Shown: one piece after another, positions 1-64,000 of the stretch
Layout of the letters: every line of letters starts with the position of its first letter
Position numbering within the stretch: position 1 is the first letter of the stretch
From: Naegleria gruberi
Lineage: Eukaryota
Assembly (NCBI GenBank): GCA_000004985.1
Contig: GG738872.1
DNA: 64,000 nucleotides
Strand: one strand, 5' to 3'
Program-made: the position numbers and the translations under genes
Notes under the pieces: generated by a model
What the model saw: the letters and a program-made list of their open reading frames with translations, nothing else
Database searches by the model: none
What the model was told of the DNA's origin: nothing

Positions 1-374
1 AGAAATACAGAAACATTCAAAAGAGAGATGTAATTGTAAGATCGATGATGAATTTTTCAGTTCCATAGCACCAAGTATGGACACTAACAAAGATTGCTAT
101 GTTGGATATAGACCAAGTAGATTCTCATGTTCTAACAAGAAATCAAAGAGTAATCACCGTAGATTATGTCCATGCAAATCTTGATCTTCCATCAGATGTC
201 CAACTTCAATTCTCTATTCATTTGAAGAGTTTTAATCATTGTAATGAGCTTTGATGTGGAAATAAAACTCATTTTTGATCCTTTAAGGAAATAATTGAGC
301 AATTACGAGTTCAATTAATGTCTGATTTACTATGAGAGTTCTCAATTGAAGATTACATTCTAAATGAATGGGAA

Positions 375-445
375 GCGTCGATGGTTTAGTGGTAGAATAC
401 GGCGTTGCCATCGCCGTGACCCGGGTTCAATTCCCGGTCGACGCA
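375..445 (+). tRNA. tRNA-Gly (anticodon GCC)
   Basis: 71-nt cloverleaf. Acceptor stem GCGTCGA pairs with TCGACGC. Anticodon loop is TTGCCAT (GCC). T-arm GGGTTCAATTCCC matches the B-box consensus. Discriminator is A. A T5 run follows about 15 nt downstream. Confidence 0.9.
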
Positions 446-460
446 ATCAAAAATCAATTA

Positions 461-465
461 TTTTT
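461..465 (+). terminator. Pol III oligo-T terminator for tRNA-Gly
   Basis: TTTTT run directly downstream of the tRNA 3' end. Confidence 0.4.
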
Positions 466-633
466 ATAATTTTTAATATTTGGCTTATCAATTTTTTATA
501 AAAGCAAATGTACACGAAGTTTCATCTATTTCTCAAAAATCATCTATTCAATTCATTAAATTCACTGAGATAATAGGCTCTGATTGGACCTCATTTTTCA
601 CACCCAAAATAGCTAAAAAATAGTTTAAAAAAA

Positions 634-1707
634 ATGTCGAAACTTATCACATTGTTTCTGCTGGCTACATTGTTCACCTCATGTCATGCACAAATACCCG
701 TGACAACCATTCAACTTGACATTGAACCGTACACACTTTCGGAATGGACAAGTGACAGACAAGGAGTTGCCAATCAATTCTTGGATTTGATAGATAAATT
801 ATTAGCTTTGAAACCACCTCTTCCTCTTCGTTTTGCAATTCCTCGTTGGTTTGATGGAATTTCAATCACCCGTAATGGTGTTACTAAATATTTAAGTCAA
901 TTCGTCCAAGACAGAGCTCACTTAATGATTATGGATTATGTTAACACAGCACAGAGGTATGTTAAACAATATTTCATTTGAAAATTCTCATAAATTCAAT
1001 ATAGAGCCATCAATGATGCCCAAGATGAAATCAAATATGGATCCATTTCTGGAACTAAATCTGTAATTGGATTAGAAACAATGCAATTACCAAGTGAACC
1101 GACCTCAACTTATTATGGAAAGAATGCAAGTGATTTGGAGAGTGATTTGCAATTGATTGATAGTGCATTTTCATTGAATAGATCTTCATTTGAGGCGCTA
1201 TGTGTACATGATTGGAAAAATTGGAAAGTTTTTACTGCAAATTTTACAAAACCAATTGGTCAATTAAGGAGGGATTTGTATGTTTGGGATAATAGTGTAA
1301 TTCTTGTAGAGGAGGTGAGGAAGATATTTATGGATGATCTTAAAATATTGAATGGTAAATTGAGGAGAGTTTATTTGGAAGCAGAATATTTAATGGTCAA
1401 CTCTAAATATTGGAATATTACAAAAAGTACAATTCAGGAGTGGAATTCAAAGTTTGGAGTAGAAGTGGAGCTTCTTTCAGGAGATTCCAATTGGGCATTA
1501 ACTACAAATCATGCTAGACCTATTGCATTTGTTAATGCTAGCATTGCTTTCTATCAGAGTTATCCTAAAGTGATTCCAACAAGTTCAATATTTACACAAA
1601 ATTCAACCAAATTTGCCAGAGAATCCAATGCAAATATTTCTTTTTCAATCATTGGATCATTTTTGACCATATTCCTCTTCCTCATTCAATATTTAATTAA
1701 CTTTTAA
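634..1707 (+). CDS. Secreted, probably GPI-anchored protein of unknown function, two exons (634-956, 1005-1707)
   Basis: ORFs 634-981 and 1081-1707 join through a 48-nt GTATGT...ATAG intron (957-1004), phase 2. The N-terminus is a cleavable signal peptide (MSKLITLFLLATLFTSCHA). The C-terminus is a hydrophobic tail after ...ESNANISFS (IIGSFLTIFLFLIQYLINF), typical of a GPI attachment signal. I recognise no catalytic family. Confidence 0.55.
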
Positions 1708-1720
1708 TAATTTAAATAAT

Positions 1721-4700
1721 TTATTGTGGAGGCTCAACATCTCCACTTCTAATAAAGTACTTGAGTTCCAACTCTATCAAGTGTTCATCACTCATTAGTG
1801 GACAAGAAATTGCTGTTGAACCATTGTTTGAATTATAAACTTCTAAAGCATGAGTTAGATTGGCACATCCAAGACGAGTGTCCAATTTTGAGGATGTGTA
1901 CAATCTGTCATATTGGGCAGGGAACAAATTCAAGATACCAAAGATTGTATTTTCATTGGTCATGTTTGGATACTTGTGAGCATTGCCCATTTCCTTCATT
2001 AAGATTTCAACAAATTGGCCATATGGAATTTCATTTACCTTGAATCCCATCTTTTTCATAACTTGGACAATGGCATGGACACTTCTTGTAGCCATAGGAT
2101 TATTTCTATTGGTGTTAATAACGTTGAAAATATTATTAACTGTCTTATCTTGAGCAAATAGAGAAGGATAGAGTTGATTTGAATTGACCACAGCTACAAT
2201 ACTCTGGGCACAAAAATCAACAGGAAGCATGTGAATACTGTCAGTAGAATTTTCTGGTGCAACACCCAAGTGAATCATACCACACATTAATCTGCTGATC
2301 CATTCTCTGACACTGGAGAAACCATTCTTTGAATGACCAACAACTAGTCCAGGTCTATAGATGGCAATTGATTTAATATTCTTCTCTTCCATGGCTAATC
2401 TGAGAATGTGTTCACTGATAAACTTGGTTTGTGGATAACCACCATTCAATAATTGGAAGTTTTCAACAGTGAGTGGAACGAAATCTTCATTTACAACGGT
2501 GTTATACTTGGCCATGTTGTGAGGTACTACACTGATGGAGGAGACAAAGTGAAGAGTCTTGAGCTTGTTTCCAGAAGTTGCAAGCTTGAGACATTCAACA
2601 ACACTTTGTACATTGACAGTTCTCAATTGATCATAATTCATAATAAAATTAACATTAGCTCCGCAGTGAATAATTGAGTCCAACTCTGTTGACAAGGTGC
2701 TGATCATTTGATTATCCAATCCGAATTGTGGCAAGCCAAAATCTCCACATAAAACTCTAGTTCTCGTTTCAAATCCGTTTTGAACGGCATTGATAACATT
2801 AGAGTCCAAACCTTGAGTGTATTGGACAATATTATCTAACACTCTTCTTCTACCTTCCTCTTCGGAGCTAGCTCTAACAAGGCAATAAACAATCGATTCA
2901 GGATAAAGTAGCAATTGTTCACATAGCAAACCACTTCCAATAAAACCTGTAACACCTGTCAATAAAATCTTCTTTGGTGTTTCATGCAAACAAGAGGTAT
3001 TCATGGTGGCAGTGTCAATAGATGGTACTTGAGAGAGCAAGCTTCTAACTTCCTCTTCCAAGGCATTATTGGAGGCAAATCTTGCAGATTTTTCAGACAT
3101 TGCTTGATTTGGATTTTGCATGGCATGGTCAATAATTTCCAACATTTTCTCTGCTGGATTATCATGATTCTTTACAGAGAGTAACTTGTCAGCTCCAACA
3201 ACAATACCAAACTTTTGCATCAAGATGTTCGATAGACGAACAGTACTCAAAGAATCAATAACACCTCCACTTTGGAACAAGTTTTGAATAATAGTCTTCA
3301 ATTGTTCCTTATTTTCAACAGTTTCGAGTTGAGTGATGTCACCTTCCTTTTCCACTTGAGTATAGAGTTTGTCGAGAGCTTCCTTGTAGGCCTTATTGAG
3401 GGCTGGTCTACAAATCTTGTACGAGCTGGTCAATTTACCATTGTCTGGTGTGAATTTTTCCAAATCAATTATAAATGCCTTTGGAGATTCATAGGACTCT
3501 AATTTTCCTTCTCTTGCTGCAGTAATAATTTCCTTTTGAATGATTTGATAAGCGACACTTCCTCTCGAGAGATCCATCGCGTCTGGTACTGGTAAGTTTT
3601 GTTCTTTCAAAACAGTGGCAACTTGCTCTTGCAAAATTGGAACGTTCTTTGGAACAATGACAGCAACCATGAATGATCTGAATGAATTTCCATACAAGAA
3701 CATTTGATCAATGAAATGAGATTTGGAAATGAAGAGATTTTCCAAATTTTCAGGAGCTACAAATTCACCTTGAGCTAACTTGAAAATATTCTTTCTTCTA
3801 TCAATAACTTTAACCTTGTAGGTACTCTTTGAAATCTCACCAATATCACCTGTATGATAGAATCCTTCGCTATCAATTAGTTCACTGGTCTTTTGAGCAT
3901 CTCTATAATAGCCAGGAATACAATCTTCACTCTTTACACAAATTTCACCTCTAGCATTTGGCTGATCGGTAATGTAATAGGAGAGTTCTGGAACATTTTC
4001 CAACTTGATGGTGACACCGTCAACTAGGAGCATGTGAGATGGAAGATTTTCATTGTCCTTCTTGGTCTTGTCTGTAATATACACTTGCTCCAATTCTCCT
4101 CTATCAATCCAACCAATGGATCCACACTCAGTTGAGGCATACCCATTGAAAACAGGTACCTTGAAGCAGTCACGAAGGAATTTAATTACTTCAGGGGAGG
4201 TTGCAGCGCCACCTGTTACAATTGAAGTTATTCTTCCTCCTAAAATATTTTTGAAATTATTCAAAATTAAAAATTCAGAGACTGGCTCACTACTACTAGC
4301 ATTTCTCTTCAATCTACTTTGATATTCAGCGAGGAGAGTATTGTAGAATCTTGGTGTAGTGGAAAGTGTTACAGGTTGAATCAATTGGAAATCTTCCAAA
4401 ATTTTATCCATTTCACCACAATAAATACCAACTCGGCCACCATTAATAGCACAAATTGTTGTGTTGGATCTGTCAGTAACGTGAGAGAGTGGTGAGAAGG
4501 AAACACACACAAGGGGATGATTTTGGTAGAGTTCATGTTGAAGTTGTTTGTTGTAGTGTCTATCTGTAATGATGGCCCCTTTTGGTTCGGTAGATGTGGA
4601 GCCAGAAGTATAGACAATTGTGCACATATCCTCGACATTTCTATTAGTCTTGATGGCAACTCTGAGCTCATCGGAAAATGTTGGATATTCATTAATAGTT

Positions 4701-6301
4701 GACATTTCCACATAGTTCATATCTTTCAATTCTACGGAGAGCTCTTTGGCCAACACTCTAGCCTTGAAATCAAGTTCAATATCATTTTCACTAATATAAT
4801 TTAAGAGGACAAAATCTTCATCTGAAGCATTCCAATCACACAAGTCTGCTAGTGAAGTGTTCATGTTAATATTGGTATCTGGATATCTGTTCTTCAATAA
4901 ATAATAATATCTCAAAAAGTCACTGGAATCCTTGGTATAATTGGTGAGTTTTTTGAGTCCTTCCAAATGAGATCTTCTTCTATTTTTGACAAGGTCTTGA
5001 ACATTATTTTCTTGTACAGATTGGAGGTATGATGGCACTTCCTCTTCCTCAACAATCAGGGCATCCATTTGTATAATGGCCTTCACAGATGGTAAGAGAC
5101 CTCTCTTGATGAGTTTTAAAAATTTGACAGTCAATTCTCTGCTACAAACAATGAGTGGAACTTGTGAATTATTTACCACTTGAATAATTTCGTGGGACAT
5201 CATTTTCATATCCTCCTTTGATTCTATATTTACAATATCTTCAGAGAGGCATTCAACTTTAGCTTTTGGAAGTGGAATGGTAACCATAGCTTGAGTCAAT
5301 CCAGCCCAATCAGCAACAAACCAATCAGGTCTGTTAATTGAACAAATGCCAACGAATCCTCTGTTGATTTCTTTTTGATTTTCTCTGTGTTGAGTCAAGA
5401 GCTTTTCATTATTGAAACAAATTCTCAACCCATTACCGAATCTCAATACTCTTTCGTGGAGTTGAGCATATGTAAACCAACGATACTTGTTCTCATATTG
5501 ATCCTTGGCAATTTTTCTTCTATAACCCAAACAAGGTCTATCAGCATAGGCCAATAGAGCATTATTGAGAGTTTCAGCAACGTAGGAACCTTTGGTGAGC
5601 CAATGCAAATGAGCAGGATGTTTCGAATTTTTCACCAAGAAAACATCATGAATAGGAATTGGTTTACGCTGGGCAATAGTTTCTCTTGCTTTAATCTTCC
5701 ACTCCTCCACACTCTTCTTCTCCCATTCCTCCATTGAAATATTAAAATCCTCAAATTTATCACTCTCCAAACAGTGCATCTTTGGTACATTGGTTTTGAG
5801 TTTTGCCTTTGAAATCATACAAACATCCTCATGTCTATCTCTATAGTATCCTTCATAAATATAAAATCTGACACCAATCTTCTTCTGATACTCTTCTCCA
5901 TTCTCACTCAGAGCCACTTGCAAATCGAGTGGCACAGAAGGATCAAATTTCTGTGGTTCAAATCGAAGAGCAGCCAAGAAGGCAGTCGGAACAAAACCAA
6001 TATGCTTCTCATTACGTGGAATATCATGATCATAGACTCGACATCCATTTCGATGAACATCACGAATATCCACTTTTTGAACCAATGCCCAACCCAAACC
6101 AGTTTCATACTCACGAAGGAGAATCATCAGATCACCAACTTTGAGTGATATCAAACCTTCAGAATTATTTGGCTCCACTTCATAGTCAGAAACCGAGATG
6201 GCATATTTAGGGAATTTGAACATTTTTTTTAAATTGTTAATCAATAGGTTGGATGTACTGGTGGATAAATAGTGCAGGTAACACACAAGGATCAAGTTCA
6301 T
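1721..6301 (-). CDS. SH3 domain / long-chain acyl-CoA synthetase-like adenylation domain / phosphopantetheine carrier domain / NAD(P)-dependent thioester reductase domain fusion (carboxylic-acid-reductase-like), single exon, 1526 aa
   Basis: N-terminal SH3-like region (ISLKVGDLMILLREYETGLGWALVQ...IGFVPTAFL). Then an AMP-binding core IVYTSGSTSTEPKGA. Then ACSL-type motifs YHTGDIGE and KLAQGEFVAPENLENLF. Then a carrier domain with a GGVIDSLSTVRL phosphopantetheine-attachment serine. Then a terminal reductase KKILLTGVTGFIGSGLL...VRASSEEEGRRR...CGDFGLPQFGL...IIHCGANVNF (NAD_binding_4 / TE-reductase signatures). An alternative ATG start lies at about 6223 (MFKFPKY). Confidence 0.85.
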   Translation of the reverse strand: MNLILVCYLHYLSTSTSNLLINNLKKMFKFPKYAISVSDYEVEPNNSEGLISLKVGDLMILLREYETGLGWALVQKVDIRDVHRNGCRVYDHDIPRNEKHIGFVPTAFLAALRFEPQKFDPSVPLDLQVALSENGEEYQKKIGVRFYIYEGYYRDRHEDVCMISKAKLKTNVPKMHCLESDKFEDFNISMEEWEKKSVEEWKIKARETIAQRKPIPIHDVFLVKNSKHPAHLHWLTKGSYVAETLNNALLAYADRPCLGYRRKIAKDQYENKYRWFTYAQLHERVLRFGNGLRICFNNEKLLTQHRENQKEINRGFVGICSINRPDWFVADWAGLTQAMVTIPLPKAKVECLSEDIVNIESKEDMKMMSHEIIQVVNNSQVPLIVCSRELTVKFLKLIKRGLLPSVKAIIQMDALIVEEEEVPSYLQSVQENNVQDLVKNRRRSHLEGLKKLTNYTKDSSDFLRYYYLLKNRYPDTNINMNTSLADLCDWNASDEDFVLLNYISENDIELDFKARVLAKELSVELKDMNYVEMSTINEYPTFSDELRVAIKTNRNVEDMCTIVYTSGSTSTEPKGAIITDRHYNKQLQHELYQNHPLVCVSFSPLSHVTDRSNTTICAINGGRVGIYCGEMDKILEDFQLIQPVTLSTTPRFYNTLLAEYQSRLKRNASSSEPVSEFLILNNFKNILGGRITSIVTGGAATSPEVIKFLRDCFKVPVFNGYASTECGSIGWIDRGELEQVYITDKTKKDNENLPSHMLLVDGVTIKLENVPELSYYITDQPNARGEICVKSEDCIPGYYRDAQKTSELIDSEGFYHTGDIGEISKSTYKVKVIDRRKNIFKLAQGEFVAPENLENLFISKSHFIDQMFLYGNSFRSFMVAVIVPKNVPILQEQVATVLKEQNLPVPDAMDLSRGSVAYQIIQKEIITAAREGKLESYESPKAFIIDLEKFTPDNGKLTSSYKICRPALNKAYKEALDKLYTQVEKEGDITQLETVENKEQLKTIIQNLFQSGGVIDSLSTVRLSNILMQKFGIVVGADKLLSVKNHDNPAEKMLEIIDHAMQNPNQAMSEKSARFASNNALEEEVRSLLSQVPSIDTATMNTSCLHETPKKILLTGVTGFIGSGLLCEQLLLYPESIVYCLVRASSEEEGRRRVLDNIVQYTQGLDSNVINAVQNGFETRTRVLCGDFGLPQFGLDNQMISTLSTELDSIIHCGANVNFIMNYDQLRTVNVQSVVECLKLATSGNKLKTLHFVSSISVVPHNMAKYNTVVNEDFVPLTVENFQLLNGGYPQTKFISEHILRLAMEEKNIKSIAIYRPGLVVGHSKNGFSSVREWISRLMCGMIHLGVAPENSTDSIHMLPVDFCAQSIVAVVNSNQLYPSLFAQDKTVNNIFNVINTNRNNPMATRSVHAIVQVMKKMGFKVNEIPYGQFVEILMKEMGNAHKYPNMTNENTIFGILNLFPAQYDRLYTSSKLDTRLGCANLTHALEVYNSNNGSTAISCPLMSDEHLIELELKYFIRSGDVEPPQ

Positions 6302-6565
6302 AGTACAGAGCTGTTATCCTTTTTACAAAAATATTAATCAATATTAATAATATTAAACATGGTTATTTAATAATGTTAAAATTGTAAAGTAAAAAAAAAT
6401 GGGCAAAAAGCATCCGATTTCTTTTCGCCGCTTTTTTAGCTCTTAAATATATTTCAAAGGCATAAGAGAATCTTCAGCCACTACCATAATTCAAATCCAA
6501 AAAAAAGGAACAATAAGCCTTTTAAAACAACAACAACTATATTATTTAATTTATTAGAGAAGAAC

Positions 6566-6970
6566 ATGTTTACTTCCGAATTCATGACTAAATTTCAAAC
6601 ATTATGGAATCAAGATGAAACGATTCCATCCACTCTCAAATCCATCAATTTCTCGGCCAATGTTGGTTATGGAATTAAAAGAGAGGATCAACCAAAGACT
6701 GTTTTAATTATTAAGGAAGGAAGTGTGGTGGATGCCAAAGTTTATGAAGGAGAGGAATTGGATTGGGATATTAGATGTTCTGAGGATAATTGGAAACATT
6801 ATATGGTGAAGGGAATGGGAATGTCACAACTCGCTTCAGGATATGCTATGGGTTGGCTTAAATTTATTAAAGGAGATTACTTTAGCATGATTAAGAATCC
6901 AAGAATGATTGGACCATTCATTAAGAGTTTTGAATTGATGAGCAAGGTATATACAGAACTGAATCAATAA
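6566..6970 (+). CDS. SCP2-like (sterol carrier protein 2 domain) small lipid-binding protein, 134 aa
   Basis: The C-terminal half (WKHYMVKGMGMSQLASGYAMGWLKFIKGDYFSMIKNPRMIGPFIKSFELMSKV) fits the SCP2 fold consensus (Gly-rich, K..GD....l..l). It is transcribed divergently from the acyl-reductase gene across a 265-bp intergenic region. Confidence 0.55.
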   Translation: MFTSEFMTKFQTLWNQDETIPSTLKSINFSANVGYGIKREDQPKTVLIIKEGSVVDAKVYEGEELDWDIRCSEDNWKHYMVKGMGMSQLASGYAMGWLKFIKGDYFSMIKNPRMIGPFIKSFELMSKVYTELNQ

Positions 6971-7121
6971 ATGATTCAAAGTTACTTAAGGCCAGAGGGT
7001 TATATTAAACTATATGATCTAATAGTTTATGAACTAAATATGTTGACAAAATACTTGCTGAACGAATCACTCCTTCCAAATTTTGACCTGTCAACAATTC
7101 ATCTTTGAAAAAAAAACCAAC

Positions 7122-7791
7122 ATGTCTTCACAACATAGAATCACACTCGCAACCTTTCTAATTTTATGCTTGTTGTTGTCTGTTTGTTGCATTTATGTGA
7201 ATGCCACAGCTTCATCATGCAGAGCTCCAGAAACCTCGAAATCTAGCTCAAAACGAAGAGCTGTAGTATTGGAGAATGATAATCCATCTTCTGAACAGCA
7301 ATTAATTAGCAGCACAACTACCAATGTAAGTTGACTGGTCTTTTGTTATTCGAATATTTCAGAAACCTGCCGAAAGCTCTTCCTCGCAACCAACAACCAC
7401 AGCCACAACATCAAACTATCCAATATCACCAGAGGCAAAATACTACATTGACAAACAACCAACCACATTCCACATAACAGGTCCACTCGATCTCAAACTC
7501 TCCAAACGTTCAGAAACATTTCGTGGTTCTGACAAAATCAAATGTGTTGCCTGCAGAATGGATTGCATGAAGAAGGTCCATCCAGAAATTGGCTCCTTCT
7601 TCGAGTCATGCAGAGATCAATTCTACTATTATGGTTGTCAGAAGAAACAACCATGTTACGAGGCAGTGGATGGAGATTTTGTATTGGAGATGGCTATTGG
7701 AATTTGTTTGGAAAAGAATGGATGTATTATGAAGAAGGCATTCCTTTCTAATGGAAATGCTGATAGTAGTTCACAATCTGATGGGCAATAA
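7122..7791 (+). CDS. Small secreted Cys-rich protein, two exons (7122-7325, 7363-7791)
   Basis: ATG at 7122 is followed by a hydrophobic signal peptide or anchor (ITLATFLILCLLLSVCCIYVNA). A 37-nt intron (GTAAGTTGACTGG...ATATTTCAG) at 7326-7362 keeps the frame. Exon 2 has 8 Cys in about 60 aa (CVACRMDCMKK...CRDQFYYYGCQKKQPCYEA...GICLEKNGC). Confidence 0.5.
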
Positions 7792-7855
7792 TAATATTTT
7801 GTAATATTTATTAATATTTATATTATTAACATAAAATGTTCATTAATAATTTCCT

Positions 7856-8300
7856 ATTTGTAAAAGTGCAAACCACCTCTATAGTCAGTAACCACCAAAA
7901 TGAAATATTCTTCATTTCTAATGAAATTAATGGCATAAGCATTCTCCAATTCGAAAAATCCCATTCTCTTTTTCAAAATCATATCAAAGGCATAAATCTT
8001 GCCTTGTGAAAAATCTGAAACATAGAGAACTAGACCGAAGGAGGTGAGCTAAAAAATGTTTCATCACGGTAATTTCGCGCCAACCAAAAACCGCTGAAAG
8101 TTGTCTGTTCTGACCGTTAAATATTCAACAAAAAAAAACAACAAACAACAATTACTCATCATGAATTCATCATCACCCTGCTAAATAGGTATATTGGTTG
8201 GTATTCCCACCTTCAGCATGCTACCTTGAGAAGCCACCATGAGGAGAGTTCTCCCTTTGCTTCCTTCCTCACCAGCCATTACTACATTCACCTCGCCAAA
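7856..8300 (-). CDS. Possible small multi-exon gene absent from the ORF track. The last exon encodes ...LVLYVSDFSQGKIYAFDMILKKRMGFFELENAYAINFIRNEEYFILVVTDYRGGLHFYK. Possibly a small trafficking or roadblock-like fold protein.
   Basis: On the minus strand an open frame of about 64 codons is preceded by a TTTTTTAG acceptor and ends with TAG at about 7858. Upstream at about 8255 a short ATG exon (MAGEEGSKGRTLLMVASQ) is followed by a GTAGC donor. The exon linkage is unresolved. Confidence 0.2.
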
Positions 8301-8542
8301 ACATCATCTAGATAAGTGCCTGCCCATTTACTTGAAATTGTTGGTACATTAAAGCGAAGGTTCATGTACAAGAACCCAGAAGTACTTGTTTCTAGAAGAA
8401 CAAGTGGTAATTGATACTTTGAACACACTGTCTCACTCTTGGTCCAATAAACCTTCGGCTCGACTTTAACAAATTTTTGTTTTTTGAGTGACTTCTAAAT
8501 TTTTTATAAAAATATTTGTCAATCCTTCTCACCTCCCACGGT

Positions 8543-9439
8543 CTATAGAGAACTGAATGGATTTTCATCATAAAGCAACCTTTGGGCTGTTGTCAAATCA
8601 GAAATATCCAATGAAAACTCGACATGCCATTTGCCATCATTGTAATAACACACGTTCAATTCTGGCTCATTTGAAACAACAAGTTTACCATCACCTAACC
8701 AACAGCCGTCTCTAAGTAAATTCCCATTTGAAATCTCTATTGTAAAAGTGGAATCCTTTGTTCCATTTGACAGATCACCAAATAGGTTTCCATAATCACA
8801 ACAAAGTAGTAACTGTTTCTTTCCATCTCTTTCAACTAGGGCAGCAGAATTTGCTCCTCCAATGTAGATATTATCATCAGAGGTTTGATTCTGATCAATT
8901 ATCAACACTGGTTCGATATTATCCAAGCTCTCCTTCTCGTTCAGTTTTTGAACAATCTCACTCATGTTCAATTTAAGAATTCGCTTATCCTCACAAACAA
9001 TCAATGCATTATCAATTTGACCAGTTGCCTCATTCACAATTCCCTTGTTTTCAATCAATATTTGAGATGGAATATCCTTCAAAGGAAATCCTCCCAAATG
9101 TGCAAGATGTAATTCCTCAGCAATATCAATGCATTGATCACATTCAAAACATTCAATTCTCTTATTGCTACCATCAGAAATAACCAACACTCCATTCTTA
9201 TCATCGAAGGCAACACCACAAGGATAGACAGGATTATAGAGAAGACCATCCAACTTGATCGATTTGATCAATTGAAACTTTCCAGAAAATCCCTTACATG
9301 ATCTCTTCATCTTTTCCGATAATTTCTCATACAACCAATCTTTCCCATCACCTCGATGAATACCTTTCTTATTATCATTATGATCAGCTAAGTGGATTAC
9401 AACTTGTTCTGCTTCTGGTTCTTCTAATCTGTTGCTCAT
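8543..9439 (-). CDS. NHL-repeat (six-bladed beta-propeller) protein, 298 aa
   Basis: Repeated NHL-like blades (YPCGVAFDDKNGVLVISDGSNKRIECF, NIYIGGANSAALVERDG, DGKLVVSNEPELNVCYY). ATG start at 9439. Confidence 0.55.
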   Translation of the reverse strand: MSNRLEEPEAEQVVIHLADHNDNKKGIHRGDGKDWLYEKLSEKMKRSCKGFSGKFQLIKSIKLDGLLYNPVYPCGVAFDDKNGVLVISDGSNKRIECFECDQCIDIAEELHLAHLGGFPLKDIPSQILIENKGIVNEATGQIDNALIVCEDKRILKLNMSEIVQKLNEKESLDNIEPVLIIDQNQTSDDNIYIGGANSAALVERDGKKQLLLCCDYGNLFGDLSNGTKDSTFTIEISNGNLLRDGCWLGDGKLVVSNEPELNVCYYNDGKWHVEFSLDISDLTTAQRLLYDENPFSSL

Positions 9440-9605
9440 TTTTTCTGGAAATCTTAATAACAGTTAAAACTGATTTTTTTAGAGGGTTACTTGAATGTTG
9501 AGATTTTACAATAGTTTAAGGAGTAATATTAATTAATATTTTTGTAAAGGGGTATTAAACTCGACTATTTGCTGGAAGTGATAACACTATTCAATATTAA
9601 AAAAA

Positions 9606-11135
9606 ATGCCTCCAACCAATATTCGAACTCTTTCATCATCCAACAATAATTCATCACCATCATCGTCTTCGGGTACACAAAAATCATTTCCCACCACAGG
9701 TGGAAGAACACTCAGAGTTTCATCCTCATCCTCATCTACTAATGAAGACAATAGTACTGATAGAATTGGAGCATCATCTTCATCATCAACAGATGTAAAA
9801 AAGGCACCTTTGAATAATAATAATAGTATAATTATTAAACGTGATGATGGTATGGAAAATATTCCGAGAGAATTTACTCCACAAAAGTTTATACCACCCC
9901 CAAGATTTGATACAAACAAAACTCGGAGTAATCCATCTTCATCATCAAGTAATAATTCTTCTAATAGACAACATGTTTGTTCGTCGTTGTGTTCTTGTCC
10001 AAAAACAAGTTCTAGTAATGGAAAGAAGAATTCATGTGATACACCAATTTTCAATCAACAAACAGTGAATAATTTTAGTGATGCAATTATATTGGCAGAA
10101 TTGAATTCACCAACACCTGATGTTCATGTGTTATTTACTCATTTTGATGGCAAGTATTTCAGAAATAAGTTGTCAACGTGCACAACTTTGAGATGGAGTT
10201 CTAAAATGACACTTTGTGCTGGAATTTGTTATAGTCAATATCAGAAATATACCATAACAAAAACATTTGGACCTAGAGTGTCTTCGAGTGGATATTATGA
10301 TCCTAATGATATACTGAAAAAACAAGAGCAAGTCACTCAGAAAATTTGTACAATATCCTTGAGTGAATGCCTTTTAAAGTTTAGACCACCAATTGATACC
10401 ATTTCGACATTGATACACGAAATGATTCATGCTTTTTTATTCATCGACTCGAATGTTGTCGATAGAGAGGGTCATGGTGAAAATTTTCAGTGGTGGATGA
10501 AATTTGTCAACACCAAAGAAAATGGAACAGGAATTCACATTACAATTTATCATACTTTTCATGCTGAAGTTGATTATTATCGTCAACATCATTGGAGATG
10601 CAAGAAATGTGCGATGTTAGTCAAGAGAGCTATGAATAGAGCTCCTAACAAACATGACGATTGGTTTGCAGATCATGAGAAGAAGTGTGGAGGAAGTTTT
10701 GTAAAAATTAAGGAACCTGAAAAGGTTGAAAAGAAAAAGAGTGGAAATTATAAGGGTATTGAAAAATCGAGGAAATTTATGGAAAACTTTCTCACGAAAA
10801 AGAATCCAACCATTAAGGGAATTGAGAGTGATTCTGATCTCACAAAAGTAGCAGCAAATCAGATATCTAACAGTTCAACTGATAAAAAGAATGAAAAGAA
10901 ACCTATCAATGATTTGATAATTATTGAGGAGGATAGACCTAAAGGTAATACTAATAAGAAGAAGGATAATCTGCCTATTACGATTGAGATATTGGATGAT
11001 GAAGATGAAGAAGTGGATTCTCCATCATATAAATCCGATGAAATATTCATCAATGACGATGATTACATACCCCCAGACAATGTAATTATCCTAACAAATG
11101 ATCAAGACATTCAAGATGATGTTATTATTCTTTAA
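9606..11135 (+). CDS. SPRTN: SprT-like zinc metalloprotease (Spartan/DVC1-type DNA-protein crosslink repair protease), 509 aa
   Basis: HExxH active site (LIHEMIHAFLF). Downstream SprT zinc-binding region (REGHGENFQWWMKFVN...ITIYHTFHAEVDYYRQHHWRCKKC...HDDWFADHEKKCGGSF) aligns closely with the Spartan catalytic module. The N-terminal 150 aa are Ser-rich. The C-terminus is acidic and D/E-rich. Confidence 0.85.
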   Translation: MPPTNIRTLSSSNNNSSPSSSSGTQKSFPTTGGRTLRVSSSSSSTNEDNSTDRIGASSSSSTDVKKAPLNNNNSIIIKRDDGMENIPREFTPQKFIPPPRFDTNKTRSNPSSSSSNNSSNRQHVCSSLCSCPKTSSSNGKKNSCDTPIFNQQTVNNFSDAIILAELNSPTPDVHVLFTHFDGKYFRNKLSTCTTLRWSSKMTLCAGICYSQYQKYTITKTFGPRVSSSGYYDPNDILKKQEQVTQKICTISLSECLLKFRPPIDTISTLIHEMIHAFLFIDSNVVDREGHGENFQWWMKFVNTKENGTGIHITIYHTFHAEVDYYRQHHWRCKKCAMLVKRAMNRAPNKHDDWFADHEKKCGGSFVKIKEPEKVEKKKSGNYKGIEKSRKFMENFLTKKNPTIKGIESDSDLTKVAANQISNSSTDKKNEKKPINDLIIIEEDRPKGNTNKKKDNLPITIEILDDEDEEVDSPSYKSDEIFINDDDYIPPDNVIILTNDQDIQDDVIIL

Positions 11136-11992
11136 TTCAATTTACCAGCATATTTCAATGCAATGGCTATTATCAATCCACTACTAAGCAAAAAGAATAA
11201 ACCAAAGGTAATAACCCAAAAGAAAATCCATGCAATTCTCTTGAATTTTTCATTTTGTGATCTAAGTATAATCACGAGAGGAGCAGCCACCATGAGAGGT
11301 GGACAAATAATCCCTATACAAAAGGCTCCAATCCATAACCAAATCATATTCAGGTTTTTAGCTCTCTCATCAAAGCAATGGTGACAGATCATTGGATTTG
11401 AGGTTGCCATTTTGCTCATTGAGCACAATTCACAAACATCATTTTTGCATTTTTCACAAATCCAGGAAGCATCCATTTCTTGATGATATGTACATTTCTT
11501 TGGAGGTTGTGTTTCTGTTTTTCCTGTACTGTTTTTCAAGATACTTTTCACTTCGACAACACTACCTGCACTTTTCATGGAATCAATAGAACATAATCGA
11601 TCTAAAGAAACATCCTGTTGTTTGTACGGCTTATTCGAAACAACACTCTCATAATTCTTTTTATCTGAGGAAAGTGTTTCTATTTCCATATGAAAACCCT
11701 CATCATTTAAACTATCGTGTGACAATAACTTGGTTTTCAATTGTTTCTTTCCCATCTTTGTCAACTGTTTATCAGATAATGTATTCGGACTATTTACAAT
11801 ATTGCCTTCAAAATCAATTTTATGGGCTTCCAACTCTATTGGTGTTTTTACATTGATTTGAACTGTAAGATTGGGTTTGTGATGATGATGAAATCCGAGA
11901 GATCCATCACTCGGTGTATAGGGTGAGGCATCACTTGTATCCTTGGTTGGGGATCCTTGACCTGCAAGATTTGATAATTTGTTTGTTGACAT
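11132..11992 (-). CDS. Cys/His zinc-finger (B-box-like) protein with two C-terminal transmembrane helices
   Basis: ORF 11132-12037 begins with TTG. The first ATG at 11992 gives MSTNKLSNLAG. Cluster CTYHQEMDASWICEKCKNDVCELCSMS...ICHHCFD. Two hydrophobic helices follow (IWLWIGAFCIGIICPPLMVAAPLVIIL and IFFWVITFGLFFLLSSGLIIAIAL). The stop overlaps the SPRTN stop (11132-11135) on the opposite strand. Confidence 0.5.
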   Translation of the reverse strand: MSTNKLSNLAGQGSPTKDTSDASPYTPSDGSLGFHHHHKPNLTVQINVKTPIELEAHKIDFEGNIVNSPNTLSDKQLTKMGKKQLKTKLLSHDSLNDEGFHMEIETLSSDKKNYESVVSNKPYKQQDVSLDRLCSIDSMKSAGSVVEVKSILKNSTGKTETQPPKKCTYHQEMDASWICEKCKNDVCELCSMSKMATSNPMICHHCFDERAKNLNMIWLWIGAFCIGIICPPLMVAAPLVIILRSQNEKFKRIAWIFFWVITFGLFFLLSSGLIIAIALKYAGKLN

Positions 11993-12210
11993 TTTTTTTA
12001 CTAATTTAATACTGTTGTGTTGTGGTGATTGTTCCAAAAAAGTAACTATTCTCTCTACATGAAGTTTTAATAATTTTTAACTATTTTCAATTGTGTGTCA
12101 AATTATTTACAATAAATTATTGACAAGACTTTTCTGTGCTTCAAGTTTACAAAGACTTTTATGTGTGCTTTACAAGATTCGAACATGTTCTTCCACCTCC
12201 ACTAAATAAA

Positions 12211-13167
12211 TTAATTTTTGGTTACAATTTCACTAAGGGAAACAATATCATATCCTCTCCATTTAAGGAATGGAACCAAATAGTTTAACAATTTGGCAGT
12301 CCAAGGTCTATCATGTAAAATTACAATAGCTTGATCATCATTCGTTGCAAAATATCCAAACGAAATGAATTTCAAAATATCATATAAATATGAAACCATT
12401 ACAATATTCACAAAATTCAACCACCAAACAGGTATTTGTGGATCGAATGAATAAATATTTCCCAAAACTATTCTATAGCCAAGTTGATCAACCAACTCTA
12501 TCATTTCATTAGTGAAAAATCCATGACCAGGTCTGTAAAATTTAGTCAGGACACTTTCTAGAGGTGTAACCCTCTTTGCATTCACTCTAGTCAACAACAA
12601 ATCATTCAATGTCGTTTCATTCTGCACAATTTCCTCTCTCAATTTTTCCCTACTCAACGAAGCATGCCTGCTATTTGTCATTCCATGATTAGCCAACTCA
12701 ATTAATCCATCATCAATCCACTCCACAAATTTACTGGTCAATTCCTCATCATGTTTCAAATTTCGAGTTGCATAACTTCCAATCATCATCAATGTAGCAC
12801 AGCAATCACCCAACTTTTCCATCACTGAACAAATCTCAGCAATACTCGTCTCTAATTTCAAGCCTTGTTTTTTCAAAGGCTTTGGAAGTGAATATTTCCA
12901 AGGAACATCATCAATTGTAATGGCAATTCTCTTTCGTTGTTGCTGGTAATTCCTTCTCTCATCATCGGCATCACCCATATTATTATTATTATTATTATTG
13001 TTATTTAATTTAATATTATTATTATTATTATTTTGATCCGATGATGATCGTAAATTTCCATGGAAAATTACTTTACCCGATCGATCCAACACGGAGAGCA
13101 ATCGAGAGCCAAATAACCAAATTATGAGCAAGAGGAGAAAAAATAAAGTCAACACAAATGCAATCAT
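12211..13167 (-). CDS. Type II membrane polysaccharide deacetylase-like (NodB/carbohydrate esterase 4-like) protein, 318 aa
   Basis: N-terminal TM anchor (MIAFVLTLFFLLLLIIWLFG). Then motifs that resemble the NodB family: RIAITIDDVP (TFDDG-like), ELANHGMTNSRH, YRPGHGFF (RPPYG-like), VILHDRPWT (LxH). A poly-N tract is encoded by an (AAT)n repeat. Confidence 0.5.
   Translation of the reverse strand: MIAFVLTLFFLLLLIIWLFGSRLLSVLDRSGKVIFHGNLRSSSDQNNNNNNIKLNNNNNNNNNMGDADDERRNYQQQRKRIAITIDDVPWKYSLPKPLKKQGLKLETSIAEICSVMEKLGDCCATLMMIGSYATRNLKHDEELTSKFVEWIDDGLIELANHGMTNSRHASLSREKLREEIVQNETTLNDLLLTRVNAKRVTPLESVLTKFYRPGHGFFTNEMIELVDQLGYRIVLGNIYSFDPQIPVWWLNFVNIVMVSYLYDILKFISFGYFATNDDQAIVILHDRPWTAKLLNYLVPFLKWRGYDIVSLSEIVTKN
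12979..13036. repeat. (ATT/AAT)n trinucleotide repeat, coding (poly-Asn) within the deacetylase-like gene
   Basis: attattattattattattgttatttaatttaatattattattattattatt on the plus strand. It translates to N-runs on the minus strand. Confidence 0.8.
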
Positions 13168-13961
13168 TTTTTTAAATATTTAAATTATTAATAGTTTATG
13201 TTACGGTATTGAACTTGGAAGTTTAGTATCGAATATTGTAAAAATCTTGTAAAGGACTTCTATACTCTCACATGCAAAAACAATTATTTCCAATCGCAAC
13301 AAAATATTAGATGATTAAGAAAATGCCTCAACCACAATTCATTAGAAATTCAAGAAGACCCCAACGAATCCATACCTTTTCTTTTGGAAATTTGACCTGA
13401 TCACATTGGCGTACTGATTTTCAACTTGTTGTAATATTGAAACGTGGAAGCCTAGTAGTTCAAAGAACCAATCGCTTAATTTATGATGATATGGATTTTT
13501 AAAGAATGACTTTCAATACTGTATTGTATAATCAATAGTAACAATAGTAAGCGCAACGATTATTAACGAACATTTAAAGCTGCAGGATTAGCAGAGGAAT
13601 ACCCCTCACAGTTGGAAGAGAACATTTCAATTTTAACAAACTCCCCTGTTGAATATTAATATCATAAATTAACATAAAGTTGTTATAACAAACAAGTCAT
13701 TAATTCAGTATTTTTTCATTGGATTGAAACAAAATTGAGTGGATAGCCAACAGTGTTCTTCTTGGAGTTCTGTTTTTATTCGAAAGATCAATTGTATCCA
13801 CAAATTTTCATCTCGATTTTTTAATCATTATCGACAATTGAAAATTCTTCAAATATTGAAACTTCTCTCACAATAATTATTACTTCTCAATGTTGAGCCT
13901 TTCACTAAATTCCTTATTCGGAGTTACGCGATCGGAGTAAATGTTGAAATTTAAAAAAAAA

Positions 13962-15906
13962 ATGTCAACACCCTCACGATACGGCACCTCTGTTCAATCA
14001 TCAGATGAAGGTGGCCTCTCAGCAACCATTGATTCCTATCATGCCGATGATAGAATCAGTGTAGAAAGTGCTCCGAAGAGACAAAGCCACGAAAACAAAT
14101 CGAATAATCAGGCGCACACCTATGGATCATTTGTTGCGTATTGTTTTTGCGTGAATTATATTCTTGGAGTAGGAGTGTTGGGTAAGAATTTAAATAATTT
14201 AAAAAATTAATTTGCGAAAAATTGTTCCGTACGAAAACATTTTATTTTTGATTTTTTAAATGAAAAATTCGTGATGATGATTTTTTGTGGATTTTTTGTG
14301 GTTGAATGATGAATTTGATGATTTTTCATTGGATTTGCTGTTATTTGTGATATTTTGTGGATATTAATAGGTGTTCCTAATGGTTTTCAAAAGGGAGGAA
14401 CTATTATTGGACCAGTTTTCTTATTGATTGTGACGATATTTGCTGCATTGGTGTTGAATTGGATATTGGAAACTCTGTGTAGAGCAACACCTTTCTTTAA
14501 GGAACAAGAAGAAGAATCGAAACATCTTCAAGATGAGGACGTTTTGAGATTGGATGCCAGTAATAATTTAATTGAAATTGGTGAGGAGAAGGATTTGTTT
14601 CATTTTCCTGAACGTCGTTATGAAATGAATGAATTGTGTAGATTGTTTTTGGGAAGATTTGGCAAAATTATTTATGATATTGCATTGTGCTTTTACTTGT
14701 ATGGATCATTGTGGAGTTATTCAACTGTTTTTGCTGAAAGTATGGCTTCACACGTTCCATTGCCAATTAATGGATGGTACACTTGTAATGTGAATTCGGA
14801 TAATTCAGTTTCATGTGATATTTTGTATAAGATTTATGTTGGTATTTATGCACTTGTTGTCATTCCAATGACATGTCTCAATTTGACTGAACAAAAACCG
14901 GTTCGTAAGTAGTTGAATTATTATTACACATCTTTACGAAACCATTGTAAACTGTGTGAAATATTATTATTATCACTATAGAAATTATCTTGACCATTTT
15001 CAGATATGTTGCTTTGGCTTTAATGATTGTTGTTTCATTCGTTTCAATTTTTGTTGATCCATACTCTAGATATCCATCTAATCCTCACACTGCCATGGAA
15101 AGACATCCACCCTATGTTTCTAAAACAAGTTTAGCATCAGGTGATGGATTATTTGTCTTACTTCCAATTTGCATTTATGCTCAAATTTTGCATCACTCAG
15201 TTCCAGGGTTGAGTGAACCTGTGAGAAATAAGAAACACTTGCCAGCAATTTTCACCTCAACATTTATTACAACCTACTTGTTTTATACCTTATTGGGTGT
15301 CACACTTGCTGTATATTATGGTGAAAATATTCAAGCTCCTTGCTCTCTCAATTTTGGATACTACAGAGGTGGTAAGCCATTTGGTATGAGCACACCAATT
15401 TGGGCTGAATTTATTATCTATCTCATTATTTTATTCCCTGCTATTGATGTCTTGTCTGCATTCCCATTGGTAAGTTATTAGGAATCAATCTCTTTGTGTG
15501 GAATTATTAACAATTTACAAAGAATGCCATCACATTAGGTAACAACATTCATGCTGCATTCTTTACAGGAACTAAATATTTAGCAAGCAGAAAGATTCAA
15601 GTTTTCTTCAGATTGGTGGCTGCCATTCCACCAATTATTGGAGCTTTATTTGTTTCTGATTTGGAATTTATTTTGAAATATGTTGGATTGTTTGGATTTT
15701 TGATTACCTTTGTCATTCCACCACTCTTGTTCCTTGTTTCCAAATATAAGGCAAATAAGAGATTCAACAAGAGCGAAACACCATACACTAGGAAATTCAT
15801 CAGTTCTCCAATTTTGGCTGTTATCTGTATTGCATTTGGAGCTATTGCTATTGTCTATTGTATTGTCGCAAACATTGTTTACAGCGTTTTGGATAAGAGT
15901 GAATAA
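13962..15906 (+). CDS. Amino acid transporter (Aa_trans / SLC32-36-38 / AVT family), four exons (13962-14181, 14371-14905, 15004-15469, 15523-15906)
   Basis: ORFs 13941-, 14355-, 14990- and 15613- join via canonical introns. These are GTAAGA...AATAG (14182-14370, phase 1), GTAAGT...TTTCAG (14906-15003, phase 2) and GTAAGT...CAAAG (15470-15522, phase 0). The product has about 11 TM helices. It contains Aa_trans-like segments (YGSFVAYCFCVNYILGVGVLGVPNGFQKGGTIIGPVFLL...SAFPLNAITLGNN...). The last intron's acceptor is the only one that restores the frame. Confidence 0.75.
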
Positions 15907-15935
15907 TTATATCTTTGAAATAAATTAATATGTTT

Positions 15936-17186
15936 TTAATAAATTCTATTCTTGGGACGAACAAAGGCCGTAGGGATAACACAAACAGCAGCTACCACTG
16001 AAATACTTCCAAAGACTCCCAAAATACCACCTGCAACATAGTAGGCTTCGTATCGTGTCGAGATTGGTTCAATAATGTTAACCAAATCCTCCTTCTTATT
16101 AGTATAACACAAAACAATATCTCCAACTTTCATTGGAAAATAAATTCCTGTTTCTTCCATATTATAAGGTAAAAATGTTGTCAATTCCAAAATTGTTCCA
16201 TTATTCTCTGTAACATTTTTCAAACTTGGAAATTTCACATCAAAATAACAATAAGTTCCTCTATCCAAATATTTTCCTCTTTCAGCACAATCATTACTAA
16301 TATCAACAAGAGTACAATTATGTTCCCATGTCAGTGCATTTGGGTCATTCTTAAATGTAGGATCAGAATTAATTTGTCCAAACAAATAGGCACAAACTCC
16401 CAATTGAATTGCTGCCAGAATTGAGCAAACGACAATAGTCGGAACTACAAATGACAAAATAAAGAGCCAATGAGGTGTATCTCCTTTCATTAATTTCGAA
16501 ACAGGTTCCTCTGTAGTAGCACCACCATTAACACCACCACCTGTCGATCCACTATTAATTGTTTGTTGTGATGATAAATTATTGATGGCTCTATTTTCTG
16601 GAAGAGGTGGTAAAATAACCTCAGTAAATCCCTTCTCATTGGTATCTTGTTTTTGGAGAGGAAGTGATGGTTTCACTCTATCAGTTTTAACTTTACCATC
16701 ATCCTCATCACTAGAAGAAACTTCATCATCATCGTCATTATCGTCATCATTGGCTTCATCTTGGAATCTAACACCTCCCTTCTTCTTCTTTCTCTTTAAC
16801 TTGTTTTTAATTTTACTCTTTAATCCGCCGTTATTATTATTATTCACCAAATCATTCAGTGTTGGTTCATGAAGTCCAATTAAATTAGAGTTTGATGCTG
16901 AATTAATTGTTGAAGATGAATATTCATCAATCAAAACTGGTTCATTTCTATTGTAATTATTATTGGTGGTGGTGATGTTATTAGAATATAGAGTTGATGA
17001 AGAAGAATATGGATTATTATTAACTCCTCCGAAAGAAGAAGAAGAACCTAATGAATTGTTGGTTGCAAATATCACATCATTCGTAGGACCTTGTTGCTGA
17101 GAATTTGTTACTCCTCCTCCACCATTTGTTGTAGATGATGAAACAAAAACATCATCCCAATCATTATCCCCTCCTCCATGATTCAT
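15936..17186 (-). CDS. Membrane protein with a long low-complexity N-terminus and two TM helices flanking a Cys-containing lumenal or extracellular domain, 416 aa
   Basis: Single ORF. The N-terminal 230 aa are N/S/G/D-rich and include a basic patch KIKNKLKRKKKKGG. The C-terminal region is TM1 (WLFILSFVVPTIVVCSILAAIQL), a roughly 120-aa domain with 5 Cys, then TM2 (YVAGGILGVFGSISVVAAVCVI). No family recognised. Confidence 0.45.
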   Translation of the reverse strand: MNHGGGDNDWDDVFVSSSTTNGGGGVTNSQQQGPTNDVIFATNNSLGSSSSFGGVNNNPYSSSSTLYSNNITTTNNNYNRNEPVLIDEYSSSTINSASNSNLIGLHEPTLNDLVNNNNNGGLKSKIKNKLKRKKKKGGVRFQDEANDDDNDDDDEVSSSDEDDGKVKTDRVKPSLPLQKQDTNEKGFTEVILPPLPENRAINNLSSQQTINSGSTGGGVNGGATTEEPVSKLMKGDTPHWLFILSFVVPTIVVCSILAAIQLGVCAYLFGQINSDPTFKNDPNALTWEHNCTLVDISNDCAERGKYLDRGTYCYFDVKFPSLKNVTENNGTILELTTFLPYNMEETGIYFPMKVGDIVLCYTNKKEDLVNIIEPISTRYEAYYVAGGILGVFGSISVVAAVCVIPTAFVRPKNRIY

Positions 17187-17342
17187 TTCCCAAAGGTTGT
17201 TGTTGTTTTATTTTTTTTGTGGGAATTTGGGTAGTGCAACATATTTGGATCTGTGGATAAAAGTGGAATTTCAAAAAAATTAAATTTCAATTAAAATTTA
17301 TCGTCAAAATAGAAGGTTGTTAGATTGAATATGAGAAAGAGA

Positions 17343-20300
17343 CTAATCCTTCTTTTGTTTGGAATCTGTAATTTGTGGTTTGCTATTGCTCACATTTCCG
17401 ACATAGATTTGAGCAAATGAGAAGAGGAGAAGGAGGATGATAATCATGGCATTTCCGATGGCAAATCTACTGATACTGTTACCAATTTCAAGCCAGCTGC
17501 CAACATCAGAGACAAGGAAGAAAAAGTTAATTGTCATAATGTCACTCAAAGCTAGAACAATTAAGAGAGCAGCAAAATGAGGAGTTCCAGTAACTTTGAG
17601 AATGATTACAAAAATCATGGTAACAGCAATGAGTGGTATGGCAAGCTTGAAAATCAAAATTGCTGCCATAGTAAATGGACTAAATACAGAAATGAATCTA
17701 TAAACTGAACTCAATTCAAAACTGGCAATTGTGGCCAAGTTACCTGTTCCAAAGAATCCAACATTGAATAGGAAAATAAAGAAGATGGCAGTACTGAATT
17801 CTGATTTAGAAAGCCACCCAGGTGTGAATGACTCATCCTTCTTTCTCTTCTTCTTCTCTTGTCTCATCCAGAAAAGGAATGCAACTAGAATACCAGCATA
17901 GAATAATACTTCATAATTAACACTCAATAATACCAATGGAGTTGCAAAACCAGACAAGATGCTCTGAGCTCTCACTTGATAGGCATTTGAAGACAAGAAA
18001 GGAAGCAATAGGGAAATTAGAGATAGACCCCAGGCAGCAATTTGATTAGGTAATGGAAGACCACTTCTATTAGCAATGGAAACATCAGTACTGACTGTCA
18101 CAGCACAAGCTAGAGCTATAACTGTGAGCTGTCCAAAGAAGAGAACATCTTGGAAGAAGGATTTCTCTCTTGGTGGCTTGATAACTCTCCAAGTGATTTG
18201 GCAGGCACAGAACATGAGTGTACCAATAATAACAAGTGAAATATCATTTCCATAATCAGCAGGTAGTAATGTAAACAAGCTCATAATGATGCATGTTGTG
18301 AGCCATCCAAATCTGTATGAGAAATTCATTTCCAAAATAGTTGGAGCCACTCCAAGAATAATAAAACAAACTGAGAAGATATCCCTAGAAAAGTATCCAC
18401 AAACCATAACTTCAAGGACAACAATAATAATGAAGAGAGATTGACCATCCTTTTGGAATGAAAAGTACTTGCAAAAGAATTGATAAATCAATCTTACATG
18501 ATTCAAAATGTAGGAGAAGAAGAATATTGGGAAGATGGTGTACATGTGGTAGTGATATGGATCATTCTGTAAGAAAATATAACTACTCAAACTAATCAAT
18601 GTAGTAATAGCAATAAAACCAATGATAAACAAGTTATTATCACCCTTGACCTCATGACCAAGTTTCGTGTAATGTCTCAAACAAAATACCATCAAGTAAA
18701 ACATCCATCCAACATATCCCAAAAATATGATCGACATTAATTGTGGCCAATCGTAGGTCATGTAATAATTGAGACCCTTAATACCAATATTTAACAATTC
18801 TTGAATATCGTTCATTGCACCAGCATAGTCCTCAGCCATAATTTTCTTTGTGATGGCATTTGATTTTGCGTCCAGTACCTCCTTTGACATGTATTCTCTG
18901 AAGAATAATAGAGTCTTCTCCTTTTTAGCAGCTTGCTTTTGCAATAATTGCGCAACAATTTGCTTGGCATTAATGTGAAAATTAATAGCTCTGAATTTCT
19001 CATCACCTGCCAAATATGAAAGAGGAAGAGAACCAACATTATTCATTGGGAATGGGATTCCCAAAACAGCACTCATCAATACAGACATGTCAGCTTGTTT
19101 GATATCCTTTCTGAATTTTGGATTGACCATCCATGATTGTTTTACATATTTTTCCTCTGCAGTAGAACTTGGGAAAGATCCATCAGAAATGATATTTCCT
19201 TGACCTTCATAGAATGGTCGAATACCTTTACCCCAACTTACAAGTGGTGTTCTTGTGCATTCTGGATTACCATCACCGTGAGCACCTTTAGAGGACATAC
19301 CATGATCTGCTGTAAAGATGAAAGCTGTTTCATTGTCACCAAAAAATTCATTAACCAATTTGTGAACTCGTTCAACTCCTTCATCCACATAACGAATACT
19401 GTCATAGTAGCCCTTTCCCATCTTATAGGCATGTCCACTTGTATCAATTCCGAGTAAATGTAAGAAAATAATTGTCTTGTCTTGTTTGAGTTTGTTCTTG
19501 ACAGATTCATCGTGAGTGATTAAATTTTCAAACTTATCAAAAACCCATCTATCCAAAGATGATTTGTCATGCATTACAAAGTCTTCCATCTCTGGGGGAT
19601 AATTAAAAGTATCAATATGTTCTCCTTTAAATAAATGTACAACATCTGGTGATCCTATTTGAAGAACATAATTAGTTTGATTGAATGCACTATCAAATTC
19701 TATTGGATTTTCCTTCCATCCTGTTGTCACTGCACTGACATCTTCATAAAATCCTGCAATCATGGCCACATGACAAGGTCTTGATTCTGTTGGCACTCTA
19801 GTGTGAGAAATTCCAAAACTTGCCACTGATTCCATTTTAGATCTCAAGAATGGAGCTGAAACCTCTAAATCATCATTGAGAGAACTTTGTGAATCCAAAC
19901 TTCCTTCATAAATACTATGAGGCACTGAAGCCACTTGTCTCTTCTTTTTCTGAATGAGAAATTGATACTTTTCAGAATCCCCAACCATCTTGTCTTTATC
20001 ACGAATAATCTCAAATAATTTATCAGCTCGTAAACCATCTCCGACAATGAAAATCAATCGTTTTGCAAACGGTGATGATTGTCCACTATTCAGAGTAGAT
20101 GAAGAATTATTAGCATACTGATCAAAACTATATTGATTCATTCCATGAACAATTGGTGATTTAAAATAAATATCAAATATACTCATCATGTAAGCACAAT
20201 GAAATATAATACCAACAATAATCACCAATAAATACTTGTTCCTCTCAAATGTAGTTGTTGTTGTTGCTTTAGAAGGATCATTGTTAGAAGATGAAGATTT

Positions 20301-20429
20301 CTCCGTCGTACTAAGAGTTGTATTCTTGTTATCATCATCAGCATCATGTTTGTCATTATAATTATTACTATTATTTACATCATCGTGCTGCTCCGCACCA
20401 TGTAGCTTATCATGTTGGTGGCTGATCAT
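17343..20429 (-). CDS. PIGN: GPI ethanolamine phosphate transferase 1 (PIG-N / Mcd4 family), single exon, 1028 aa
   Basis: The N-terminal lumenal alkaline-phosphatase/sulfatase-like domain carries FIVGDGLRAD, HLLGIDTSGHA and FTADHGMSSKGAHGDG, which are metal-binding motifs of the PIG-N/O/G family. About 14 TM helices follow in the C-terminal two thirds. Confidence 0.9.
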   Translation of the reverse strand: MISHQHDKLHGAEQHDDVNNSNNYNDKHDADDDNKNTTLSTTEKSSSSNNDPSKATTTTTFERNKYLLVIIVGIIFHCAYMMSIFDIYFKSPIVHGMNQYSFDQYANNSSSTLNSGQSSPFAKRLIFIVGDGLRADKLFEIIRDKDKMVGDSEKYQFLIQKKKRQVASVPHSIYEGSLDSQSSLNDDLEVSAPFLRSKMESVASFGISHTRVPTESRPCHVAMIAGFYEDVSAVTTGWKENPIEFDSAFNQTNYVLQIGSPDVVHLFKGEHIDTFNYPPEMEDFVMHDKSSLDRWVFDKFENLITHDESVKNKLKQDKTIIFLHLLGIDTSGHAYKMGKGYYDSIRYVDEGVERVHKLVNEFFGDNETAFIFTADHGMSSKGAHGDGNPECTRTPLVSWGKGIRPFYEGQGNIISDGSFPSSTAEEKYVKQSWMVNPKFRKDIKQADMSVLMSAVLGIPFPMNNVGSLPLSYLAGDEKFRAINFHINAKQIVAQLLQKQAAKKEKTLLFFREYMSKEVLDAKSNAITKKIMAEDYAGAMNDIQELLNIGIKGLNYYMTYDWPQLMSIIFLGYVGWMFYLMVFCLRHYTKLGHEVKGDNNLFIIGFIAITTLISLSSYIFLQNDPYHYHMYTIFPIFFFSYILNHVRLIYQFFCKYFSFQKDGQSLFIIIVVLEVMVCGYFSRDIFSVCFIILGVAPTILEMNFSYRFGWLTTCIIMSLFTLLPADYGNDISLVIIGTLMFCACQITWRVIKPPREKSFFQDVLFFGQLTVIALACAVTVSTDVSIANRSGLPLPNQIAAWGLSLISLLLPFLSSNAYQVRAQSILSGFATPLVLLSVNYEVLFYAGILVAFLFWMRQEKKKRKKDESFTPGWLSKSEFSTAIFFIFLFNVGFFGTGNLATIASFELSSVYRFISVFSPFTMAAILIFKLAIPLIAVTMIFVIILKVTGTPHFAALLIVLALSDIMTINFFFLVSDVGSWLEIGNSISRFAIGNAMIIILLLLFSFAQIYVGNVSNSKPQITDSKQKKD

Positions 20430-20848
20430 TTTTCTTTGTTGATGAACCAGTCCTACTTTGCTTTGATGAACACGTGTTTAAGTGACTGGATTTTTCTTTA
20501 ATGTGGCTTGCAATTTGAGGTGATTAGGAAAATTGCAAAACTCTATTATCTGTTCCTATAACAAAATCGGTCTACGAGCTTTTTGGATAGAATGTTGTAA
20601 GGAATGGCTCTCATTGTCAATTCAAATTTTGACACGTTGCTTGTATTGGAAAAGAAATCAACTGTGTAGATCCTTCTGGAGTACCTGCGCTTAACAAGTC
20701 GTAGTTGAGCAGCTTGCTTTTTGTCATGCAAACAGAAGAGGTATTAAATGAATTAATAACAATCTATTTGACAAGAAACAAGCAAGTGAACAAGACAAAT
20801 AGTTTGGACTATTGACAATGAGAGCCATTAATAATATTTGGTTTAAAT

Positions 20849-21817
20849 TCAATTTTGTTTCATTTTTAGAACCATGCCAGACAATCGAACAATCAGTTCC
20901 AATGTTGAGGAATTGGACTCTAATGTTGAGAAATAACTCACTTCTCCCATAACCTTATCCAACCCCTCTTGTAATTGATATCTATGCAATAATGAATTTG
21001 TACTTTTGAAGAATTTTTGAGAAGTACATTTAAGCTTATCCCAATTTACCTTGTCATCCAACTTTTTCAAGATTGAAAGCCATTCACCTTCATCTTCTTT
21101 CTCCAACAGTGAAAATAAACAAAACCAAGGATCTTTGATTAAGGAAGTCAACTTTTCATCCTTTGTTAAATGGTTATAATCTATTTTAGATAGCCCCAAT
21201 GTTCTTGTAGCACATAACGAATCCCAATATTGAACAAAATCCTCACAATCTTCCTTTTTTTTCAGTGCCTCATAGAAAGAGTGTTGAGTTTTCAATTCGA
21301 AAGAACCTGGAAAGTCTTCTTGAAAGATAACCATGTTAAATAAATGATGATCCACCTCAGCACTATTTTTAAATCCAACTCGAACACTAAATGTCTTGAA
21401 CGTGTATTGGGTCATACCACTCTTGACAGGGTGATTGTAAATGAATTCATAGTTCATAAAATCACTATCTGAGATAGGTGTGGCTTTGCCAAATCTTGTA
21501 ACGAGCGAGTCATAGGTTGAATCAGCAAAAACGAATTTAATTTCAAACCTTTCCATTTCATTCCTATCCAAATATTCTTTTATACAGCGATGAAAGACCA
21601 TCTGGCATTTCCAATTTTCTTTCTCTTTCTTTTTGTTGTTTTTCGAAACAATGACATGAGCTATAGCATGGGGTGTTTCTGTGTGTGTGATTTTAAGAGC
21701 CACAAGAGAAAGGAGCTGATTGGGAGCTGCCTCGGATTTAAAAGAAGAGGACTCTTGTTCAAGTGGTAACTTCGAGTAAGTGTGTTCAGTCTGGTTGATG
21801 GCACTCTTTTTTCGCAT
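20849..21817 (-). CDS. Hypothetical protein, 322 aa
   Basis: Uninterrupted ORF with an ATG start in an AT-rich, stop-dense background. No motif I can place. Confidence 0.4.
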   Translation of the reverse strand: MRKKSAINQTEHTYSKLPLEQESSSFKSEAAPNQLLSLVALKITHTETPHAIAHVIVSKNNKKKEKENWKCQMVFHRCIKEYLDRNEMERFEIKFVFADSTYDSLVTRFGKATPISDSDFMNYEFIYNHPVKSGMTQYTFKTFSVRVGFKNSAEVDHHLFNMVIFQEDFPGSFELKTQHSFYEALKKKEDCEDFVQYWDSLCATRTLGLSKIDYNHLTKDEKLTSLIKDPWFCLFSLLEKEDEGEWLSILKKLDDKVNWDKLKCTSQKFFKSTNSLLHRYQLQEGLDKVMGEVSYFSTLESNSSTLELIVRLSGMVLKMKQN

Positions 21818-22030
21818 TTTTTTAACTTAATAATTGTGGACTCGTCTCTAATGAATCTTGATTTAAGGTCCATAAATTCTGTAACATTTCCGAAACTTTT
21901 GTTGAGAATGAACCAATTTCTACAAGCAAACTAAATCAAGCTTGAATTAGAGTATCACTCAATTCTCAACAATCAGACTTTTAGGTTAGAAACATACACA
22001 TGATGATCGTTTACACTTTCCATCACATAA

Positions 22031-23662
22031 ATGTTATTAATAAAATTTTTTAATCAAAAAAAAATGTCTTTCAACGCTTCTTCATCATCACAACCTACAA
22101 AAAGTGTTAATGAAGGGTTGGATTCATCGGACAATATATTTTCCTATTTATTGACTTTAACACCAGATGAGTTGAATTTATTGTATGGTCACACTTGGAC
22201 ATGTAAAGCTGTGTTTAGATTCTTGCCGGATATTGCTAAACAATATGTGATGAGAATGTTGTTGTGTGGTAGTATTAATAGTCAACAAATTGCTATGGAT
22301 ATTCCTAAAAAACTTACTAACTTGTCTGGATATCTCGATTCCAATGGAGCAAAGAAAGGAAGAGAACAAGATCAAGAAGCAATTTTACAAGAAGTAAGAG
22401 ATGCTCACGAAAATGCCTTTTCACAACTTTTAAAATATAGAATCATTTCAAAAACATCAAATTCCGATTTTACACTCAATAGATATTTCCAAGATACATT
22501 TAGGAATTTAGTCACCAGTGTACCATCAGCACAAGCTCCAACAACAAGTCACTCCTCTAGTCACAAGAGGAAGGAACAAGAACCAGAAACAAGTATATCA
22601 GAAGAAAATATGGATGAATTGGAACCAAAAAAGAAAAAGAGAAAAAAGCACAAGACTAAGGAAATTGGAGCTGAATTCTTACAAGAATATTCTAAAAGAA
22701 AATGGGAAAATGTACTGTTATATCTAGTAGGAACAGCAGCTGAATCAGAGCAAACATTCTCAGGAAATGTTAATGAACTGCTCAAGTATTCACAATTAAT
22801 CAAAAAATCTGATACTGTAAGAATTACCAATGAAGGTTTCCAATTTTTACTTCAAGAAACCAAAGTTCAAGTTTGGAAACTTCTTAAACATTATCTTGAA
22901 ACATCTGGACAAAGAAATCAAGTCAAGAATGAAATTCTTAATTTTATTTTCGAATTGGGATTTTTGGATGTTGGAAAAGAGTATAGTAGTAAGGATCTGA
23001 CAAGTACTCAAAAGAGTTTACTCGTCGATTTTAATGATCTTGGTATAATTTATCTTCACAGAGATAAAAAGAAGAAGATTAAAGACAAGTACTTCTTCCC
23101 AACACCTCTCGCCAAAAGTTTGACCGTCTCAATGAGTACAAGTTATGATTTGATTTCATCATTTGGATCTCACAATAGTATCAATAATGGATATATTATT
23201 GTAGAGACCAACTATAGAGTTTATGCCTATACTAATTCTCCACTCCAAATTGCTCTCCTTTCCCTATTTATTTTCCCTGAATATCGTTTACCAAACATGG
23301 TTGTTGGATTAATTACAAGAAGTACAATCAGAGAAGCTTTGAAAAATGGTATCAGTGCGCACCAAATTCTTCAATTCTTAAGATTGAATGCTCACCCTCA
23401 AATGAGACTAAAGAAGCCTGTCATTCCTGATACTGTCTCTGATCAAATTCTCCTCTGGGAAAAGGAAAGAAACAGAGTTATCAAGACTACCAGTGTTGTA
23501 TACGATAAATTTACCAATGTAAGCGAATTGAATGCCACCGTTGACTATGCAAGAAGACAAGGAGCTCTTTTGTGGCACAGTGAAGAAAAGATGATGATGG
23601 TTTGCAAGAGAGAATTCCACGGACTGATGAAGGAATTTATTTCAAGTCAATATTCTAGATAA
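22031..23662 (+). CDS. GTF2H4: General transcription factor IIH subunit p52 (Tfb2/GTF2H4), 543 aa
   Basis: The C-terminal region (PVIPDTVSDQILLWEKERNRV...VYDKF) matches the conserved Tfb2 C-terminal domain (TV.DQI.LWE.ER.R). The overall length and the internal K-rich acidic insert are compatible. An alternative ATG lies at about 22064 (MSFNASSS). Confidence 0.8.
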   Translation: MLLIKFFNQKKMSFNASSSSQPTKSVNEGLDSSDNIFSYLLTLTPDELNLLYGHTWTCKAVFRFLPDIAKQYVMRMLLCGSINSQQIAMDIPKKLTNLSGYLDSNGAKKGREQDQEAILQEVRDAHENAFSQLLKYRIISKTSNSDFTLNRYFQDTFRNLVTSVPSAQAPTTSHSSSHKRKEQEPETSISEENMDELEPKKKKRKKHKTKEIGAEFLQEYSKRKWENVLLYLVGTAAESEQTFSGNVNELLKYSQLIKKSDTVRITNEGFQFLLQETKVQVWKLLKHYLETSGQRNQVKNEILNFIFELGFLDVGKEYSSKDLTSTQKSLLVDFNDLGIIYLHRDKKKKIKDKYFFPTPLAKSLTVSMSTSYDLISSFGSHNSINNGYIIVETNYRVYAYTNSPLQIALLSLFIFPEYRLPNMVVGLITRSTIREALKNGISAHQILQFLRLNAHPQMRLKKPVIPDTVSDQILLWEKERNRVIKTTSVVYDKFTNVSELNATVDYARRQGALLWHSEEKMMMVCKREFHGLMKEFISSQYSR

Positions 23663-23838
23663 TATACACATCTAAATAAAATAAATTAATTCAAATATCC
23701 TGGTACATGCTATCTTCTTCCTTCTGATATTAATTTAAATATTAATTTAAATAATTTAAATAATAAGATGTGATGAAAGTAGTTAGTTGAAAAAATTCAA
23801 ATATTCAAAATTGCAAAAGAATTGACTTCAAAAAAAAA

Positions 23839-24675
23839 ATGCAAACTGAACAAACAAACGTATGGGCTCAAGAAGATGCTCAAATGGAAACAACAACTGC
23901 TGAACCAGAATTTCAAGCAGCCAAGACTGGTAAATCACGACGAAAGCAATATCACCTCAAAAAGTCAATTTCTAAACCATATAATGATACCAAGATGAAT
24001 GAATCATCATCCGAACAACAAGACAATACCGAAGAACCATCAACATCAACAACAATTAAATCCATAAAACGTAACAAGACAATCCCACAAAATAGCAATT
24101 ACGTGAGTGTTCGTATTGCAGCTAATCGTTTCACAGCCCTCAAAACTGAATGGGAATCCATATATACTCCTATTGTTGAAAAACTTCATCTCCAAGTAAG
24201 AGTAAATACCAAACAACAAAAAGTAGAAATTAGAATACCAAACAATACTAAAAAGCAAGAAGATGAAGAAGAAAGTGAAGATAACGAAATGTTAAAGAAT
24301 TTAACCAAAGCTAGAGATTTTGTTCAAGCCTTTATGCTTGGTTTTTCAGTTGAAGATTCTCTTGCTTTGTTGCGATTGGATGATATCTATATTGAATCCT
24401 TTGATGTTAAAGATGTTAAACGTTCTTTACAAGGTGATCACTTGAGCAGAGCTATTGCTCGTATTGCTGGTAAAGGAGGTGCAGTCAAATTTACAATTGA
24501 GAATGCAACCAAGACTCGTATTGTTGTTGCCGATGCTCGTATTCATGTGATGGGTTCCTTTGCAAATATTCAATTGGCTAGAAGTGCAATTGTTGATCTT
24601 ATTCTTGGTAGTCCACCTGGTGTCGTGTACAATAAATTGAGAACTGTCAGTCAGAGACTGAAAGAACAATTTTAA
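23839..24675 (+). CDS. PNO1: RNA-binding protein PNO1 (partner of NOB1, Dim2; KH domain), 278 aa
   Basis: The C-terminal 170 aa align almost residue for residue with PNO1. Examples: WESIYTPIVEKLHLQVRVN, DFVQAFMLGFSVEDSLALLRLDDIYIESFDVKDVK...GDHLSRAIARIAGKGG...IENATKTRIVVADARIHVMGSFANIQLARSAIVDLILGSPPGVVYNKLRTVSQRLKE. Confidence 0.9.
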   Translation: MQTEQTNVWAQEDAQMETTTAEPEFQAAKTGKSRRKQYHLKKSISKPYNDTKMNESSSEQQDNTEEPSTSTTIKSIKRNKTIPQNSNYVSVRIAANRFTALKTEWESIYTPIVEKLHLQVRVNTKQQKVEIRIPNNTKKQEDEEESEDNEMLKNLTKARDFVQAFMLGFSVEDSLALLRLDDIYIESFDVKDVKRSLQGDHLSRAIARIAGKGGAVKFTIENATKTRIVVADARIHVMGSFANIQLARSAIVDLILGSPPGVVYNKLRTVSQRLKEQF

Positions 24676-24882
24676 ATTGGATAATTAATAATAATATAAT
24701 AATTTTTGAAATTTTTGTTAATTTTAGATTTTATTGGAAATTGTAATTTTTCATTGCAATAATTTCAGTGATAACTTGCACATTTAACTGACTATGACCA
24801 TAACCATTCCTTCTTGTTCATGTTTGAGAGTATGAGTTTCAGAATTGAATTAGAAATTGGTACAAGTTGTTATTTACATTAA

Positions 24883-26903
24883 TTAAACTTTGCAATCATG
24901 ATAAGCAAATTCCATACGTAAATCAAATAATTCTTGTGAAAATTCTGTTTGAATTCCTGAATGTTTGGCTACTAAACGCCTTAATCCCTTATCGTTATAA
25001 ATTTTATCATCAAAATTAGCTAAATCACATCCTAATGTTGCAGCTTCTCTGGCAATCTCCTTACTACCACTAAAATTCATAAACAAATCCTCATCTCTAC
25101 TACGTTTCATTGCCTTAAGAACAAACTCTTTGTTTTTTAATACTCCTTCTGAACAGAAAAAAACCATTTGTTCGGTAATATGAATTTCGAGTAGATCTAA
25201 AAGAAAGTTCTCATCATTTTGTAAACGATGTGAAATGGCATTTCTTGTTAACTCAAATTCTATACGTTCTTTGTGTAATCTAAGAAGGAAAACACTGTCA
25301 TCCTTCAATCTATCTGATGCAAAACGCATATTACTAAAGTGTTGCTTTACTGCTAAGCAGACAAAACATTCTTCATCTATGAAAAATTAATAAATACAAA
25401 GATATTTGAAAACTAACCTTTGAATCTATCAGGAAAGTGCTTGAAAACTCTACCAGTTATGTTCAAACAATTCAAAGCAAATTCTCTGTCTTCGAATAAT
25501 TCTTTTGGAATGAATTTAGAGGTTTTCTTCTTTGCTTGGAGGGATTTAAGCACAAATGATTTGTCACAGCGAAGATTATCAGCAGCAAAATGAAATGCGT
25601 GATGGTTAATTGTAATTAGTGAGATCATGTATTCTTCGTCCTTTTTCCTTTGGTTCATAAAGTTGAAATCTTGAAGCCAAGACAAATCTATCAGTGGAAG
25701 TGATTTGTAAAAACGTGCGTGAAGGTTACAGAAATCTTCCCAATATTTTGTCATGAAACTACTGTCTTGCAATAATTCTTCAGATGCATGTTTTAAGAAA
25801 GTCGGATTAAATATGAAGAGGTCTATAATTCTTTTCTTGTCCGATCTTTCTTTTTTAACATTTCTTAGTACTTCTTTTTGAAGTGATGTCAATACAGCAA
25901 TATCTATTTCAATAAGCAGTAGAGATTTAGCACATTGTCCAGCCACTTGTTTAAGGAATGCGAGGTCATTTTTCATATCTTCTGGTACATGGTAAATTGC
26001 TGCAAAATTCTCCATGATAGCTCTCAACATAAATGCAGAATCATCTATCAATGGACAATCTCTCAAGTGATCTCCCTTTAGTTTCACCAATTTCAACATG
26101 AATGACTCATCTTCTAAGAGTCTGGAAGATAGATATTTAGACTCAAAATAACCATTTTTTTGATTCATTTTCAGAGCCAGCTCATACAAAAAGTCTTCAT
26201 CATCCAACAAGTCTGTTGATAGTATATTAATTGTGAGATTATGATCACATATGGATTTTAACATTATCTCCTTATCATCAGTGAAAAAACCTAAGTAAAA
26301 TAAGGATGGAATGTGCAGTTCTCCAATTATTCTTAATATTGTTTCAGTATCCTGCAATTCTCTAATACATTTCACCAGCAAATAGGGATAAATATTGATT
26401 AATATTGGATGTCTCAACAATGCAGAAACACCAAATTTACCAACTAATGCTCTCGCCTTCTGTTCATCGATATAATCTATCAAACAGTTTATAGTTGAGT
26501 TATCCTGATATTTCATAATAGAATACAGAACATCCAAATCTTGAAATAAATCCTCATGAATAGATTTCAATTCAGTTTCTAATAATCTGTGGCGGTTTTT
26601 GCGTTTGGCCAGATAATTACAAATGTATTCCTTATCCTTTGAAAACTCAATTGGAATGTGGGGATTGATCACATTCCTATTCTCTAGCCATTTAACTTTT
26701 CCCTTCGATTGTAGTACAAACTTATCCCGAAGCCTTTGCTGATTTTCATTAGTTGATTCGAATAAATCGGAGAGAATTAGTTTCACCCTATCGTGTTGAT
26801 TGGATTGTTGTTGGTTGTATGATTTAAGGCTTGTTGTCTCTTTGCTCTTTTTACTGGGAGGAGCCTTCTTCAGTGATGAATCTGTTAAATTCTTTCGTTT
26901 CAT
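24883..26903 (-). CDS. Repeat protein with DUF4116-like repeats, two exons (26903-25418, 25376-24883)
   Basis: ORFs 25413-26903 and 24883-25329 join through a 41-nt intron (GTTAGT...CATAG, 25377-25417; phase 1, codon GAT). Repeated units of about 30 aa (FVLKSLQAKKK..., LAVKQHFSNMRFASDRLKDDSVFLLRL, FVLKAMKRSRDEDLF) resemble the DUF4116 consensus AVkq.g.aLqyAs..Lk.D...vl.A. Confidence 0.45.
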
Positions 26904-27015
26904 TTTGTGGCTTTTTTTTCTTGTATTTTAAAGAACGAAGGCTTCATGCTAAGTTATTTCACTCTTATGCTTAAAATTAATATTCTTAATCGATGAATTT
27001 TCATCGTGAATAAGA

Positions 27016-27087
27016 TTCCCGTGTAGTCCAATGGCTAGGATACCTGGCTTTCACCCAGGAGGTCCGGGTTCAATTCCCGGCATGGGA
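27016..27087 (+). tRNA. tRNA-Glu (anticodon TTC)
   Basis: 72-nt cloverleaf. Acceptor TCCCGTG pairs with CATGGGA (one G-U). D-arm TAGTCCAATGGCTAGGATA. Anticodon loop CTTTCAC (TTC). T-arm GGGTTCAATTCCC. Discriminator G. A T4 run lies 5 nt downstream. Confidence 0.9.
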
Positions 27088-27092
27088 GAATC

Positions 27093-27096
27093 ATTT
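27093..27096 (+). terminator. Short oligo-T (TTTT) after tRNA-Glu; candidate Pol III terminator
   Basis: TTTT lies 6 nt past the tRNA 3' end. Weaker than the T5 after tRNA-Gly. Confidence 0.3.
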
Positions 27097-27287
27097 TGCT
27101 AATAGAAATTTCAAGGGATACTTTTTTGTCGTTCAAAACTGTCATTTGTTCATCAATTTTAAACAAGCACACAAGTACTCGGTAAGCTACCATCAAAAAA
27201 CGTGTTTTATTCCAAAGTGCAATTTCAGACTTTCACAAGTTCCAATCCCTGCTCCATCAAACACTTTACAATTAAAGTCTGAAAAAA

Positions 27288-28541
27288 ATGTCTCAATCAT
27301 TAGAATCATTGTCGCCGTCTTGTTTATCGGAGCATCAAAATACAACACCTATTGTTGGTGATAAAAATAGTAGTAGTAGAAAATTAACTCTGGAGGAAAT
27401 GATTGCTCAACAAGATTTTGAAATTGATAATAATATAAAGAATAATTCGGTTGATTACAAATTCTTCTTTGAAGAGGATGAAAAGGATAAGGTTGTAGGA
27501 AAGAATGAAGAGAAGGAGCAAGGACTCTTTGAAAATATGGAGTCTGATGATGAGGATGATGAAGATTATTTTGAATCTGAAGAGGAGAGAAAGTACTGGG
27601 AAAAACAAGCTAAAAAGATGAATCCTAATGGTGAATCATCTTCTAATAAGAGAGCACACGGTCATGCTACACTCTCTCGTAATAATTATGATGATTTGAA
27701 TTTGTATTCGGATGATATGGTCTTGTTAGCAAAGATTGAACAACGCAAATTCAATTGGTATTTAAAGAAAGGATTGGCTGAACAAATTAATGAGAATAGT
27801 ATTAAATTAATGTTCAGACCAAAAGGATACGGACATAAGGATGATGATTTTTATCTTTCCAAGATGGAAAATATTTGTGTTGCTTGTGGAGTTGATAAGG
27901 AGTTGACAAGACATCATATTATCTCATTTGAATATAGAAAACACATGCCAGAGTTTGTGAGATCTCACTCGTCACACGATGTTTGTCTTTTGTGTGCTCA
28001 TTGCCATGAGAAATATGAAACTGAAGCTTTTAAATTGAGAAAACAAATATCGGAAAAGTATGGATCGCCTCTTGGAGGAGTTGGAATGGTAAAGAATGTA
28101 GATTTTGCAAGTGCTAAGAAGGCAGCAAATGCTATTTTGAAATCCAAGGACAAAATGCCAGCCAATCGAGTGGAAGAGTTGGAATATGAACTCAGAATTT
28201 TCATCAAATCATGTGGAAAGTACTCTGATCCAACAGATGATGAGGATGATGATGAAAATGATCCAATACCTCAGGAAATTCTTGAAGATATTGCTTCACT
28301 TCAAGTTACTGACACTACATTATTCCAATCACACGGAGAAGGAGTTATCAAGGCAATGAAGGAGTCGTGTAAAAACGACGATGAATATCTGGACAAATTG
28401 GATGAATTCTGTATCATGTGGAGACAAAACTTTATTGATGTTTTGGCACCAACTCATATGAGTCCTCACTGGAAGGTAGATAAAAAGATTAGACGCTCAA
28501 TCAATGATGACCCAAACAGAATTCAACTAATTACTGAATAG
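27288..28541 (+). CDS. Acidic protein with an HNH-type (beta-beta-alpha-metal) nuclease-like zinc motif, 417 aa
   Basis: The central motif CVACGVDKELTRHHIISFEYRKHMPEFVRSHSSHDVCLLCAHCHEKYE has the pattern CxxC...HH...HD...CxxCH of HNH endonuclease cores. It is flanked by D/E-rich low-complexity segments. No confident orthology assignment. Confidence 0.55.
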   Translation: MSQSLESLSPSCLSEHQNTTPIVGDKNSSSRKLTLEEMIAQQDFEIDNNIKNNSVDYKFFFEEDEKDKVVGKNEEKEQGLFENMESDDEDDEDYFESEEERKYWEKQAKKMNPNGESSSNKRAHGHATLSRNNYDDLNLYSDDMVLLAKIEQRKFNWYLKKGLAEQINENSIKLMFRPKGYGHKDDDFYLSKMENICVACGVDKELTRHHIISFEYRKHMPEFVRSHSSHDVCLLCAHCHEKYETEAFKLRKQISEKYGSPLGGVGMVKNVDFASAKKAANAILKSKDKMPANRVEELEYELRIFIKSCGKYSDPTDDEDDDENDPIPQEILEDIASLQVTDTTLFQSHGEGVIKAMKESCKNDDEYLDKLDEFCIMWRQNFIDVLAPTHMSPHWKVDKKIRRSINDDPNRIQLITE

Positions 28542-28615
28542 AGTAATCAAAATTAAATTCTTATTTCGAACAAATTACTTGCATTTTTGATTTAATTCTG
28601 AAAAAGGTTAATTAT

Positions 28616-31600
28616 TTACTTGCTATCTTCCATCATTGCTCTTGCAGCTTCACTTGACAATGTTGTGGAAGAAGAAGGGGCATCATACTTTACAAGGAAA
28701 TCATCGAGTGGAATGGAGCGTTGTCTAAGACTTTCAAATAATTCCTTATTTTGTTTAACGTTACTCTCACCACTATCGATGGCATTCATGTAGAAAGCAT
28801 GAGTTCCTGAGCATTTGGATGGTTCAATTGAGAGAATGGTTGAACCACATACTTTTCCATCAATGATAGAATAACTTCCAGGAACTGTTTGTTTAACTTC
28901 CTCAATACTATCCAAGAATGTTACCATAACTCTAATTCCACTATCTCTGTAATATTTCAATCCATAGATAATATCATTCTTTGATAGATTATTTTCCTCA
29001 ATCCATGCTCCAGAAATAATTTGTTGTGAAGTTACATTATCTTGGCTTTGATCGAATATTTCCTTGTGGAATACGAAAATACATTCCAGTGTAATATTTG
29101 GATTTCTCTTATTGACTCTCTTATTCATGTCTGCAACTTCAAGAACACTTTCTTGTGTAAAATATGGTGATTGAACACTATTGGCAACAGTCCATGAGTG
29201 AATTGGAATAATCATGTGATGACTCTTTTCAACATATTCTTGAATATCGTGTAATCTTAATCTCATACTATCATAAAAGTTGGCATGGACAACAATTTCA
29301 CCTTTAGAAAAGAAGGTTGTAATTTGGTTTTCATAGTGCATACTGATAGAGTGGAACTTTTGTAAAAGAAGACATTTACCACAATGACGAGCATGCTTGT
29401 CTTTTGGAGTGTTGATCATTTCGAGGAACTTTTTCTTGAATCCTTGTAAGAGTGGATCCAAACAAATTTGCAAAGTTTCAATATTTTCATGAATATCAAA
29501 TGAAAGGAGAGGATCAGTGAGACTCATATTCTTATCCTGATACAAGGTATTAGAAGGAGGAATGGTTTCACTCACAGTGTGATCAGTATTACAAAGAGGA
29601 TGACATTGTTTGGCTTCTGTACAGGTTGCAGCAGGAAGAGTTGATGGAGTCACATTGCCAAAATCGACACCTTCTGGGAATTTCTCTTTAATGTAGTCTT
29701 CAAATGGTGTAGAATGATTATAAACATAGACCCATTTGGAGTAGTACAAGTCAGCAACACTCTTTCTATTGAAAATAATGACAGATTTTGGATAATCATC
29801 TTCAAAGGAAAGGTAATGGCCAAGTCTAGAGTCTAGAATGGAAAAGTTGTGTGGAATTTCTTTTCTATCATCCAGATCCTTGTGATGAACAACTCTTACC
29901 TCAATTCCACATGAATGATGGTAATGCATAAGCTTGTAATATTCCTTTTCTTCAGATTCAGTCATATTTGGAATTCCAACAACGAAAATTCTTTTCACGA
30001 CAGCTCCTGGATTAATGTCCAATAGTTTTTTGTTTGCATCGGCAAGATGATATGGATTATGTAAAATCCATTCACCAGTCCATCTGTAGAGAGCAAGATA
30101 ACTATGACGAACAGTCTTGATAATTTCAGTCAAGTTCAATTTGTGATTGGTGTAAACATCTGAACGAAGTTCTATCTTTTCTTCATTAATCAATTTTTCA
30201 AATGTCTGCAGGTAGTAATTGGAAATTTGGAAGAATTTAACTTTCAATAGAGCCATCAACTATATTAGGGTTAATTGGACAAATTGTTACTAAACAAAAA
30301 CTTACAGATTCATGTTTGTGCATATCACCTAAATTCATGTTTTGGATATAATCCTCATAGAGTGAGAGGAGTGATACAATTCTTTCCAATTCAGAATTGT
30401 AACTGTGCTTTTCGTAGGACTTTGGAATAAATAAAAAGTTTCCTCCTCCAAGCTCAACTTCTCCAAATCTTGGAACTTGGACGCCACCTGTTTCCTTGTG
30501 AACTCTTGTTTGAAGTTGTTTTCCTAAATCACTAGCAGTGTAGAATGGAGTGAGAGTTAAATGACCTTTCACACTGGATCCCCATTTGAGAGTTGTTAAA
30601 AGATTTACCAACTCCTTACTAAAGACACCTGGTTTCATTCCATTACTCTTTTGAGAGGAGCAAATAATTTGGACGGCCTTGTTGGAGGAATAGTACTTCA
30701 TATCCTTGGATGGATGGCTATCATTGACTACTTTCATGAGTATACCATTATAGAAAGTGTCAAAAATAAAGAGGGTATGTTTGGCAGCCAATCTATGATG
30801 GAAATTGACAAAGGATTGGTGGGAAATGGCTGTATTAACAAGGTTATCTGGATCAGTATCATATAAGGCCAAATAATTTTCAGTGTAGCCGTTATTGTAT
30901 TGCTTGGAAAGAGAAACACCAGTAAAGAAAATGAGTATGGCATCATCGTTTTGCAAACTATCACTCTCTGCAAGGGAAACAAACAGCTGGTTGACTTTGC
31001 TCCATGTAGCTTCCTCATTTAACAATAATCTAACTTCAAAACCATAAATCTTTGAAAGAATGTTGGAAATATTCATGGCATCGTGAACAGATGAGGCTGA
31101 AGATTGATGCAAAAGTCCATTATGGTGATACTTATCGATGGCAATAACAATGGCCCATTCTCTTCTGTAAGGTGTTGATGATTCCTTTCTCTTCTTCTTC
31201 TTGTCCTTGGAAAGGGAGATGGCTGTTGGATTGAAAGTACTGCTAATACCGTTTGAGGAATTAGAAGAAGTGAGAGAGACAGGTCCACACTCACCATCAC
31301 AACAATCAACAAACTTTCTCTTCTTGGTAGATTCTCCAACCATAATATTTGAACTGCTATCATCCAAAAACTCAAACTTCAAGTCTTGTGGATTAGATAC
31401 TGAAAAGTTACTTGTTCTAATTTCAATTGGCACTTCTCCTTTGAAGTCAATTTGTGGAGCCATTACAAAAATGGCATTTTGGTTAATTTGTTTAATTTCC
31501 ACTTCCTTCTCGCCAAGGAAAACCTTAACTTCCTGTAGGTCGGTAATCAATCTACTATCAAAATTGCATTGAATAAATATGAGATATCCACCAGCATTAG

Positions 31601-33428
31601 AGCCAGATTTTGGAGAAACTATAAAACTACCATTGGAAGCAACTGCAACAGTTTGAGGTTTTTCAGTCGAGGAAGAAGAACCCAAAGAGGCGGTTGATGA
31701 TGACCTAGTTAATTTTTCTTTTGGTGTTTGACTTTGTACAACGATAGATGATACATTATTTGGTACAGGAGAGGAAGGAGGAGAGTTTTCTCCATTATTA
31801 GACAATTCGTCCATATCTTCCTCATCTTTGCCAATATCTTCGCCTCCTTTGGATTTTCTCTTACTCTTAGTATTCTTACCACAATTAATGGCAAATAATT
31901 TAGTGGAATCTACATAGTAAGTCAACCAATTGTCGTAACAAAGTTTGTAACGAAGTTGACAATTCTTCTTATTATTTGATACAATACCAGCCTTAATTGG
32001 TGCATATTGAATGATGGTGGTAGCTGGGTTTTCTGGATTAGAAAAGACAGAAAAGCCTTCTCTACTATTTTCAGACTTTTTCTTCTTTGGTTTGTCTCTG
32101 GTCAAGCCCTTATCTTGTTCTTGACTGCTCATAAGAAGTGTCACATCAGCCCTCCACAAATCATCACTGAATGCAATTTCATTTCTTTGAACCTTTGTCT
32201 TGAGATCCTCCAAATTGATTGTCAAGTTGAGTTTTTCACTAACTTGACAGAAGGCTTCACCTTCCTTTTCCAGGATTGAGTTTCGTTGCCTTATCATGTT
32301 GATGATTGTACTCACCAACATTCTGAACCTATCCAAGGAAACTTCAATTGACACTGTTAAAGGAGTCTTTTTCCTATTAGAAACTGATTTACCACCAATT
32401 ACAGTTTCAGGAATTGTATCGTCCATTATTTTCAAAACTGGAATTAATTGCATGAGACAATTCGACCAAATTTGAACATTTGTAATACCACCATTCACAA
32501 TCACCTGTTGCACAGCATGGATACCCTTGTCCAATGTTGGAAAGAATTGAGTGGTTGGAGGGGAAGCACTAGACCTCGAATTTGAGTCCCTGGTTGATGT
32601 TTGTAATTGATTACTTGATGATGAGGATGAAATAGGAGTGCTGTTGGAGGTAGGGGCTGAGTTTGCATTGTATCCACCTGGCAAACCAGTCATGGTTGAA
32701 ATCATGGCTCCAAAATTACTCAAAGCACTGCTACTATTAGCTGCTGATGATTGTTTCGATGATTGTTGTGGCAAACTGGCCATTCCCATATTATTATTAT
32801 TATTGGAATTTTGTTTGTAAGCATTTTGTGGTTGTTGTTGCTGAGCTGTTGTTGCTTGCACAACACCATTCATAGCAGTTGGTACCTGTTGCCTACTGGT
32901 AGAAACAAGTTGTGGTTGTTGTTGCTGTTGTTGCTGTTGGGTCATACTTGTTAAATAGCTTTGTAACAACTTGTTATGTTGGAGAACTGTATTGTGAGCA
33001 TTGTGAAGGAATTGATTATTGTTGGTGGCAAAGATTTGTTGAGGATTTGTACTTGATGATCCATTCGAATAGAGAGATGATGTATCAAAGTACATTTGAT
33101 TGTCATTCTTTGATTGTTGGTCATCCATATCTTCATCATTGAGGAATTCCTCAACTCCTAGATCAAATTGACTTTCAATTGATTGCAATGCATTCAAGGC
33201 TTGATTGTATTGGTTTAATTCTTCAGTACTATTCATGCTACTCTGAGTACCTGGCATGGCAAATAAATTACCCCTCTGCAATGATTGTCTCTGTAGCTGA
33301 TTCAACAATTGTTGTTGGTGATGATTGGCTGCTGATTGTGAGGTTGATGCAGATGAGACATTGTTCTGCTGCTGCTGATTGCTGTTACCCGAAGTGGTAA
33401 CTTTTAAAGTAGAAGCATCAAAAAACAT
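28616..33428 (-). CDS. Very large (about 1590 aa) Q/N/S-rich protein containing a degenerate caspase-like (peptidase C14-like) domain, two exons (33428-30307, 30260-28616)
   Basis: ORFs 30237-33428 and 28616-30259 are on the same strand. They join through a 46-nt GTAAGT...ATATAG intron (30261-30306), phase 0. The caspase-like segment is WAIVIAIDKYHHNGL...SSVHDAMNISNILSKIYGFEVRLLLNEEAT...NDDAILIFFTGVSL...YLALYDTD. It has the fold signature, but the catalytic His (FFTGVS instead of SHG) and Cys (DTFYNG instead of DxCHSG) are replaced. The N-terminal 300 aa are poly-Q/N, and the C-terminal 550 aa are unassigned. Confidence 0.6.
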
Positions 33429-34201
33429 TCTCTAAATCTTCATATATGTTTGATGCTGCAATAAATGGATAGAAACCCTATGGTGAATAGTGGTATTGTG
33501 TGTAAAAAGATTGCGTTCCTTTTTTTCGCTCAGGAATTAGTGGGTAGTTGCAGGTCTTTGTTCCAAGATTAAAACTTCTTGATAGCTATCGACTTTACGT
33601 TTTTCCAACTTTTTTTCTGTGGTTGATTTTTCCACGTGTTGCTTCTCAAGAATGACGGTTGGAAATTTTTTTCAGTTTTCAAGATAAAATTTCCAAGGAA
33701 TTTTTGTGATGAGCGGAAATGAGTGCTACAAATTATTCCTACCTTAAAATTGGACTAATATTTGATAGGAGTTACTTCTAGATGTGTTGTCAATTATTAA
33801 TTTACAATGTCTAACTACAATTTATGCTAAGAACTGGAAAGAACAGTTGTGTAAGATTGAAGATGAGACAAGAGAGAAGTTGTTCAATTTTTTGTGCGTA
33901 TTTGCCTTCAACACTCTTTTCAAACAACCACAATCTTCTTTGATCATCATTCTCAAATCTCCCTGAAACCTAAATAGAAACATTTCCATGGCTGATTTAC
34001 AACTGGAAACGAATGTAATTCAACATTTTTGTCCGAGGTAAAAACGCGAAATTTTTACAATGAGCATTACTCCAGGCTGATCATTTTACAAAGATCAAGG
34101 TGAACAGATATTGTGGAAAATTTTCTTGATGAAACAATGTACGAAAGGAAAATTGAAATATGGTTTATTTACAGATTGTGATTTCAAACTATCAGTGATG
34201 G

Positions 34202-35592
34202 TTAGAAGGAAAAACTCAAATAACTCAAACTTCCAAGATCATAGAATCTCTCAATAACCTTAGAGGTCTTCTCTTCGTGTGTCATACCCATTGCTACAAA
34301 CAAAGGTACATAGTGTTCACTTCTTGGAACAGCAGCTCTTGCATTTGGTGCAAACCTTTCGTATGCAAATAATTCTTCTGTGTTCCACTTGGAAATTCTG
34401 TCAACTAACCAATCATCAAACTCTACTGCCCATGCATCTGGAGTCTTCTTTCCCCAATTAACTCTTCCAAGATTATGAACTGTACTGCCACTTCCAATCA
34501 CTAAAACTTGTTCATTGGCAAGAGGAGCTAATGCCTTTCCAATATTGTAATGAGTTTCTATTGAGCTTCTTGGATCGACTGAGCATTGAACTACAGGAAT
34601 TTTTGCACCAGGGAAGAGAGTTTGCAAAACAACCCATGTACCATGATCGAGGCCTCTTTTATATTCTCTTCTTGATTTGATATTATTCTGATTGAGTAAT
34701 TGTTCTATTCTTTGAGCAACTTGTGGAGCACCTAATTAATCAATTCATACATTTTCGTATTGGTACAGTTCACAAATGTCAATCAATACAATTCAGTCAA
34801 CTTACCTTTAGCTGGATACTTGATAGTATACATCTCATCAGGGAATCCATAAAAATCATAAATTGTATCATAAACAGTATTAGCATCATGGAAAGTAATA
34901 GCAACTCCATTATTTGCAATTGAATCTTCCCAATGAGCAGTAAACACAACCACTGCCTTCGGAGCATCTTGTCCTTTATATTGCTTGGAAAGCTTGTTTC
35001 CCAAAAACTTATTCATGGCATGATCCAATTCAATGGCCAAAGTAGGAGCTCCATGAGCAATAAACAATGGTGCAATTCTATTCATTTTTTTCTCTTGAGT
35101 TGTTTTAATTTTTCCATTCTTGGATGATGGTTTTATAGTGCTGGCTACATCTGCTTCCTTCTCTGTCTGTACTACCTCTTTATCCTTAGTATTCTTCGGG
35201 TTGAGAGATTTGGAGAGTTTGGTTGGGTGATCAGATGCGTGCGTATTTTTTTCGAGTCCTTCAGTGGCGGGTTTCTTGAGGTCTTGTTTAGAGTTTTCCT
35301 TAATTGGAGGAGATGCTTCCTGAGGAATGCTGTGATGATTGTCATCATCATTAATAATATTTGAAGATGATGAAGATGAAGAACGAGTAAAGATTACAAG
35401 TAGAAGAGCACAACAAAAGCCGAATATTAACAAGCTCATGATAATTTTCAAAGATGAACCAGTGGATTGATTTTTGGAGATTTTATCTTCGGGAATGGGT
35501 TGCTCTTGATGAATAGGTTGTTGATAGTGATATTCCTTTGTTGCTGCTATCCTTCTCAAATGAATATCGTTGTTGCTGATGGACATTATCAA
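34202..35592 (-). CDS. LigB-family extradiol ring-cleavage dioxygenase (DOPA 4,5-dioxygenase / YgiD-like) with an N-terminal membrane anchor, two exons (35592-34806, 34731-34202)
   Basis: 74-nt intron (GTAAGT...ATTAG, 34732-34805), phase 1. The catalytic domain carries APLFIAHGAPTLAIELD, VVVFTAHWE, DHGTWVVL and VIGSGSTVHNL, which are conserved in class III extradiol dioxygenases. The N-terminal 150 aa add a TM helix (MSLLIFGFCCALLLVIF) and a Ser/Lys-rich linker. Confidence 0.8.
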
Positions 35593-35958
35593 TTTCTTTT
35601 CTTTTTTTAAAATTGTTTTTTCATTAAATTTTAATTTGAAAAAATCATTTATAATACCTAAAAACCCTCTCTTTAATTATACCGATATGAATTCATTACA
35701 ATGCAATTAATGTTAGTTTGATACAGCTAAGTCAAAACATTGTAATTTTTAATAAATATCCATAAAAGGACAATTCATAGATTTTTCTTCTATTATGAAG
35801 AAAATGCAAGAAAATGCATTTCAAAATCTTCTAAATTCAATCCAAACAATACTTAAACCCTAATTGACCTCTCAAGGAGTATGATTCACAATTTCCTTAT
35901 TCGTTGTGATTTCAAACTTACTGTAATCCTTTCGGAGTTCTTTTCAAAATCCAAAAAA

Positions 35959-37703
35959 ATGATCCAACAACAAACTTTATTAACGAGACAAGTTGTGGTC
36001 ATCTTGTTATTGCTCGCTCTCATCTCTAGCCTAATTTCCGCAGCTAGTCTTGCTAATACTAATATTCCGTTCCCAAAGGATTTTAGATTTGGTGCTGCTA
36101 CTGCTGCCTATCAAATTGTATGTTTACAAATTGTTGTTAAAATAATTTGTTATAATAATGATCATCATGATGGTTATGTGTTTGATTAAATTATTATCAA
36201 ATTAAATTTATTATTGAATATAATATAATTAATTGGAATGTTACAATAATTTTATTATGATTGAATATTGAATATTGAATATTGATTATTGATTAATGAT
36301 TAATGATTTGGAAATGAATGTAGGAAGGAGCATATAAGGAAGATGGAAGAGGATTGAGTATTTGGGATACTTGGAGTCATATTCCTGGTAAAATTTATAA
36401 TAATCAAACAGGTGACATTGCTGATGATCACTATCATAAGGTAAAGGAAGATATTGCCCTGATGAAGAGTTTGGGAGTTAAGAATTATAGAATGTCAATT
36501 AGTTGGCCTCGTATTCTTCCAACTGGTCTTTTGAAACATGGTATTAATCAAAAAGGTATTGATTATTACAATATGGAAATTAATGAACTTGTTAGAAATG
36601 GAATTAATGTTGCAGTTACATTGTATCACTGGGATTTACCACAATATTTACAAGATACTTATGGAGGTTGGTTAAATTCTAAGGAAACTGTTCAAGCTTT
36701 TAGAGATTTTTCTGATATTTGTTTTGCTCATTTTGGAGATCGTGTTAAGGATTGGATTACTTTCAATGAACCATTCATTACATCTGTATTGGGACATGGT
36801 TGCAATGATTGGGCTCCAGGATTGGGTTGTGGATCAAGTCCTGCTGGAAATAGCTCAAATATGCCTTATATGGCTGCTCACTCTCAACTATTGGCCCATG
36901 CTCATGCTGTTAAGGTCTATCGTGACAAGTATCAACAAGACCAACAAGGTAGAATTGGTATTACCCTCAATTCCAATTTTTACTACCCTCTCACAAATAC
37001 CAAGGAAGATTATGAAGCTTGTGAAAGAGCTCTCTTATTTGGTTTTGGTTGGTTTGCTGATCCAGTTTTCTTTGGAGATTATCCTCAAGTAATGAAGGAT
37101 TTCGTTGAAGGAAATAGACTTCCACTTTTCACTGAGCAAGAAAAGAGATTATTGAAGGGTTCAGTTGACTTTATTGGACTTAACCATTATACTAGTAATT
37201 ATATTGGAAATAGAAAATCACCATTACCACCAGTTAATCAAAGAACTTTCAATGATGACCAAAGAACCGAAGGCTCTAGTTACAAGAATGGTGTTCCTAT
37301 TGGTCCAAAAGCTGAATCTGATTGGCTCTTTGTCTATCCACCAGGAATCAGATCCATGTTGAATTGGATTCAAAAGAGATATAATCCACAAATGATTTAT
37401 GTGACTGAGAATGGTGTTGATGCTCCAGGTGAAAGCTCAATGCCAATTAGTCAAGCTTTGAACGACACTTTTAGAGTTAACTATTTACATGACTATCTCA
37501 CAGAGGTATCCAATGCAGTGATGCAAGATGGTGTTAATGTTAAGGCCTACTTTGTTTGGTCAATGATGGATAACTTTGAATGGACCAATGGTTATAGTTG
37601 TCGTTTTGGTGTTGTCTTTGTTGACTATAATAGTCCTAATCTTACAAGATATGTCAAGAACTCTGCCAAGTGGTACAGTGAGTTGGTTAAACCATACAAC
37701 TAG
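35959..37703 (+). CDS. Glycoside hydrolase family 1 beta-glucosidase, secreted, two exons (35959-36117, 36324-37703)
   Basis: Signal peptide, then the GH1 N-terminal signature FPKDFRFGAATAAYQI split by a 206-nt GTATGT...TAG intron, then EGAYKEDGRGLSIWD. Acid/base ITFNEPF and nucleophile YVTENGV are present. The whole length is colinear with GH1 enzymes. Confidence 0.9.
36259..36308. repeat. Intronic AT-rich tandem repeat (tgaatatt x3, then tgattaa-like units)
   Basis: attgaatattgaatattgaatattgattattgattaatgattaatgatt, inside the GH1 intron. Confidence 0.7.
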
Positions 37704-38085
37704 ATCAATAAACAACACTAAAGGATTGTAAAGTGGTTTTCATCAGTGGAAGTTATTCATAAAGATTTATATCCTTTAAGGCAGGTTCCAAGGTTGATTT
37801 AAACATGAAGAATGCTTAAAGTATTCAAAATTGAGAAAGAAAACCGCAGGATGGAATGAATGGGAATTTTGCTCAAATGTAGCCAATGATTCAGTGAAAA
37901 GAGGAATTGATGCAATATTCTATTAGAAATTTATCAAATGGAAATTGTAAAATATCAATTTTCCTCTATTACTGTTCGTACTAACTCTGTAAAGTACTCT
38001 CCATAAAAATTTAAATAATGATTAGGAAATTAAACAAAATTGAACCGTGTCAGTTCTTCTTTGAATGATACTACTATTCAATATA

Positions 38086-39076
38086 TCATTCCTTTTTTAC
38101 TCCTTCTCTTTTAGTAACTAATACTTTCTGATTATTGGGTATATGCAGATTTGAATAAACCAATTGGGATGGATCACTCAAAAACCAACCATTTATCTGC
38201 TCTGCCAATTTACAATTATGAGTTTTAAATATTTTGGCAGTCATTGGAATAATTAATTGTTTTGTCCAATCTGGATCTCCTTCATTGACCATGAATGGCT
38301 CCTGTGAATTGGTTTTGAAAATAATTCCCTCACTTATTGATCCTTGTCCTCTCTAATATATTTGAGATGAGAGAAATAAATTACTTTCCACATTTCACAA
38401 AGCTACAGAGTAAACTTACCTCACAATCGAAAGGTTTCACCATGCTCAATCTCTTATAAATTTTCACACATTCTCCATATTGAATAGTCGAAGCAAGAAT
38501 TAAAGTGTTATCAAAATAAACATCAGGTTGATTGAGATATAAAACAGTCCTATCCTTCAAATATTCATTGCAATATTTCAAGAATATTGATCTATTAATC
38601 TCTTTTCCAATGTGGCGAATTTTAATCTTATTCGAAAATAATAATGACATGATATCTGAATCTAAACTATTGTCAATTTGAAGTAAATGATATTCCGAAA
38701 CTGATGGATTCAATAAATTCATCTGTATGCTCGTTAATAAATCAAGGAAAAACACATTATCTTTATCCGAAAGTCCAACAATTAATTGTGAAACAATCAC
38801 AACATTCGGTAATTCACTAATTTCATCATTTCTAATTAATTTCACAAATTCCAATTGTTGTTTTTGTGCTATTTTCATAAAATCACCATATTCATTCGAA
38901 TTATATAGCCTTTGTCTTGAAAATGGCACAGAATACGAAAGTGTCGATTCCTTTCGAATATCTTCAAAGACATGTTGTTTATCTTGCCTCATCACAAAAA
39001 GAAATTCTAATATCACAAGAAATAATATCCCCGAAGAAATTGCCATCACAAATCGCCTCTTTGTACTAATCGCCAT
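38086..39076 (-). CDS. Type II membrane (signal-anchor) protein, possible Golgi glycosyltransferase-like, two exons (39076-38385, 38350-38086)
   Basis: ORF 38381-39151 starts at TTG. The first ATG at 39076 gives MAISTKRRFVMAISSGILFLVILEFLF, a signal anchor. A 34-nt intron (GTAATT...TTAGAG, 38351-38384) joins it in frame (phase 2) to ORF 38086-38292. No DxD or catalytic motif is confidently recognised. Confidence 0.4.
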
Positions 39077-39159
39077 TTTTTTTTGAATTTTTTCAATCCT
39101 ATTCGAAACTTTATTACAATAAAATATATTATTGAAATAAACAACTTTCAATCCTCTAC

Positions 39160-39795
39160 TTAATTTCCATTCTCCACCACATTCGAAACCATTCTTCCAA
39201 TTTCTATCCTAATCTCTTCCCGTCTCATTTCCTCAATCTCCAACAATGCATCAGCCAACTCTTCCTGAACCCTCATCATTTTCTCATATAATTCCTGAAC
39301 CATCTCAAATGTAACCTCCTCCATGCACATTTCGACATCTCCTGCTGTTGTGGCTCCACCGCTCGATTTGAATTCTGAAATTTTACTGAAACAAAAATTT
39401 TTGAGATGTGTTGCATGTTGTGAGGTCTGGGAGAGAGTGGATAAAGTTTGAGTGAGTGGAAGGGAGTGGCTGGTTGATTGGTTCAGGGTGTGATGAGGAA
39501 CATGTGGGGCATGTGTTGGTGATGCATGTTGGGAAGTTTCGTTTGTGGAGTTTCGAATAAGTGAGGAGGTTGTGATGGTTAGATTGGAAAGAAGAGTGTT
39601 GAGTTCTGGAAGGGATGTAGTGTGGTTAGTTCGCATCTTTCTTCTCTTGGAAATTTTTGATGTTGGAGCTTTGTTCAATGGCATGTCTGAAGGTTTCGAA
39701 TAGATTATTGTTTGGTTGATTTTTTGTGTATTATTTACAATCAGTTTAGTTGTGGTTTTCTCATGTGTTTTGTGGGAAGAAACCATAGGAATCAT
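39160..39795 (-). CDS. Hypothetical S/T-rich protein with a C-terminal acidic helical region, 211 aa
   Basis: ATG-initiated ORF. Low-complexity T/S/H-rich middle. C-terminus EVTFEMVQELYEKMMRVQEELADALLEIEEMRREE. Confidence 0.35.
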   Translation of the reverse strand: MIPMVSSHKTHEKTTTKLIVNNTQKINQTIIYSKPSDMPLNKAPTSKISKRRKMRTNHTTSLPELNTLLSNLTITTSSLIRNSTNETSQHASPTHAPHVPHHTLNQSTSHSLPLTQTLSTLSQTSQHATHLKNFCFSKISEFKSSGGATTAGDVEMCMEEVTFEMVQELYEKMMRVQEELADALLEIEEMRREEIRIEIGRMVSNVVENGN

Positions 39796-40645
39796 TGTTT
39801 TGGTTGAGAACTGTTATAATTATCCATGACATTCTGACACGATGAAAAACTGGATTTATAAGAAAGTGTCGTGAACTAGCAAATATACTAAACTGTACTA
39901 ATAGGTTAAATACGAAACGAAACTATTTAGTAACTCAAAATTCATTAAGGTGATAGATTCCCCACCATACTTACCAAATAGTTTAGTTTAGTTTTAAATT
40001 ATGACATTACATTCCACAACAAACAAATAAAATTTACTTTCGATTTTTTACGTATCTGCTGTCTATGTGAAAATTTGGCTCCTTACAAAAAAGTCACATT
40101 TCACAGTGATCCAAGGATCTATTGGGCAAACGAACGGATCTGCATTCTCGAAGGACAGTACTATTCTATCTTGTTTTGTTCATGGAAAAAAGTGTTGAGT
40201 ACTAAAGGTGATGATGTTAAGGAACGTGCTGTGGTTGAAACATAAAGTTTGGAGTGTAGGAAAAACGTGTGGTTGTTCTGATGAGTCCGATTCATGGTTT
40301 TTTTATCGATGAATCTCAAAAAAAGTCAAAATTGGCAAGATGGTTTTCTTATGTTAAAAAGCTCAAAAAGTTGAATGAGAATAATTGAACAAATTAATTT
40401 TTGAGCAAAAACGGAAAGGAAAGTGGAGAAATTTCAGTGGGGAATTGAGCTGCTCTTTAAAGTAAACGTCGACTAGGAAGATTCTTACAAAACTAATTTG
40501 CAATGGAATTTATCAAAAAAACACCTTAATAAGATTCAAAACAAAATATTGGCTCCATTATTCCTTATTGACTAAATTTCTAATAAAAATCTAAGTTAAC
40601 TTTGTCACAATTTAATAAAATTTAAATATTAAATTACAAAAAAAA

Positions 40646-41212
40646 ATGTTTAATCAACAACGTAATAATTACATGATGGGAGGAGGTTCAGGAAGTGGCC
40701 AAATACAACCCTCCTACATGTACAATGATATGATATCTCCATCCTCCTCATCAATGATGAGAAATAATTCTCCCTACATGAATTCCGATCCCTACTATAA
40801 TCCCATGTCGAATAGGAGAGGCTATTATGATAATTACATGATTGGTAATGAACCTCTCTATCATGAAGATAAATTATTTGATGAGGATTTATTAATGTAT
40901 GATCGACCAACATATCGTCCGAGTCGAATGATTGCCAATCCAGATTTTGGTAATTTTAATTATAAGAAGGGATATACGGCTGAGGTTTGGTTGAATGATG
41001 GAGAGACTGTTGTGTTGAGTGGAGATTCGAGAAAGAAAACCTATAGAACACATTATAGTCCAGAGTATTTGAGGAGTTTCTTTTTTGGATGGGTTGGAAG
41101 ATTGATTCGTTACTTGTGGATGGATCGATTGTTTGGACTTCATGTGGACACAGTTAAGGAGGTCAAGACGAAGAATTATATTTTCGTTACGGCTCAACTT
41201 CTTTCTGAATAG
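40646..41212 (+). CDS. Hypothetical protein with an N/Y/M/S-rich prion-like N-terminus, 188 aa
   Basis: ATG ORF. N-terminus is MMGGGSGSGQIQPSYMYNDMISPSSSSMMRNNSPYMNSDPYYNPMSNRRGYYDNYM. The C-terminal 100 aa are folded-looking. Confidence 0.4.
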   Translation: MFNQQRNNYMMGGGSGSGQIQPSYMYNDMISPSSSSMMRNNSPYMNSDPYYNPMSNRRGYYDNYMIGNEPLYHEDKLFDEDLLMYDRPTYRPSRMIANPDFGNFNYKKGYTAEVWLNDGETVVLSGDSRKKTYRTHYSPEYLRSFFFGWVGRLIRYLWMDRLFGLHVDTVKEVKTKNYIFVTAQLLSE

Positions 41213-41301
41213 TAGTTTTTTGGAATATGATAATATGTATTTCATATTGAGAATATTACGAAATATTACGAAAGAAGATTTGGAAAAAGAAAATGTTATT
41301 T

Positions 41302-43324
41302 TCATGTTTTGAGTGTTTCAATTTCTTTCAAAAGAGATGAGATTTGAGTCCTAAAAGTTTCCTTGACATATTTGAATTCTTCTTGAATGGTTTGGAGCGC
41401 TTCTTCCTTTTCACCAATTAAATCTAAAGCTGCCTCGTATCTAAACTTGAGATCATTAAATTGTTTCAGAGTGAGTTCCTTTTCATTAATTTCATTGGCA
41501 AGTGTTTGATTGGTTTGCTTGTACATGGCCAATCGTTCAGATAAATCTTCCTTAATTTCTTCCAAATCTCTAATCTGTACAAAGAGTGTTTTGATCTTGT
41601 TATTCTTCTTTTCTATAATTTCTAAAAGCTCGCTATTAGTTAAATTTATCATCTCTGTTTCATTTTCTGTGGCTTGTTCTGTTTCGTCTGATGTCATTTG
41701 AGGGGTGGATTGATTTGAAGCTGCATGTTCAGAGGATGTTGTTTCATATGGTACAGTGTGATGGTTGGTATTACTATTCGAGGAGTTCTTTTCCAATTCA
41801 GCATTCAATTTCCTTATTGTTTCATGGAGTTCATTAATTTGTTGTTCCAAATAGTGATTGTCTTCTTGTGATCTTTTGAGTGATGTTTTAATTGCAGAGA
41901 CAGAGGTTTCAATTTCTACTCTCTTGGATCGTTCTTGCTCAGTTTTTTGCCTTTCTGTATTCAAAATTTCTTTCATTTGTTGAATATCACCTTCCAGCTC
42001 TTGATTATTTTGTTTTAATCGTTCTGTAAGCTTTGTCAATCTGGTAACCTCCTGCTCAGTTAGTTTGAGATTATTCTCTGCAATTTGTAACTTGGTTTGG
42101 AACTTTTTCTCCTTCTCTGATGAGAGATTGGCCTTTGTCGTTGTCGATTGTTCCAAAGATTGAATCTGTTCCAATAATGGTTTAGTAGCATCAGGAATGA
42201 GAGACATTATTTCTTGAGATTTATCCTCCAAGTCTCTGTGCTTCTTCATCCATAGTTCAACATCCTTCTTTAGAGTTTCTACCTTTTCGTCTGCAGAGGA
42301 GTTCGCATTGGAAACTGTCTCTCTGAGTTGATCAATAGTTTGTTGGAGTTCCAATAATTCCGCCTCATGTTTTCTATTCAGCTCATTAATCTTGACCTCC
42401 AATTCGAAACTGTACTCCTTTCTCAATGATGCAATTGTGGTCTTGTTTTGCTCATTTTCATTTTTAACTTGTGTAAGATTACCCTCCAAAGTTTCAATTT
42501 GTTTCTTGTAAGAGTCAATTTGTGTATTTTGTTGTTCAAGTTTGTCCTCAACTCGTTTTTGTTCCATTTCCTTGATTTGAGCTTCAAACTTTTCCTTCAA
42601 TTGTTTGAGAGATTCCTTTTCTTGTGTTTCCTTAGCTAGTTGTTCATTCAATTCACTAATAGTCTTTTCCTTTGCCTGCACTTCCTTCTTTAATTGTTCC
42701 TTATCTCTTCTGAGTGCTGCTGTTTTATTTTCCTCCTTTCCTAATCTTGTACTAAATTCCTCCTTCAATGTATCAAATTGTTTTGCCTTTTCCCTTGTTT
42801 CCATAGTCAAGTCATCGTGCAATGTTTGAACTTTAGATTTTTCCTTTTCCAATTGTTTGATTTTGCTCAAATGCTCTTCAATTGTTTTAGCTTGTTCATC
42901 CTGTTGTTCCAAATGATGTTTGGTAGCTTTTTCAAGTCTATTGTGACATTAGCATTTCATCAAATTAAACGTAAACAACAACTGATTGAAAAACCTACGC
43001 CTCTATTTGTTCCCTCAATTCTGTAACAATTGGTTGTTCTTTACTTCCATCATAAAGTACCACTTTAATTGATGGCGTTTTCTCTTTACTAGAATCTACA
43101 GCCAAAGTTGATGCTGCTGTTGTTGATAAATTATTACTACTGCTACTAGTTTTGATGATCGATGGAGAATTTATTTTGCTTTCCGATGTACTTTTCGATG
43201 GTGTGCTAGCAACAGAGGTTGAAGATTTACTACTCTTCTTCTCATCCTTCTTTTCCTCTCCTTCTGTAGAGAGGGCCTTGTCGATGGTACTCTCAATGTG
43301 AGAGAGGAAGGAAGCAAAATTCAT
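41302..43324 (-). CDS. Long coiled-coil protein (golgin/TMF-like), two exons (43324-42999, 42937-41302)
   Basis: A Ser-rich N-terminal exon joins through a 61-nt GTAGGT...ACAATAG intron (42938-42998). A coiled-coil exon of about 540 aa follows with heptad-pattern E/K/L/Q-rich sequence. The assignment to a specific golgin is not secure. Confidence 0.5.
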
Positions 43325-43551
43325 TTTTTTAACCTGTTTTGCTTGGTTTCAAATCCACTGTATCGATGATGTAATGAAGATGTCTTTCATGATGATGATA
43401 AATATCATGCCAAGTTGTTATTGTAAATAAATTTCATTCCAAATAGTAATACTAATAATATAAATATAATATTATTATTAAATTAATATAATTGTTTTTT
43501 TAATTGATGTGTGTAAGTGGCCCAAAACCATCATTGTTGTACATTTTCTAT

Positions 43552-44022
43552 TTACCATTCTTCTTCTTCCTTTCTGTACTTGAATTTATCAGAATAACTC
43601 TTTCCACCCAAATCTTCAAGGTTCTTTGAATCTTCTGGATCTTCAATTTCATAAATATAACCATGTCTCTTGCAATAATCGATGGCATCTTCCTTTGAAT
43701 TGAAAAAGACATAGGTAGTCAACAATGGGTCATTACTAGCGTTCCAACCCATCAAAGGATCATGCCAGAATTCACCGTGAACAGATTGTTTCTTCCATTC
43801 CAATTTCCACTTGAGAGTATTAGAAATACCTTGTTGAGTAACAACTTTAGTTGGCTTATAAATTCTAACAGTTCTAGACATTTGTTCCTTTGGAACACCA
43901 GAAATTAAACTTCCGAAGCCGGATGGCTTTTCTGAAGAATAAAAACGTGTTGTTGATGATGAAGAAATCTTGTTCAAAGAAGATTTGCTCAACAACTTGG
44001 AGAGTGAGTTGAAGCTGCGCAT
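43552..44022 (-). CDS. NDUFS4: NADH:ubiquinone oxidoreductase (complex I) 18-kDa subunit NDUFS4, 156 aa
   Basis: RIYKPTKVVTQQGISNTLKWKLEW...WHDPLMGWNASNDPL...VFFNSKEDAIDYCKRHGYIYEIEDP aligns with the conserved NDUFS4 core (ARIF.P...MQSG..NT.KW...F......W.NPLMGW.ST.DPL). The N-terminal presequence is mitochondrial-like. Confidence 0.85.
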   Translation of the reverse strand: MRSFNSLSKLLSKSSLNKISSSSTTRFYSSEKPSGFGSLISGVPKEQMSRTVRIYKPTKVVTQQGISNTLKWKLEWKKQSVHGEFWHDPLMGWNASNDPLLTTYVFFNSKEDAIDYCKRHGYIYEIEDPEDSKNLEDLGGKSYSDKFKYRKEEEEW

Positions 44023-44444
44023 ATTTTTTAAACGTAATTAAAAATTTATTAAAAATAATAAAAATATTTTATTTAAATATGTTATTGTTGTTCATTGTGA
44101 TTGAGAGTTAATAGAGTTTGATTGAAAATGAACATCAAATTGAAACAAATGATAACCTCAATGTCAGTACGTATCATTCGGGTATTTTTGAAAGTAGGGA
44201 CTGAATCTGGAAGAGGAAAATGGATAACAAGCTTCAATCCAATCAATGATGATACTCAATTAAAGCCTAGCAAGATAACCACCCAATTGTTCTGTCACTC
44301 TGATTTCATTAGAACAAAGCTTACAAAACCTTACAAAGAAATATCGTGTTTCATGATAATTCTTCAAATCTGGATTTGAATTGCAATTTACCACAAAATC
44401 AAGCTGATCAAGTTATTAATAATCAATTCCATTATTACTAAAAA

Positions 44445-45059
44445 ATGTCACAACAAAAAGCTAATTCGGGATCATCTTCCAACACCAATGCAAATATCAA
44501 AAAAACAAATTCCAAAGAGAATCGCCACGTATTCCTCACAGAAAAGGAACAACTCGAACAATATGGAAGAATTGTTGAACATGAAGAAATATCATGTGGT
44601 ATTTTGCTTTTTAGAAAATTGACCTCTAAATATGATTTCCTTTTAATGAAACATAGTCGTAGACTTGATTTACCAAAAGGAAGAATGGAACCTGGTGAAA
44701 CATTTATTGAAACTGCAAAGAGAGAATTCAATGAAGAGACTTCTATTCCATTGGATCTGATTGGGATTCATCCAGATTTTCTATTCGAAGAAAAGTATGC
44801 TTACTTTTCCAAATCAAAATCTATTCAAGTTGGAAAAACTCTAAAAATGTATATTGCATTTGCCAAGGACAGTTCCAAGCTGAATATTAAATTGACAGAG
44901 CATGGTGATTGTAAATGGACTCAATTCAAGGAAAAGGAAGCCATGACCATTCAGAATAATACAATTGATCCTCTCTTGAAAAGTATTCAGGACTATATGA
45001 ATGAGAAGGGATTGGATTTGGAAGCATTGGAAAAGACCAGTTTATCATCAAATATTTAA
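44445..45059 (+). CDS. Nudix hydrolase, 204 aa
   Basis: Nudix box GRMEPGETFIETAKREFNEETSI (Gx5Ex7REuxEExGu, with the terminal G replaced by S). Confidence 0.8.
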   Translation: MSQQKANSGSSSNTNANIKKTNSKENRHVFLTEKEQLEQYGRIVEHEEISCGILLFRKLTSKYDFLLMKHSRRLDLPKGRMEPGETFIETAKREFNEETSIPLDLIGIHPDFLFEEKYAYFSKSKSIQVGKTLKMYIAFAKDSSKLNIKLTEHGDCKWTQFKEKEAMTIQNNTIDPLLKSIQDYMNEKGLDLEALEKTSLSSNI

Positions 45060-45869
45060 ATAATATTTCCTCAATATTATTAAACATAACCGACTTTATT
45101 TCACTCATCTGCAATGCACATTACAATTAAGAAAAGTTGATTATCTAGTAAAAAATTGAAAATAAACAAGTCAAAAATATCTTTTATAGGGCTGTCGGTG
45201 AAGGATTCTATTCAATCAAAAAAACAATCAACACCCATCACGCAACGCAACGACATTTTTCAAAGCTCAAAAACTGTAGATTGGCACTTTCACTTTACAG
45301 TTTTCATTTGATCAACCTTTGTTGTAAGTTCAAGTCCAGATAAGTAAGTGCTCACTTTAGCTTGTCATGCAATAACGATATTCATGGTGTTAATAATAGT
45401 TTATGGTTGTCTTCTCCCAATTAAACAATCTCTTTTACAAAAAGCCAACTCATTGATTGATCTGTGAATTGTTGATCAATTTCTCCACCAAGAACACAAA
45501 TAGACTTGTTAAAAAAATCATCACCCATACAACTAGAAGTGGAAAATTAGATATTATTAATAGTAGTTGTGTTGTAATATTTAACAAATAGTAGTAAAAA
45601 ACAACAAGAGAATCAGTCGATTATCAGTAAAACACAACAAAGAACCAAGAAACTAACTGATATTATCATCAACATCAAGTGCATTCTCCAGATCGCCATC
45701 CACTCTACAAAATAAGTAACCACAGTTACCGCCACTTTTTCTAATAATACTTCCCCATTAATAATCATCATCAGAACGAGAGTACCAACCATAGCATTGA
45801 ACCCGGACCTCTCATCACAACAAACACCTTGGGCAATTTAGAAAAACCGTTGCAAAAATCAAAAAACAA

Positions 45870-46895
45870 ATGCCAAAACAGCTAGTGTGTCAAAATAGAG
45901 AAGAATCTGCCGTTGGAACTACTTTATCAATGGATAGAGTCGCAATCAACCAATCTTCTCAAAGACCAAATAGTAAACCAGCAACAGCATCACATAGATT
46001 GGGATCCTTTGCATTTCAACCTTATCAATTGTTCAATCCGACTCCCTATGCAACAAAACACAAGGCAACTGATTGTTGTGATGATGTTATCAGTAACGGA
46101 TCCAATCATTCAAAATCTTCCGATTCTAAGGAACTACCAATCAATTTGATGACTAGTAACAACAAGGTGGAGAGAATGTCTATCTGTAACGTATCATCTG
46201 AAACTAGGCAATTACCAAACAGCAAACCATTGTCTCCTCCATCATCGTCATCATCATTAGCAGTTCAAAAGACTTGTCATCCACCAATTACAACTATTAC
46301 TCATGTACCATCACCTGTAACAACTAATGTTGCATTATCTCGTTCTACCCACCACCTAGGCTCTAGTCAACCAAACAGTGTTGTACCACAAATCAAACTA
46401 CCACCTACCTCAATGTATCCATATTCCAAACAACAAACATCAATTGATAATATCTCCCCACCAACTCATATTATACAACCACTCCCACCACTTCCTTCAA
46501 TCAATTCAATGAGATCTTTGGTTGCTCAATCACCAAAAGTTCATAAACAAGGTTTTGCTTCTCCAAAGACCAAGGCCAAGAAGGGGTTGACAGCTCACTT
46601 GACAACCAACAATTTTTCTGCCGTTGTAAACTCTGGATCAAACACAAAATCCTTTGGTTCTTCAACCAGTACAACTCAAAACTTTTATGCTTCTCCAATG
46701 AAATCAGTTGACAATAGTAACCCATACACTATTTCTTCATTAACAACCAGCTCCACTACCCAAAATGAAAATGTCGACCGTACTAACATTATGAATAACA
46801 CTACTCCTAACCAAACACCAGAAAAGAAAGAAGCTCCACCTACAGTCAAACCAATTCCAAAACTTCCTTTTGGTACTCTCTCACTAATGAACTGA
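45870..46895 (+). CDS. Hypothetical S/T/P-rich disordered protein, 341 aa
   Basis: A long ATG ORF in a stop-dense AT-rich background. The composition is dominated by S, T, P, N. No domain recognised. Confidence 0.4.
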   Translation: MPKQLVCQNREESAVGTTLSMDRVAINQSSQRPNSKPATASHRLGSFAFQPYQLFNPTPYATKHKATDCCDDVISNGSNHSKSSDSKELPINLMTSNNKVERMSICNVSSETRQLPNSKPLSPPSSSSSLAVQKTCHPPITTITHVPSPVTTNVALSRSTHHLGSSQPNSVVPQIKLPPTSMYPYSKQQTSIDNISPPTHIIQPLPPLPSINSMRSLVAQSPKVHKQGFASPKTKAKKGLTAHLTTNNFSAVVNSGSNTKSFGSSTSTTQNFYASPMKSVDNSNPYTISSLTTSSTTQNENVDRTNIMNNTTPNQTPEKKEAPPTVKPIPKLPFGTLSLMN

Positions 46896-47214
46896 TATAG
46901 ATATATCCTTTGCAACAATTAATTGACTATTGTGAATATTTAACTCCCTTTTGATCTTTACCAACCACCAAACAATTTTTTCCTTGCTCAACTTACAACT
47001 GCTGATAATTTGAGGTTGAAACTGAAAACCATCACCCAAGTTGTGTTCCAAGAAGAGAATCACAACAGTTGCATGTTGTTTTCAATTTTCCTTATTTCAA
47101 AAACGTTGAAAGAAGAATAAGAAAAAAATTCACAACGCTCACCCCGCTACAACCTTTTTTATTAACTTATTTATTGTTAAATAGTTTTTGTACATTCTCC
47201 TGTAAATAGATAAC

Positions 47215-47412
47215 TTGATCACCACTACACACAGCTTCATCATGCGACCATTATTCGGACCTCTTGTAGATACTAAACTCTCACGACTCTATACAAAGGG
47301 TAACAATCCCGAAGAGAATAAGAAGAATCTAGAGTCTACCACGAAAAAGACTTATGCTTTTGTTCTCTTTTGTGTTGTTGCCACTTCTGTGGGTTTGTTC
47401 TTTAAAGAATAA
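47215..47412 (+). CDS. Possible small tail-anchored membrane protein, 65 aa (Sec61-beta-like?)
   Basis: C-terminal TM segment (TYAFVLFCVVATSVGLFF) preceded by RLYTKG, which is reminiscent of the Sec61-beta RFYTE motif. Very tentative. Confidence 0.2.
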   Translation: MITTTHSFIMRPLFGPLVDTKLSRLYTKGNNPEENKKNLESTTKKTYAFVLFCVVATSVGLFFKE

Positions 47413-47639
47413 AATCTAACTTCCGATCAATTACTTCATTGTGTCTTTTATTATCCAGATTACAGAGGCTTAGGTTTTGCTGCCGTTTGAACTGAATTAA
47501 TGATGACTTACAACCAAAGTTTGTTGGCCAGTTCAAAGAATGCAGATTGCACTTGATGAATAGTTTGTAAAATGTGAGCTCACTTTTTTCTTAATAAATC
47601 AGTTTCAATGTCATTATTTTAATACAATTATTTGTAAAT

Positions 47640-50600
47640 TTATTGTTGAATGGTTGAGTTTGGTCTATTTTCCTTATCACCCAATTGTCTATATTTTTGC
47701 TTGATAGATTCCAAGTCGATGGAACTACTATATCTATTGGTAGCACTATTGGCCTTGATATTGGCAAATCTTTCTCTGAGACTATCAATATTGTTGGTAG
47801 AGGAGAGAGCACTCGAGTAGGTAGAACCATTAATATTGGACAAGCTTCTCATCTTTCTATAATCCTCAATTGATTTTGGTTTGGTATCAAATTGAGAAAT
47901 GGTGGCACTATTTACACTGCTGTAACGAGATAAGATGTTTTGGGAGAGGCTGGAAGTGGCAGGGGTTGTTGTTGGAATTTCCTTGAGAACTGGTCTAACT
48001 TCCTCTGGAGGAGAACTGAATGGCATTTGGTTGACTGAATGATTGACTGTAATGGTTGGAGTTTGTTGTGTAGATTCGAGGGCGACCTTCTTCGATTGTT
48101 CATGAGCAGCAATCTTGGCAACAGATCCAATAATGTACTCTTGGAAAATCTTACCAAATGATGTAGTTCCAAGGAATTCGTTGATTTTAAATTCAGGATG
48201 TTGCACTTGGAATTTGTAAAGCTTATATAATCCAGATCTTGTGGTTTCCTTATTTCCAATTAATGTACAAATTTCCTTGAGTTGATCACTCTCTGATTCA
48301 AACAAGCTGTTGGTGCTATCAGAGGATGTAAAGGTGTTAGTGTTGGTGGAAGAACTAGAAAGAGAGAGGACGTTCAACTCGTGTTCAATGTGAGAAATCA
48401 TAACCTTATTGAGTGTTGTGAGATAGGTTCTCAAAGAGTTTCCTTTCAGCTTGACAAGAGTTTGGATAATAGTCTTGATCATTCTCAAAGGGCTATCATC
48501 CTTGCCTTCAAAGAATGTTGGAGGATTGCTAGAGAGGAAGCTTTGAATATCCAACAATACTGAACCAATTTCAATGATACCAATTGTCTTTTCCAAAGTC
48601 TTAGTGAGCTTGGAGAGACACTTGATAAGTACCTTGGTAAAGCTGGTTGGTTCCTTTTCATGATCGAGGCAGGACTTTTCCAATAAAGTAATCAAGCAAC
48701 TGTAAGCAGTGGTTCTGGAACAATTTTCAAGAATACGAAGAATGAGAGTATTGAGAGCAGCAACCATCTTTTCACCATATTCAATAGTTGGTAACTTGTC
48801 ATTGAGTAAAAGTCTGAGTAAGACTTCTAAAAGATTGAGGAGAGTCTTCTTTTGTACCAATGAGGAAAAGTTTCTAGATTCAAACAAACCCATCATGGTA
48901 TTGATCATAATCTTACAAATTCTTGGACCAGAGAGACCAATAATGACAGAGTCAAAAGCAACCTCAAAGAAGATGGAAAGGGAGTAAACCAATTGTTCTC
49001 TATTCATGGAAATACCCATATCTTGGTATTCAACATGCTTATCAAGAGTCTTCATGGCATTCATAGCATTTTCAAAGTTACTGATTTTAGTGTTAGTGAG
49101 AACTCTAATGATTTGTTCGACAGACATTTGTACATCCTTAGATTGTGGAACAATATTAATCTTCTTTGGAGTTAACAAGGTGGTTGGTGACAATAATAAT
49201 TCTTCAGTAGCAAGCTTTGAGAATTTGAGCTTCTTTGGTGTAGTAAAGACACTATCCTTGACTGTTGAAATGCTTCTCTTTCCTGGAGTAGAAGGAGGAG
49301 ACATTGGACATTCGATTGGTTTTGGGAAGTCCATTTTGAACAAGGAGGATTGAACAAGAGTTTTTCTTGAGCTCTTATCATCTTCAATGACTGGTTGGAC
49401 TGGAGTAGGTTGTGTAACTGTTTTAGATTGGTTTTGCTTTTTCATTTCTCCAATAGTGAGGGAAGAGGAGGATCTTTGCAAAGTTGAAGCAGCTGGTTGG
49501 GTTTGTGGTTGTTGGGCAGGCTTAGTTGGTGGTTGTTCAGCTTTGACTGGTTGAACTTGTTGGACAGTTTGTTGGGCTGCTGCTGTTGGTTGATATTGGT
49601 TTTCATACTTGGAAATAACAGCAATGATGCTACTCTTGGAAGCATTGTTGAGATCTTGACAGAAACTCTTGATAAAATCAGCACCAGTTGTTCTGATAAC
49701 CTTTTCCAAAACTGTTTCAGCAAGTTTTCTTGTGCATGCCTTTGGGTCTTGCAAGCAGTTAATGAGAGGCTTGGCGAGGTGTTGGAGAGTATCCCTAGAT
49801 TTGTTCTTGACTTCCAAAATGTAAGTGTCAATGAATTGGAGAGCATCTCTTCTTCCTTCAGGATGGCCCTTCTCATTGTTCAAAGGCTTGTCCATATACT
49901 TGATAATGTTATCCATATTGAGAGATTTAACAAGTCCTTCTAAAGTTTGGTAAGTAGCAGTTCTGATCACCTTATTGTTGTGAGTGAATTTGGTCACCAA
50001 ATTTTGTAAAATGACTGGACTGAACTTTTCAAATCCACTACCAGCAGCTTCACCAATGAAAACATAAAGTTCCATTGTTGTACTGAGAATCTTGACATTA
50101 GCATCTTCCATTCTCTTCTTCAGAGCTTGAATGAGATTATTAAGATTTGGAGTAATTCTCTTATTAGCTTCAGTGATTATATTCTTGATTTCTTCCAAAG
50201 CTTCCAATCTAGTCTTCCAAGCTTTGTCCTCCAATTCTCCAAGAATCTTTGATGTAATCTTGCCAGAGATATCAGTTCTTGGCAGTAAATCATCAAAAGA
50301 TGGAGCACTACCTGGTTCACCAGACTTACTACTTGTACTAACATTCATACCTCTGACAAACTTGGTTTGTGTAGGTGGAGCATCTGTGAATTTTTGGAAT
50401 TCCTTCTTGATGGAATCCAACAATGCAGGCTTGACATCATTCAAATAATTCAAAAGTCCATCTCCCATAAACTTTTTCATGGAACAGAGAATTTCTGTAG
50501 CGCCAGTCTTGACAGGAGGCTTAGCATTACCCAAACAAACCTTTGAAAAATCAATAATTGACTTGACATCAATAGTTTGCATGGCAAAGTGTTCGATTGT

Positions 50601-51629
50601 AGCAGCCATCCATCCAAGAGTTTCACCAGCAATCTTTGGATTCTTGTGATCCTTAATAATTGGGTAGAGTTGATTAAAGACGAATTGAGGAGAGTACATT
50701 TCAGCAAGCTTGGAAAGACATTGAGTGCAAGGATCTTTCAATTTGGCAGTAGCAATCTTTTCAACAAGTCCTTCAATAACTGTTACAGCAGGCCCAGTTG
50801 AAAGAGTTGAGCAACTGTCCACAATTAACATTACCATTTCAATAACTTTTGACAAATTTTGAACATTTGATTCCTTCCAGCCAGGCTTTGAGTTAAGAGT
50901 TACGACAATAACATCAGCATTACTAGCCATAACATCCTTATCCATTTCTGTTAGGGATTTAGAGAGAGATTCAATTGCTTCCATACGTTCCTTCAATTTA
51001 GAAGAAGATAATGCCTCAACAATGGATGCATCAATAATTTCTGCAATTCTACTTTGAGCCTCCTCAAGGGACACTGTATTTCTAATACTGTTATCAATAG
51101 GTTTGGAAAGTTCCTTCCCACCAGCAGCTTTCTTTTTTGCAGGTGCAGCAGAAGAAGCACCATCTGATTTTCTCTTCTGTGAAGGATTTGGTCTTGAGAG
51201 GGCTGGCTTTTTAAGAGGAGGACGACTAGTTGTTTTTGGTGGTGATGTTGTTATTGTTGTTGTTGACTCGGTAATAGTATCGGCATCAACAGCAGATTCT
51301 TCCTCTGCTATTGTTGCTTCTGTTGTTGTTTTAGATGGTGTTGAAGTTATTGTTGTTTGTGATGATTCCTCCTCTGTATTTGATGATGATGATGATGTTG
51401 TTGCTGCAGTAGTGCTTCGTTTGAATGGACGAGCCTTGTGTTTACGTTGTGGTGGAGGTCGATTGGTTCTTGTGGTTTGGGAAATTCCTCCTGTGGATCC
51501 TTCTTGTTGTAAGGCTTGCTCTAACATTTTTTGGAAGAGAGCATTCGAGTCCAATACATCTACATTTTCGCCATTATCATCGGTGGCTTGATTATTGTTT
51601 GATGTTGTAGGGATTGGCTTGTCTTCCAT
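47640..51629 (-). CDS. TOG/HEAT-repeat microtubule-regulator-like protein (XMAP215/CLASP/crescerin-type TOG domains), about 1330 aa, single exon
   Basis: ORF 47640-51665 begins at TTG. The first ATG at 51629 gives MEDKPIP. After a 200-aa S/T/A-rich N-terminus come TOG-like HEAT arrays, for example DKAWKTRLEALEEIKNIITEANKRITPNLNNLIQALKKRMEDANVKILSTTMELYVFIGEAAG...KVIRTATYQTLEGLV. Confidence 0.6.
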   Translation of the reverse strand: MEDKPIPTTSNNNQATDDNGENVDVLDSNALFQKMLEQALQQEGSTGGISQTTRTNRPPPQRKHKARPFKRSTTAATTSSSSSNTEEESSQTTITSTPSKTTTEATIAEEESAVDADTITESTTTITTSPPKTTSRPPLKKPALSRPNPSQKRKSDGASSAAPAKKKAAGGKELSKPIDNSIRNTVSLEEAQSRIAEIIDASIVEALSSSKLKERMEAIESLSKSLTEMDKDVMASNADVIVVTLNSKPGWKESNVQNLSKVIEMVMLIVDSCSTLSTGPAVTVIEGLVEKIATAKLKDPCTQCLSKLAEMYSPQFVFNQLYPIIKDHKNPKIAGETLGWMAATIEHFAMQTIDVKSIIDFSKVCLGNAKPPVKTGATEILCSMKKFMGDGLLNYLNDVKPALLDSIKKEFQKFTDAPPTQTKFVRGMNVSTSSKSGEPGSAPSFDDLLPRTDISGKITSKILGELEDKAWKTRLEALEEIKNIITEANKRITPNLNNLIQALKKRMEDANVKILSTTMELYVFIGEAAGSGFEKFSPVILQNLVTKFTHNNKVIRTATYQTLEGLVKSLNMDNIIKYMDKPLNNEKGHPEGRRDALQFIDTYILEVKNKSRDTLQHLAKPLINCLQDPKACTRKLAETVLEKVIRTTGADFIKSFCQDLNNASKSSIIAVISKYENQYQPTAAAQQTVQQVQPVKAEQPPTKPAQQPQTQPAASTLQRSSSSLTIGEMKKQNQSKTVTQPTPVQPVIEDDKSSRKTLVQSSLFKMDFPKPIECPMSPPSTPGKRSISTVKDSVFTTPKKLKFSKLATEELLLSPTTLLTPKKINIVPQSKDVQMSVEQIIRVLTNTKISNFENAMNAMKTLDKHVEYQDMGISMNREQLVYSLSIFFEVAFDSVIIGLSGPRICKIMINTMMGLFESRNFSSLVQKKTLLNLLEVLLRLLLNDKLPTIEYGEKMVAALNTLILRILENCSRTTAYSCLITLLEKSCLDHEKEPTSFTKVLIKCLSKLTKTLEKTIGIIEIGSVLLDIQSFLSSNPPTFFEGKDDSPLRMIKTIIQTLVKLKGNSLRTYLTTLNKVMISHIEHELNVLSLSSSSTNTNTFTSSDSTNSLFESESDQLKEICTLIGNKETTRSGLYKLYKFQVQHPEFKINEFLGTTSFGKIFQEYIIGSVAKIAAHEQSKKVALESTQQTPTITVNHSVNQMPFSSPPEEVRPVLKEIPTTTPATSSLSQNILSRYSSVNSATISQFDTKPKSIEDYRKMRSLSNINGSTYSSALSSTNNIDSLRERFANIKANSATNRYSSSIDLESIKQKYRQLGDKENRPNSTIQQ

Positions 51630-52370
51630 TTTTTTTGAATTTGTTTGTGGATTGTTTAACACCAACTAACGATCAATTTTTTTAAATTTTGGCGCCATTT
51701 AATTTTGGCGGGCAAACAACTAAAATCTACCAGTCAACTGAATTAATTCTTTCACTTGACAATCAAATAGTGTTATTGGTAATACCTCTCACAAATAATA
51801 TGTAATACAAAACCCATCTCAATAACAAATATTTCGAAATCAATACAGTCAAATGTTATCACTCTACAATTTTTTCACAAGTTATTTCCGCCCAATTTAA
51901 CGATATTCATCAATTTGGCACTCTCTTTCCCCTCTGTGAATTTTCCATTTAAAAGGCATTACTCATTTTTAACTGAATTTTCTGTAAAAGAAGAGAGGAA
52001 TGTTTTTTTGGAGGTTGTGCCGTAAGTACAGTTGGTTCATGGATGATTTGAAGAAAGGGCAGACAAATAACTTGTTGTAAAGACGCACACTAGAGAGTTT
52101 TAACAAGTTAAAAAACAGTGTCAATTGGTTGCTCTCTCTGATCCTCTTTTACTTTCGATTGGTTTCGTATATCGTAGTTATTGGACTAAGAGTATCGACG
52201 ATAGTGGAAGATTTTAAAGGATTTTGGGTAATAATTATTTTATGGGGTAGGTTTTACTTGTCAACGTTCTAGTTCACCTTCTTGCCTGTCAAAAATACAA
52301 AAAAAGGACGAAATATTATCTCTTAAAGTTTTGATGAGAATTGAATAATCAATCAATAGAAAATTATAAA

Positions 52371-55300
52371 ATGTTAACCCAAAAGTATAATCCCAAGATG
52401 AAACTTGGTAGTGGAGCAGAAGGATTAGTTTATTTAGGTTCGTATACCTATTCGAAATATATATTGACATTAGGAAACATATTATTTCATCATCATCATT
52501 TTCAATAATAATAACAATAATAACAATAATTATCATCATCATCATCGTGATCACAACTCCAGTCGAGGAAAAATCCACCAACAAACTATTCGCCATCAAG
52601 ATGATTACTCTCTTTGAGGAAGAAAATTTTGAAAAGATTAAAAAGGAAGTCGATTTGGTTCGGAAGTTTCATGAACACAACAATATTGTGAGGTATTTTG
52701 ATTATTTTGAGGAGAGAACCATTGATGCTTTTGCAGGTGTTGAATTGAGACTCTTCTTTGTTATGGAATATTGGTAAGTAATTTATATATTTGATTTGTT
52801 ATATATTCAATAATAATAATATTATATTCAAATTTGCTATTATTATTATGTGTTTTTTCAATATCCATTCATCAATGTTATCTTCATATGAAATTGTTAC
52901 TTTACTATGATGATTATGATGATTATATACATATGAAACTCTGATCAATATATTGAACATCATCATCAACATTGATACAATGCATCTCTAATGGATCAAA
53001 TCAATAATAATGCTAATAACATTAACATGATCACCAAATTCTTCAATTCTACAACTGTGATTTTTCTTCATCATATTTGCACATCATCCAATATCCAATT
53101 ATTATCAATTAATAACACTAATAATACTAACAATAACAACAACTACTATAACAACATTCATATAAATAGTGATAAGGGAAGTTTAGAAACCATCATTCAA
53201 GAATATCTCAAGGAAGGACAACATAAGAATAGTGGAAGTGAGGATTTGGCAGCTGATAAGCATCTACCCTTCTCTTTTATAATATCAACTATAAAACAAT
53301 TGACGAGTGTTTTAGTATATATACATAATCAACAAATAGTACATAGAGATGTAAGTCTAGTCCATTAATTTCAAATAGTTGATCATCTTTTTCGAAATGA
53401 TAATGACATAATATGAAACTATAGTTAAAACCTGCCAATTTACTATTCAAAGCTGTATCATCAACAAATATATCCATCACAGAGACAAGTAATGAATCAA
53501 CAACAACAACAACAACAGCTGTTTCCACATCAAAGGAACAACATTCAACAAGTTGTACTTCTATATCAGAAAATGATAATATTATTGAAAATTGTAAAAA
53601 AGAAGCATATAATGATTGGGTACTCAAATTGAGTGATTTTGGATTCACCAAACAAATGAAAGATAATATGGCCCAAAGTTTTGTTGGAACAATCCAATAC
53701 ATGTCACCTGAATTGTTCAGTTCAAAGAAATATGATGCAGGTACTGATATTTGGTCATTTGGTGTTTGTATTTTAAGAATGTTTGCATTTCTGGATGAAA
53801 CCAAAGTTCCAGATCTGAGACATGAAATTAAGAAGGATTCAGAGTTTGTATGTAAATTATGCAAAAAGTATAAGGCTCCTAAGGTGGTTGAGGAGATTGT
53901 CTATGCCTGTCTGTTATTGGATCCAACCGATCGTCCAACAGCTGCAGAGATTTCACAATTTTTGGAAGAGTTTGAGAAGAGTGGAGGAACTGTTTCTCTG
54001 TTAAAGAAGGTTAAATTCACACCACCACCTTCATCACAAAATTTAAATGATCAGAATGGAATGTTGGATGTTTCTATAACGATGGATGATGAATTGTCCT
54101 CCTCTTCATCCTCTGATGGAAGTCTTCCATTGGAAAAGATTATCAATGATAAGGCACGAGAATTTTGGAAGCAACATTCTTGGGAGAGAAGAGTCAATTG
54201 GATGGATTTCAGAGAGGCCTACATTAATCTGATTCAACAATTGAAAATCGAAGAAAAGAAGAATGAAAATAATGAAATTACAACTGAGTCTCCTGGGATT
54301 AATATTAGTTATACAGGAATTTCAATGACTGATTTCATGAGAGGCCTAAAGACTGGCGTATGTAACAAGTATTTCGACACTGTATCAATAGAAGATTTGA
54401 ATGAATTGACAAAGCAAGCTGGTTTCCCGTTCAATCCTGAATATGTGATAAATCTTGCTGCTTACGAGATAACTGACGACAAGGAGGTTGATATTGAAGA
54501 TGTAACAATGGATACTGAAACTTTCATGAGGGCGCAATCCAAATATTTGGAAACTATTCTGACTTGTGATAAGGTATTCATTGATCCAATATCTCAGGAA
54601 CCTCTCCAGATTGATCAACATTTGGCTCCTCTGGAATTGGTTGAAACCAATGAATGGAATGATCTTTTGAAAACCGAACAAGAAATTGAAGAAGACGATG
54701 AAAAGAAAACCAAAGTCGAACGAGGATCGAGTCAATACTATGAAGATGCAGTTGATTTCCTCTCGAGTACCAGTGATAGACCTCTCAAATATCTCATTTT
54801 GGGTTCTGCTGCTTGTGGTAAGACTTGTATGATGAAACGATTGTGCTACAAGGCAGCTCAATCTGCTTACAAGAGGGCTGGTGATACAAATTCATTCGAT
54901 TTGGTTCCACTCATGGTTCCAGTAGCAAATATTCCAGTAGAAGAGCACGACAATATCCCATTCAAACTCAAGTGTATCAGAGCATCGGCTGACACCTTCA
55001 ACAAGGGTCTCAAATATTCTGCAGATGTGGAAAAGTTCCTCTTAAATGTTTGGCAATGTGGACGATTACTCTTATTATTGGATGGCCTTGATGAGGGTGG
55101 AGAGAATAGAGCCAAATTGGAAAAGCAAATTTGCAAGCTCAATTTCAGAGAGTTGGGAGGCATTCTCACCACCAGTAGAGTCAGTGGTTTCGAACAGGAA
55201 GAGGCCAAGAATGTTTTTGATAGTTTCAAGATTGCAAGAATCAAACCACTCACTTATCAAATTCAAAAGCAAGTTGCCTTGAGTAGAGGTCTCAAAGATC

Positions 55301-58179
55301 CAAAATTCTTCCAATCCCTCCAAAAGTATAAGGAATTAGCAAAGATTCCACTACTTTTGAGTTTAATGATTCAAGAATACAAGCAAAATAAGGAATTACC
55401 AGATATTAGATCAGTTCTGTATGACCATGCTTGTGAAACAATGATTTCAGTCTATATCGATAAGGTCAGACCACATACTACCAAACAAGAGAGAAGAGAT
55501 TTATTCGAAATGCTCTATGCTGTTGCAAGTATTTTACACGACAATACTAAACGTTACTTTACGAGTGCCTATATTGAAAAGCACCTCCAGGAAATTACTA
55601 CCATCGTAGACTTGGAGGCCTCAGCCAACAATAGTGTAACAAATGGAAGTCAACCACCACTCTCCTCTCAGTCAATTACCAATGCAAACAATCTTACAGC
55701 TAACGAATCTGGTACAAACTTTTCATCAAGTTCCAGTGAACCAAGTAGAAATGTATACGAAACTTGGAAGACTTTCCATCAAGATATCGATGATGGACAT
55801 TTCCCGCTCATTATTCGATTGGGTAACAATTATTCATTTGCCCACTTGTCATTCCAGGAATATTTCGTTGCCAAAGTGTGGAGTGATGCTAGGAGAGTTT
55901 CAAGAATTAGAGAACAAAAGAAGGGTCGTTTGAATTTCTTCTCGAGAAAGAAGGAAAATCTTCCAATCGTATTTTCCTCAGAAACTAAGAAATTAATTAT
56001 TGATCCATGGTTCAGAGAAACTTTCTTAATCTGTGCTGGATCAATGTCTAGAGATGATTTCAATGAATTTATCAATTACTTGTCTGAAAACTTTAAAAAG
56101 AGTTCTGCCATTGATAATTTACTTCTCCAAATGATTAGAACTGAAAGACCAAGTGATGAGAGGGATCAATACAGTGAAATTGAAAAGAATATTACAACAC
56201 AAAAGAAGTTGAAGAATATGATTTTGGAGGGTTTGATTCACGACTCTTCAGTTTTGAGAGAAATGACAACCAAGAGAGTTGCTCTCTATGAGAGTGACTT
56301 GACCAATGTTATTGCATACTTGTTGAAAGTTGTGACCAAGAATAAGGATAAGACCAAATCAGCCACCCACAGCTTGCTAGATATCTTCCAACAATTGAAA
56401 GACGATAAGGAATTCAGATATAGAACTACCAAACGATTGATTGAATCACTTGCTGACAAACAGTGGAAGATTGGAGAGCAATCAGTCATTGCACTCTTAG
56501 CAATTGCTGAGAAGGAAGATACGAGAATTACTAAAAAGTTGTGGACTCTCATGACCAAGCCACCAATTGAAGTACAAGTCAGAGCATGTTATGCCATTTC
56601 AGTCTTGGCTAAGAGGGGAGACTCCAAGTTTATTAACAAGTTTATGGAGATTTTACTCTCAGAGACAATCAAGGAAGGTCGATATATGGACAAGATGATT
56701 GAGAGCTTGACAAATATTTGTGTCAGGGCAGATGAAATTGTCCTCTCACAAATCAGATCCAACATTAAACAAGCCCAGAACAAGCTCATTCGACACGGAT
56801 TGATTACTGCCCTAGGAAAGATCTCAGCTCCAGGTGATAAGCAAACAATCAAGTTACTCGTTCAAATTCTTTCAAAGGAAAAGTCATCCGATACACTAAC
56901 CTTTGTTGTAGATGCTCTCAAGATGGTTTGTGAAGCGAGAGAAACAACCAACTTGTCCATTGCAATCAAACTCCTCAAGGATCACATTGCATACAGACCA
57001 GATAAGTCTCTACGTGAGGAATACGAAGAATACGAATTTAGTTTCAATGATTTGAATCAAAAGATTATGGAACTCATTCAAGCACTATTGTTGGGCAGAG
57101 AATACTCCAAAAGAGATACCAAAGATATGAGCTTATATGTGAAAGGATTGACTGAACAATTGAATAAGGATAGTAATTTTAAGAAACTTGTTTATGAGCT
57201 CTATGACACCATGTTCACTTTGGCAATTACTGGAGATTCTCAAATAAGAAAGACAACTGTATCTACATTCTCAGCTATGGTTGACCATAATGATGAAGAA
57301 TTGCTAACCTTTATTTTTGACAAGATCAAAAACGACCTTCTCAAGAATATCATGACTGAAGACAAATCTATGGAAATCACAACAGTTATTTTCCTTTTGG
57401 GTGTTGTATTTGCCAATACAGCCAATTCTCAGGCCATTAATGTACTTTTAGAATTGTTAGAATCAAACAGTTCGAATGCTTACTTACTTGGAGAGATTTT
57501 CACAGCCATGGGTAATGTTGCTCCACGCAACGATACCTTCCTTATTGAGATGATGACCAAATATTTGGAAATGGAAAAGGATGCCCACATGCAAGAGAAG
57601 GAATTGTGGAAACTCAAATCGAGAATCATCTCTGCCTTGGAAAATATTTGTCTGAGGGAGGAGAATAATGAAAGACTAGTTACCAAGATGCTCCAATTGT
57701 TGGAAGTGTGTCCTCAAAAATTTTCACATACATTCAAACCAACTTGTATCAAGGCAATTGGAAGACTCTTAAAGAAGGGAGAAAAAGATGCCATCAACAA
57801 ATTGGGACCTTTGGCAGCTGATAAGGATAGTTTCATTAGAAAAGCAGTTGCTTATACTTTGGGATTGATTTCAGATAAGGCCAATAAGAATGCAGTTAGA
57901 GTATTGAAAGATATGTTAGAAGATGAAAATGCAGAAGTTAGACAAGAAGTTATTGAAAGTTTGGGTAAAGTAGCAGATTTAGAGCAGTTGGTGACTTCAC
58001 TCAAGGCCAACATTTCTGAAACTATTAGAACAGCACTTTTCCAAATGATTATCTATCAAATTAGAGAATCGAGACAAGAAAATCCAAAGTTTTCACTTCC
58101 TTCCAAGCAAGTGAAACATTTAGAAAGTTTGAATTGCACAGAAGCCAGATTCATTCTGTTGGAGAATTACAGCGTGTGA
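52371..58179 (+). CDS. Protein kinase / NACHT (STAND P-loop NTPase) / HEAT-repeat multidomain protein, NLR-like; four exons (52371-52437, 52563-52773, 53170-53350, 53425-58179), about 1740 aa
   Basis: The kinase domain is split over exons 1-4. Motifs: LGSGAEGLVYL; LFAIKMI...EKIKKEVDLVRKF; FFVMEY|C|DKGSLETII; VYIHNQQIVHRD|LKPANLLF; DFGFTK; GTIQYMSPE. The introns are 52438-52562 (phase 1), 52774-53169 (phase 2) and 53351-53424 (phase 0). NACHT motifs: Walker A LILGSAACGKTCMMKRL, Walker B GRLLLLLDGLDEGGE, sensor ILTTSRV, IPLLLSLM. The C-terminal 600 aa are HEAT / PBS-lyase-like repeats, for example LIRHGLITALGKISAPGD and DSFIRKAVAYTLGLISDKAN...DENAEVRQEVIESLGKVAD. Confidence 0.8.
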
Positions 58180-58272
58180 CGAGTGAAATAAACACCTATG
58201 TCATTTCCTAGGTGGTTTCCAACAAGTGCTTCCAACAAATAAACTTAAAATTTACATCAACAAATTTATAAA

Positions 58273-60473
58273 TTATGGATTTTCTTCCAAGTCCTTCAAT
58301 ATTGTTGTGATTGAGTCGTATGTTTCTTTTGTGAGTAATTGTGCTTTGGATTGGTAGATCACAAAGGCCTTTAGGGCAATAATTAGAGAAATGAAAGAGT
58401 TTTCAGGAAGGTCTTTCTTAATGGATTCCCTGTTAGCTTCGTGATCCTTGCACAAACAACCAATAAGAATTGCCAAATAAGAAGTGATGATATTATCTTC
58501 CGTATGTTTAAGACTGCTTCTCAAATCACCCTTCTTTTCATTTTCTTTCTTTTCAGTCGAAACTAAATCCACAATCTCCGCAGCTGCATTGTCACTTCTT
58601 TGGGAATCAGTTGTTGCTTGCTCTGCTACATTAACTGTTTCATCCTCATCTTTGTAGTCTTGTTTGGCATAATATTCCTTGAATAAATCTATTAAAAATT
58701 GTAATAATTTCTTAGTCTTTCCTCTAAATTCAAACTCTTTTGGAATAGGGTAAGAAAAACGTTTTCTCAATACTTACTGAAATTTCTTATTAGCTCTCGA
58801 TTAGTCCAGCTACTATCTGTCATGTTTGAAAGTAAGGCCAAAGACATTGTGAGAATGTCGAAATGTTGTGTATAACTTGAGGCTAAAACAGAACACACTC
58901 CAGAAATACCATTTTCTTCGGCAATTTTGTTGCAAATATCATTATTACAATTGCTGATATTTGTCAAAAAACGTAAAGTGATGAGGGTGCAATCCAACAC
59001 TGGATGGCCATCTTTAAGCTCGCTCAATAAAGATTTGTCTATTTGAAAATGGTAAACCACAAATAATATTCCAAGATCCACTTACTGATTGGTGTCAGAC
59101 AATTCAATAATCTAATAAGAGCAGGTAAGAAATAGTTCCAAGCCTCAGCATTCTTACTTGGGTCTGAAGAGGCATACTTTGTCACAATTCCATTCTTTTC
59201 CAGCATTTTAATACAGTTACACATATCACCAGATATTAGATCATCTCGTTCTTGTTCTAATATTGCCAATAGGCAAGGTACTAATCGCTCTATTGTTTCT
59301 ATACTATTCGATTTAACAAATAACAGGGTTGGTTTGTTCTTGGTTATAAATTCTTCCTTATTGGATGATTGGTGATACTTCAATTCAAAGTTGTAATGCT
59401 CGTAATTTACAATATTTACCATGGCAGATAGAGCCAAGGAAATGGTGGTCTTCTCGAATGTTTTAATGTTGGCATCCTCATCTACTACCTTTTCTTGCTC
59501 TTTTTGAGCTTTCTTTGGTGAGCCTGCTTTGAGAGCTGCCATTCTTGTTCGTTTGGTTCTTTTGATGGAATCCAAGTTTGAAGTTTGTTGCCACTTTAAC
59601 ACATGGTGCTGTTTGATAATTTCATGGAGTGTGACGAATGAGGTTTCAGTTGCATATTCAGCATTCAGAGGATCTTTAAGGAGAATCCCTATAATTTGAG
59701 CAGCTGTCAATGAAAGTAATTGTTGCTTTTCAAAATCAATGACTGTGCATAGAGTTTCAACCATAGACTTAACCATGGAGTGACTAGGGACATTATTGAA
59801 TAAATAATGAAACAAATTCTTATCAAACTTACGCTCTGAGGAAAATTCCCAAATCATTTCCTTCCTGTGAAAACATTTGTGCAAGTGAGCTAGCACTTGA
59901 ACATTTAATATCCAAAGATCTAGAATTGAGTCCACCTAAATAGTTTAAAATACTCTCCTTCTTATCCAACTCCTTTCCTGAAACCTTAATTGAAGTTGAT
60001 GACATTCTCTTTTGTTTTTTGAGTGCTCTAATTTCCTTTTCTCCATATTCATCTTCTGATGAAGAATAATCAAAAACGTCATCAAAAAGATCATCGGAGA
60101 AGAAGTTATCCTCAGCAGATGATGATTTCTTTCCTGGTGATTTTGAATTTGGTGTTTTTGGAGTTTTTGGTGTGCCAACTTTTGGACTCTTGCTTGGTGT
60201 TGATTTTGATGAAGATGGTTTCGGACTCTTCTTTGGAGTTGATGGTAATTTTGATTGTGATGATGAATCAAGGCTTGAACGTTTCTTTGTCTTTTCCTTC
60301 AAAGTTTCATCAAATACATTCTCACCGAAAATGTCATCATCACTCTTTCTTCTGGTACGTTTCTTCTTCTTTTCATCATCACTGTTAATATCATTGAAGA
60401 GGGAGACTTTTTTCGAGTTGGGTGAACTCTCCACTTTGACAAGCACTGGATTCTTCTTTTTAAACGTCCTCAT
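58273..60473 (-). CDS. Helical-repeat (ARM/HEAT-like) protein with a K/S/P-rich disordered N-terminus, four exons (60473-59833, 59783-59086, 59038-58778, 58736-58273)
   Basis: Four minus-strand ORFs join through three canonical GTAAGT...YAG introns of 49, 47 and 41 nt, with phases consistent (phase 2, 1, 1). The N-terminus carries basic SPKK/TPK repeats and acidic FxD motifs (DIFGENVFDE, NFFSDDLFDDVFDY). A possible cohesin-regulator (WAPL-like) identity is speculative. Confidence 0.5.
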
Positions 60474-60704
60474 CTTTTTTACAATATTAAATTAAATTAA
60501 TTCTTGTTGTTAAATATTTCTTCCGAAAATGTTGATTGATCCGATTCGAGAAGCTATGCAGAAGAATTATTGTTATTTTTTTCTATATTTTTTGGGAATC
60601 GACGAGTTTTGGCGCCAAACATTTTTAAATATTTTTGTAAACATTAAAGATTATAATAGCATTAATACAACATCATTCAAACATCAAGGAACAACATTAA
60701 AAAA

Positions 60705-62309
60705 ATGCAACAAACTTCATCTCCTTCTGCCTTCACCCAACATCACCACTATTCCCTTCAATCGGTTCAAGTTTCTTCCTTTGATTTATCCAAGAGAGCC
60801 GTCGAAAGTGGTCGAATGGATCCCGAGAAATTTGACCAAGAATTTTCTTCAAATCCTTCATCAGCTTCATCTTTAAATGAATCAAATGATTTGATTGGAC
60901 AATCAATTCCAATTTTTGAAACTTCCTTCCGAAGGGATCGTTATCAGAAAATTGTTGAACAAAAAGGATCGAGTTTGAATTTGTGGCCAAATTTTGCAAA
61001 GTGTATGTTTTTTAGAATCGAGTGATGAGGAATTTAATATTTGTGTCGATTCGGATGATGTGATGGAATTTGTATTAATATGAATTTTTAATCGAATGGA
61101 AAATTTGTTGGTGGGTTTTTTAGTTTATCAAGCAAGAGATTTTAAAGCTGGAGAATATAAAACGAGTAAGTTTTAGGAATTAATGATGTAGGAATGGCTA
61201 ATGGATGAAATAGTTATTGAAATTGATTGTAAAACTTCAGAAAGTGTAAGTGTGATTTGGTAGTTTATTCTGATTGACTGATTGTTTCGAATAGCCATCA
61301 TCATTCTTAATGTATTTCATGTCTAGATTCAATTCATACTCTCATAAATATGTAGTTCCAATCCTAGACACATACATTACAAAGAATTCCTGTTGTATTG
61401 TTACTCCTTACTACACTCAGGGAAGTATGCTTCGTTTACTCAAGACAAGATTGGAAAAGCAGAAATTCCTCAAAATTCAACAAATTTTGTGCTATTTTTC
61501 TCAATTATTGGAAGCTATTAATTATATTCATACTAATTTAAAGACAACTGTATGTATTGGAATGATTGAAAAATATGTAACCAATTTTTTATCCATATTT
61601 ATTCGAATTGGATGGCATAATACACTGAATCAACATAAAGATGTATGGTGGAATTTCCTTAGATAACATTTTTATGGATGAAACTCTGGAGAATATTTCC
61701 TTGGGTTATGTTGGAATTCACATTCATACCATGAATTTATATCTGAACAATTATTTCAACAAGTCAGAATTGTCCATGCTTGGTGGAGCCAACTTGTTGC
61801 AATCAAAATCAGAAACGACCTATAATTCCAATAACTCTTCTGATGATCTCGATGAAAAGCAAGTTGATAATCCAGAACAGCTCACTAAAAACGATGAAAT
61901 TAAGGAAATTATTTCCAAATCCTCAACTACAAATGAAGAACTAGCTGGATGGCAATATTTGGATGTTTATGCTTGTGCCATTTCAATTTATCAATTAGTG
62001 ACACTCTCCCTTGATATGTCCTCTGAGGAATCTCAAAATATTGACAAGAACTCAATTCAAGCCTCTTATACCTATCAATTAGTAAGAACTTTGCAACAAC
62101 AGCAACAATTATCAGAAGAAGAATTATCATATTGGAAGGAATATATCAAAAATAAGATTGGAAGAGTATATCACAATAAGAAACTCATCAATTTATTAAC
62201 TGAAATGCTCAATATCAGTCAATCCAAATTAACAGCTCAAATGTGCATCAAATTACTGAAAGAAATTCCACCAGAAGACGATGACGATGAAGAAAATGCT
62301 CACTACTAG
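60705..62309 (+). CDS. Pseudokinase-like protein, multi-exon. The 3' exons 61295-61549 and 61641-62309 are confident. The 5' exons between 60705 and 61294 are unresolved.
   Basis: Kinase subdomains IV-VIa are recognisable (HKYVVPILDTYITKNSCCIVTPYYTQGSMLRLL...INYIH). The catalytic loop reads MYGGISLDNIFMDE instead of HRDLKPENILLDE. The DFG equivalent is LGY. A 91-nt GTATGT...AAAG intron (61550-61640, phase 0) links the two 3' exons. The C-lobe is helical (WQYLDVYACAISIYQLV). Confidence 0.5.
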
Positions 62310-62561
62310 ATATTTTCCAATTCAATATTCGATTCCTTCATATGTAACAATTCTTTGATTTGAATTTAACACAAAAATCTTGTAAATATATTAAATCTGC
62401 TGCTGCCTGCTGCTCTGTGTCTCGACCAATTATTCTCACTAAATGAACAAATCGGTTCATCATTAAAATTGCAACCTCACCAAACACTTTTATTGTAAAC
62501 TTCATCATTTCATGCTAAAAGTAGAACATTGAAAAGTTCCAACAAACAAACACAAATAAAA

Positions 62562-64000
62562 ATGAGCGATTACGATGATGAAGACTTGGAATTTGCCATT
62601 GATGATGAGGAAATTGAAATGACGCCAGGTAAGTGGGAGAATTGTTTGCTAATGTGTTTGTGTTTGTCGGTTATTAAAAGGTACTGGACAATCCTATCGA
62701 TTTGATGAAGATGATGCCTTCATGATCGATGATGAAGATGGTACAGCCTACGATGGACAAGAGTTTGATGCAAAGGATGTTGAATATGTAATTCTCACCC
62801 AGGAAGAAATTGTTCAAGAACAAGAGAAGGAAATTGCTCGTATTGTGGAGATTGTTGGAGTGACTGATACATCGGCAAAAGTCTTGTTGAGAAAGTGTGG
62901 TTGTAAGTTTCTTCAAGTTTGATATTATTCATCAAAATGATCAATCTTATAATAATACTAATCAATAATACAATTAAATAGGGAAGGCAGAAAGAGTAAG
63001 TTAACAATATCTAGGAATAATAGTAGTCATAGTATTATAATAATAATTATTTACAATTTGATCATCAATATTAGGTTTTAAATATTTTCTTCGAGAATGG
63101 AAAGGAAGGTCTTTTGAAAGCAGCAGGTTTGAGTGAGAATGATCTTCGTGATGCTGACAGTTTGAAAGTATCGGGATGTGAAACATTTGAATGTCCACTC
63201 TGTTATGATGATGTACCTGCTGATCAATGTACAAAATTACCAGCTTGTTCTCATGCTTTTTGTAATAATTGTTGGAAGGCACACATTGAAAGTAAGATCA
63301 AGGAAGGAAAATTACAAATTCTTTGTCCTGAACTTGGATGTGCTTGTATTGTTGATGATGATCTTATTAGTCAATTTGCTAGTTCTCAAAATAAGAAGAA
63401 ATTTGATGCTAAATTTATTGAATCCTATGTTGAAGACAATGTTAGTATTAAGTGGTGTCCATCTGCACCTTGTTGTGGAAGATGTGTCCGAGTTAATGTA
63501 CCTCACACTACACCACTTGAAATTGATTGCAAATGTGGATGTTCATTCTGTTTCAATTGTTTGAAATTCCCACACTTACCAGCTACTTGTAATATGATGA
63601 CTGCTTGGACTGTAAAATGTCAAAATGATAGTGAAACATTTAACTGGTTGGCTGTAAATACAAAAGATTGTCCAAAATGTCACACTCCAATTGAAAAGAA
63701 TGGTGGTTGTAACCATATGCATTGTCATAAATGTCAACACCACTTTTGTTGGGTTTGTTTATGTGATTTCAATCACACAACATACCAACACTCTTGCGGA
63801 AGATTTGAAGAAAAGAATACTGAAAATGCCAGAGTCTCTTTGGAAAGATATTTGCACTACTATAACAGATATAAAGCTCACGAAGATTCAAGAACTAGAG
63901 AAGAAAAGACCAGAGAAGTAATCAAGAAAAAGATGGTTGAAATGTTTGAATTGAGGCCAAACTCTGCTTGGATTGAAGTTCAATGGGTTGAACAAGCCAT
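62562..64000 (+). CDS. ARIH1: Ariadne-family RBR E3 ubiquitin ligase (ARIH1-like), 5' partial within the window; exons 62562-62628, 62681-62902, micro-exon 62982-62995, 63075-beyond 64000
   Basis: Acidic N-terminus, then a UBA-like segment (...SAKVLLRKCGWKAERVLNIFFENGKEGLLKAAGL) assembled across a 14-nt micro-exon. RING1 follows (CPLCYDDVPADQCTKLPACSHAFCNNCW), then IBR (WCPSAPCCGRCV...CKCGCSFCFNC), then RING2 (CPKCHTPIEKNGGCNHMHCHKCQHHFCWVCL), then the start of the Ariadne domain. The frame is open to the window end. Confidence 0.85.

What the first reader, a model, noticed from the sequence alone, without database searches (positions are those of the whole stretch)
1721..6301. Single-exon 1526-aa fusion of SH3 domain, fatty-acyl-CoA-synthetase-like adenylation domain, PCP and terminal thioester reductase
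The domain order A-T-R is that of carboxylic acid reductases (Lys2/FadD9). Here the adenylation domain carries long-chain acyl-CoA synthetase signatures (YHTGDIG, LAQGEFVAPENLENLF) rather than NRPS ones, which predicts fatty acid to fatty aldehyde or alcohol chemistry. An N-terminal SH3 domain on such an enzyme is, as far as I know, not a described arrangement. It implies recruitment to proline-rich partners, for example a cytoskeletal or membrane scaffold. The PCP serine (GGVIDSLS) and the reductase Rossmann motif (TGVTGFIGSG) are intact.
Basis: partly seen in the sequence, partly recalled or inferred. Interest (0 to 1): 0.8.

Follow-up and report, generated by a model that had tools for sequence, protein, structure and literature searches.

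The report
SH3-tagged carboxylic acid reductase, Naegleria
This intact Naegleria gruberi gene encodes a carboxylic-acid-reducing enzyme of the bacterial CAR/FadD9 type that carries a genuine SH3 protein-docking domain at its front end, a combination conserved in related amoebae but apparently never described or tested.

Summary
The ORF is real (1721..6301, minus strand). Orthologues and the existing N. gruberi fragment model start at Met27, so the protein is probably 1500 aa (CDS 1721..6223).

The adenylation, carrier and thioester-reductase order is confirmed. The best matches are bacterial type I carboxylic acid reductases (PDB 5MSC, E 3e-77). Every published CAR signature residue I could map is present.

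New points:
- The window is N. gruberi, whose public proteome held only a 303-aa fragment of this gene.
- The SH3-bearing proteins form one clade (97% bootstrap) within a eukaryotic branch of the CAR family.
- Relatives carry a ZZ zinc finger between the SH3 and adenylation domains. Here it survives only as a relic with four of six cysteines lost.
- The SH3 has a roughly 22-residue distal-loop insertion, and the adenylation domain has a roughly 95-residue lineage-specific insertion.

A fatty-acid substrate is plausible but unproven, because the "acyl-CoA-synthetase" motifs are shared by all type I CARs. Verdict: a new variant of a known kind, of moderate interest.

The parts
1721..6223 (-). 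Most likely CDS: 1500 aa plus stop, from Met27 of the ORF. Architecture is SH3, relic ZZ, adenylation domain, carrier, thioester reductase.
   Evidence: ORF. Start inferred from orthologues and from N. gruberi fragment model XP_002668177, which begins MFKFPKY. Coordinates.
6224..6301 (-). 26 in-frame codons upstream of Met27 (MNLILVCYLHYLSTSTSNLLINNLKK), probably 5' UTR rather than coding sequence.
   Evidence: Absent from all orthologues and from the annotated N. gruberi fragment.
5960..6211 (-). SH3 domain, residues 5-88 (Met27 numbering).
6002..6070 (-). Insertion of about 22 residues in the SH3 distal loop (DIRDVHRNGCRVYDHDIPRNEKH), specific to the Naegleria/Willaertia clade.
   Evidence: Alignment A5 against P0016, which has an SH3 of canonical length. 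The model shows a helix at 53-58 and low pLDDT at 65-67.
5858..5959 (-). Helical extension packed on the SH3 (residues 89-122). It contains a PxxP motif (P95-S-V-P98).
   Evidence: pLDDT 84-89 in the model. PxxP read from the sequence. The motif is conserved in the N. fowleri and N. lovaniensis orthologues but not in Willaertia or the B paralogues.
5714..5863 (-). Relic of a ZZ-type zinc finger, residues about 121-170. Four of the six Cys positions are lost.
   Evidence: BLAST alignment to P0016, whose homologous stretch scores ZZ at 20.7 bits. Clastostelium P0047 scores ZZ at 33.4 bits, above the cut-off. The window stretch has no ZZ hit and low pLDDT at 123-162.
3350..5620 (-). Adenylation domain (ANL superfamily, ACSL/CAR type), residues about 202-958. 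Key motifs and residues: P-loop YTSGSTSTEPKGA 538-550, PLSH with H581, GYASTECG 694-701, YHTGDIG 789-795, hinge D808/R809, LAQGEF with E820, and A10 Lys K936.
   Evidence: Invariant columns in alignment A3.
4775..5062 (-). Insertion of about 95 residues in the N-terminal half of the adenylation domain (residues 388-483). Present in Naegleria and Willaertia, absent in P0016 and bacterial CARs.
   Evidence: Alignment A3 and BLAST against P0016.
3104..3337 (-). Carrier (PCP/ACP-like) domain, residues 963-1040, with a shortened loop before the serine.
   Evidence: Pfam PP-binding only E 0.14. In the family profile against the PDB, 17 of 20 hits are carrier proteins, including the top 13 and the carrier segments of CARs 5MSP, 5MSC and 5MSO; E 0.006-0.03 for the top nine. 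UniProt labels the N. fowleri orthologue 'Carrier domain-containing protein'.
3251..3253 (-). Codon of Ser991, the predicted phosphopantetheine attachment site in GGVIDSLS.
   Evidence: D990 and S991 are invariant in all six aligned family members. They align with the DSL serine of CAR carrier domains.
1724..2971 (-). Thioester reductase (SDR-type) domain with its C-terminal subdomain, residues 1085-1500. Key motifs: TGVTGFIG 1089-1096 and GYPQTKFISE with Y1263, K1267 and E1271.
   Evidence: NAD_binding_4 at E 6.6e-53. TIGR01746 at 215 bits, above the cut-off. PDB matches to the reductase domains of CAR, MxaA and NRPS enzymes. Motif positions.

Best explanation
The gene encodes a cytosolic, carrier-dependent carboxylic acid reductase of the type I (bacterial CAR/FadD9-like) kind, extended at its N-terminus by protein-interaction modules.

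Proposed mechanism, inferred from homology:
1. The adenylation domain uses ATP to form an acyl-AMP from a free carboxylic acid.
2. The acyl group moves to the phosphopantetheine arm on Ser991 of the carrier domain.
3. The C-terminal SDR-type reductase (Tyr1263/Lys1267) releases it with NADPH, as an aldehyde or possibly further reduced to the alcohol.

The most likely substrate class is medium- to long-chain fatty acids. This is inferred, not shown.

The N-terminal SH3 domain is a genuine canonical-type SH3 fold. It most likely tethers the enzyme to a partner protein or scaffold. A ZZ zinc finger that relatives carry after the SH3 has decayed here.

Shown: domain identities, catalytic-residue conservation, family relationships and the SH3 fold (predicted, not solved). 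Inferred: activity, substrate, product oxidation state and SH3 ligand.
For: Architecture and family:
- NCBIfam CAR model scores 404 bits across residues 495-1373, and TIGR01746 scores above its cut-off.
- PDB CARs 5MSC, 5MSO and 5MSP match at E 1e-73 to 3e-77, aligned from the adenylation core through the carrier into the reductase.
- After the eukaryotic members, the nearest relatives are bacterial CARs/FadD9.

Published CAR signatures (PMC5826065) are present:
- PxxH (PLSH, H581).
- L/F-S/A-x-G-E-F (LAQGEF, E820, with the bacterial-type Phe).
- A10 Lys (K936).
- Carrier Ser (S991).
- T/SGxxGxxG (TGVTGFIG).
- GYxxxKxxxE (GYPQTKFISE).

Carrier domain: the family profile retrieves mainly carrier proteins from the PDB (17 of 20 hits, including the top 13), with the serine aligned.

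Purifying conservation: 50-61% identity across Naegleria and Willaertia with catalytic residues invariant. The SH3-bearing clade is monophyletic at 97% bootstrap.

Fatty-acid lean: the FACS-signature-like stretch EGFYHTGDIG...VIDRRKNIFKLAQGEFVAPENLE, and 30% identity to a plant long-chain acyl-CoA synthetase. Fatty-acid reduction by mycobacterial CARs is from my own knowledge (Akhtar et al. 2013, cited in PMC5826065).
Against: - No biochemical data exist for any member.
- The NCBIfam CAR equivalog cut-off (1300 bits) is far from met (404 bits).
- The P-loop is atypical (SGSTSTEPKG, with one extra residue and Gly replaced by Ser), and the carrier domain scores below Pfam threshold.
- The adenylation domain carries a 95-residue insertion of unknown effect.
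- Nothing in the sequence discriminates fatty acids from aromatic or other acids.
- No conserved gene neighbourhood hints at a pathway.
- N. gruberi already has FARAT, AGPS and PEDS1 for ether-lipid fatty alcohol supply (bioRxiv 10.1101/2025.10.10.681575), so that obvious role is already filled.
- No PPTase gene was found among the window ORFs of 180 aa or more.
- The SH3 evidence rests on an AF2 model built from only four sequences, and the first Tyr of the ALYDY motif is Ser here.
Confidence: 0.7

Rival explanations
1. Same A-T-R chemistry, but the substrate is not a fatty acid. It could be an aromatic, short-chain, dicarboxylic or specialised-metabolite acid, making this a secondary-metabolism or detoxification enzyme.
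For: Type I CARs with the same ACSL-like motifs reduce benzoate and many aromatic acids (own knowledge of Nocardia CAR; CAR promiscuity is described in PMC5826065). The adenylation domain is no closer to a LACS (214 bits) than to a CAR adenylation domain (195 bits). Three paralogues per Naegleria genome suggest diversification of substrates.
Against: The A8 region matches eukaryotic ACSL almost residue for residue (IDRRKNIFKLAQGEFVAPE), more closely than it matches the NiCAR sequence (alignment). No biosynthetic cluster surrounds the gene.
Confidence: 0.3
2. The SH3 domain is not a recruiter for external proline-rich partners. It acts within the protein, for example by binding the adjacent PxxP-containing extension for autoregulation, or serves in oligomerisation or as a structural cap.
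For: A PxxP motif (P95-S-V-P98) directly follows the SH3. The 89-122 extension is modelled packed against the SH3 with pLDDT 84-89 and an overall pTM of 0.70. The first ALYDY Tyr is lost (Ser), and a 22-residue distal-loop insertion is present.
Against: The PxxP is absent in Willaertia and the B paralogues. Trp, Pro and the two other aromatic ligand-contact positions are retained (Y14, W45, P79, F82). The ancestral partner domain, ZZ, is also a protein-binding module, which points to external partners.
Confidence: 0.35
3. The reductase performs a four-electron reduction, so the product is a primary alcohol rather than an aldehyde, as with MxaA-type or FAR-type reductases. The alcohol would feed wax-ester, acetate-ester or ether-lipid synthesis.
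For: The reductase domain also matches MxaA (E 1e-37) and other alcohol-forming terminal reductases. In the related eukaryotic contig L001, the gene immediately downstream of the homologue P0016 is an alcohol acetyltransferase-family protein (PF07247, E 9e-10).
Against: The closest full-length relatives, the CARs, stop at the aldehyde. No AATase homologue is found in this window (tblastn). Gene adjacency carries little weight in eukaryotes. N. gruberi has FARAT for fatty alcohol supply.
Confidence: 0.25
4. The carrier domain is degenerate and non-functional. The protein would then work as an acyl-CoA synthetase fused to an acyl-CoA reductase, or be catalytically dead and serve as a scaffold.
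For: Pfam PP-binding scores only E 0.14. The loop before the serine is shortened and the P-loop is atypical.
Against: Asp-Ser of the attachment motif is invariant in all six aligned members. The family profile hits mainly carrier proteins. All A-domain and R-domain catalytic residues are conserved at 50-61% overall identity.
Confidence: 0.07

Closest known systems
Bacterial type I carboxylic acid reductases (CAR/FadD9; e.g. Nocardia iowensis, Segniliparus and Mycobacterium CARs; PDB 5MSC, 5MSO, 5MSP)
   Same: Same A-T-R order. About 28-30% identity, alignable from the adenylation core to the reductase domain. All mapped CAR signature residues are present, including the bacterial-type GEF and the A10 Lys.
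   Different: Eukaryotic. About 330 extra residues: an N-terminal SH3, a relic ZZ, and insertions in the adenylation domain. Atypical P-loop and a shortened carrier loop. Scores 404 bits against the NCBIfam equivalog cut-off of 1300.
Fungal CARs and NRPS-like A-T-R enzymes (types II-IV, e.g. Neurospora crassa NcCAR)
   Same: A-T-R logic, PPTase dependence, and the essential His, Glu, Ser, Tyr and Lys residues (PMC5826065).
   Different: Fungal enzymes have an NRPS-type adenylation domain, Lys instead of Phe after Gly-Glu, and no conserved A10 Lys. The window protein follows the bacterial pattern. No SH3 or ZZ has been reported for the fungal enzymes.
Eukaryotic long-chain acyl-CoA synthetases (ACSL/LACS/Faa)
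   Same: 30% identity over 456 residues of the adenylation domain to a plant LACS. Near-identical A8/FACS-signature stretch.
   Different: ACSLs release acyl-CoA and have no carrier or reductase domain.
Lys2 / alpha-aminoadipate reductase
   Same: A-T-R architecture with reductive release to an aldehyde.
   Different: TIGR03443 matches only the T-R portion (residues 878-1525, 167 bits against a cut-off of 1030). The adenylation domain is not of the Lys2/NRPS type.
Myxobacterial ElbD and eukaryotic FAR/FARAT (fatty alcohol supply for ether lipids)
   Same: Reduction of activated fatty acids by an NAD_binding_4 reductase. ElbD-like A-T-R-acyltransferase proteins appear as distant hits (P0008, P0029).
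   Different: Different domain order and partner domains, at about 23% identity. N. gruberi has a separate FARAT.
ZZ-A-T-R proteins of other amoebae (Clastostelium recurvatum P0047; Naegleria paralogue C, e.g. N. fowleri FDP41_013591) and the SH3-ZZ-A-T-R proteins P0016 and P0035
   Same: Same family, at 27-40% identity to P0016 (the window protein is 38% identical to P0016). N-terminal protein-interaction modules fused to a CAR core.
   Different: In those proteins the ZZ finger is intact or nearly so. P0047 and paralogue C lack the SH3. The window protein keeps the SH3, now carrying an insertion, and has lost the zinc ligands.
FUT8 (alpha-1,6-fucosyltransferase), a metabolic enzyme carrying an SH3 domain
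   Different: Unrelated catalytic domain. The SH3 is C-terminal and luminal.

Membership tests
Carboxylic acid reductase (EC 1.2.1.30), type I | Adenylation, carrier and thioester-reductase domains in that order on one polypeptide | tested here: met
Carboxylic acid reductase (EC 1.2.1.30), type I | Essential A-domain residues: His of PxxH and Glu of L/F-S/A-x-G-E-(F in bacteria), as defined in PMC5826065 | tested here: met
   PLSH (H581) and LAQGEF (E820). G819 and E820 are invariant in the family; H581 is His in the five heterolobosean sequences but not in P0005.
Carboxylic acid reductase (EC 1.2.1.30), type I | A10 catalytic Lys, conserved in bacterial CARs | tested here: met
   K936 in GKLTSSYKICRP is invariant.
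Carboxylic acid reductase (EC 1.2.1.30), type I | Phosphopantetheine-attachment Ser in a carrier domain | tested here: met
   D990 and S991 are invariant. The carrier profile hits mainly carrier proteins. However, Pfam PP-binding scores only E 0.14 on this protein.
Carboxylic acid reductase (EC 1.2.1.30), type I | R-domain motifs T/SGxxGxxG and GYxxxKxxxE | tested here: met
   TGVTGFIG at 1089-1096 and GYPQTKFISE at 1262-1271.
Carboxylic acid reductase (EC 1.2.1.30), type I | Canonical A3 P-loop S/T-S-G-S/T-T-G/S-x-P-K | tested here: inconclusive
   TSGSTSTEPK has one extra residue. The variant is conserved in all Naegleria and Willaertia members. Alanine substitutions in this motif were tolerated in NcCAR.
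Carboxylic acid reductase (EC 1.2.1.30), type I | Score above the NCBIfam NF041592 equivalog cut-off (1300 bits) | tested here: not met
   404 bits. The model is built on prokaryotic CARs.
Carboxylic acid reductase (EC 1.2.1.30), type I | ATP- and NADPH-dependent reduction of a carboxylic acid to an aldehyde, requiring a PPTase | not testable with these tools
   Needs enzymology. No PPTase was found among window ORFs of 180 aa or more. The rest of the genome was not searched.
SH3 domain (canonical eukaryotic) | Pfam SH3_1, SH3_2 or SH3_9 above gathering score | tested here: not met
   No hit for the window sequence. Relatives are sub-threshold: P0035 SH3_1 at 21.5 bits against 22.9; P0016 SH3_9 at E 1e-4; N. 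fowleri SH3_2 at E 2e-3.
SH3 domain (canonical eukaryotic) | Family-profile homology to solved SH3 domains | tested here: met
   46 of 46 PDB hits at E<10 are SH3 domains, best E 0.0018.
SH3 domain (canonical eukaryotic) | Five-stranded SH3 barrel fold | tested here: met
SH3 domain (canonical eukaryotic) | Conserved ligand-contact residues (ALYDY Tyr pair, Trp, Pro, Tyr) | tested here: inconclusive
   From the alignment to the Nbp2 SH3: the first Tyr is Ser. Y14, W45 and P79 are retained, and F82 is a conservative Tyr-to-Phe change.
SH3 domain (canonical eukaryotic) | Binding of PxxP or related peptides | not testable with these tools
   Needs binding assays.
ZZ-type zinc finger | Two zinc sites formed by six Cys plus two His/Cys ligands; Pfam PF00569 | tested here: not met
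   No ZZ hit on window residues 89-209. Only two of the six Cys positions of P0016 are kept. It is a relic, not a member.
Lys2 / alpha-aminoadipate reductase | Full-length match to TIGR03443, including the NRPS-type adenylation domain | tested here: not met
   167 bits against a cut-off of 1030, covering only the T-R region.
Long-chain acyl-CoA synthetase | Stand-alone ANL enzyme that releases acyl-CoA | tested here: not met
   The adenylation domain is ACSL-like but is fused to carrier and reductase domains. NCBIfam LACS models score far below their cut-offs.

The most novel reading that the evidence does not exclude
These proteins define an undescribed eukaryotic class of carboxylic acid reductases, SH3/ZZ-CARs of Heterolobosea and Amoebozoa. 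In this class a carrier-protein-dependent reductase is wired through SH3 or ZZ modules to a scaffold (cytoskeletal, membrane or organelle-surface). Reactive fatty aldehyde or alcohol would then be produced at a defined cellular location, for example during the amoeba-flagellate-cyst transitions of Naegleria.
Probability: 0.3. Interest if true: 0.7.

Novelty: new variant of a known kind. Interest (0 to 1): 0.5.

Why it matters
CARs are valued biocatalysts, and so far they are catalogued only from bacteria (type I) and fungi (types II-IV). A conserved protist branch with protein-docking domains would add a new class with different regulation and possibly different substrates.

For cell biology, an SH3-tethered ATP- and NADPH-driven acid reductase suggests spatially targeted aldehyde or alcohol production, which has no described precedent.

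For Naegleria, a genus that includes the brain pathogen N. fowleri, the family has three paralogues per genome and no animal counterpart. It bears on an organism reported to prefer lipids as fuel (my own recollection of Bexkens et al. 2018, not checked here).

The window also supplies the first full-length N. gruberi sequence of a gene that was only a 303-aa fragment in the public proteome.

Tried and rejected
1. Exact look-up of the 1526-aa product found nothing on record. The explanation came later: the old N. gruberi assembly holds only a 303-aa fragment.
2. Pfam on the N-terminus alone gave no SH3 hit for the window sequence. I therefore switched to a family profile and a structure model.
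3. The N-terminal profile searched against 1.84 billion representatives gave only six hits. Four are heterolobosean (including N. gruberi's own fragment) and two are repeat-protein artefacts (P0011, P0012). No wider family was found with that profile. P0016 and P0035 were reached only through the full-length searches.
4. I suspected that the divergently transcribed 134-aa ORF at 6566..6970 is an SCP2-like lipid carrier. Pfam at E<=10 and the PDB sequence search gave no support.
5. I looked for conserved neighbours in N. fowleri and Willaertia and found no synteny.
6. I looked for an AATase homologue in the window, like the gene next to P0016, and found none.
7. I considered a role in ether-lipid fatty alcohol supply. 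N. gruberi already has FARAT, AGPS and PEDS1.
8. I considered Lys2 identity and rejected it.
9. The weak Pfam hits Cas9_C_2 and NNH2 inside the protein are below their cut-offs and were treated as noise.
10. Rooting of the NJ tree is unresolved: the deep nodes have 37-59% bootstrap. I make no claim about horizontal transfer or its direction.

Full report
**Observation.** The window has a continuous ORF of 1526 codons at 1721..6301 on the minus strand. Its GC content (37%) is close to that of the rest of the window (34%). The other genes in the window are ordinary eukaryotic genes: SprT/Spartan, PIG-N, Tfb2, PNO1, a TOG-domain protein, a GH1 glycosidase, NUDIX and a kinase-NACHT-HEAT protein.

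**Source organism.** A 303-aa database protein (P0009) is identical to the N-terminus of this ORF from its 27th codon onward. It is N. gruberi XP_002668177 (NAEGRDRAFT_54917), which sits on a 2.9-kb contig. The window is therefore N. gruberi, presumably from a more contiguous assembly. The full-length product is absent from the protein collection.

**Start codon.** That gene model and all orthologues begin at MF(K/N)F.... The likely CDS is 1721..6223 (1500 aa), and residues are numbered from this Met below.

**Catalytic core.**
- Pfam finds AMP-binding (E 4.6e-39) and NAD_binding_4 (E 6.6e-53).
- NCBIfam finds the thioester-reductase domain above its cut-off. The carboxylic acid reductase equivalog model matches over 880 residues at 404 bits, well below its 1300-bit cut-off.
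- Against PDB sequences, the three best hits are full-length bacterial CARs (5MSC, 5MSO, 5MSP; E 1e-73 to 3e-77). They align continuously from the adenylation core through the carrier into the reductase.
- With the less derived relative P0016 as query, the eukaryotic members are followed by hundreds of actinobacterial and proteobacterial CAR/FadD9 proteins at 27-31% identity over about 80% of the length.
- The CAR signature set defined by mutagenesis of NcCAR (PMC5826065) is present: PxxH (PLSH, H581), LAQGEF (E820, with the Phe typical of bacterial CARs), the A10 Lys (K936), the carrier Ser (S991), TGVTGFIG and GYPQTKFISE (Y1263, K1267).
- The P-loop is unusual (SGSTSTEPKG). This variant is fixed throughout the Naegleria/Willaertia clade.

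**Carrier domain.** On this protein Pfam PP-binding scores only E 0.14, because the loop before the serine is shortened. I built a six-sequence profile of the region. Of its 20 PDB hits at E<=10, 17 are acyl, peptidyl or D-alanyl carrier proteins, including the top 13 and the carrier segments of the three CAR structures. The DSL serine is aligned. Asp990 and Ser991 are invariant. UniProt labels the N. fowleri orthologue 'Carrier domain-containing protein'. P0016 has a canonical GGDSIS motif and a Pfam PP-binding hit.

**SH3 domain.** The window sequence gets no Pfam SH3 hit. Four relatives get consistent sub-threshold hits to SH3_1, SH3_2 or SH3_9.

Three further tests support a canonical SH3:
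- A seven-sequence family profile retrieves 46 PDB sequences at E<10, and every one is an SH3 domain (best: Nbp2, E 0.0018).
- A Foldseek search of the same model gives a top 50 that are all SH3 (prob 1.00, TMt up to 0.82).

The fold is thus a canonical eukaryotic SH3, not merely an SH3-like barrel. Compared with P0016 it has an insertion of about 22 residues in the distal loop.

Of the five classical ligand-contact positions, Y14, W45 and P79 are kept, F82 is a conservative Tyr-to-Phe change, and the first ALYDY Tyr is Ser (alignment). A helical extension (residues 89-122) is modelled against the domain with high confidence. It contains a PSVP motif that is conserved only in the closest orthologues.

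Between the SH3 and the adenylation domain, P0016 has a Cys-rich stretch scoring as a ZZ zinc finger (20.7 bits against a cut-off of 21.4). P0016 comes from a eukaryotic JGI contig at 35% GC that also encodes histone H2A and Snf7.
- P0035 has the same kind of stretch after its SH3. Its Cys pattern is visible in the sequence, but Pfam gives no ZZ hit for it.
- The amoebozoan Clastostelium recurvatum protein P0047 has a ZZ above threshold (33.4 bits) and no SH3.
- A third Naegleria paralogue (N. fowleri FDP41_013591, N. lovaniensis C9374_013423) has a ZZ-like finger (18.8 bits) and no SH3.
- In the window protein the homologous segment keeps only two of the six Cys positions, scores nothing and is modelled with low confidence. 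It is a relic.
- The adenylation domain also carries an insertion of about 95 residues (388-483) that is absent from P0016 and from bacterial CARs.

**Family structure.** I built a neighbour-joining tree on 1057 columns with 100 bootstraps.
- The SH3-bearing proteins form one clade at 97% support. It contains the window protein, N. fowleri A, N. lovaniensis A, Willaertia, the Naegleria B paralogues, P0016 and P0035.
- Bacterial CARs form a clade at 100% support.
- The deeper order among bacterial CARs, Clastostelium, paralogue C and P0005 is unresolved (37-59%).
- The tree therefore suggests that the SH3 was gained once. No direction of transfer can be claimed.

The N-terminal profile found nothing outside Heterolobosea among 1.84 billion representative proteins.

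**Function.** The best-supported mechanism is that of a type I CAR: adenylation of a free acid, thioesterification on the Ser991 phosphopantetheine arm, then NADPH-dependent reductive release.

The substrate is not determined. The adenylation domain is about equally similar to a plant LACS (214 bits) and to a CAR adenylation domain (195 bits). The A8 stretch is nearly identical to the ACSL consensus, which tilts the guess towards fatty acids.

Gene context gives no help:
- Neighbours are not conserved between N. gruberi, N. fowleri and Willaertia.
- The alcohol-acetyltransferase-family gene next to P0016 has no counterpart in the window.
- N. gruberi already has FARAT, AGPS and PEDS1 for ether lipids.
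- No PPTase is encoded among the larger window ORFs. One must exist elsewhere in the genome if the organism makes holo-ACP, which is an inference.

The protein has no signal peptide and no C-terminal PTS1-like tripeptide (it ends ...VEPPQ). I therefore take it to be cytosolic, judging by eye from the sequence.

**Novelty.** Full-text searches found no paper linking CARs with SH3 domains, Naegleria or amoebae. The CAR classification literature covers bacterial type I and fungal types II-IV (PMC5826065).

The orthologues are in public databases only as hypothetical or 'Carrier domain-containing' proteins. I file this as a new variant of a known kind: a eukaryotic CAR branch with N-terminal SH3 or ZZ protein-interaction modules.

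Interest is moderate. The enzyme chemistry is expected. The fusion to a canonical SH3 domain and its conservation are unusual and testable.

Noticed in passing
window 6566-6970 (+): A 134-aa ORF is transcribed divergently from the CAR gene, about 340 bp from its start. By eye it looked SCP2-like, but Pfam at E<=10 and the PDB sequence search gave nothing.
   Followed up: partly
window 53629-58179 (+): A 1516-aa ORF combines the C-terminal half of a protein kinase domain, a NACHT NTPase (below the Pfam cut-off) and HEAT repeats. The kinase is cut off at the ORF start (TTG), so an upstream exon or a different start is likely. It looks like a STAND-type signalling protein.
   Followed up: no
window 28616-33428 (-): Two large ORFs on the same strand overlap slightly (547 aa and 1063 aa; TIG domain and DUF6879 hits). 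They may be one gene split by an intron or a frameshift.
   Followed up: no
window 47640-51665 (-): A 1341-aa protein with TOG domains of the XMAP215/CLASP/CEP104 kind, a microtubule regulator.
   Followed up: no
window 9606-11135 (+) and 9587-10054 (-): A SprT/Spartan-like protease with a Spartan zinc-binding domain and long Ser/Asn-rich low-complexity tails. The antisense 155-aa ORF overlapping it is probably spurious.
   Followed up: no
L001 6635-7693 (+): In the eukaryotic JGI contig that carries the SH3-ZZ-CAR homologue P0016, the next gene downstream on the same strand belongs to the alcohol acetyltransferase family (PF07247, E 9e-10). This is a possible hint of an alcohol-ester pathway. 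It has no counterpart in the window.
   Followed up: partly
window 4775-5062 (-), within the CAR gene: An insertion of about 95 residues in the adenylation domain (residues 388-483) is conserved in Naegleria and Willaertia and absent in P0016 and bacterial CARs. It has no domain hit and its role is unknown.
   Followed up: partly
P0011 and P0012 (database proteins, not in the window): Two highly repetitive proteins matched short pieces of the N-terminal profile in many stretches (18 and 4). They look like translated tandem repeats and are taken as spurious matches.
   Followed up: partly
L002 6001-10621 and L003 6001-10583: The N. fowleri and Willaertia orthologue gene models span 46 and 92 nt more than their coding length, implying short introns. 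The N. gruberi copy in the window is intron-free.
   Followed up: no

What the first reader, a model, noticed from the sequence alone, without database searches (positions are those of the whole stretch)
30848..31210. Catalytically dead caspase-like domain inside a 1590-aa poly-Q/N protein
The segment WAIVIAIDKYHH...HDAMNISNILSKIYGFEVRLLLNEEAT...DDAILIFFTGVS...YLALYDTD follows the caspase/metacaspase p20 topology, but His to Val/Ser and Cys to Tyr/Asn replace the dyad. Pseudo-caspase modules are known as scaffolds in Raptor, separase and CHAT proteins. Here it is combined with a long glutamine-rich N-terminus typical of transcriptional co-regulators and an unassigned 550-aa C-terminal region. 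I do not recognise this arrangement.
Basis: partly seen in the sequence, partly recalled or inferred. Interest (0 to 1): 0.55.

Follow-up and report, generated by a model that had tools for sequence, protein, structure and literature searches.

The report
Dead caspase domain in Naegleria protein
A large uncharacterised Naegleria gruberi protein carries a true caspase-family protease domain that lost both catalytic residues, although more distant relatives keep them, and it sits next to a second disabled enzyme module (phospholipase-D fold), so it is a natural example of enzymes turned into non-catalytic parts.

Summary
Window 28616-33428 (minus strand, one 46-nt intron) encodes the 1588-aa Naegleria gruberi 'predicted protein' XP_002676443.1.

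- **Dyad:** The catalytic His is Val838. The catalytic Cys is Phe892, not Tyr/Asn, and it lies outside the reported coordinates.
- **Ancestry:** The dyad is not ancestrally absent. Two deeper-branching full-length orthologues keep His and Cys, and the one scanned passes Pfam PF00656 (E 8e-19). Both residues were therefore lost before the Naegleria-Willaertia split. The dead domain stays 78-87% conserved and keeps both S1-pocket aspartates.
- **Other domains:** The 'unassigned' C-terminus is a tandem pair of PLD-fold (DUF6879-type) domains without HKD motifs, a second pseudoenzyme. Upstream lie an orphan 230-aa domain and an IPT/TIG domain.
- **Distribution:** The architecture was found only in this heterolobosean-type family.

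Best reading: a soluble, possibly nuclear regulatory scaffold whose C14 domain survives as a non-catalytic binding module. It is a new variant of a known kind (pseudo-caspase), of moderate interest.

The parts
28616..33428 (-). Whole coding region (stop included) of the 1588-aa protein: exon 1 at 30306-33428 and exon 2 at 28616-30259.
   Evidence: ORFs and the splice junction. The spliced product is identical to XP_002676443.1 / D2VHL3_NAEGR. It is collinear with the N. fowleri, N. lovaniensis and Willaertia orthologues and with the intronless P0006 and P0014.
30260..30305 (-). 46-nt intron (GTAAGT...ATATAG, phase 0).
   Evidence: Read-through would hit a stop after 22 codons. The orthologues read ...HES|LM... 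continuously.
32544..33428 (-). Residues 1-295: a low-complexity region rich in Ser, Gln and Asn (S 17%, Q 17%, N 13%), poorly conserved.
   Evidence: Composition and 35% identity to N. fowleri, 9% to P0006.
31854..32543 (-). Residues 296-525: orphan conserved domain 'X', an alpha/beta part followed by a beta-rich part. It contains a KKKK run at residues 448-451.
31359..31628 (-). Residues 601-690: IPT/TIG domain.
31185..31202 (-). KKKKRK basic cluster (residues 743-748) just before the C14 domain. A second cluster, KKRK, is at residues 702-705.
   Evidence: Reading these as an NLS or a cleavage site is inference only.
30414..31172 (-). Residues 753-1005: Peptidase_C14 (caspase-fold) pseudoprotease domain.
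30915..30917 (-). Codon of Val838, at the position of the catalytic His.
   Evidence: Alignments. It is V in N. gruberi, N. fowleri, N. lovaniensis and Willaertia, and also in P0004/P0005. It is H in P0006, P0014 and all six bacterial-type homologues.
30753..30755 (-). Codon of Phe892, at the position of the catalytic Cys. It lies outside the finding's coordinates.
   Evidence: It is F in all Naegleria and Willaertia sequences and C in P0006 and P0014.
30113..30413 (-). Residues 1006-1090: conserved helical linker. This span includes the intron.
   Evidence: 87% identity to N. fowleri. Helices are seen in both models.
29687..30112 (-). Residues 1091-1232: PLD-fold domain 1 (DUF6879-type) with no HxK motif (PHNFSILD).
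29228..29527 (-). Residues 1286-1385: very highly conserved helical segment between the two PLD-fold domains.
   Evidence: 98% identity to N. fowleri and 92% to Willaertia. Helices are seen in the model.
28703..29227 (-). Residues 1386-1560: PLD-fold domain 2, a diverged duplicate of domain 1 with no HxK motif (PGSYSIID).
   Evidence: hhalign of copy 1 against copy 2 gives 98.5%, E 1.6e-15. Two-lobed PLD enzymes (F13, PLD, PssA) align over 513-545 columns.

Best explanation
The region is the catalytic-type domain of a clan-CD, family-C14 peptidase (caspase/metacaspase/orthocaspase fold). In the Naegleria-Willaertia lineage it has become a pseudoprotease, with catalytic His changed to Val838 and catalytic Cys changed to Phe892. 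It lies in a soluble 1588-aa protein found only in this heterolobosean-type family. The domain order is a Q/N/S-rich region, orphan domain X, IPT/TIG, C14, a helical linker, and two PLD-fold (DUF6879-type) domains that also lack catalytic HKD motifs. Shown here: the homology, the fold, the loss of the dyad, retention of the dyad in two deeper-branching orthologues (so the loss is secondary), strong conservation of the dead domain, and retention of the two acidic S1-pocket residues. Inferred: the dead domain still works as a non-catalytic module that binds basic (Arg/Lys-containing) peptide segments and/or dimerises, as c-FLIP, pseudo-orthocaspases and TbMCA4 are thought to do. Also inferred: the tandem pseudo-PLD unit is a ligand- or partner-binding sensor, as in TrmB, FAM83 and MITD1. 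Also inferred, with less support: the whole protein is a nuclear regulatory scaffold, given the IPT/TIG domain, the NLS-like KKRK/KKKKRK clusters and the Q-rich region.
For: Homology. The domain of orthologue P0006 is 46-48% identical to the window's and hits Pfam PF00656 at E 8.1e-19, 68.7 bits, covering 223 of 233 model positions. The family profile retrieves only PF00656 proteins, at E 2e-25 to 5e-8. The dead-only profile matches those proteins at hhalign 99.7%, E 6.9e-27. The window domain alone hits NCBIfam NF047832 at E 1.8e-8 and PADLOC 'caspase' at E 7e-5. The wider profile hits PDB metacaspases Yca1 and AtMC4 at E 3-5e-11 and MALT1 at 1e-4.

Dyad. Positions 838 and 892 are V and F in all Naegleria and Willaertia sequences, and H and C in P0006 and P0014.

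Selection. The C14 domain is 87% identical to N. fowleri and 78% to Willaertia, while the linkers are 26-55%.

Pocket. D783 and D890 align with the metacaspase C-x-N-D and D-x-C aspartates. These are TbMC2 Asp95 and Asp211, which are also conserved in bacterial pseudo-orthocaspases (PMC6426788).

Other points. No transmembrane segment was found. The architecture is confined to the family.
Against: There are no experimental data of any kind. The window sequence itself does not reach any Pfam C14 threshold, so family assignment rests on profile-profile, transitive and structural evidence. Pocket conservation is read from alignments, not from coordinates. The C-terminal model has low confidence (mean pLDDT 52.7). 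The nuclear or transcriptional role rests only on motifs and on analogy with IPT/TIG transcription factors. Domain X shows no similarity to any DNA-binding domain, and Q/N-rich tracts are common in protist proteins in general. The source organisms of P0006 and P0014 are unidentified. Their orthology is inferred from full-length collinearity and from the absence of other family members.
Confidence: 0.65

Rival explanations
1. The protein is a cytoplasmic signalling or cell-death scaffold rather than a nuclear regulator. The dead C14 domain would heterodimerise with, and regulate, an active Naegleria metacaspase, in the way c-FLIP regulates caspase-8.
Against: The nearest sequence relatives are bacterial-type caspase proteins, not Naegleria metacaspases. 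No partner is known. The live orthologues keep the same architecture, which suggests the module acts in cis.
Confidence: 0.2
2. The domain is a decaying relic with no remaining function. It would persist only because it lies inside a protein whose other domains are under selection.
For: Both catalytic residues are gone. Relative to domain X, the C14 domain is slightly less conserved in the dead clade (78% against 83%, N. gruberi versus Willaertia) than in the live pair (59% against 48%, P0006 versus P0014).
Against: It is 87% and 78% identical across Naegleria and Willaertia, the same as the best-conserved domains and far above the linkers at 26-55%. There are no indels or stops. The pocket aspartates and the core motifs are invariant.
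Confidence: 0.05
3. The domain is still an active peptidase that uses non-canonical catalytic residues.
For: A His (H884, in the 'AKH' motif) is invariant in the family and in all six bacterial-type homologues. A family-specific Cys (C923) is conserved.
Against: H884 is equally conserved in homologues that have a normal dyad, so it is not a replacement. C923 is Thr in the bacterial-type relatives. Val and Phe occupy both catalytic positions. No clan-CD enzyme is known to work without the His-Cys dyad (established knowledge; PMC4357240 and PMC6426788 describe the dyad as essential).
Confidence: 0.04
4. The resemblance is due to chance or composition, or the 1588-aa protein is a gene-model fusion artefact.
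For: Pfam gives no C14 hit on the window sequence. The two halves are separate ORFs in the raw DNA.
Confidence: 0.01

Closest known systems
Bacterial orthocaspase-type C14 proteins (the PF00656 proteins P0007-P0012; NCBIfam NF047832 'caspase, EACC1-associated type'; PDB 3bij GSU0716)
   Different: They are small secreted or TPR-fused proteins, most with an intact His-Cys dyad. The window protein scores 34 bits against a 140-bit cut-off for NF047832, so it is not a member of that subfamily. It is also embedded in a eukaryotic multidomain protein.
Pseudo-orthocaspases and the pseudo-metacaspase TbMC4 (dyad replaced by Tyr/Ser) (PMC6426788)
   Same: They are C14 domains with both catalytic residues substituted, while the fold and the two acidic S1-pocket aspartates are retained.
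   Different: The substitutions differ (Val/Phe here, against Tyr/Ser or Tyr/Asn). The lineage differs (Heterolobosea). The context differs (TIG plus PLD-fold fusion). Here, live and dead versions are orthologues with an otherwise identical architecture.
c-FLIP(L), the human pseudo-caspase (PDB 3h13; PMC7586951)
   Different: c-FLIP is an animal caspase-8 paralogue with DED domains and acts by heterodimerising with an active paralogue. No such partner or DED domain is present here.
MALT1 paracaspase, metacaspases (AtMC4/9, Yca1, TbMCA2) and caspase-9
   Different: All are active enzymes with the His-Cys dyad. Metacaspase-specific p10 or prodomain features were not identified here.
Raptor N-terminal domain, separase and CHAT
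   Different: Their scores are clearly lower than for C14 proteins. No Pfam Raptor_N or CHAT hit appears even at E up to 10. This is fold-level kinship only.
Non-catalytic PLD-fold domains: the TrmB sugar-binding domain, FAM83 DUF1669 and the MITD1 C-terminal domain; Pfam DUF6879
   Different: There is no sequence similarity to TrmB, FAM83 or MITD1. Here two copies are fused in tandem, as in two-lobed PLD enzymes, and the ligand or partner is unknown.
IPT/TIG transcription factors (EBF/COE, NFAT/Rel, CAMTA; Spt23/Mga2)
   Different: The domain upstream of the TIG domain (X) matches none of their DNA-binding domains. DNA binding has not been shown.

Membership tests
Peptidase_C14 (Pfam PF00656; MEROPS clan CD) | Caspase-hemoglobinase alpha/beta fold. 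| tested here: met
Peptidase_C14 (Pfam PF00656; MEROPS clan CD) | Significant sequence-profile similarity to family members. | tested here: met
   hhalign of the dead-only profile against PF00656 proteins gives 99.7%, E 6.9e-27. NCBIfam caspase model E 1.8e-8 and PADLOC caspase E 7e-5 on the window sequence alone. The 46-48% identical orthologue domain hits PF00656 at E 8.1e-19.
Peptidase_C14 (Pfam PF00656; MEROPS clan CD) | The window sequence itself reaches the Pfam PF00656 gathering score. | tested here: not met
   No PF00656 hit at E up to 1 on the whole ORF or up to 10 on the excised domain. The Willaertia domain, scanned excised, also gives none, and the full-length N. fowleri and Willaertia proteins give none at E up to 0.1.
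Peptidase_C14 (Pfam PF00656; MEROPS clan CD) | Catalytic His-Cys dyad. | tested here: not met
   Val838 and Phe892 occupy the dyad columns. P0006, P0014 and most bacterial-type homologues have H and C there.
Peptidase_C14 (Pfam PF00656; MEROPS clan CD) | Acidic S1 pocket of the metacaspase/orthocaspase branch (TbMC2 Asp95 and Asp211). | tested here: met
   D783 and D890 are invariant in the family and align with the metacaspase C-x-N-D and D-x-C aspartates (residue roles from PMC6426788). This is alignment-level evidence only.
Peptidase_C14 (Pfam PF00656; MEROPS clan CD) | Peptidase activity or autoprocessing. | not testable with these tools
   This needs recombinant protein and Arg/Lys and Asp substrates.
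NCBIfam NF047832 (caspase, EACC1-associated type) | Curated whole-protein cut-off of 140 bits. | tested here: not met
   34.1 bits for the window domain and 56.6 bits for P0006. It is a homologue, not a member.
CHAT (PF12770) and Raptor N-terminal caspase-like domain (PF14538) | Profile match to the family model. | tested here: not met
Phospholipase D superfamily | PLD/Nuc alpha-beta fold, in two lobes. | tested here: met
Phospholipase D superfamily | HxK(x)4D catalytic motif in each lobe. | tested here: not met
   Copy 1 reads PHNFSILD, with the His becoming N in Willaertia and R in P0014 and the Lys position occupied by F or L. Copy 2 reads PGSYSIID.
Pfam DUF6879 (PF21806) | Gathering score of 23.9 bits. 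| tested here: met
   25.0 bits, E 1.4e-5, for copy 1 of the window protein. The N. fowleri and Willaertia copies fall just below at about 18 bits. Copy 2 is linked only through hhalign to copy 1.
IPT/TIG domain (PF01833) | Gathering score and Ig-like fold. | tested here: met
Rel/NFAT/EBF/CAMTA-type transcription factors | A recognised DNA-binding domain N-terminal to the IPT/TIG domain. | tested here: not met

The most novel reading that the evidence does not exclude
In the orthologues that keep the dyad (P0006 and P0014 types), the protein is a ligand-gated, self-cleaving latent regulator. The tandem pseudo-PLD unit would sense a ligand or membrane. The Arg/Lys-directed C14 protease would then cut the basic linker (KKRK/KKKKRK-like sites that flank the TIG domain and immediately precede the protease). 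This would release the Q-rich-X-TIG module to the nucleus. Naegleria and Willaertia would have rewired this switch to work without proteolysis, with the dead domain still clamping the basic linker as a pseudo-substrate or masked NLS. That would be a caspase-family route to transcription-factor activation that has not been described, caught in the act of becoming a pseudoenzyme.
Probability: 0.1. Interest if true: 0.7.

Novelty: new variant of a known kind. Interest (0 to 1): 0.4.

Why it matters
Pseudo-proteases of the caspase fold are known (c-FLIP, Raptor, pseudo-orthocaspases, TbMCA4), so a dead C14 domain is not surprising in itself. Three things are unusual here.

- **A polarised loss.** Live and dead versions occur as full-length collinear orthologues, which gives a dated loss of both catalytic residues.
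- **Two pseudoenzymes in one chain.** The same polypeptide carries a second pseudoenzyme, a tandem HKD-less PLD fold. It also carries an orphan domain and an IPT/TIG domain.
- **A restricted, unannotated architecture.** The arrangement was found nowhere else among billions of proteins searched. The Pfam model does not reach the N. gruberi sequence or the excised Willaertia domain, none of the orthologues carries a precomputed Pfam domain, and all are annotated only as 'predicted' or 'hypothetical' proteins. Pfam-based surveys of protist caspase homologues, such as PMC5982838, would therefore probably miss the family.

This offers a compact system for asking what a caspase domain does after it stops cutting. 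The family includes the pathogen N. fowleri (75% identical orthologue).

Tried and rejected
- **Pfam on the window protein and excised domain.** No C14, CHAT or Raptor hit. The homology only appeared through orthologue P0006.
- **HMMER behaviour on P0006.** PF00656 was not reported for full-length P0006 at E up to 0.1, yet it scored E 8e-19 on the excised domain. I attribute this to HMMER's filters on a low-complexity-rich protein, but did not resolve it.
- **PDB sequence search with the family-only profile (A2).** Only noise, E above 0.3. It worked only after adding the bacterial-type homologues.
- **Whole-protein homologue search.** It was swamped by low-complexity words and returned only orthologues.
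- **C-terminal profile search.** Only one further Naegleria-like protein was found. The PDB sequence search gave noise.
- **Tool limits.** The AFDB50 fold library was unavailable.
- **Literature.** Nothing was found on the protein's accessions, on DUF6879, or on the two metagenome/SRA samples.
- **Rejected readings.** Chance resemblance, a gene-fusion artefact, an active non-canonical protease, a membrane or extracellular plexin-like protein (no signal peptide seen by eye; no TM segment, maximum Kyte-Doolittle 1.2), and membership of CHAT or Raptor_N.

Full report
**What is at the coordinates.** The quoted peptide is the minus-strand translation of window 30848-31210. It lies in a 1063-aa ORF (33428-30237) that is followed, in another frame, by a 547-aa ORF (30259-28616). 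A canonical 46-nt intron (GTAAGT...ATATAG, 30305-30260, phase 0) joins them. The spliced product is 1588 aa. It is identical, residue for residue, to Naegleria gruberi XP_002676443.1 / UniProt D2VHL3 / NAEGRDRAFT_68366, which is annotated only as 'predicted protein'. The finding's coordinates correspond to residues 740-861. The neighbouring genes are ordinary eukaryotic housekeeping genes: Tfb2, PIG-N, a TOG-domain protein, a Spartan-like protease, a GH1 glycosidase and a LigB-type dioxygenase. There is no gene-cluster context.

**Is it a caspase-type domain?** Pfam alone says nothing. There was no Peptidase_C14, CHAT or Raptor hit on the ORF or on the excised domain, even at permissive thresholds. 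A PDB sequence search with the family-only profile gave only noise. Orthologues settle the question.

- The protein has full-length collinear orthologues in N. fowleri and N. lovaniensis (75% identity) and in Willaertia magna (65%). There are also two more distant, intronless genes on eukaryotic contigs: P0006 (JGI metagenome 3300062526) and P0014 (SRA run SRR28521187).
- The corresponding domain of P0006 is 46-48% identical to the window's over about 295 residues. It matches PF00656 at E 8.1e-19, 68.7 bits, covering 223 of 233 model positions.
- A profile of the family retrieves only PF00656-bearing proteins from 5.8 billion sequences, at E 2e-25 to 5e-8.
- A profile built only from the four dyad-less sequences matches those proteins at hhalign probability 99.7%, E 6.9e-27 over 255 columns.
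- The window's domain on its own hits NCBIfam NF047832 ('caspase, EACC1-associated type') at E 1.8e-8 and the PADLOC 'caspase' model at E 7e-5.
- With the bacterial-type homologues added, the profile reaches solved metacaspases (Yca1 3e-11, AtMC4 5e-11) and MALT1 (1e-4).

The domain spans residues 753-1005 (window 30414-31172).

**The dyad.** In every alignment the His column reads T-G-V-S in the window against A/S-G-H-S/G in homologues. The Cys column reads D-T-F-Y-N-G against D-A/T-C-Y-S-G. The substitutions are therefore His to Val838 and Cys to Phe892. All Naegleria and Willaertia sequences, including the partial P0004 and P0005, carry V and F. P0006 and P0014 carry H and C.

P0006 and P0014 group together (59% identity in this domain) and are about equally distant from Naegleria (43-46%). 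The bacterial-type outgroup has the dyad. Parsimony therefore places the loss of both residues on the stem leading to Naegleria plus Willaertia.

**Is the dead domain still under selection?** Its identity to N. fowleri is 87% and to Willaertia 78%. That is the same range as the other folded domains (X 88% and 83%; PLD-1 85% and 76%) and far above the linkers at 26-55%. Relative to domain X it is slightly less conserved in the dead clade than in the live pair (78% against 83%, compared with 59% against 48%). That is compatible with mild relaxation, but not with decay.

Asp783 and Asp890 are invariant. They align with the metacaspase C-x-N-D and D-x-C aspartates. These correspond to TbMC2 Asp95 and Asp211, which accommodate basic P1 residues and are also kept in bacterial pseudo-orthocaspases (PMC6426788). 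I infer, but have not shown, that the pocket can still hold an Arg- or Lys-containing segment.

**The rest of the protein.**

- **Residues 1-295** are rich in Ser, Gln and Asn and are poorly conserved.
- **Basic clusters** KKRK (702) and KKKKRK (743) flank the linker before the C14 domain.
- **No transmembrane segment** is present.
- **The 'unassigned' C-terminal 550 residues** contain two homologous domains (hhalign 98.5%, E 1.6e-15). The first passes Pfam DUF6879 (25.0 bits against 23.9).

**Mechanism.**

- **Shown:** a C14-fold domain without a nucleophile or general base, secondarily inactivated, under purifying selection, with the acidic pocket residues retained, fused to TIG and pseudo-PLD modules in a soluble protein.
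- **Inferred, in decreasing confidence:**
  1. The domain acts non-catalytically as a peptide-binding and/or dimerisation module.
  2. The pseudo-PLD pair is a sensor or docking unit.
  3. The protein is a nuclear regulator.
- **Most novel reading not excluded:** the live orthologues are self-cleaving latent regulators that cut their own basic linker, and Naegleria has converted this into a cleavage-independent switch. I give this about 10%.

**Comparison and novelty.** The closest relatives by sequence are bacterial orthocaspase-type proteins. By function the nearest analogues are pseudo-orthocaspases, TbMC4 and c-FLIP. Raptor, separase and CHAT are related only at fold level. The protein fails the curated thresholds of Pfam PF00656 and NCBIfam NF047832. 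It lacks the dyad, so it is a homologue and pseudo-member of family C14, not an enzyme of it.

The architecture X-TIG-C14-PLD-PLD was found only in this family. No paper in the searchable library mentions the protein or DUF6879. I could not check whether InterPro structural signatures already flag it. I rate it a new variant of a known kind, with moderate interest (0.4).

Noticed in passing
P0006 (L001:5001-9257): Pfam PF00656 was not reported for the full-length 1418-aa protein at E up to 0.1, yet it scores E 8e-19 on the excised 301-aa domain. The precomputed Pfam column for all orthologues is also empty. Automated annotation therefore probably misses the active members of this family too.
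   Followed up: partly
window 33138-33224 (-), residues 69-97: A short motif, EELNQYNQALNALQSIESQFDLGVEEFLN, is well conserved in Naegleria and Willaertia inside the otherwise poorly conserved Q/N-rich N-terminus. It may be an interaction or activation motif.
   Followed up: no
window 29579-29623 (-), residues 1254-1268: A Cys/His pattern (C-x5-C-H-x2-C-x3-H; the C-H-x2-C-x3-H core recurs in N. fowleri, N. lovaniensis and Willaertia) sits in the variable linker between the PLD-fold domains. It is absent from P0006. It may be a small metal-binding knuckle.
   Followed up: no
window 29228-29527 (-), residues 1286-1385: The helical segment between the two PLD-fold domains is the most conserved part of the whole protein, at 98% identity to N. 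fowleri and 92% to Willaertia. It has no family assignment and was modelled with low confidence.
   Followed up: no
P0010 and P0011 (TPR-fused caspase-domain proteins): Two of the six nearest non-family homologues keep the His but lack the Cys (LDTPLRG and LNAAVRG). Pseudo-variants therefore arose independently among the closest relatives.
   Followed up: no
window 27288-28541 (+): A 417-aa ORF lies immediately downstream, convergent with the gene. It has no Pfam hit but contains a Cys/His-rich stretch (CVACG...HHI...CLLCAHCH) that resembles an HNH or zinc-finger-like motif.
   Followed up: no
window 34202-35592 (-): A LigB-type extradiol dioxygenase lies upstream. It is split into two ORFs (34783-35592 and 34202-34627), presumably by an intron, and has a long S/K-rich N-terminal extension.
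   Followed up: partly
L001 and L002 (contigs carrying P0006 and P0014): Both dyad-bearing orthologues are single intronless ORFs on contigs of 37-39% GC. Their neighbours are eukaryotic genes (Rad4/XPC BHD, AATF/TRAUB, EF-hand, tectonin, cystatin). The source organisms are unidentified, and the neighbouring genes differ from those in the N. gruberi window.
   Followed up: partly

What the first reader, a model, noticed from the sequence alone, without database searches (positions are those of the whole stretch)
52371..58179. NLR-like STAND protein with an N-terminal active protein kinase, a central NACHT NTPase and C-terminal HEAT repeats
The fusion kinase–NACHT–HEAT/PBS-lyase repeats is an unusual tripartite architecture. 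NACHT proteins normally carry death-fold, HET/HeLo, TIR or purine-nucleoside-phosphorylase-like effectors and WD40/LRR/ANK/TPR sensors. A kinase effector plus a HEAT-type sensor, in a gene-dense non-metazoan AT-rich genome, suggests a non-canonical innate-immunity or allorecognition-type or signalling switch. All catalytic kinase residues are intact, so a nucleotide-gated kinase output is plausible. These are the intact residues: VAIK-type Lys in LFAIKMI, HRD, DFG, and the APE-like YMSPE. The Walker A, Walker B and TSR sensor of the NACHT are also intact.
Basis: partly seen in the sequence, partly recalled or inferred. Interest (0 to 1): 0.85.

Follow-up and report, generated by a model that had tools for sequence, protein, structure and literature searches.

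The report
Naegleria kinase–NACHT–HEAT switch protein
This is a real Naegleria gruberi gene whose single 1737-residue protein joins an intact protein kinase, an NLR-type NACHT ATPase and HEAT repeats; its parts are all known from other NLR-like proteins, and it evolves like a conserved low-copy signalling gene, not like an expanding immune-receptor family.

Summary
Window 52371-58179 (+) is a four-exon gene whose spliced product is identical to N. gruberi XP_002676357.1 (NAEGRDRAFT_79999, 1737 aa).

- **Kinase:** it scores strongly against Pfam (1e-43). All catalytic motifs are invariant across the family.
- **HEAT repeats:** they pass Pfam cut-offs.
- **Single gene:** half of the kinase, the NACHT and the HEAT repeats lie in one uninterrupted exon.

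Kinase N-termini and NACHT/HEAT pairings are already described in fungal and bacterial NLR-like proteins. The family is low-copy, named only in Heterolobosea, and has one-to-one orthologues at 69% identity. The HEAT part is the best conserved region, has no DNA repeats, and the gene is not in a cluster. That pattern does not fit allorecognition.

The most likely function is an ATP-gated, oligomerisation-activated kinase switch. I rate it a new variant of a known kind, of moderate interest.

The parts
52371..58179 (+). Whole coding region of NAEGRDRAFT_79999. Four exons: 52371-52437, 52563-52773, 53170-53350 and 53425-58179. The stop codon is at 58177-58179.
   Evidence: The spliced translation is 1737 aa, in frame, with GT-AG introns. 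It is identical to P0001 = XP_002676357.1.
52371..53970 (+). Ser/Thr protein kinase domain, aa 1-335, spread over all four exons. Motif positions: GSGAEG 52407-52424, Lys35 52598-52600, HRD 53342-53350, DFG 53635-53643, SPE 53704-53712.
   Evidence: Pfam Pkinase scores 1.1e-43. The catalytic residues are invariant in six family members. Motif coordinates were verified. The profile's best PDB match is NEK1 at 142 bits, but CDPK, ULK1 and PAK1 are within 10 bits.
53452..53613 (+). Ser/Thr-rich low-complexity insert of 54 aa, between the catalytic loop and DFG.
   Evidence: In the kinase alignment the insert is present only in the two Naegleria A-type sequences included, N. gruberi and N. lovaniensis. 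It is shorter in N. lovaniensis and absent from the other four members.
54121..54684 (+). Conserved pre-NACHT domain, aa 386-573. It consists of a pair of EF-hand-like helix-loop-helix units followed by a small beta-beta-alpha element that carries the invariant F-x-D-P-I-S-Q-E motif.
54763..56355 (+). NACHT module (nucleotide-binding domain, helical and winged-helix domains), aa 600-1130. Motif positions: Walker A 54802-54825, Walker B 55069-55095, sensor-1 TTSR 55168-55179, winged-helix motif FAHLSFQEYFVA 55837-55872. A disordered insert lies at 55618-55743.
56356..58176 (+). C-terminal HEAT-repeat solenoid, aa 1131-1737. It ends in the family-invariant tail EARFILLENYSV (58141-58176).
   Evidence: Pfam HEAT_2 scores 1.7e-18 and HEAT 4.3e-7, both above their cut-offs. 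There are weak PBS-lyase/NblB-type matches. PADLOC HEAT-ARM_XIII matches at 1e-7. No DNA repeats were found. The tail is conserved in all full-length homologues.

Best explanation
The locus is one gene of Naegleria gruberi. It encodes a STAND-type, NLR-like signalling protein.

**Domain order.** The protein has an N-terminal Ser/Thr kinase that is probably active. Next comes a non-calcium EF-hand-like adaptor domain, then a NAIP-type NACHT ATPase module, and finally a HEAT-repeat solenoid.

**Proposed mechanism.** This is by analogy with solved NLRs. In the resting state the HEAT solenoid and the winged-helix His (FAHLSFQEY) hold the NACHT in a closed, ADP-bound form. Binding of a conserved ligand or partner protein to the HEAT repeats allows ADP/ATP exchange and oligomerisation of the NACHT modules. 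Oligomerisation brings the N-terminal kinase domains together, so they activate by induced proximity and phosphorylate downstream targets.

**Shown here.**
- It is a single gene.
- The domain identities are established.
- Every catalytic and nucleotide-binding motif is intact and conserved across the family.
- It belongs to a low-copy family named only in Heterolobosea.

**Inferred, not shown.** ATP-dependent oligomerisation, kinase activation by proximity, and the nature of the signal.

**Likely role.** The evolutionary pattern is slow and even, and the HEAT part is the best conserved. This points to a conserved cellular input, meaning a housekeeping or developmental signalling switch. It would work like ROCO/LRRK kinases, where an NTPase switch sits beside a kinase. 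It does not point to a rapidly diversifying pathogen or allorecognition receptor.
For: **Single gene.**
- Exon 4 (53425-58179) is one open frame. It runs from LKPANLL through DFG, SPE and subdomain XI of the kinase into the NACHT and HEAT parts.
- The model equals XP_002676357.1.
- The same fusion is predicted in N. lovaniensis, N. fowleri, Willaertia magna, Acrasis kona and in unnamed assemblies.

**Kinase.** Pfam scores 1e-43. G13, G15, G18, K35, H151-R152-D153, K155, N158, D224-F225-G226, P248-E249 and R323 are invariant.

**NACHT.**
- NACHT is the best Pfam family in 7 of 7 members.
- The family profile reaches 14,365 proteins. Those that carry names are NACHT NTPases.
- Foldseek gives NLRC4 at 4e-9.
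- Walker A, Walker B (DGLDE), sensor-1 and the winged-helix His motif are all conserved.

**HEAT.**

**Conservation pattern.**
- Identity per domain between N. gruberi and N. lovaniensis is 69-84%. The HEAT part is 71% with one gap.
- Against the Willaertia A-type protein, the HEAT part is 43% identical and the N-terminal part 30%.
- Two paralogue groups are each shared by Naegleria and Willaertia.
Against: - There is no experimental or expression evidence of any kind. No paper mentions the gene.
- On its own, this sequence's NACHT falls below Pfam's cut-off. The family profile finds no PDB NLR by sequence, so the NACHT is divergent.
- The structure model has only moderate confidence: mean pLDDT 69.8 and pTM 0.55.
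- A conserved sensor does not exclude immunity, because it could recognise a conserved microbial molecule.
- The 54-residue insert next to DFG could affect kinase activity.
- The survey for paralogues used word-filtered searches and could have missed N. gruberi copies.
Confidence: 0.6

Rival explanations
1. It is an innate-immunity or allorecognition NLR. In this reading the HEAT repeats sense a pathogen-derived or non-self molecule. The kinase is the effector that starts a defence or cell-death response.
For: - NACHT proteins act in immunity in animals, fungi and bacteria. HEAT repeats are described there as an antigen-receptor-type domain (Kibby et al.).
- Ser/Thr kinases occur as effectors in NTPase-centred conflict systems (PMC7159879).
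- The fold is closest to NOD2, NLRP3 and NLRC4.
- The nearest relatives outside the family are prokaryotic NACHT proteins.
Against: - There is no expansion: I found one named N. gruberi member and 1-2 per related genome.
- Orthologues are one-to-one at 69% identity over the full length.
- The HEAT part is as conserved as the other domains, or more so.
- The HEAT region has no repeat homogenisation.
- The gene is not in a cluster, and its neighbours are TOG-domain and WAPL-like genes.
- It matches no PADLOC NACHT or Avs model.
Confidence: 0.2
2. It is a flagellar or cell-cycle module in which a NEK-like kinase is fused to an NPHP3/NLR-like NTPase. The fusion would then be a 'Rosetta stone' for the NEK8-NPHP3 or NEK7-NLRP3 partnerships known in animals.
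For: - The kinase profile's best PDB hit is NEK1.
- The Acrasis homologue is named 'Nek' by NCBI.
- Family members also hit Pfam NPHP3_N.
- Naegleria builds flagella de novo.
- That NEK8 works with NPHP3, and NEK7 with NLRP3, comes from my own knowledge and was not tested here.
Against: - The NEK assignment is not discriminating. CDPK, ULK1, GCN2 and PAK1 score within 10 bits.
- NPHP3_N is simply another model of the NACHT clan.
- I found no expression data. Two look-ups in the supplements of Naegleria papers returned nothing.
Confidence: 0.08
3. The kinase is an integrated decoy or sensor domain rather than the output. This would resemble integrated domains in plant NLRs, or the CHK2-like PKinase domains in Sordariales NLRs.
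For: PMC12258605 proposes a decoy role for the PKinase domains integrated in 12 Sordariales NLRs.
Against: - Here the kinase is N-terminal, which is the usual effector position.
- All catalytic residues are invariant across deeply diverged paralogues.
- The kinase is no closer to any one host kinase family than to the others.
- Nine of the 12 Sordariales cases are C-terminal.
Confidence: 0.07
4. It is a gene-model artefact in which a kinase gene and a separate NACHT-HEAT gene have been wrongly merged.
For: The three introns are predicted and not confirmed by transcripts. Intron 2, at 396 nt, is much longer than the other two.
Against: - The C-lobe of the kinase (LKPANLL, DFG, SPE, DIWSFG, DRPTA) lies in the same uninterrupted 4755-nt exon as the NACHT and HEAT parts.
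- Independent predictions in five other species give the same fusion.
Confidence: 0.02

Closest known systems
NAIP-like (N-NACHT)/HEAT NLRs of fungi and Rickettsiales (Leipe et al. 2004 subdivision; Bonometti et al. 2025, PMC12258605)
   Same: - It has a central NACHT with Walker B DGLDE.
- It carries the diagnostic winged-helix motif FhHxxhQE[YF]hxA, here FAHLSFQEYFVA.
- It is followed by HEAT repeats.
- It has the three-part NLR layout.
   Different: [quoted passage not shown] Here it is a protein kinase plus an EF-hand-like domain.
- The host is a heterolobosean.
- The motif is also common in the prokaryotic relatives found here, so it does not by itself place the protein next to animal or fungal NLRs. 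No phylogeny against the published clades was made.
Fungal NLRs with an N-terminal PKinase domain (Dyrka et al. 2014, PMC4986451)
   Same: A protein kinase sits in the effector position of a NACHT or NB-ARC STAND protein with C-terminal repeats.
   Different: - Fungal NLR repertoires are large and variable. Some carry highly conserved, polymorphic repeats.
- This family is low-copy, orthologous across genera and has no DNA-level repeats.
- I found no report of the PKinase-NACHT-HEAT combination in the papers read.
Animal NLRs (NOD2, NLRP3, NLRC4/NAIP)
   Different: - Sequence identity is only 11-16%.
- Animal NLRs have LRR sensors and CARD, PYD or BIR effectors, not HEAT repeats and a kinase.
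- A profile-to-PDB sequence search fails to detect them.
Bacterial NACHT proteins (bNACHT; Kibby et al.) and cyanobacterial NACHT NTPases
   Same: - They are the closest relatives outside the family by profile search, with E 1e-21 to 1e-9.
- They share the Walker B and winged-helix motifs.
- Some have HEAT repeats.
   Different: - Identity is 20-27%.
- Their Walker A is GxPGxGK[ST], against GxAAxGKT here.
- This protein matches no PADLOC NACHT defence model.
- Their effectors are mostly nucleases, peptidases or NADases.
ROCO/LRRK kinases
   Same: The logic is the same: a P-loop NTPase switch and a Ser/Thr kinase on one polypeptide, flanked by solenoid repeats. This is what it most plausibly works like (from my own knowledge of the family).
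   Different: It is not a member. There is no Roc GTPase or COR domain; the Pfam Roc match has E 0.22 and covers the P-loop only. The NTPase is a STAND ATPase, and the domain order is reversed.

Membership tests
NACHT NTPase (Koonin & Aravind 2000; Pfam PF05729) | Walker A P-loop GxxxxGK[ST] | tested here: met
   GSAACGKT at aa 613-620 (window 54802-54825). G, K and T are invariant in the family.
NACHT NTPase (Koonin & Aravind 2000; Pfam PF05729) | Walker B hhhhD followed by a tiny residue and two acidic residues (DGxDE) | tested here: met
   LLLLDGLDE at aa 702-710. D, G, D and E are invariant.
NACHT NTPase (Koonin & Aravind 2000; Pfam PF05729) | Score above Pfam's gathering threshold | tested here: inconclusive
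   This sequence scores 22.1 bits (whole protein) and 24.9 bits (module) against a cut-off of 26.7. All 7 family members have NACHT as their best family, with a best E-value of 1.7e-8. Precomputed PF05729 hits are on record for 7 homologues.
NACHT NTPase (Koonin & Aravind 2000; Pfam PF05729) | The NBD-helical-winged-helix module fold is closer to NACHT NLRs than to NB-ARC, Avs or other AAA+ proteins | tested here: met
   [not shown]
NAIP-like NACHT subfamily (Leipe et al. 2004, as quoted in PMC12258605) | Winged-helix (HETHS) motif FhHxxhQE[YF]hxA | tested here: met
   FAHLSFQEYFVA at aa 958-969. The core F-x-H-x-x-x-Q-E-[YF] is also present in most prokaryotic hits.
NAIP-like NACHT subfamily (Leipe et al. 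2004, as quoted in PMC12258605) | Phylogenetic placement with animal NLRs and Rickettsiales (clade 12 of Kibby et al.) | not tested
   No reference set of the 25 published clades was available.
Eukaryotic protein kinase, Ser/Thr type (Pfam PF00069) | Pfam score above cut-off, with GxGxxG, VAIK Lys, HRDxKxxN, DFG, APE-type motif and subdomain XI Arg all intact | tested here: met
   It scores 149.9 bits against a cut-off of 31.7. All these residues are invariant in six members. HRDLKPAN is the Ser/Thr-type catalytic loop.
NEK kinase family | Kinase domain specifically closest to NEKs | tested here: inconclusive
   In the profile search against the PDB, NEK1 is first at 142 bits. CDPK scores 138.7, ULK1 137.5, GCN2 133.5 and PAK1 133.2. 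The single-sequence search gives CDPK, PAK and NEK2 within 6 bits of each other.
HEAT repeats (Pfam PF13646 / PF02985) | Pfam scores above cut-off in the C-terminal region | tested here: met
   HEAT_2 scores 67.1 against 27.7, and HEAT scores 30 against 23.5. PBS-lyase/NblB-type NCBIfam matches are weak.
Immune or allorecognition NLR repertoires (behaviour, not homology) | Lineage-specific expansion, clustering, and a fast-evolving or repeat-homogenised sensor | tested here: not met
   - There are one to two members per named genome.
- Orthologues are one-to-one at 69% identity.
- The HEAT part is 71% identical with one gap, and is the best conserved part against Willaertia.
- No DNA repeats were found.
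- The neighbours are housekeeping genes.
- Within-species polymorphism was not testable.
ROCO (Roc-COR) kinases | Roc GTPase plus COR dimerisation domain | tested here: not met
   The Pfam Roc match has E 0.22 and covers only the 30-residue P-loop. There is no COR hit.
EF-hand pair (pre-NACHT domain) | Paired helix-loop-helix fold | tested here: met
   [not shown]
EF-hand pair (pre-NACHT domain) | Canonical 12-residue Ca-binding loop (DxDxDG...E) | tested here: not met
   The loops read QHSWERRVNWMD and NKYFDTVSIEDL, and neither fits the consensus (alignment). No Pfam EF-hand hit was found.
Bacterial anti-phage NACHT/Avs systems (PADLOC) | Match to a PADLOC NACHT or Avs model | tested here: not met
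   Only HEAT-ARM_XIII matched, at 1.1e-7.

The most novel reading that the evidence does not exclude
Heterolobosea keep an ancient, slowly evolving STAND-kinase that is not an immune receptor. In this reading it is a core signalling switch: a NACHT ATPase gates a kinase through a CBL/STAT-like EF-hand adaptor domain. The fusion would then record an old functional coupling between NEK-type kinases and NACHT/NPHP3-type NTPases. In animals that coupling survives only as separate partner proteins (NEK7-NLRP3, NEK8-NPHP3). It would be a non-immune ancestral role for NLR-like proteins in a deep-branching eukaryote.
Probability: 0.1. Interest if true: 0.75.

Novelty: new variant of a known kind. Interest (0 to 1): 0.42.

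Why it matters
NLR-like STAND proteins are studied almost only in animals, plants, fungi and, recently, bacteria. This finding adds a family from Discoba, a distant eukaryotic lineage that includes the pathogen Naegleria fowleri.

- **Output.** The output domain is an enzyme whose activity is easy to assay. That makes the protein a tractable model for how a NACHT switch controls an effector.
- **Evolution.** Its conservative evolution suggests that NACHT/HEAT proteins can serve conserved signalling roles, not only arms-race immunity.
- **Adaptor domain.** The unrecognised EF-hand-like domain is a candidate new adaptor between effector and NACHT.

The practical value is modest until function is tested. 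The gene is already in public databases as an uncharacterised kinase.

Tried and rejected
- **Profile against PDB sequences, NACHT module.** No significant NLR match; the best was the NLRP7 winged-helix motif at E 0.68. Sequence alone does not link it to solved NLRs, so I used structure instead.
- **Profile against PDB sequences, pre-NACHT domain.** Nothing significant; EFHC2 at E 0.66 was only a hint.
- **SH2 idea.** The CBL and STAT top hits raise the possibility that an SH2-like element follows the EF-hands. No conserved Arg is present and that part of the model has low confidence (pLDDT 50-66), so I make no claim.
- **Kinase subfamily.** It could not be resolved.
- **Literature.** Searches for Naegleria with NACHT or NB-ARC, and for the gene and protein accessions, found nothing relevant. 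Look-ups in the supplements of two Naegleria papers found nothing.
- **AFDB fold library.** It was not available.
- **Paralogues in the window.** A tblastn search found only the gene itself.
- **Bacterial origin of P0004 and P0005.** These 'HEAT repeat protein' hits without Pfam kinase looked like bacterial NACHT-HEAT proteins. I rejected this: their N-termini are the C-lobe of the same kinase, so they are truncated eukaryotic gene models.

Full report
**1. What is in the sequence**

The window is AT-rich (GC 0.30-0.38). ORF listing and direct reading of 52200-53800 show short kinase-coding pieces. These are followed by one very long open frame, 53629-58179, of 1516 codons from its first listed start.

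Splicing at canonical GT-AG sites gives four exons: 52371-52437, 52563-52773, 53170-53350 and 53425-58179. The introns are 125, 396 and 74 nt, and the product is an in-frame protein of 1737 aa.

This protein is identical, residue for residue, to NCBI XP_002676357.1 / EFC43613.1 (UniProt D2VHM4). That record is the 'uncharacterized protein NAEGRDRAFT_79999' of Naegleria gruberi.

Exon 4 on its own encodes the second half of the kinase (LKPANLL, DFG, SPE, DIWSFG, DRPTA), the NACHT and the HEAT repeats, without a stop codon. The fusion therefore does not depend on any splice prediction.

**2. Domain identities**

*Kinase.*
- Pfam Pkinase scores 1.1e-43 (149.9 bits).
- In an alignment of six family members, every catalytic position is invariant: the Gly-rich loop, Lys35, HRDxKxxN, DFG, P-E of the APE motif, and the subdomain XI Arg.
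- The subfamily cannot be fixed. A family profile ranks NEK1 first in the PDB (142 bits), but CDPK, ULK1, GCN2 and PAK1 follow within 10 bits (single-sequence result).
- N. gruberi has a 54-residue Ser/Thr-rich insert between the catalytic loop and DFG. It is shorter in N. lovaniensis and absent from the other four members in the alignment.

*NACHT.* On its own the sequence scores 22.1 to 24.9 bits against Pfam NACHT, just under the 26.7-bit cut-off. A family profile detects no NLR in the PDB by sequence. Four other lines of evidence establish the call:
- NACHT is the best Pfam family for all seven family members scanned, with a best E-value of 1.7e-8.
- A profile of the module finds 14,365 proteins at E of 0.001 or better in 1.84 billion representatives. 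In the annotated database, nearly all hits below the family itself carry Pfam NACHT. Those that are named are mostly cyanobacterial 'NACHT domain-containing' proteins.
- The motifs are present and invariant: Walker A GSAACGKT, Walker B LLLLDGLDE, sensor-1 TTSR, and the winged-helix motif FAHLSFQEYFVA. The last one fits the pattern FhHxxhQE[YF]hxA that defines the NAIP-like NACHT subfamily (Leipe et al. 2004, as quoted in PMC12258605). Its core is also common in the prokaryotic relatives.

*HEAT.* HEAT_2 (67.1 bits) and HEAT (30 bits) pass Pfam's cut-offs.

- They match nothing in Pfam or the PDB by sequence.
- The predicted structure has two helix-loop-helix units with paired short strands. 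A small beta-beta-alpha element carrying the invariant F-x-D-P-I-S-Q-E follows.
- The loops do not fit the calcium-binding consensus.
- I read this region as a non-calcium EF-hand-like adaptor domain. I make no claim about the CBL/STAT-like extension.

**3. Relatives and evolution**

Full-length relatives with the same architecture come from several sources:
- Naegleria lovaniensis and N. fowleri, at 69% identity over the full length.
- Willaertia magna, with two proteins.
- Acrasis kona, with a partial protein named 'Nek'.
- Unnamed metagenome or read-archive assemblies.

Hits that looked like kinase-less 'HEAT repeat proteins' begin in the kinase C-lobe, so they are truncated models of the same architecture.

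A rough neighbour-joining tree and pairwise identities show at least two old paralogue groups, each shared by Naegleria and Willaertia. I found only one protein named as N. gruberi, and no second copy in the window. These searches use a word filter and are not a complete genome survey.

Identity between N. gruberi and N. lovaniensis is even across domains, at 69-84%. The HEAT part is 71% identical with a single gap. Against the Willaertia A-type protein, the HEAT part is the best conserved (43% against 30%).

The HEAT-coding DNA has no internal repeats. The flanking genes encode a TOG-domain (XMAP215/CLASP-like) protein and a WAPL-like protein. Nothing suggests an expanding, clustered or fast-evolving receptor family.

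**4. How it most likely works**

Solved NLRs give the template. From my own knowledge of these families, an ADP-bound closed state is held by the winged-helix His and the repeat domain. Ligand binding allows nucleotide exchange and oligomerisation, which brings the N-terminal effectors together.

All the residues needed for this cycle, and for phosphotransfer, are conserved here. I therefore propose an ATP-gated kinase that is activated by oligomerisation. This step is inferred, not shown.

The even, slow evolution of the HEAT solenoid points to a conserved input. I favour a cellular signalling switch that works like ROCO/LRRK kinases, without being a member of that family (no Roc-COR).

An immune role against a conserved microbial cue is not excluded (0.2). 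I rate the other readings as follows:
- NEK-NPHP3/NLRP3 'Rosetta stone': 0.08.
- Integrated decoy kinase: 0.07.
- Gene-model artefact: 0.02.

**5. Comparison with what is known, and novelty**

- PKinase is a listed N-terminal domain of fungal NLRs (PMC4986451).
- NAIP-like NACHT paired with HEAT is described in fungi and Rickettsiales (PMC12258605).
- HEAT is a common repeat type in bacterial NACHT proteins, and eukaryotes are thought to have acquired NACHT modules from prokaryotes several times (Kibby et al.).
- Ser/Thr kinases occur as effectors in other NTPase-centred conflict systems (PMC7159879).
- Other kinase-plus-NACHT layouts turned up among distant hits, for example C2-kinase-TPR-NACHT-LRR.

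Each pairing is therefore known. I found no description of several features: the three-part kinase-NACHT-HEAT protein with its EF-hand-like linker domain, its restriction among named organisms to Heterolobosea, and its conservative evolution. No paper mentions this gene.

I rate it a new variant of a known kind, of moderate interest.

**6. Limits**

- No transcript, expression or biochemical data were available.
- The structure models have moderate confidence.
- The AFDB library was not available.
- No phylogeny against the published NACHT clades could be made.
- The paralogue count rests on filtered searches.

Noticed in passing
[not shown]
   Followed up: partly
window 58141-58176 (aa 1726-1737): The extreme C-terminus (EARFILLENYSV) is conserved in every full-length family member as E-[AS]-x-F-[IV]-[LM]-[LIV]-E-N at or near the end of the protein. 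It could be a docking or autoinhibitory tail.
   Followed up: no
window 53452-53613 (aa 163-216): A Ser/Thr-rich low-complexity insert of 54 aa lies between the catalytic loop and DFG of the kinase. It is shorter in N. lovaniensis and absent from the other four members in the alignment.
   Followed up: partly
window 55618-55743 (aa 885-926): An Asn/Ser-rich, predicted disordered insert (pLDDT below 50) lies inside the NACHT module, before the winged-helix motif. Its length varies among homologues.
   Followed up: no
window 52774-53169: Intron 2 is 396 nt, several times longer than introns 1 and 3 (125 and 74 nt). It contains AT-rich microsatellites and an open frame that runs into exon 3, so an alternative exon boundary is conceivable. 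The orthologue alignment supports the annotated junction (MEYC|DKGSLE).
   Followed up: partly
window 47640-51665 (- strand): The neighbouring 1341-codon ORF encodes a TOG-domain protein of the XMAP215/Dis1/CLASP type (Pfam 2e-20), a microtubule regulator.
   Followed up: partly
window 58273-60473 (- strand): The downstream gene, on the opposite strand, has several exons. One has a weak WAPL (wings apart-like) match at E 4e-4, and the others have no Pfam hit.
   Followed up: partly
P0011, P0014 (N. lovaniensis-type B paralogues): In the B-type paralogues the first Gly of Walker A is replaced (SNASCGKT). The family as a whole uses GxAAxGKT instead of the GxPGxGK[ST] of its prokaryotic NACHT relatives.
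   Followed up: no
P0041 and P0035 (distant hits of the family profile): Other unusual NACHT architectures occur in unnamed assemblies. P0041 is C2-kinase-TPR-NACHT-LRR (2153 aa). P0035 is a NACHT with a C-terminal RCC1 propeller (2558 aa).
   Followed up: partly
P0022 (Willaertia magna) against the window protein: Between genera the HEAT 'sensor' part is more conserved (43% identity) than the kinase-to-NACHT part (30%). This is the reverse of what is usual for immune NLRs.
   Followed up: partly

Follow-up and report, generated by a model that had tools for sequence, protein, structure and literature searches.

In the majority of kinomes some 10% of the kinases are without K72, D166 or D184 and are thought to be scaffolds, and in the Nek expansion of Giardia the fraction is 71% (PMC3218828). 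STRAD alpha, a STE20-related adaptor that activates LKB1 with MO25, is an established dead-kinase allosteric activator. STRAD binds MO25 through a C-terminal Trp-Glu-Phe (WEF) motif, and its ATP binding persists via retained residues. The pairs ZED1/RKS1 (RLCK-XII) with ZAR1 in plants and NEK7 with NLRP3 in mammals share a further concept, a kinase fold that binds a STAND/NLR protein without catalysis. Some pseudokinases called from sequence, e.g. WNK and CASK, were later found to be active by atypical mechanisms.

We analyzed a 64,000-nucleotide stretch of the Naegleria gruberi genome (the window), in which an earlier note had placed a degenerate pseudokinase gene at 61295-62309. The kinase-like gene was borne out there at scores far above chance (Pfam 46.7 bits, hhalign 99.7%). 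It probably encodes a lineage-specific pseudokinase of Naegleria and Willaertia, of NEK/WNK-like descent, that acts as a non-catalytic scaffold or allosteric regulator. Such a find is unsurprising because pseudokinases make up about a tenth of the kinases of most kinomes (PMC3218828). Like many Giardia Neks, the protein keeps structural motifs without any catalytic residues; unlike the Giardia Nek expansion with its rapid turnover, it is single-copy and slowly evolving. Like STRAD alpha, it is a stand-alone pseudokinase of similar size, and the two share a weak N-lobe match (19-22 bits). Unlike with a full counterpart of STRAD alpha, the match is limited to the N-lobe, the C-terminus has no WEF motif and instead reads …EDDDDEENAHY (PPEDDDDEENAHY), and the G-loop and beta3 Lys have been lost.

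Gene model

The gene spans 60705-62309 on the plus strand in five exons and encodes a 431 aa product. The spliced model is a 100% sequence match to the deposited XP_002676358.1 (D2VHM6, NAEGRDRAFT_68379), already annotated in N. gruberi as a 'predicted protein'; the only labels now on the gene are that one or 'protein kinase domain-containing protein'. The introns all begin with GT and end with AG, and the reading frame is unbroken. Intron 1 is common to all four species (N. gruberi, N. fowleri, N. lovaniensis, and Willaertia magna), and intron 2, 3' of exon 2, is kept in the three Naegleria species only. The exons are as follows.

60705-61002, plus strand: exon 1, aa 1-99 and the first base of codon 100, as in XP_002676358.1
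61124-61165, plus strand: exon 2, beta2 and the beta2-beta3 turn, FYQARDFKAGEYKT (gene model, orthologue alignment, hhalign)
61214-61245, plus strand: exon 3, beta3 strand IIEIDCKTSES (hhalign against 'VAIKKL' of an active kinase)
61295-61549, plus strand: exon 4, aa 125-209, alphaC, beta4-beta5, hinge, alphaD, and alphaE (…LEKQKFLK…YFSQLLEAINYIH)
61641-62309, plus strand: exon 5, aa 210-431 and the stop codon (ORF and alignments)

Exon 1 carries a variable N-terminal extension, in which the orthologue alignment shows a conserved SFDLSKR..E.G..PEK patch, and also encodes the conserved pre-beta1 motif FRRDRYQKI. Exon 5 encodes the dead catalytic loop, the dead DFG, an activation-segment insert, subdomains IX-XI, and the acidic tail. 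The earlier note had left the 5' exons (60705-61294) to be worked out; since degenerate subdomains I-III are located in exons 1-3, and the model equals the deposited protein, that question is settled. Experimental data were not found in the literature and supplements searched by gene and orthologue identifiers (NAEGRDRAFT_68379, XP_002676358, D2VHM6, FDP41_002442, C9374_012505, ABK040_015706).

A degenerate but recognizable kinase fold

The spliced product matched Pfam Pkinase (PF00069) at 46.7 bits (E 3.6e-12), above the gathering cutoff of 31.7 bits, with the strongest stretch at residues 136-224 in exon 4, and for the orthologues PF00069 and PF07714 are precomputed assignments. When the family profile was aligned to active kinases with hhalign, the two matched at 99.7% probability (E 2.5e-26) over 247 columns, residues 76-414, so that subdomains I-XI in both lobes were alignable, as expected of an ePK fold. 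Subdomains IV-XI had been recognized before; I-III are present too, in degenerate form. The AlphaFold model, which is of low to moderate confidence (pLDDT about 60-84 at residues 111-230, 51 overall), has kinase topology. Foldseek with this model matched no fewer than 1795 PDB chains at E<=1e-3; each of the 50 matches listed was a protein kinase or contained one, with NEK7 and WNK1/3 recurrent.

Loss of the catalytic motifs

Operationally, a kinase fold that lacks any of K72, D166, and D184 (PKA numbering) counts as a pseudokinase. All three are missing here, the equivalent positions being I115/E116, G213, and Y232, and neither the alphaC Glu nor any G-loop glycine is kept. The degenerate features are listed below.

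60984-61001, plus strand: degenerate glycine loop LWPNFAK, with P95-N96-F97-A98 on the G-x-x-G positions (hhalign)
61216-61221, plus strand: VAIK lysine position, I115/E116 (hhalign against an active kinase)
61644-61667, plus strand: catalytic-loop remnant Y211-G-G-I-S-L-D-N218, in place of HRDLKPEN (alignments)
61707-61715, plus strand: remnant of DFG, Y232-V233-G234, with G231 before it as in 'GDFG/GDLG' of NEK and WNK kinases
61734-61943, plus strand: variable, low-complexity activation-segment insert, aa 241-310, unaligned in hhalign
61950-62255, plus strand: C-lobe subdomains IX-XI (hhalign and orthologue conservation)

The catalytic-loop remnant aligned with IHRDLKCDN of WNK1 and MHRDLKPEN of an active kinase. 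HRD has become Y211-G212-G213, with the catalytic Asp replaced by Gly and the loop Lys by Ser, while the Asn is kept. The earlier reading of this loop as MYGGISLDN was right about the degeneration, with the remnant itself being YGGISLDN and the M the residue that precedes it; the reading of DFG as LGY did not stand, as the alignments place the true equivalent at Y232-V233-G234. The alphaC Glu position is Leu129 in exon 4. Within aa 241-310 there is no recognizable APE motif, and the insert is weakly conserved and varies in length among orthologues. The subdomain IX Asp is retained (W313..L316-D317-x-Y-A), and the C-lobe contains the conserved QQQQQLSEEELSYWKEYIKNKIGRVYHN and MLNISQSKLTA, with Lys/Arg at the subdomain XI Arg.

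Alternative exons that restore HRD or DFG were rejected. A six-frame motif scan of 60400-62600 returned HRD/DFG matches by chance only, all out of frame, and read-through of intron 4 gives NQHKDVWWNFLR and then a stop. N. gruberi, N. fowleri, N. lovaniensis, and W. magna all carry these degenerate motifs. Across the four species I114, I115, and E116 are unchanged, as are M210, Y211, G212, I214, and N218 in the catalytic loop and G231, Y232, and G234 at the DFG position; the losses in the exon 5 region (catalytic loop and DFG) were also seen in one environmental fragment. By these alignments the motif loss is ancient and conserved and no annotation artefact. The earlier view that the fold was retained while the canonical phosphotransfer residues were lost agrees with Pfam, hhalign, and the orthologue alignment.

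Phyletic range

An exhaustive profile search of 1.84 billion representatives, with three pseudokinase orthologues as queries, returned only Naegleria and Willaertia members (three at E<=1e-30), and the next match below them scored only 57.8 bits. No homologue outside these two genera was detected among the 1.84 billion representatives. The pseudokinase is single-copy, slowly evolving, and specific to Naegleria and Willaertia (Heterolobosea), and it adds one well-supported, lineage-specific member to the Naegleria kinome.

Relationship to NEK and WNK kinases

The closest solved structures were NEK7 and WNK1, at about 25 bits. Match scores were 24.9-25.9 bits for NEK7, 25.7 for WNK1, 22.3 for STRAD, and 21.5 for CIPK23, all within about 4 bits, and a choice among NEK, WNK, and STRAD by score fails since the scores are too close. 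The closest active relative is a NEK1-like kinase (P0005).

Several features are NEK-like. NEK7 was a top match by both sequence and fold. N-I-F closes the catalytic loop, and the residue before the DFG position is a Gly, as in 'GDLG' of NEK7; the pattern KQK.L…(K/C)YF.QL..AL..(I/L/M)H resembles NEK6/7, and the pre-beta1 (D/E)(K/R)Y…(K/R)I motif resembles NEKs. From the NEK signature HRD(I/L)K..N(I/V)F(L/I), the …N-I-F-(M/L) part alone survives (YGGISLDNIFM), and WNKs share it. Unlike typical NEKs, the protein is without coiled-coil, ankyrin, or RCC1 accessory domains, and unlike NEKs it carries a 60-75-residue activation-segment insert.

WNK1 was the best single-sequence PDB match (24 bits), from alphaC through DFG and including '…DNIF…' and 'GDLG'. 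As in WNK, there is an invariant Lys in beta2, one residue off what we take to be the WNK catalytic Lys from the WNK1 sequence. WNKs differ from the pseudokinase in being active, with HRD and DLG kept. The NRBPs, of which NRBP1 is a WNK-related pseudokinase, gave no match at E<=1e-3 in the PDB sequence searches. The protein shares its surviving motif with both families. Its most probable ancestor is an active, NEK/WNK-like Ser/Thr kinase of 'NIF' type, with the assignment to NEK itself weak.

Proximity to a kinase-NACHT-HEAT gene

Two genes of the window lie upstream of the pseudokinase.

52371-58179, plus strand: kinase-NACHT-HEAT gene, an N. gruberi predicted protein of 1737 aa, 100% identical to P0134
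58273-60473, minus strand: helical-repeat gene, weakly WAPL-like (minus-strand ORFs)

The kinase-NACHT-HEAT protein has an intact G-loop, AIK, HRD, and DFG and a Walker A motif, GSAACGKT. Its Pfam scores were 149 bits for Pkinase, 68 bits for HEAT_2, and 22.3 bits for NACHT, the last under the 26.7 cutoff. The helical-repeat gene matched Pfam WAPL at E 5e-4 (19.6 bits, under the 24.6 cutoff) and has orthologues in N. fowleri and N. lovaniensis that are likewise on the minus strand. A 231-bp spacer separates it from the pseudokinase, and the two are divergently transcribed. The earlier note had correctly put a helical-repeat gene between the other two, in what proved to be the opposite orientation. 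It had also put the pseudokinase on the same strand about 3 kb downstream of the kinase-NACHT gene; the strand is right, and the distance is 2.5 kb from stop to start codon or 3.1 kb to 61295.

This setting recalls ZED1/RKS1-ZAR1 and NEK7-NLRP3, with a STAND-type gene nearby, and the note had suggested an allosteric partner or decoy. On such a reading, which we consider quite unlikely, the pseudokinase would be dedicated to the kinase-NACHT-HEAT STAND protein, as its allosteric partner, a licensing factor, or a decoy. Both genes lie on the plus strand about 2.5 kb apart in N. gruberi, and they keep the same order within about 9 kb in N. fowleri and N. lovaniensis. The two kinase domains each bear a loose likeness to NEKs, and the phyletic range of the pseudokinase is nested inside that of the kinase-NACHT family. 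Among the best matches by sequence and by fold are NEK7 chains of NLRP3 complexes (6npy_B, 8ej4_K, 8sxn_A), which reflects similarity to NEK7 only.

Set against these points, the paralogy proposed for checking in the earlier note did not emerge. BLASTP of the pseudokinase against the neighbor's kinase domain was non-significant (E 3.5), and hhalign against the family of that domain gave E 2.6e-8 over 81 columns, far weaker than the E 2.5e-26 over 247 columns with unrelated NEK-like kinases, so a paralogue of the neighbor's kinase domain was rejected. Linkage is also loose or absent in relatives. The WAPL-like gene and the pseudokinase are about 6.5 kb apart in both N. fowleri and N. lovaniensis, with four to five unrelated genes between them, p31comet-like and ABC transporter genes included; tight adjacency of the kinase-NACHT gene and the pseudokinase occurs in N. 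gruberi only. Willaertia magna has the two genes on separate contigs; an 881-aa gene upstream of the Willaertia pseudokinase orthologue was rejected as a counterpart of the WAPL-like gene, as it is not homologous. Since the whole block is syntenic, including the WAPL-like gene and Ariadne, the linkage is not particular to this pair. The most widely retained neighbor of the pseudokinase is a PEMT gene (4/5 loci), which is absent from the N. gruberi window. Kinase-NACHT(-HEAT) homologues are present in Acrasis kona and environmental protists, in which the exhaustive search detected no pseudokinase. Across N. fowleri, N. lovaniensis, Willaertia, and Acrasis kona we therefore found neither conserved linkage nor strict co-occurrence with the STAND candidate. 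In eukaryotes, moreover, gene neighborhood carries little functional information.

The family placement also differs from that of the plant partners. WNK, NEK, STE20, and CAMK-like kinases were the top families in the PDB sequence matches, and there were no IRAK, Pelle, or RLCK/RLK kinases among those at E<=1e-3, so that, unlike ZED1/RKS1, the pseudokinase falls outside IRAK/Pelle/RLCK by significant sequence matches. Neither tight linkage to the NACHT gene nor co-occurrence with it is conserved. A more specific form appears highly improbable, in which the pseudokinase would resemble NEK7 as a licensing partner that needs no catalysis, or would be a guarded decoy, of the kinase-NACHT-HEAT STAND protein, the two together would form an NLR-like sensing module in Heterolobosea, and the loose Naegleria linkage would be a remnant of that relationship. 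If true, the module would be an independent protist parallel to NEK7-NLRP3 and ZED1/RKS1-ZAR1.

The proximity is ordinary Naegleria synteny and no evidence of a functional pair, and in N. gruberi the lack of the intervening genes has tightened it. As nothing links it functionally to the kinase-NACHT gene, this is a fairly ordinary lineage-specific pseudokinase, and its importance would rise only with a demonstrated link to kinase-NACHT-HEAT or another defined partner.

Selection and proposed role

For N. fowleri against N. lovaniensis, where dS is unsaturated (0.64), omega was 0.146 for the whole protein, 0.044 in the N-lobe, 0.010 at residues 166-240 (the dead catalytic-loop/DFG stretch), 0.50 in the activation-segment insert, and 0.10 in the remaining C-lobe; neighboring genes had omega of about 0.09. 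Because dS is uniform along the gene, the constraint is at the protein level. The most constrained stretch runs from alphaD/alphaE through the dead catalytic loop and dead DFG to the following GIHIHTMNLYLN segment. Lys99 (beta2), Asn218, and His236 are invariant in the four species and position 217 is always acidic (Asp or Glu).

The bilobal kinase fold is kept while every residue needed for ATP binding and gamma-phosphate transfer is lost. With the G-loop glycines, beta3 Lys, alphaC Glu, HRD Asp, and DFG Asp gone, the protein most likely does not phosphorylate. It is predicted to function via protein-protein contacts, as a scaffold or allosteric regulator of a partner. The former active-site and activation-segment face is a putative binding surface, which we infer from the strong constraint on the dead active-site stretch; as the structure model is of low confidence, this reading draws on the dN/dS distribution alone. 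The P+1/APE region has given way to the low-complexity insert, which evolves freely. Since the dead active-site region is the most conserved, the protein is a clean candidate for reuse of the catalytic cleft as a binding surface, and a study of such reuse would be in a deep-branching eukaryote with an orthologue in the pathogen N. fowleri.

The same conservation could be read as that of an atypical active enzyme, either with displaced residues (Lys99, as in WNK) or with another reaction such as the AMPylation or glutamylation of SelO/SidJ. The former active-site region is the most conserved, Lys99, Asn218, and His236 are invariant and position 217 stays acidic, Lys99 sits near the position of the displaced WNK lysine, and WNK1 and WNK3 rank with the best matches. 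Against this, Gly and Tyr stand in for the two metal-/phosphate-handling aspartates and Leu for the alphaC Glu, the G-loop is without glycines, and the sequence gives no hint of an inverted nucleotide pocket. WNK kinases retain HRD and DLG, so the WNK precedent extends to the lysine only, and we regard activity of this kind as quite unlikely.

There is next to no chance that the gene is decaying, mis-predicted, or a chance kinase-like ORF: every catalytic motif is lost, the insert is of low complexity, and expression data were not found in the literature and supplements, but omega of 0.146 overall and 0.01-0.04 in the core, reaching its minimum at the dead catalytic-loop/DFG stretch, marks a selected pseudokinase and rejects a decaying pseudogene, the frame is intact with GT..AG at all introns, the Pfam score exceeds the gathering cutoff, and orthologues were annotated independently in four genomes with matching exon structure, including the first intron in common with Willaertia.

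Gene structure and kinase fold

Joining in-frame pieces on the plus strand of the AT-rich window (GC ~33%, short GT..AG introns) gave a five-exon gene model for the pseudokinase.

60705-61002, plus strand, exon 1
61124-61165, plus strand, exon 2
61214-61245, plus strand, exon 3
61295-61549, plus strand, exon 4
61641-62309, plus strand, exon 5

The four introns (121, 48, 49, and 91 nt) were all GT..AG, and an exact-sequence look-up identified the 431-aa product as EFC43614.1 / XP_002676358.1 / UniProt D2VHM6 (NAEGRDRAFT_68379), annotated as 'predicted protein'. The earlier note had begun the gene at 61295 and left its 5' exons to be resolved; exons 1-3 supply an N-terminal extension and degenerate subdomains I-III. 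All four intron positions were conserved in three Naegleria species, and the first also in Willaertia.

The kinase fold proposed from the sequence was borne out by profile searches. Pfam Pkinase matched at 46.7 bits (E 3.6e-12; gathering cutoff 31.7 bits), and a profile of four orthologues aligned to an active-kinase set in hhalign with 99.7% probability (E 2.5e-26, 247 columns) over residues 76-414, spanning the pre-beta1 motif through subdomain XI. An AlphaFold model from a ten-row input had a mean pLDDT of 51 (36 with three sequences), reaching about 60–84 over residues 111-230, and its predicted order of strands and helices was as expected for a kinase. Foldseek matched this model to at least 1795 PDB chains at E ≤ 1e-3. 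All 50 of the listed matches were or contained a protein kinase; NEK7 and WNK1/3 came up repeatedly near the top, together with CDK2, PknB, and GCN2. TM-scores were low (0.3–0.5) because the model was weak, and we used this result solely to confirm the fold.

Loss of catalytic motifs

Motifs were mapped by HMMER alignment to WNK1, hhalign, and MAFFT alignment with the active kinase domains of the neighboring kinase-NACHT-HEAT gene.

Catalytic motifs and their counterparts in the pseudokinase
GxGxxG loop: LWPNFA
beta3 Lys: I115, with E116 adjacent
alphaC Glu: L129
HRDLKPEN: Y211-G-G-I-S-L-D-N218 (Asn retained; Asp replaced by Gly and Lys by Ser)
DFG: Y232-V233-G234, preceded by G231
APE: none recognizable; a 60-75-residue low-complexity insert at the site
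Subdomain IX Asp: retained as D317
Subdomain XI Arg: Lys/Arg

All catalytic motifs were thus degenerate on a retained kinase fold. The earlier note had recognized the fold and the altered catalytic loop and DFG, and the loss was more complete than it stated. Its reading of DFG as LGY was two residues out of register, while the loss of the metal-binding Asp held. A six-frame scan of 60400-62600 found no alternative coding of HRD, DFG, or VAIK, and reading through intron 4 led to a stop codon, so alternative exons do not undo the motif loss. Taken together, we consider it virtually certain that this is a real gene with a kinase fold and lost catalytic motifs.

Orthologues and selection

Orthologues were found in N. 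lovaniensis (55% identity), N. fowleri (54%), and Willaertia magna (48%), and two environmental contigs carried exon-5 fragments (P0004 and P0148). P0148 appeared identical to N. fowleri across most of the aligned region and is therefore not an independent lineage. The full-length orthologues had a degenerate IIE(I/V)(D/E) motif in common, and TTM(Y/F)G(G/C)I..(D/E)NIF and G(Y/F)(V/L)GIH were present in all orthologues and fragments covering the region. One exon-5 part (MFGGITLENIF…GFVGIH; ENA ERZ27315067 k141_1719882, 411-1064) lay on an environmental metagenome contig from an unsampled Naegleria-like amoeba, with a PEMT gene and then a PTP gene downstream. The pseudokinase family and its PEMT linkage thus reach beyond the sequenced species.

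We estimated dN/dS by the Nei-Gojobori method between N. fowleri and N. lovaniensis (dS 0.64, unsaturated).

dN/dS by pseudokinase segment (N. gruberi residue numbering)
Entire protein: 0.146
N-terminal extension: 0.30
N-lobe: 0.044
Residues 166-240 (alphaD/alphaE, the dead catalytic loop and DFG, GIHIHTMN): 0.010
Activation-segment insert: 0.50
Remaining C-lobe: 0.10

Since dS was alike across all segments, the constraint acts on the protein, and the most constrained part is the former active-site face. These values rule out a decaying gene and indicate a selected pseudokinase instead. The neighboring kinase-NACHT-HEAT and WAPL-like genes had omega ~0.09.

Predicted mode of action

With no G-loop glycines, beta3 Lys, alphaC Glu, or either aspartate, the protein is not expected to bind nucleotide, and judged on its motifs it is very probably catalytically inactive. 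It would then be a dead kinase-fold protein that works through protein-protein contacts. Residues 166-240 are extremely constrained, in contrast to the freely evolving insert at the former substrate-binding P+1/APE site, which suggests the former cleft and the base of the activation segment as the interaction surface; we put a binding surface at the pseudo-active site at an even chance. An atypical enzyme, working either through K99 as a displaced lysine in the manner of WNK kinases or through different chemistry, is improbable judging from the sequence; the protein lacks any acidic catalytic residue that it could use.

Family range and ancestry

In an exhaustive HMMER search of the orthologue profile against 1.84 billion cluster representatives, three proteins reached E ≤ 1e-30, each of them belonging to the Naegleria/Willaertia type. 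The match after these had only 57.8 bits (E 8.8e-11) over ~100 aligned residues, and a word-indexed profile search added no further members. The detectable family thus does not extend beyond Naegleria, Willaertia, and environmental sequences closely related to them.

Scores of the profile against solved structures (NEK7 24.9–25.9 bits, WNK1 25.7, WNK3 23.8, STRAD alpha 22.3, CIPK23 21.5) were too near each other for family assignment. The best active relative, P0005, was NEK1-like (E 5.8e-32). Features in common with NEK/WNK kinases, namely a pre-beta1 (D/E)RY..KI, KQK.L…YF.QL..AL..H, …NIF…, and a Gly preceding the DFG position, point loosely to a NEK/WNK-like ancestor; we put this ancestry, and likewise a NEK-like origin, at about an even chance. 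Two known pseudokinase families were ruled out: STRAD, as the protein has no WEF tail and matches weakly in the N-lobe alone, and ZED1/RKS1 (RLCK-XII), as it lacks IRAK/Pelle affinity.

In most kinomes, about 10% of the members are missing K72, D166, or D184 and are believed to serve as scaffolds, and such pseudokinases make up 71% of the expanded Nek family in Giardia (PMC3218828). The gene described here adds another case, one that is present as a single copy, evolves slowly, and is confined to one heterolobosean lineage. We found no mention of it or its orthologues in the literature and supplements searched.

Genomic neighborhood and the kinase-NACHT-HEAT gene

Neighboring genes on the upstream side of the pseudokinase were as follows.

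47640-51665, minus strand, TOG-domain protein (single-exon 1341-aa ORF; XMAP215/Dis1/CLASP type, 73.9 bits; CEP104-like TOG, 54.6 bits), just upstream of the kinase-NACHT gene
52371-58179, plus strand, kinase-NACHT-HEAT gene (product 100% identical to the N. gruberi predicted protein P0134)
58273-60473, minus strand, WAPL-like helical-repeat gene (Pfam WAPL 19.6 bits, E 5e-4, below the 24.6 cutoff)

The kinase-NACHT-HEAT protein has an intact G-loop, AIK, HRD, and DFG and clear Walker A and B motifs. Pfam gave Pkinase 149 bits, HEAT_2 68 bits, and NACHT 22.3 bits, under the 26.7 cutoff; its best PDB match was NEK2, by a small margin. A ~60-residue Ser/Thr/Asn-rich insert between the HRDLKPAN catalytic loop and DFG of its kinase domain (52371-53700) was shorter in N. 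lovaniensis and missing from Acrasis and environmental homologues.

The earlier note had raised paralogy between this kinase domain and the pseudokinase. BLASTP between them was non-significant and mis-registered (E 3.5), and hhalign was weaker to the neighbor's kinase-domain family (E 2.6e-8, 81 columns) than to unrelated NEK-like kinases (E 2.5e-26, 247 columns); the two are therefore not specific paralogues.

N. fowleri and N. lovaniensis retained the gene order kinase-NACHT-HEAT, WAPL-like (minus), pseudokinase, and Ariadne E3. There, 4–5 unrelated genes (p31comet-like, small ORFs, and an ABC transporter; ~6.5 kb) separate the WAPL-like gene from the pseudokinase, and PEMT, with two extra genes in N. 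lovaniensis, lies between the pseudokinase and Ariadne.

Compared intervals (N. gruberi window; N. fowleri locus L001; N. lovaniensis locus L003)
WAPL-like to pseudokinase: 60474-60704; 3487-10000; 3644-10000
Pseudokinase to Ariadne: 62310-62562; 11697-13050; 11676-17048

None of these extra genes occurred anywhere within the 64-kb N. gruberi window, where the pseudokinase and WAPL-like gene share a 231-bp divergent spacer. The close spacing is therefore a local difference in a generally syntenic block and does not mark a pair of genes kept together. The Willaertia pseudokinase (JBEGDK010000003.1) and best kinase-HEAT homologue (JBEGDK010000133.1) were on different contigs. Kinase-NACHT(-HEAT) homologues were present in Acrasis kona and unidentified environmental protists, in which the 1.84-billion-representative search detected no pseudokinase homologue, assuming full coverage of the Acrasis proteome. 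The most widely retained neighbor was a tail-to-tail PEMT gene (N. fowleri, N. lovaniensis, Willaertia, and an environmental contig), missing in N. gruberi. The functional pairing proposed in the earlier note was thus unsupported, and the neighboring STAND protein is a very unlikely partner.

The helical-repeat gene does lie between the two genes as first described, and it is on the minus strand. Its orthologues in N. fowleri and N. lovaniensis were 57–79% identical, and the gene may encode a diverged factor for cohesin release. With the TOG-domain XMAP215/CLASP-like protein, this WAPL-like gene, and the Ariadne RBR ligase, the wider neighborhood looks like unrelated housekeeping genes.

The Willaertia kinase-HEAT protein (P0137; L004 10001-16407), for which no NACHT Pfam match was on record, had a degenerate kinase domain (HRD to HKN, DFG to NFG, glycine loop 'KKKLKNNTYL'), so the kinase module of this STAND protein seems itself to have turned pseudokinase. 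HMG-box/WDHD1-like paralogues (tblastx up to 107 bits) lay ~6–8 kb downstream of the Willaertia pseudokinase (L002 17689-19515, plus strand) and kinase-HEAT (L004 17805-19649, minus strand) loci, one each, either by chance or perhaps as the remnant of an ancient segmental duplication.

What the first reader, a model, noticed from the sequence alone, without database searches (positions are those of the whole stretch)
62982..62995. 14-nt micro-exon in the ariadne RBR E3 ligase gene
Joining exon 2 (ending ...LLRKCG, phase 1) directly to exon 3 (VLNIFFENG..., which must be entered in phase 0) is impossible. Inserting GGAAGGCAGAAAGA (bounded by AAATAG| and |GTAAGT) restores the frame. It yields ...LLRKCGWKAERVLNIFFENG..., which matches the conserved ARIH1 UBA-like segment (HWDKEKLMERYFDGN). 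The micro-exon is flanked by two introns of exactly 79 nt each. Micro-exons of this size are easily missed by gene finders.
Basis: seen in the sequence. Interest (0 to 1): 0.6.

Follow-up and report, generated by a model that had tools for sequence, protein, structure and literature searches.

The report
Missed 14-base exon in Naegleria ariadne gene
A real 14-base coding exon sits between two 79-base introns in the Naegleria gruberi ariadne (ARIH1-like) ubiquitin-ligase gene; it supplies an invariant tryptophan that the public gene model lacks, but it is an ordinary kind of annotation error and the same exon is already annotated in two sister species.

Summary
The window is Naegleria gruberi, and the gene is an ariadne/ARIH1-like RBR E3 ligase. 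Exon 2 ends at 62902 in phase 1. GGAAGGCAGAAAGA (62982-62995) is bounded by AAATAG| and |GTAAGT, with a 79-nt intron on each side. Including it gives ...LLRKCG-WKAER-VLNIFF. Skipping it shifts the frame and gives a stop at codon 117.

Evidence for the exon:
- Of 831 frame-keeping GT..AG configurations, this one scores best against a homolog profile. It scores 63.7 bits, against 43.4 bits for the public model.
- None of 300 shuffles of the 172-nt stretch reaches the real score.
- Trp is invariant in 118 of 118 homologs and aligns with human ARIH1 W140, a residue used in cullin-NEDD8 binding mutants.
- The N. fowleri and N. lovaniensis orthologs carry an annotated 14-nt exon at the same place with the same phases.
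- Willaertia magna has GWKAEK contiguous with the upstream exon and keeps only the downstream intron.

The public N. gruberi protein (XP_002676359.1) instead reads 14 nt into the intron. This gives CKFLQ, loses the UBA_ARI1 Pfam match, and also omits exon 1.

No N. gruberi transcript evidence could be reached with these tools. This is a gene-model correction of a known kind, and interest is low.

The parts
62562..62628 (+). Exon 1 (ATG...ACG CCA G, 67 nt, ends in phase 1). It is absent from the public N. gruberi model.
   Evidence: Translation. The TP|G phase-1 junction is shared with the N. fowleri and N. lovaniensis orthologs. The public model starts at the internal ATG at 62722.
62629..62680 (+). 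Intron 1, 52 nt, GTAAGT...AAAAG
   Evidence: The position is conserved in N. fowleri (184 nt) and N. lovaniensis (165 nt).
62681..62902 (+). Exon 2 (222 nt). It encodes the acidic region and helices 1-2 of the UBA-like domain, and ends ...LLRKCG plus T (phase 1).
62903..62981 (+). Upstream intron, 79 nt, phase 1, GTAAGT...TACTAAT...AAATAG. It splits the Trp codon as T|GG.
   Evidence: It is present at the same codon position in N. fowleri (56 nt) and N. lovaniensis (53 nt), and absent in Willaertia magna.
62903..62916 (+). The 14 nt of this intron that the public model XP_002676359.1 reads as coding (GT AAG TTT CTT CAA gives CKFLQ), followed by the weak donor GTTTGA at 62917.
   Evidence: Windows 62722-62916 plus 63075 onward translate to an exact 373-aa prefix of P0001. 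This version scores 21.7 bits against UBA_ARI1, below the 26.9-bit cutoff.
62982..62995 (+). The 14-nt micro-exon GGAAGGCAGAAAGA. It encodes (T)GG AAG GCA GAA AGA, that is W97 K A E R101.
   Evidence: Orthologous 14-nt exons are at L001:3503-3516 and L006:1987-2000.
62996..63074 (+). Downstream intron, 79 nt, phase 0, GTAAGT...ATTAG
   Evidence: The position is shared with N. fowleri (52 nt), N. lovaniensis (44 nt) and W. magna (60 nt).
63075..64000 (+). Exon 4. It covers helix 3 of the UBA-like domain from VLNIFF, then RING1, IBR, Rcat and the start of the Ariadne domain. It runs off the end of the window.

Best explanation
62982-62995 is a real, constitutively included 14-nt internal coding exon of the Naegleria gruberi ariadne/ARIH1-like RBR E3 ubiquitin-ligase gene.

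Splicing. Two short introns of 79 nt each flank the exon, and each has a perfect GTAAGT donor and a TAG acceptor. Each intron is most likely recognised on its own (intron definition) and the two are removed one after the other. This is because a 14-nt exon is too short to hold spliceosomal complexes on both sides at once. That step is inference from general splicing knowledge.

Protein. The exon completes the Trp codon split by the upstream intron (T|GG) and adds K-A-E-R. [quoted passage not shown] That residue is part of the surface whose mutation weakens binding to neddylated cullin.

Consequences of other splicings. Leaving the exon out shifts the frame and truncates the protein before RING1. 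The public N. gruberi model avoids the frameshift by wrongly extending exon 2 by 14 nt into the intron.
For: Shown here:
- The anatomy and the frame arithmetic.
- This is the best of 831 alternative in-frame splice configurations, by 9.7 bits over the next best and by 20 bits over the public model.
- None of 300 shuffles reaches the real score.
- Pfam UBA_ARI1 scores 35.9 bits over the full profile (1-41) with the exon. With the public-model peptide it scores 21.7 bits and the match stops at profile position 28, exactly at the exon boundary.
- The full public protein has no UBA_ARI1 hit (precomputed list).
- Trp is present in 118 of 118 homologs, Glu in 111 of 118, and Arg/Lys in 107 of 118. 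W97 is the only invariant residue N-terminal of RING1.
- The N. fowleri ortholog FDP41_002440 and the N. lovaniensis ortholog C9374_012509 have an annotated 14-nt exon GGAATTCTGAGAAG ((W)NSEK) at the identical place, with phases 1/0 and different intron lengths.
- The N. fowleri models were built with BRAKER1 and RNA-seq (PMC6831594).
- Willaertia magna encodes GWKAEK, with TGGAAGGCTGAAAAG running on directly from the upstream exon.
- W97 aligns with ARIH1 W140. The V123A/I124A/W140A mutant loses CUL1-NEDD8 binding (PMC3817463).
- In the AlphaFold model of the N. fowleri ortholog, W88-K92 lie at the loop/helix 3 junction of a confident three-helix bundle.
Against: - No N. gruberi transcript or junction read could be examined. 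The protein database holds only the public model for this species, a second search found nothing, and the metagenome loci were distant relatives.
- The annotated micro-exons in the sister species come from automated pipelines. The literature warns that many annotated micro-exons lack read support (PMC8831610).
- Sequential removal of the two introns is inferred, not shown.
- GTAAGT is not enriched in the window overall: 19 observed against about 22 expected on the + strand. The two consensus donors alone are therefore modest evidence.
Confidence: 0.93

Rival explanations
1. The public gene model is right. Exon 2 runs 14 nt further to 62916, a single 158-nt intron (GTTTGA...TAG, 62917-63074) is removed, and the protein reads ...CGCKFLQVLNIFF.
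For: This model is also in frame and free of stops, and it is the deposited model XP_002676359.1. It ranks 6th of 831 configurations.
Against: - It replaces a Trp that is invariant in 118 of 118 homologs with Cys.
- It drops UBA_ARI1 below Pfam's cutoff, 21.7 bits against 26.9.
- It ignores a perfect GTAAGT donor in favour of GTTTGA.
- It scores 20 bits lower on the homolog profile.
- It is contradicted by the exon structure in two congeners and by the contiguous GWKAEK in Willaertia.
- It matches a documented failure mode, in which a missed micro-exon is replaced by extension of an adjacent exon with no change in protein length (PMC8831610).
Confidence: 0.03
2. The micro-exon is a regulated cassette. 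Besides the productive mRNA, a substantial share of transcripts either skips it or uses the cryptic 62917 donor. Skipping shifts the frame, gives a stop at codon 117 and probably triggers nonsense-mediated decay. The cryptic donor gives an in-frame variant lacking Trp. Either outcome would tune ligase level or its coupling to cullins.
For: Skipping gives an early stop. An in-frame alternative exists. Regulated micro-exons are known in animals and in a fungus (PMC7821500, PMC11121469).
Against: - Nothing here points to regulation.
- Both donors are perfect consensus, and there is no conserved intronic element: the intron alignment shows only the splice sites conserved.
- The local RNA shows no significant structure (z = -0.63).
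- With hundreds of GT/AG combinations available, the existence of one in-frame alternative is expected by chance.
Confidence: 0.05
3. The locus is a decaying or non-functional copy, and the apparent micro-exon is a chance arrangement in a frameshifted gene.
For: Only that no transcript evidence for N. gruberi was available.
Against: - The rest of the gene is an intact open frame with all Zn-binding Cys/His and the Rcat GGCNHMHC motif conserved.
- The protein is 71% identical to the N. fowleri ortholog.
- The chance tests are negative.
- The same exon is conserved in three species, with coding-compatible substitutions: WKAER against WNSEK.
Confidence: 0.01

Closest known systems
The orthologous 14-nt exon annotated in Naegleria fowleri FDP41_002440 (XP_044563333.1) and Naegleria lovaniensis C9374_012509 (XP_044554151.1)
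   Same: Same gene, same codon position, same length (14 nt) and same phases (1 in, 0 out). It starts with GG, completing the split Trp codon, and encodes W-x-x-E-[KR].
   Different: - The sequence is 8/14 identical (GGAAGGCAGAAAGA against GGAATTCTGAGAAG), giving WKAER against WNSEK.
- The flanking introns are 79/79 nt against 56/52 and 53/44 nt, and are unalignable apart from the splice sites.
- In N. gruberi the exon is not in the public annotation.
Misannotated ultra-short micro-exons (15 nt or less) in plant genomes (Yu et al. 2022, PMC8831610)
   Same: Short coding exons inside conserved protein domains that annotation pipelines miss. In some cases the predictor extends an adjacent exon, so protein length is unchanged and a domain hit is lost. 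Size and phase are conserved across species, and introns flanking micro-exons can be lost in some lineages.
   Different: The organism here is a heterolobosean amoeba with sparse, very short introns, not a plant. Here the wrong model uses a canonical GT-AG intron rather than a non-canonical one. There is no RNA-seq validation here.
Human ARIH1/HHARI UBA-like domain (PDB 4KBL, 7B5L; Kelsall et al. 2013, PMC3817463)
   Same: The micro-exon residues align with ARIH1 W140-K144 (NWDKEKL) in the UBA-like domain. W140 is one of the three residues whose joint mutation weakens binding to neddylated CUL1.
   Different: The comparison is at the protein level only. Whether the N. gruberi ligase binds neddylated cullins was not tested. 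Intron positions in the animal genes were not examined.

Membership tests
Coding micro-exon (internal exon of 15 nt or less) | Internal exon bounded by a canonical 3' splice site (AG) upstream and a 5' splice site (GT) downstream, 15 nt or shorter | tested here: met
   AAATAG|GGAAGGCAGAAAGA|GTAAGT, 14 nt
Coding micro-exon (internal exon of 15 nt or less) | Inclusion is needed to keep the reading frame and yields homolog-consistent residues | tested here: met
   Skipping gives a stop at codon 117. Inclusion is the top-scoring of 831 configurations. W is present in 118 of 118 homologs.
Coding micro-exon (internal exon of 15 nt or less) | Size and phase conserved in orthologs | tested here: met
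   N. fowleri and N. lovaniensis both have 14 nt with phases 1/0
Coding micro-exon (internal exon of 15 nt or less) | Transcript junction reads across both junctions in this species | not testable with these tools
   No N. gruberi transcript-derived sequence was reachable
[quoted passage not shown] | UBA-like domain N-terminal of RING1 | tested here: met
   PF21235 UBA_ARI1 at 32.5-35.9 bits against a cutoff of 26.9, but only with the micro-exon included
[quoted passage not shown] | RING1-IBR-RING2 (Rcat) module with a catalytic Cys | tested here: met
   - IBR, IBR_1 and IBR_2 are above their cutoffs.
- The generic RING models are below cutoff (21.5 against 27.3), but all Zn ligands are invariant in the alignment.
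- GGCNHMHC aligns with the ARIH1 Rcat motif GGCNHMVC.
[quoted passage not shown] | C-terminal Ariadne domain | tested here: met
   PF19422 scores 45 bits on the part inside the window and 104.6 bits on the full public protein
[quoted passage not shown] | Activation by binding a neddylated cullin-RING ligase | not testable with these tools
   This is a biochemical property. Only the conservation of the W140-equivalent residue was shown.

The most novel reading that the evidence does not exclude
The 14-nt exon was born when a new intron was inserted into the invariant Trp codon in the Naegleria ancestor, after its split from Willaertia and next to an older phase-0 intron. The exon is now used as a switch. 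Skipping it (frameshift, probable decay) or using the cryptic GTTTGA donor (an in-frame W-to-C variant unable to dock on neddylated cullin) would turn the ligase off in particular life stages, such as the amoeba-to-flagellate transition.
Probability: 0.04. Interest if true: 0.45.

Novelty: new member of a known kind. Interest (0 to 1): 0.2.

Why it matters
The finding corrects the reference protein of a model protist (XP_002676359.1 / UniProt D2VHM7 / NAEGRDRAFT_34212). Five wrong residues include the one invariant tryptophan of the UBA-like domain. About 36 N-terminal residues are also missing. Together these are enough to remove the domain from automated annotation and to distort any alignment or structure model built from that entry.

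It is also a clean example outside plants and animals of a micro-exon of 15 nt or less that is conserved in size and phase. The sister genus lacks one flanking intron, so the case is usable in studies of intron gain and loss in Heterolobosea. It does not change any general understanding of splicing or of RBR ligases.

Tried and rejected
- Intron duplication. The two equal-length introns are not duplicates: alignment score 3.0 against a shuffle mean of 3.25, and the orthologous introns differ in length.
- Functional RNA in the introns. There is no Rfam hit in the locus and no significant fold (z = -0.63). The minus strand carries only short chance ORFs.
- Transcript evidence for N. gruberi. P0001 is not on record in the contig index and its cluster has a single member. 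A second protein search with the N-terminal 152 aa returned nothing at all, which is a limit of the tool. The metagenome scan gave only relatives at 31-36% identity.
The N. fowleri ortholog was modelled instead.
- Antiquity of the flanking introns. The Naegleria paralog, Anaeramoeba and a plant ARI gene have no intron at either position. Gain versus loss of the upstream intron remains open.
- Literature on Naegleria micro-exons. Only two incidental co-mentions turned up.

Full report
**What is in the sequence.** The window has about 33-34% G+C. Its best protein match is a 'predicted protein [Naegleria gruberi]' at 99% identity. That fits the published 33% G+C of N. gruberi NEG-M (PMC8296547).

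- Exon 1 is 62562-62628.
- Next comes a 52-nt intron.
- Exon 2 is 62681-62902 and ends ...TGT GGT T, in phase 1.
- Next comes a 79-nt intron, GTAAGT...AAATAG (62903-62981).
- The 14 nt GGAAGGCAGAAAGA are at 62982-62995.
- Next comes a second 79-nt intron, GTAAGT...ATTAG (62996-63074).
- An open frame runs from 63075 to the end of the window.

With the 14 nt included, the protein reads ...LLRKCG-WKAER-VLNIFFENG.... Without them the frame shifts and a stop follows at codon 117.

**What the gene is.** The spliced product matches Pfam UBA_ARI1, IBR, IBR_1/2 and Ariadne. It also matches human ARIH1 structures at E = 4e-69 and ARIH2 at 1e-54. It is therefore an ariadne-subfamily RBR E3 ubiquitin ligase.

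**Is the micro-exon more than chance?** I built an HMM of this region from 119 homologs, leaving out N. gruberi itself. I then scored all 831 stop-free, in-frame configurations with one or two GT..AG introns around the site. The next best scores 54.0 bits and the public model 43.4 bits.

In 300 dinucleotide-preserving shuffles of the 172-nt stretch, the best configuration never reached the real score. The real score is 52.8 bits on a shorter peptide, against a shuffle mean of 33.6, sd 4.4 and a maximum of 51.9. The test is conservative. The shuffles keep the exon's own composition and demand only GT and AG, not the two perfect GTAAGT donors.

The residues supplied are those that homologs require. 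Trp is present in 118 of 118 homologs, Glu at +3 in 111 of 118, and Arg/Lys at +4 in 107 of 118. In a 47-sequence alignment, W97 is the only invariant residue N-terminal of RING1.

Pfam gives the same answer. UBA_ARI1 scores 35.9 bits over the whole profile with WKAER. With the public-model peptide it scores 21.7 bits, below the 26.9-bit cutoff. In that case the match ends at profile position 28 of 41, exactly at the exon boundary.

**Comparative evidence.** I fetched the orthologous loci and mapped the annotated proteins back onto the DNA.
- N. fowleri FDP41_002440 has a 14-nt exon GGAATTCTGAGAAG at L001:3503-3516, flanked by introns of 56 and 52 nt.
- N. lovaniensis C9374_012509 has the identical 14-nt exon at L006:1987-2000, with introns of 53 and 44 nt.
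- In both species the upstream intron splits the Trp codon as T|GG (phase 1) and the downstream intron is in phase 0, exactly as in the window.
- The N. fowleri models were produced with BRAKER1 using RNA-seq (PMC6831594).
- Willaertia magna, the sister genus, encodes GWKAEK. Its TGGAAGGCTGAAAAG runs on directly from the upstream exon, and it has only the downstream phase-0 intron of 60 nt.

The peptide is thus conserved with or without the upstream intron. The exon length has stayed at 14 nt while the flanking introns changed freely in length and sequence.

A Naegleria paralog, Anaeramoeba and a plant ARI gene have no intron at either position. The two introns are therefore specific to this lineage. 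Whether the upstream one was gained in Naegleria or lost in Willaertia cannot be decided from these data.

**What the public annotation does.** The deposited N. gruberi protein is EFC43615.1 / XP_002676359.1 / NAEGRDRAFT_34212 / D2VHM7. It reads ...LLRKCGCKFLQVLNIFF. Windows 62722-62916 plus 63075 onward translate to an exact 373-residue prefix of it.

The predictor therefore read 14 nt into the intron, straight through the GTAAGT donor. It then used a weak GTTTGA donor at 62917 and removed one 158-nt intron. That is the same number of bases as the micro-exon, so the frame is kept, but five residues are wrong.

The model also starts at an internal Met and lacks exon 1. The TP|G junction of exon 1 is conserved in the sister species. 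As a result the public protein has no UBA_ARI1 hit. This failure mode, a missed micro-exon replaced by extension of an adjacent exon with unchanged protein length and lost domain hits, is described for plants (PMC8831610).

**How it most likely works.** At the protein level, W97 aligns with human ARIH1 W140 (numbering from the alignment). In HHARI, the V123A/I124A/W140A triple mutant abolishes or strongly reduces binding to CUL1-NEDD8. In TRIAD1, W100A reduces binding to CUL5 (PMC3817463).

An AlphaFold model of the N. fowleri ortholog has mean pLDDT 85, and above 90 in this region. It shows helices at 54-72, 76-85 and 90-108. The micro-exon residues W88-K92 are therefore the end of the helix 2-helix 3 loop and the first turn of helix 3 of the UBA-like bundle.

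At the RNA level, the introns are short (52-79 nt) and have strong consensus donors. The upstream intron has a TACTAAT branch-like site about 20 nt from its acceptor. This fits intron-definition splicing, with each intron recognised on its own. A 14-nt exon cannot hold complexes on both sides at once, so the two introns are probably removed one after the other (general knowledge; also discussed in PMC8831610). That step is inference. No RNA structure or known RNA family is involved. The equal intron lengths are a coincidence.

**What is missing.** No N. gruberi transcript could be examined. The two competing mRNAs have identical length, so only sequence-level evidence will separate them. Diagnostic k-mers are given in the next steps.

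**Verdict.** This is a new member of a well-known kind, a conserved ultra-short coding exon missed by an automated annotation. The orthologous exon is already public in two sister species. It is a useful correction to a reference proteome and a tidy comparative example, but it would not surprise a specialist.

Noticed in passing
window 62562-62721: The public N. gruberi model starts at the internal ATG at 62722 (MIDDEDG...). It omits exon 1 and the first part of exon 2, about 36 residues of the acidic N-terminus. The exon 1 junction TP|G (phase 1) is conserved in N. fowleri and N. lovaniensis.
   Followed up: yes
L006:2846-2868 (N. lovaniensis ortholog): There is a second short exon of 23 nt (GATGTAACCACATGCACTGTCAG) inside the Rcat motif. 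It is created by an extra 59-nt intron with a perfect TACTAAC branch site. That intron is absent in N. fowleri and N. gruberi.
   Followed up: partly
window 63075-64000 against L001:3569-4654: N. gruberi has one uninterrupted exon where the N. fowleri ortholog has four further introns and N. lovaniensis has five. W. magna has a single intron in the whole gene. Intron content of this one gene therefore differs widely within the Naegleria/Willaertia group.
   Followed up: partly
window 375-445 and 27016-27089: Two tRNA genes, Gly(GCC) and Glu(TTC), were found by both ARAGORN and Rfam.
   Followed up: no
window 61641-62309: The upstream + strand ORF (222 aa, ends TAG at 62309) has no Pfam match. 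It is the 3' part of the neighbouring gene, and its identity was not pursued.
   Followed up: no
tool behaviour: A homolog search with the N-terminal 152 residues returned no hit at all, not even the N. gruberi protein itself. The acidic, low-complexity N-terminus or the word index is the likely cause. This is a limit of the tool, not a biological result.
   Followed up: no
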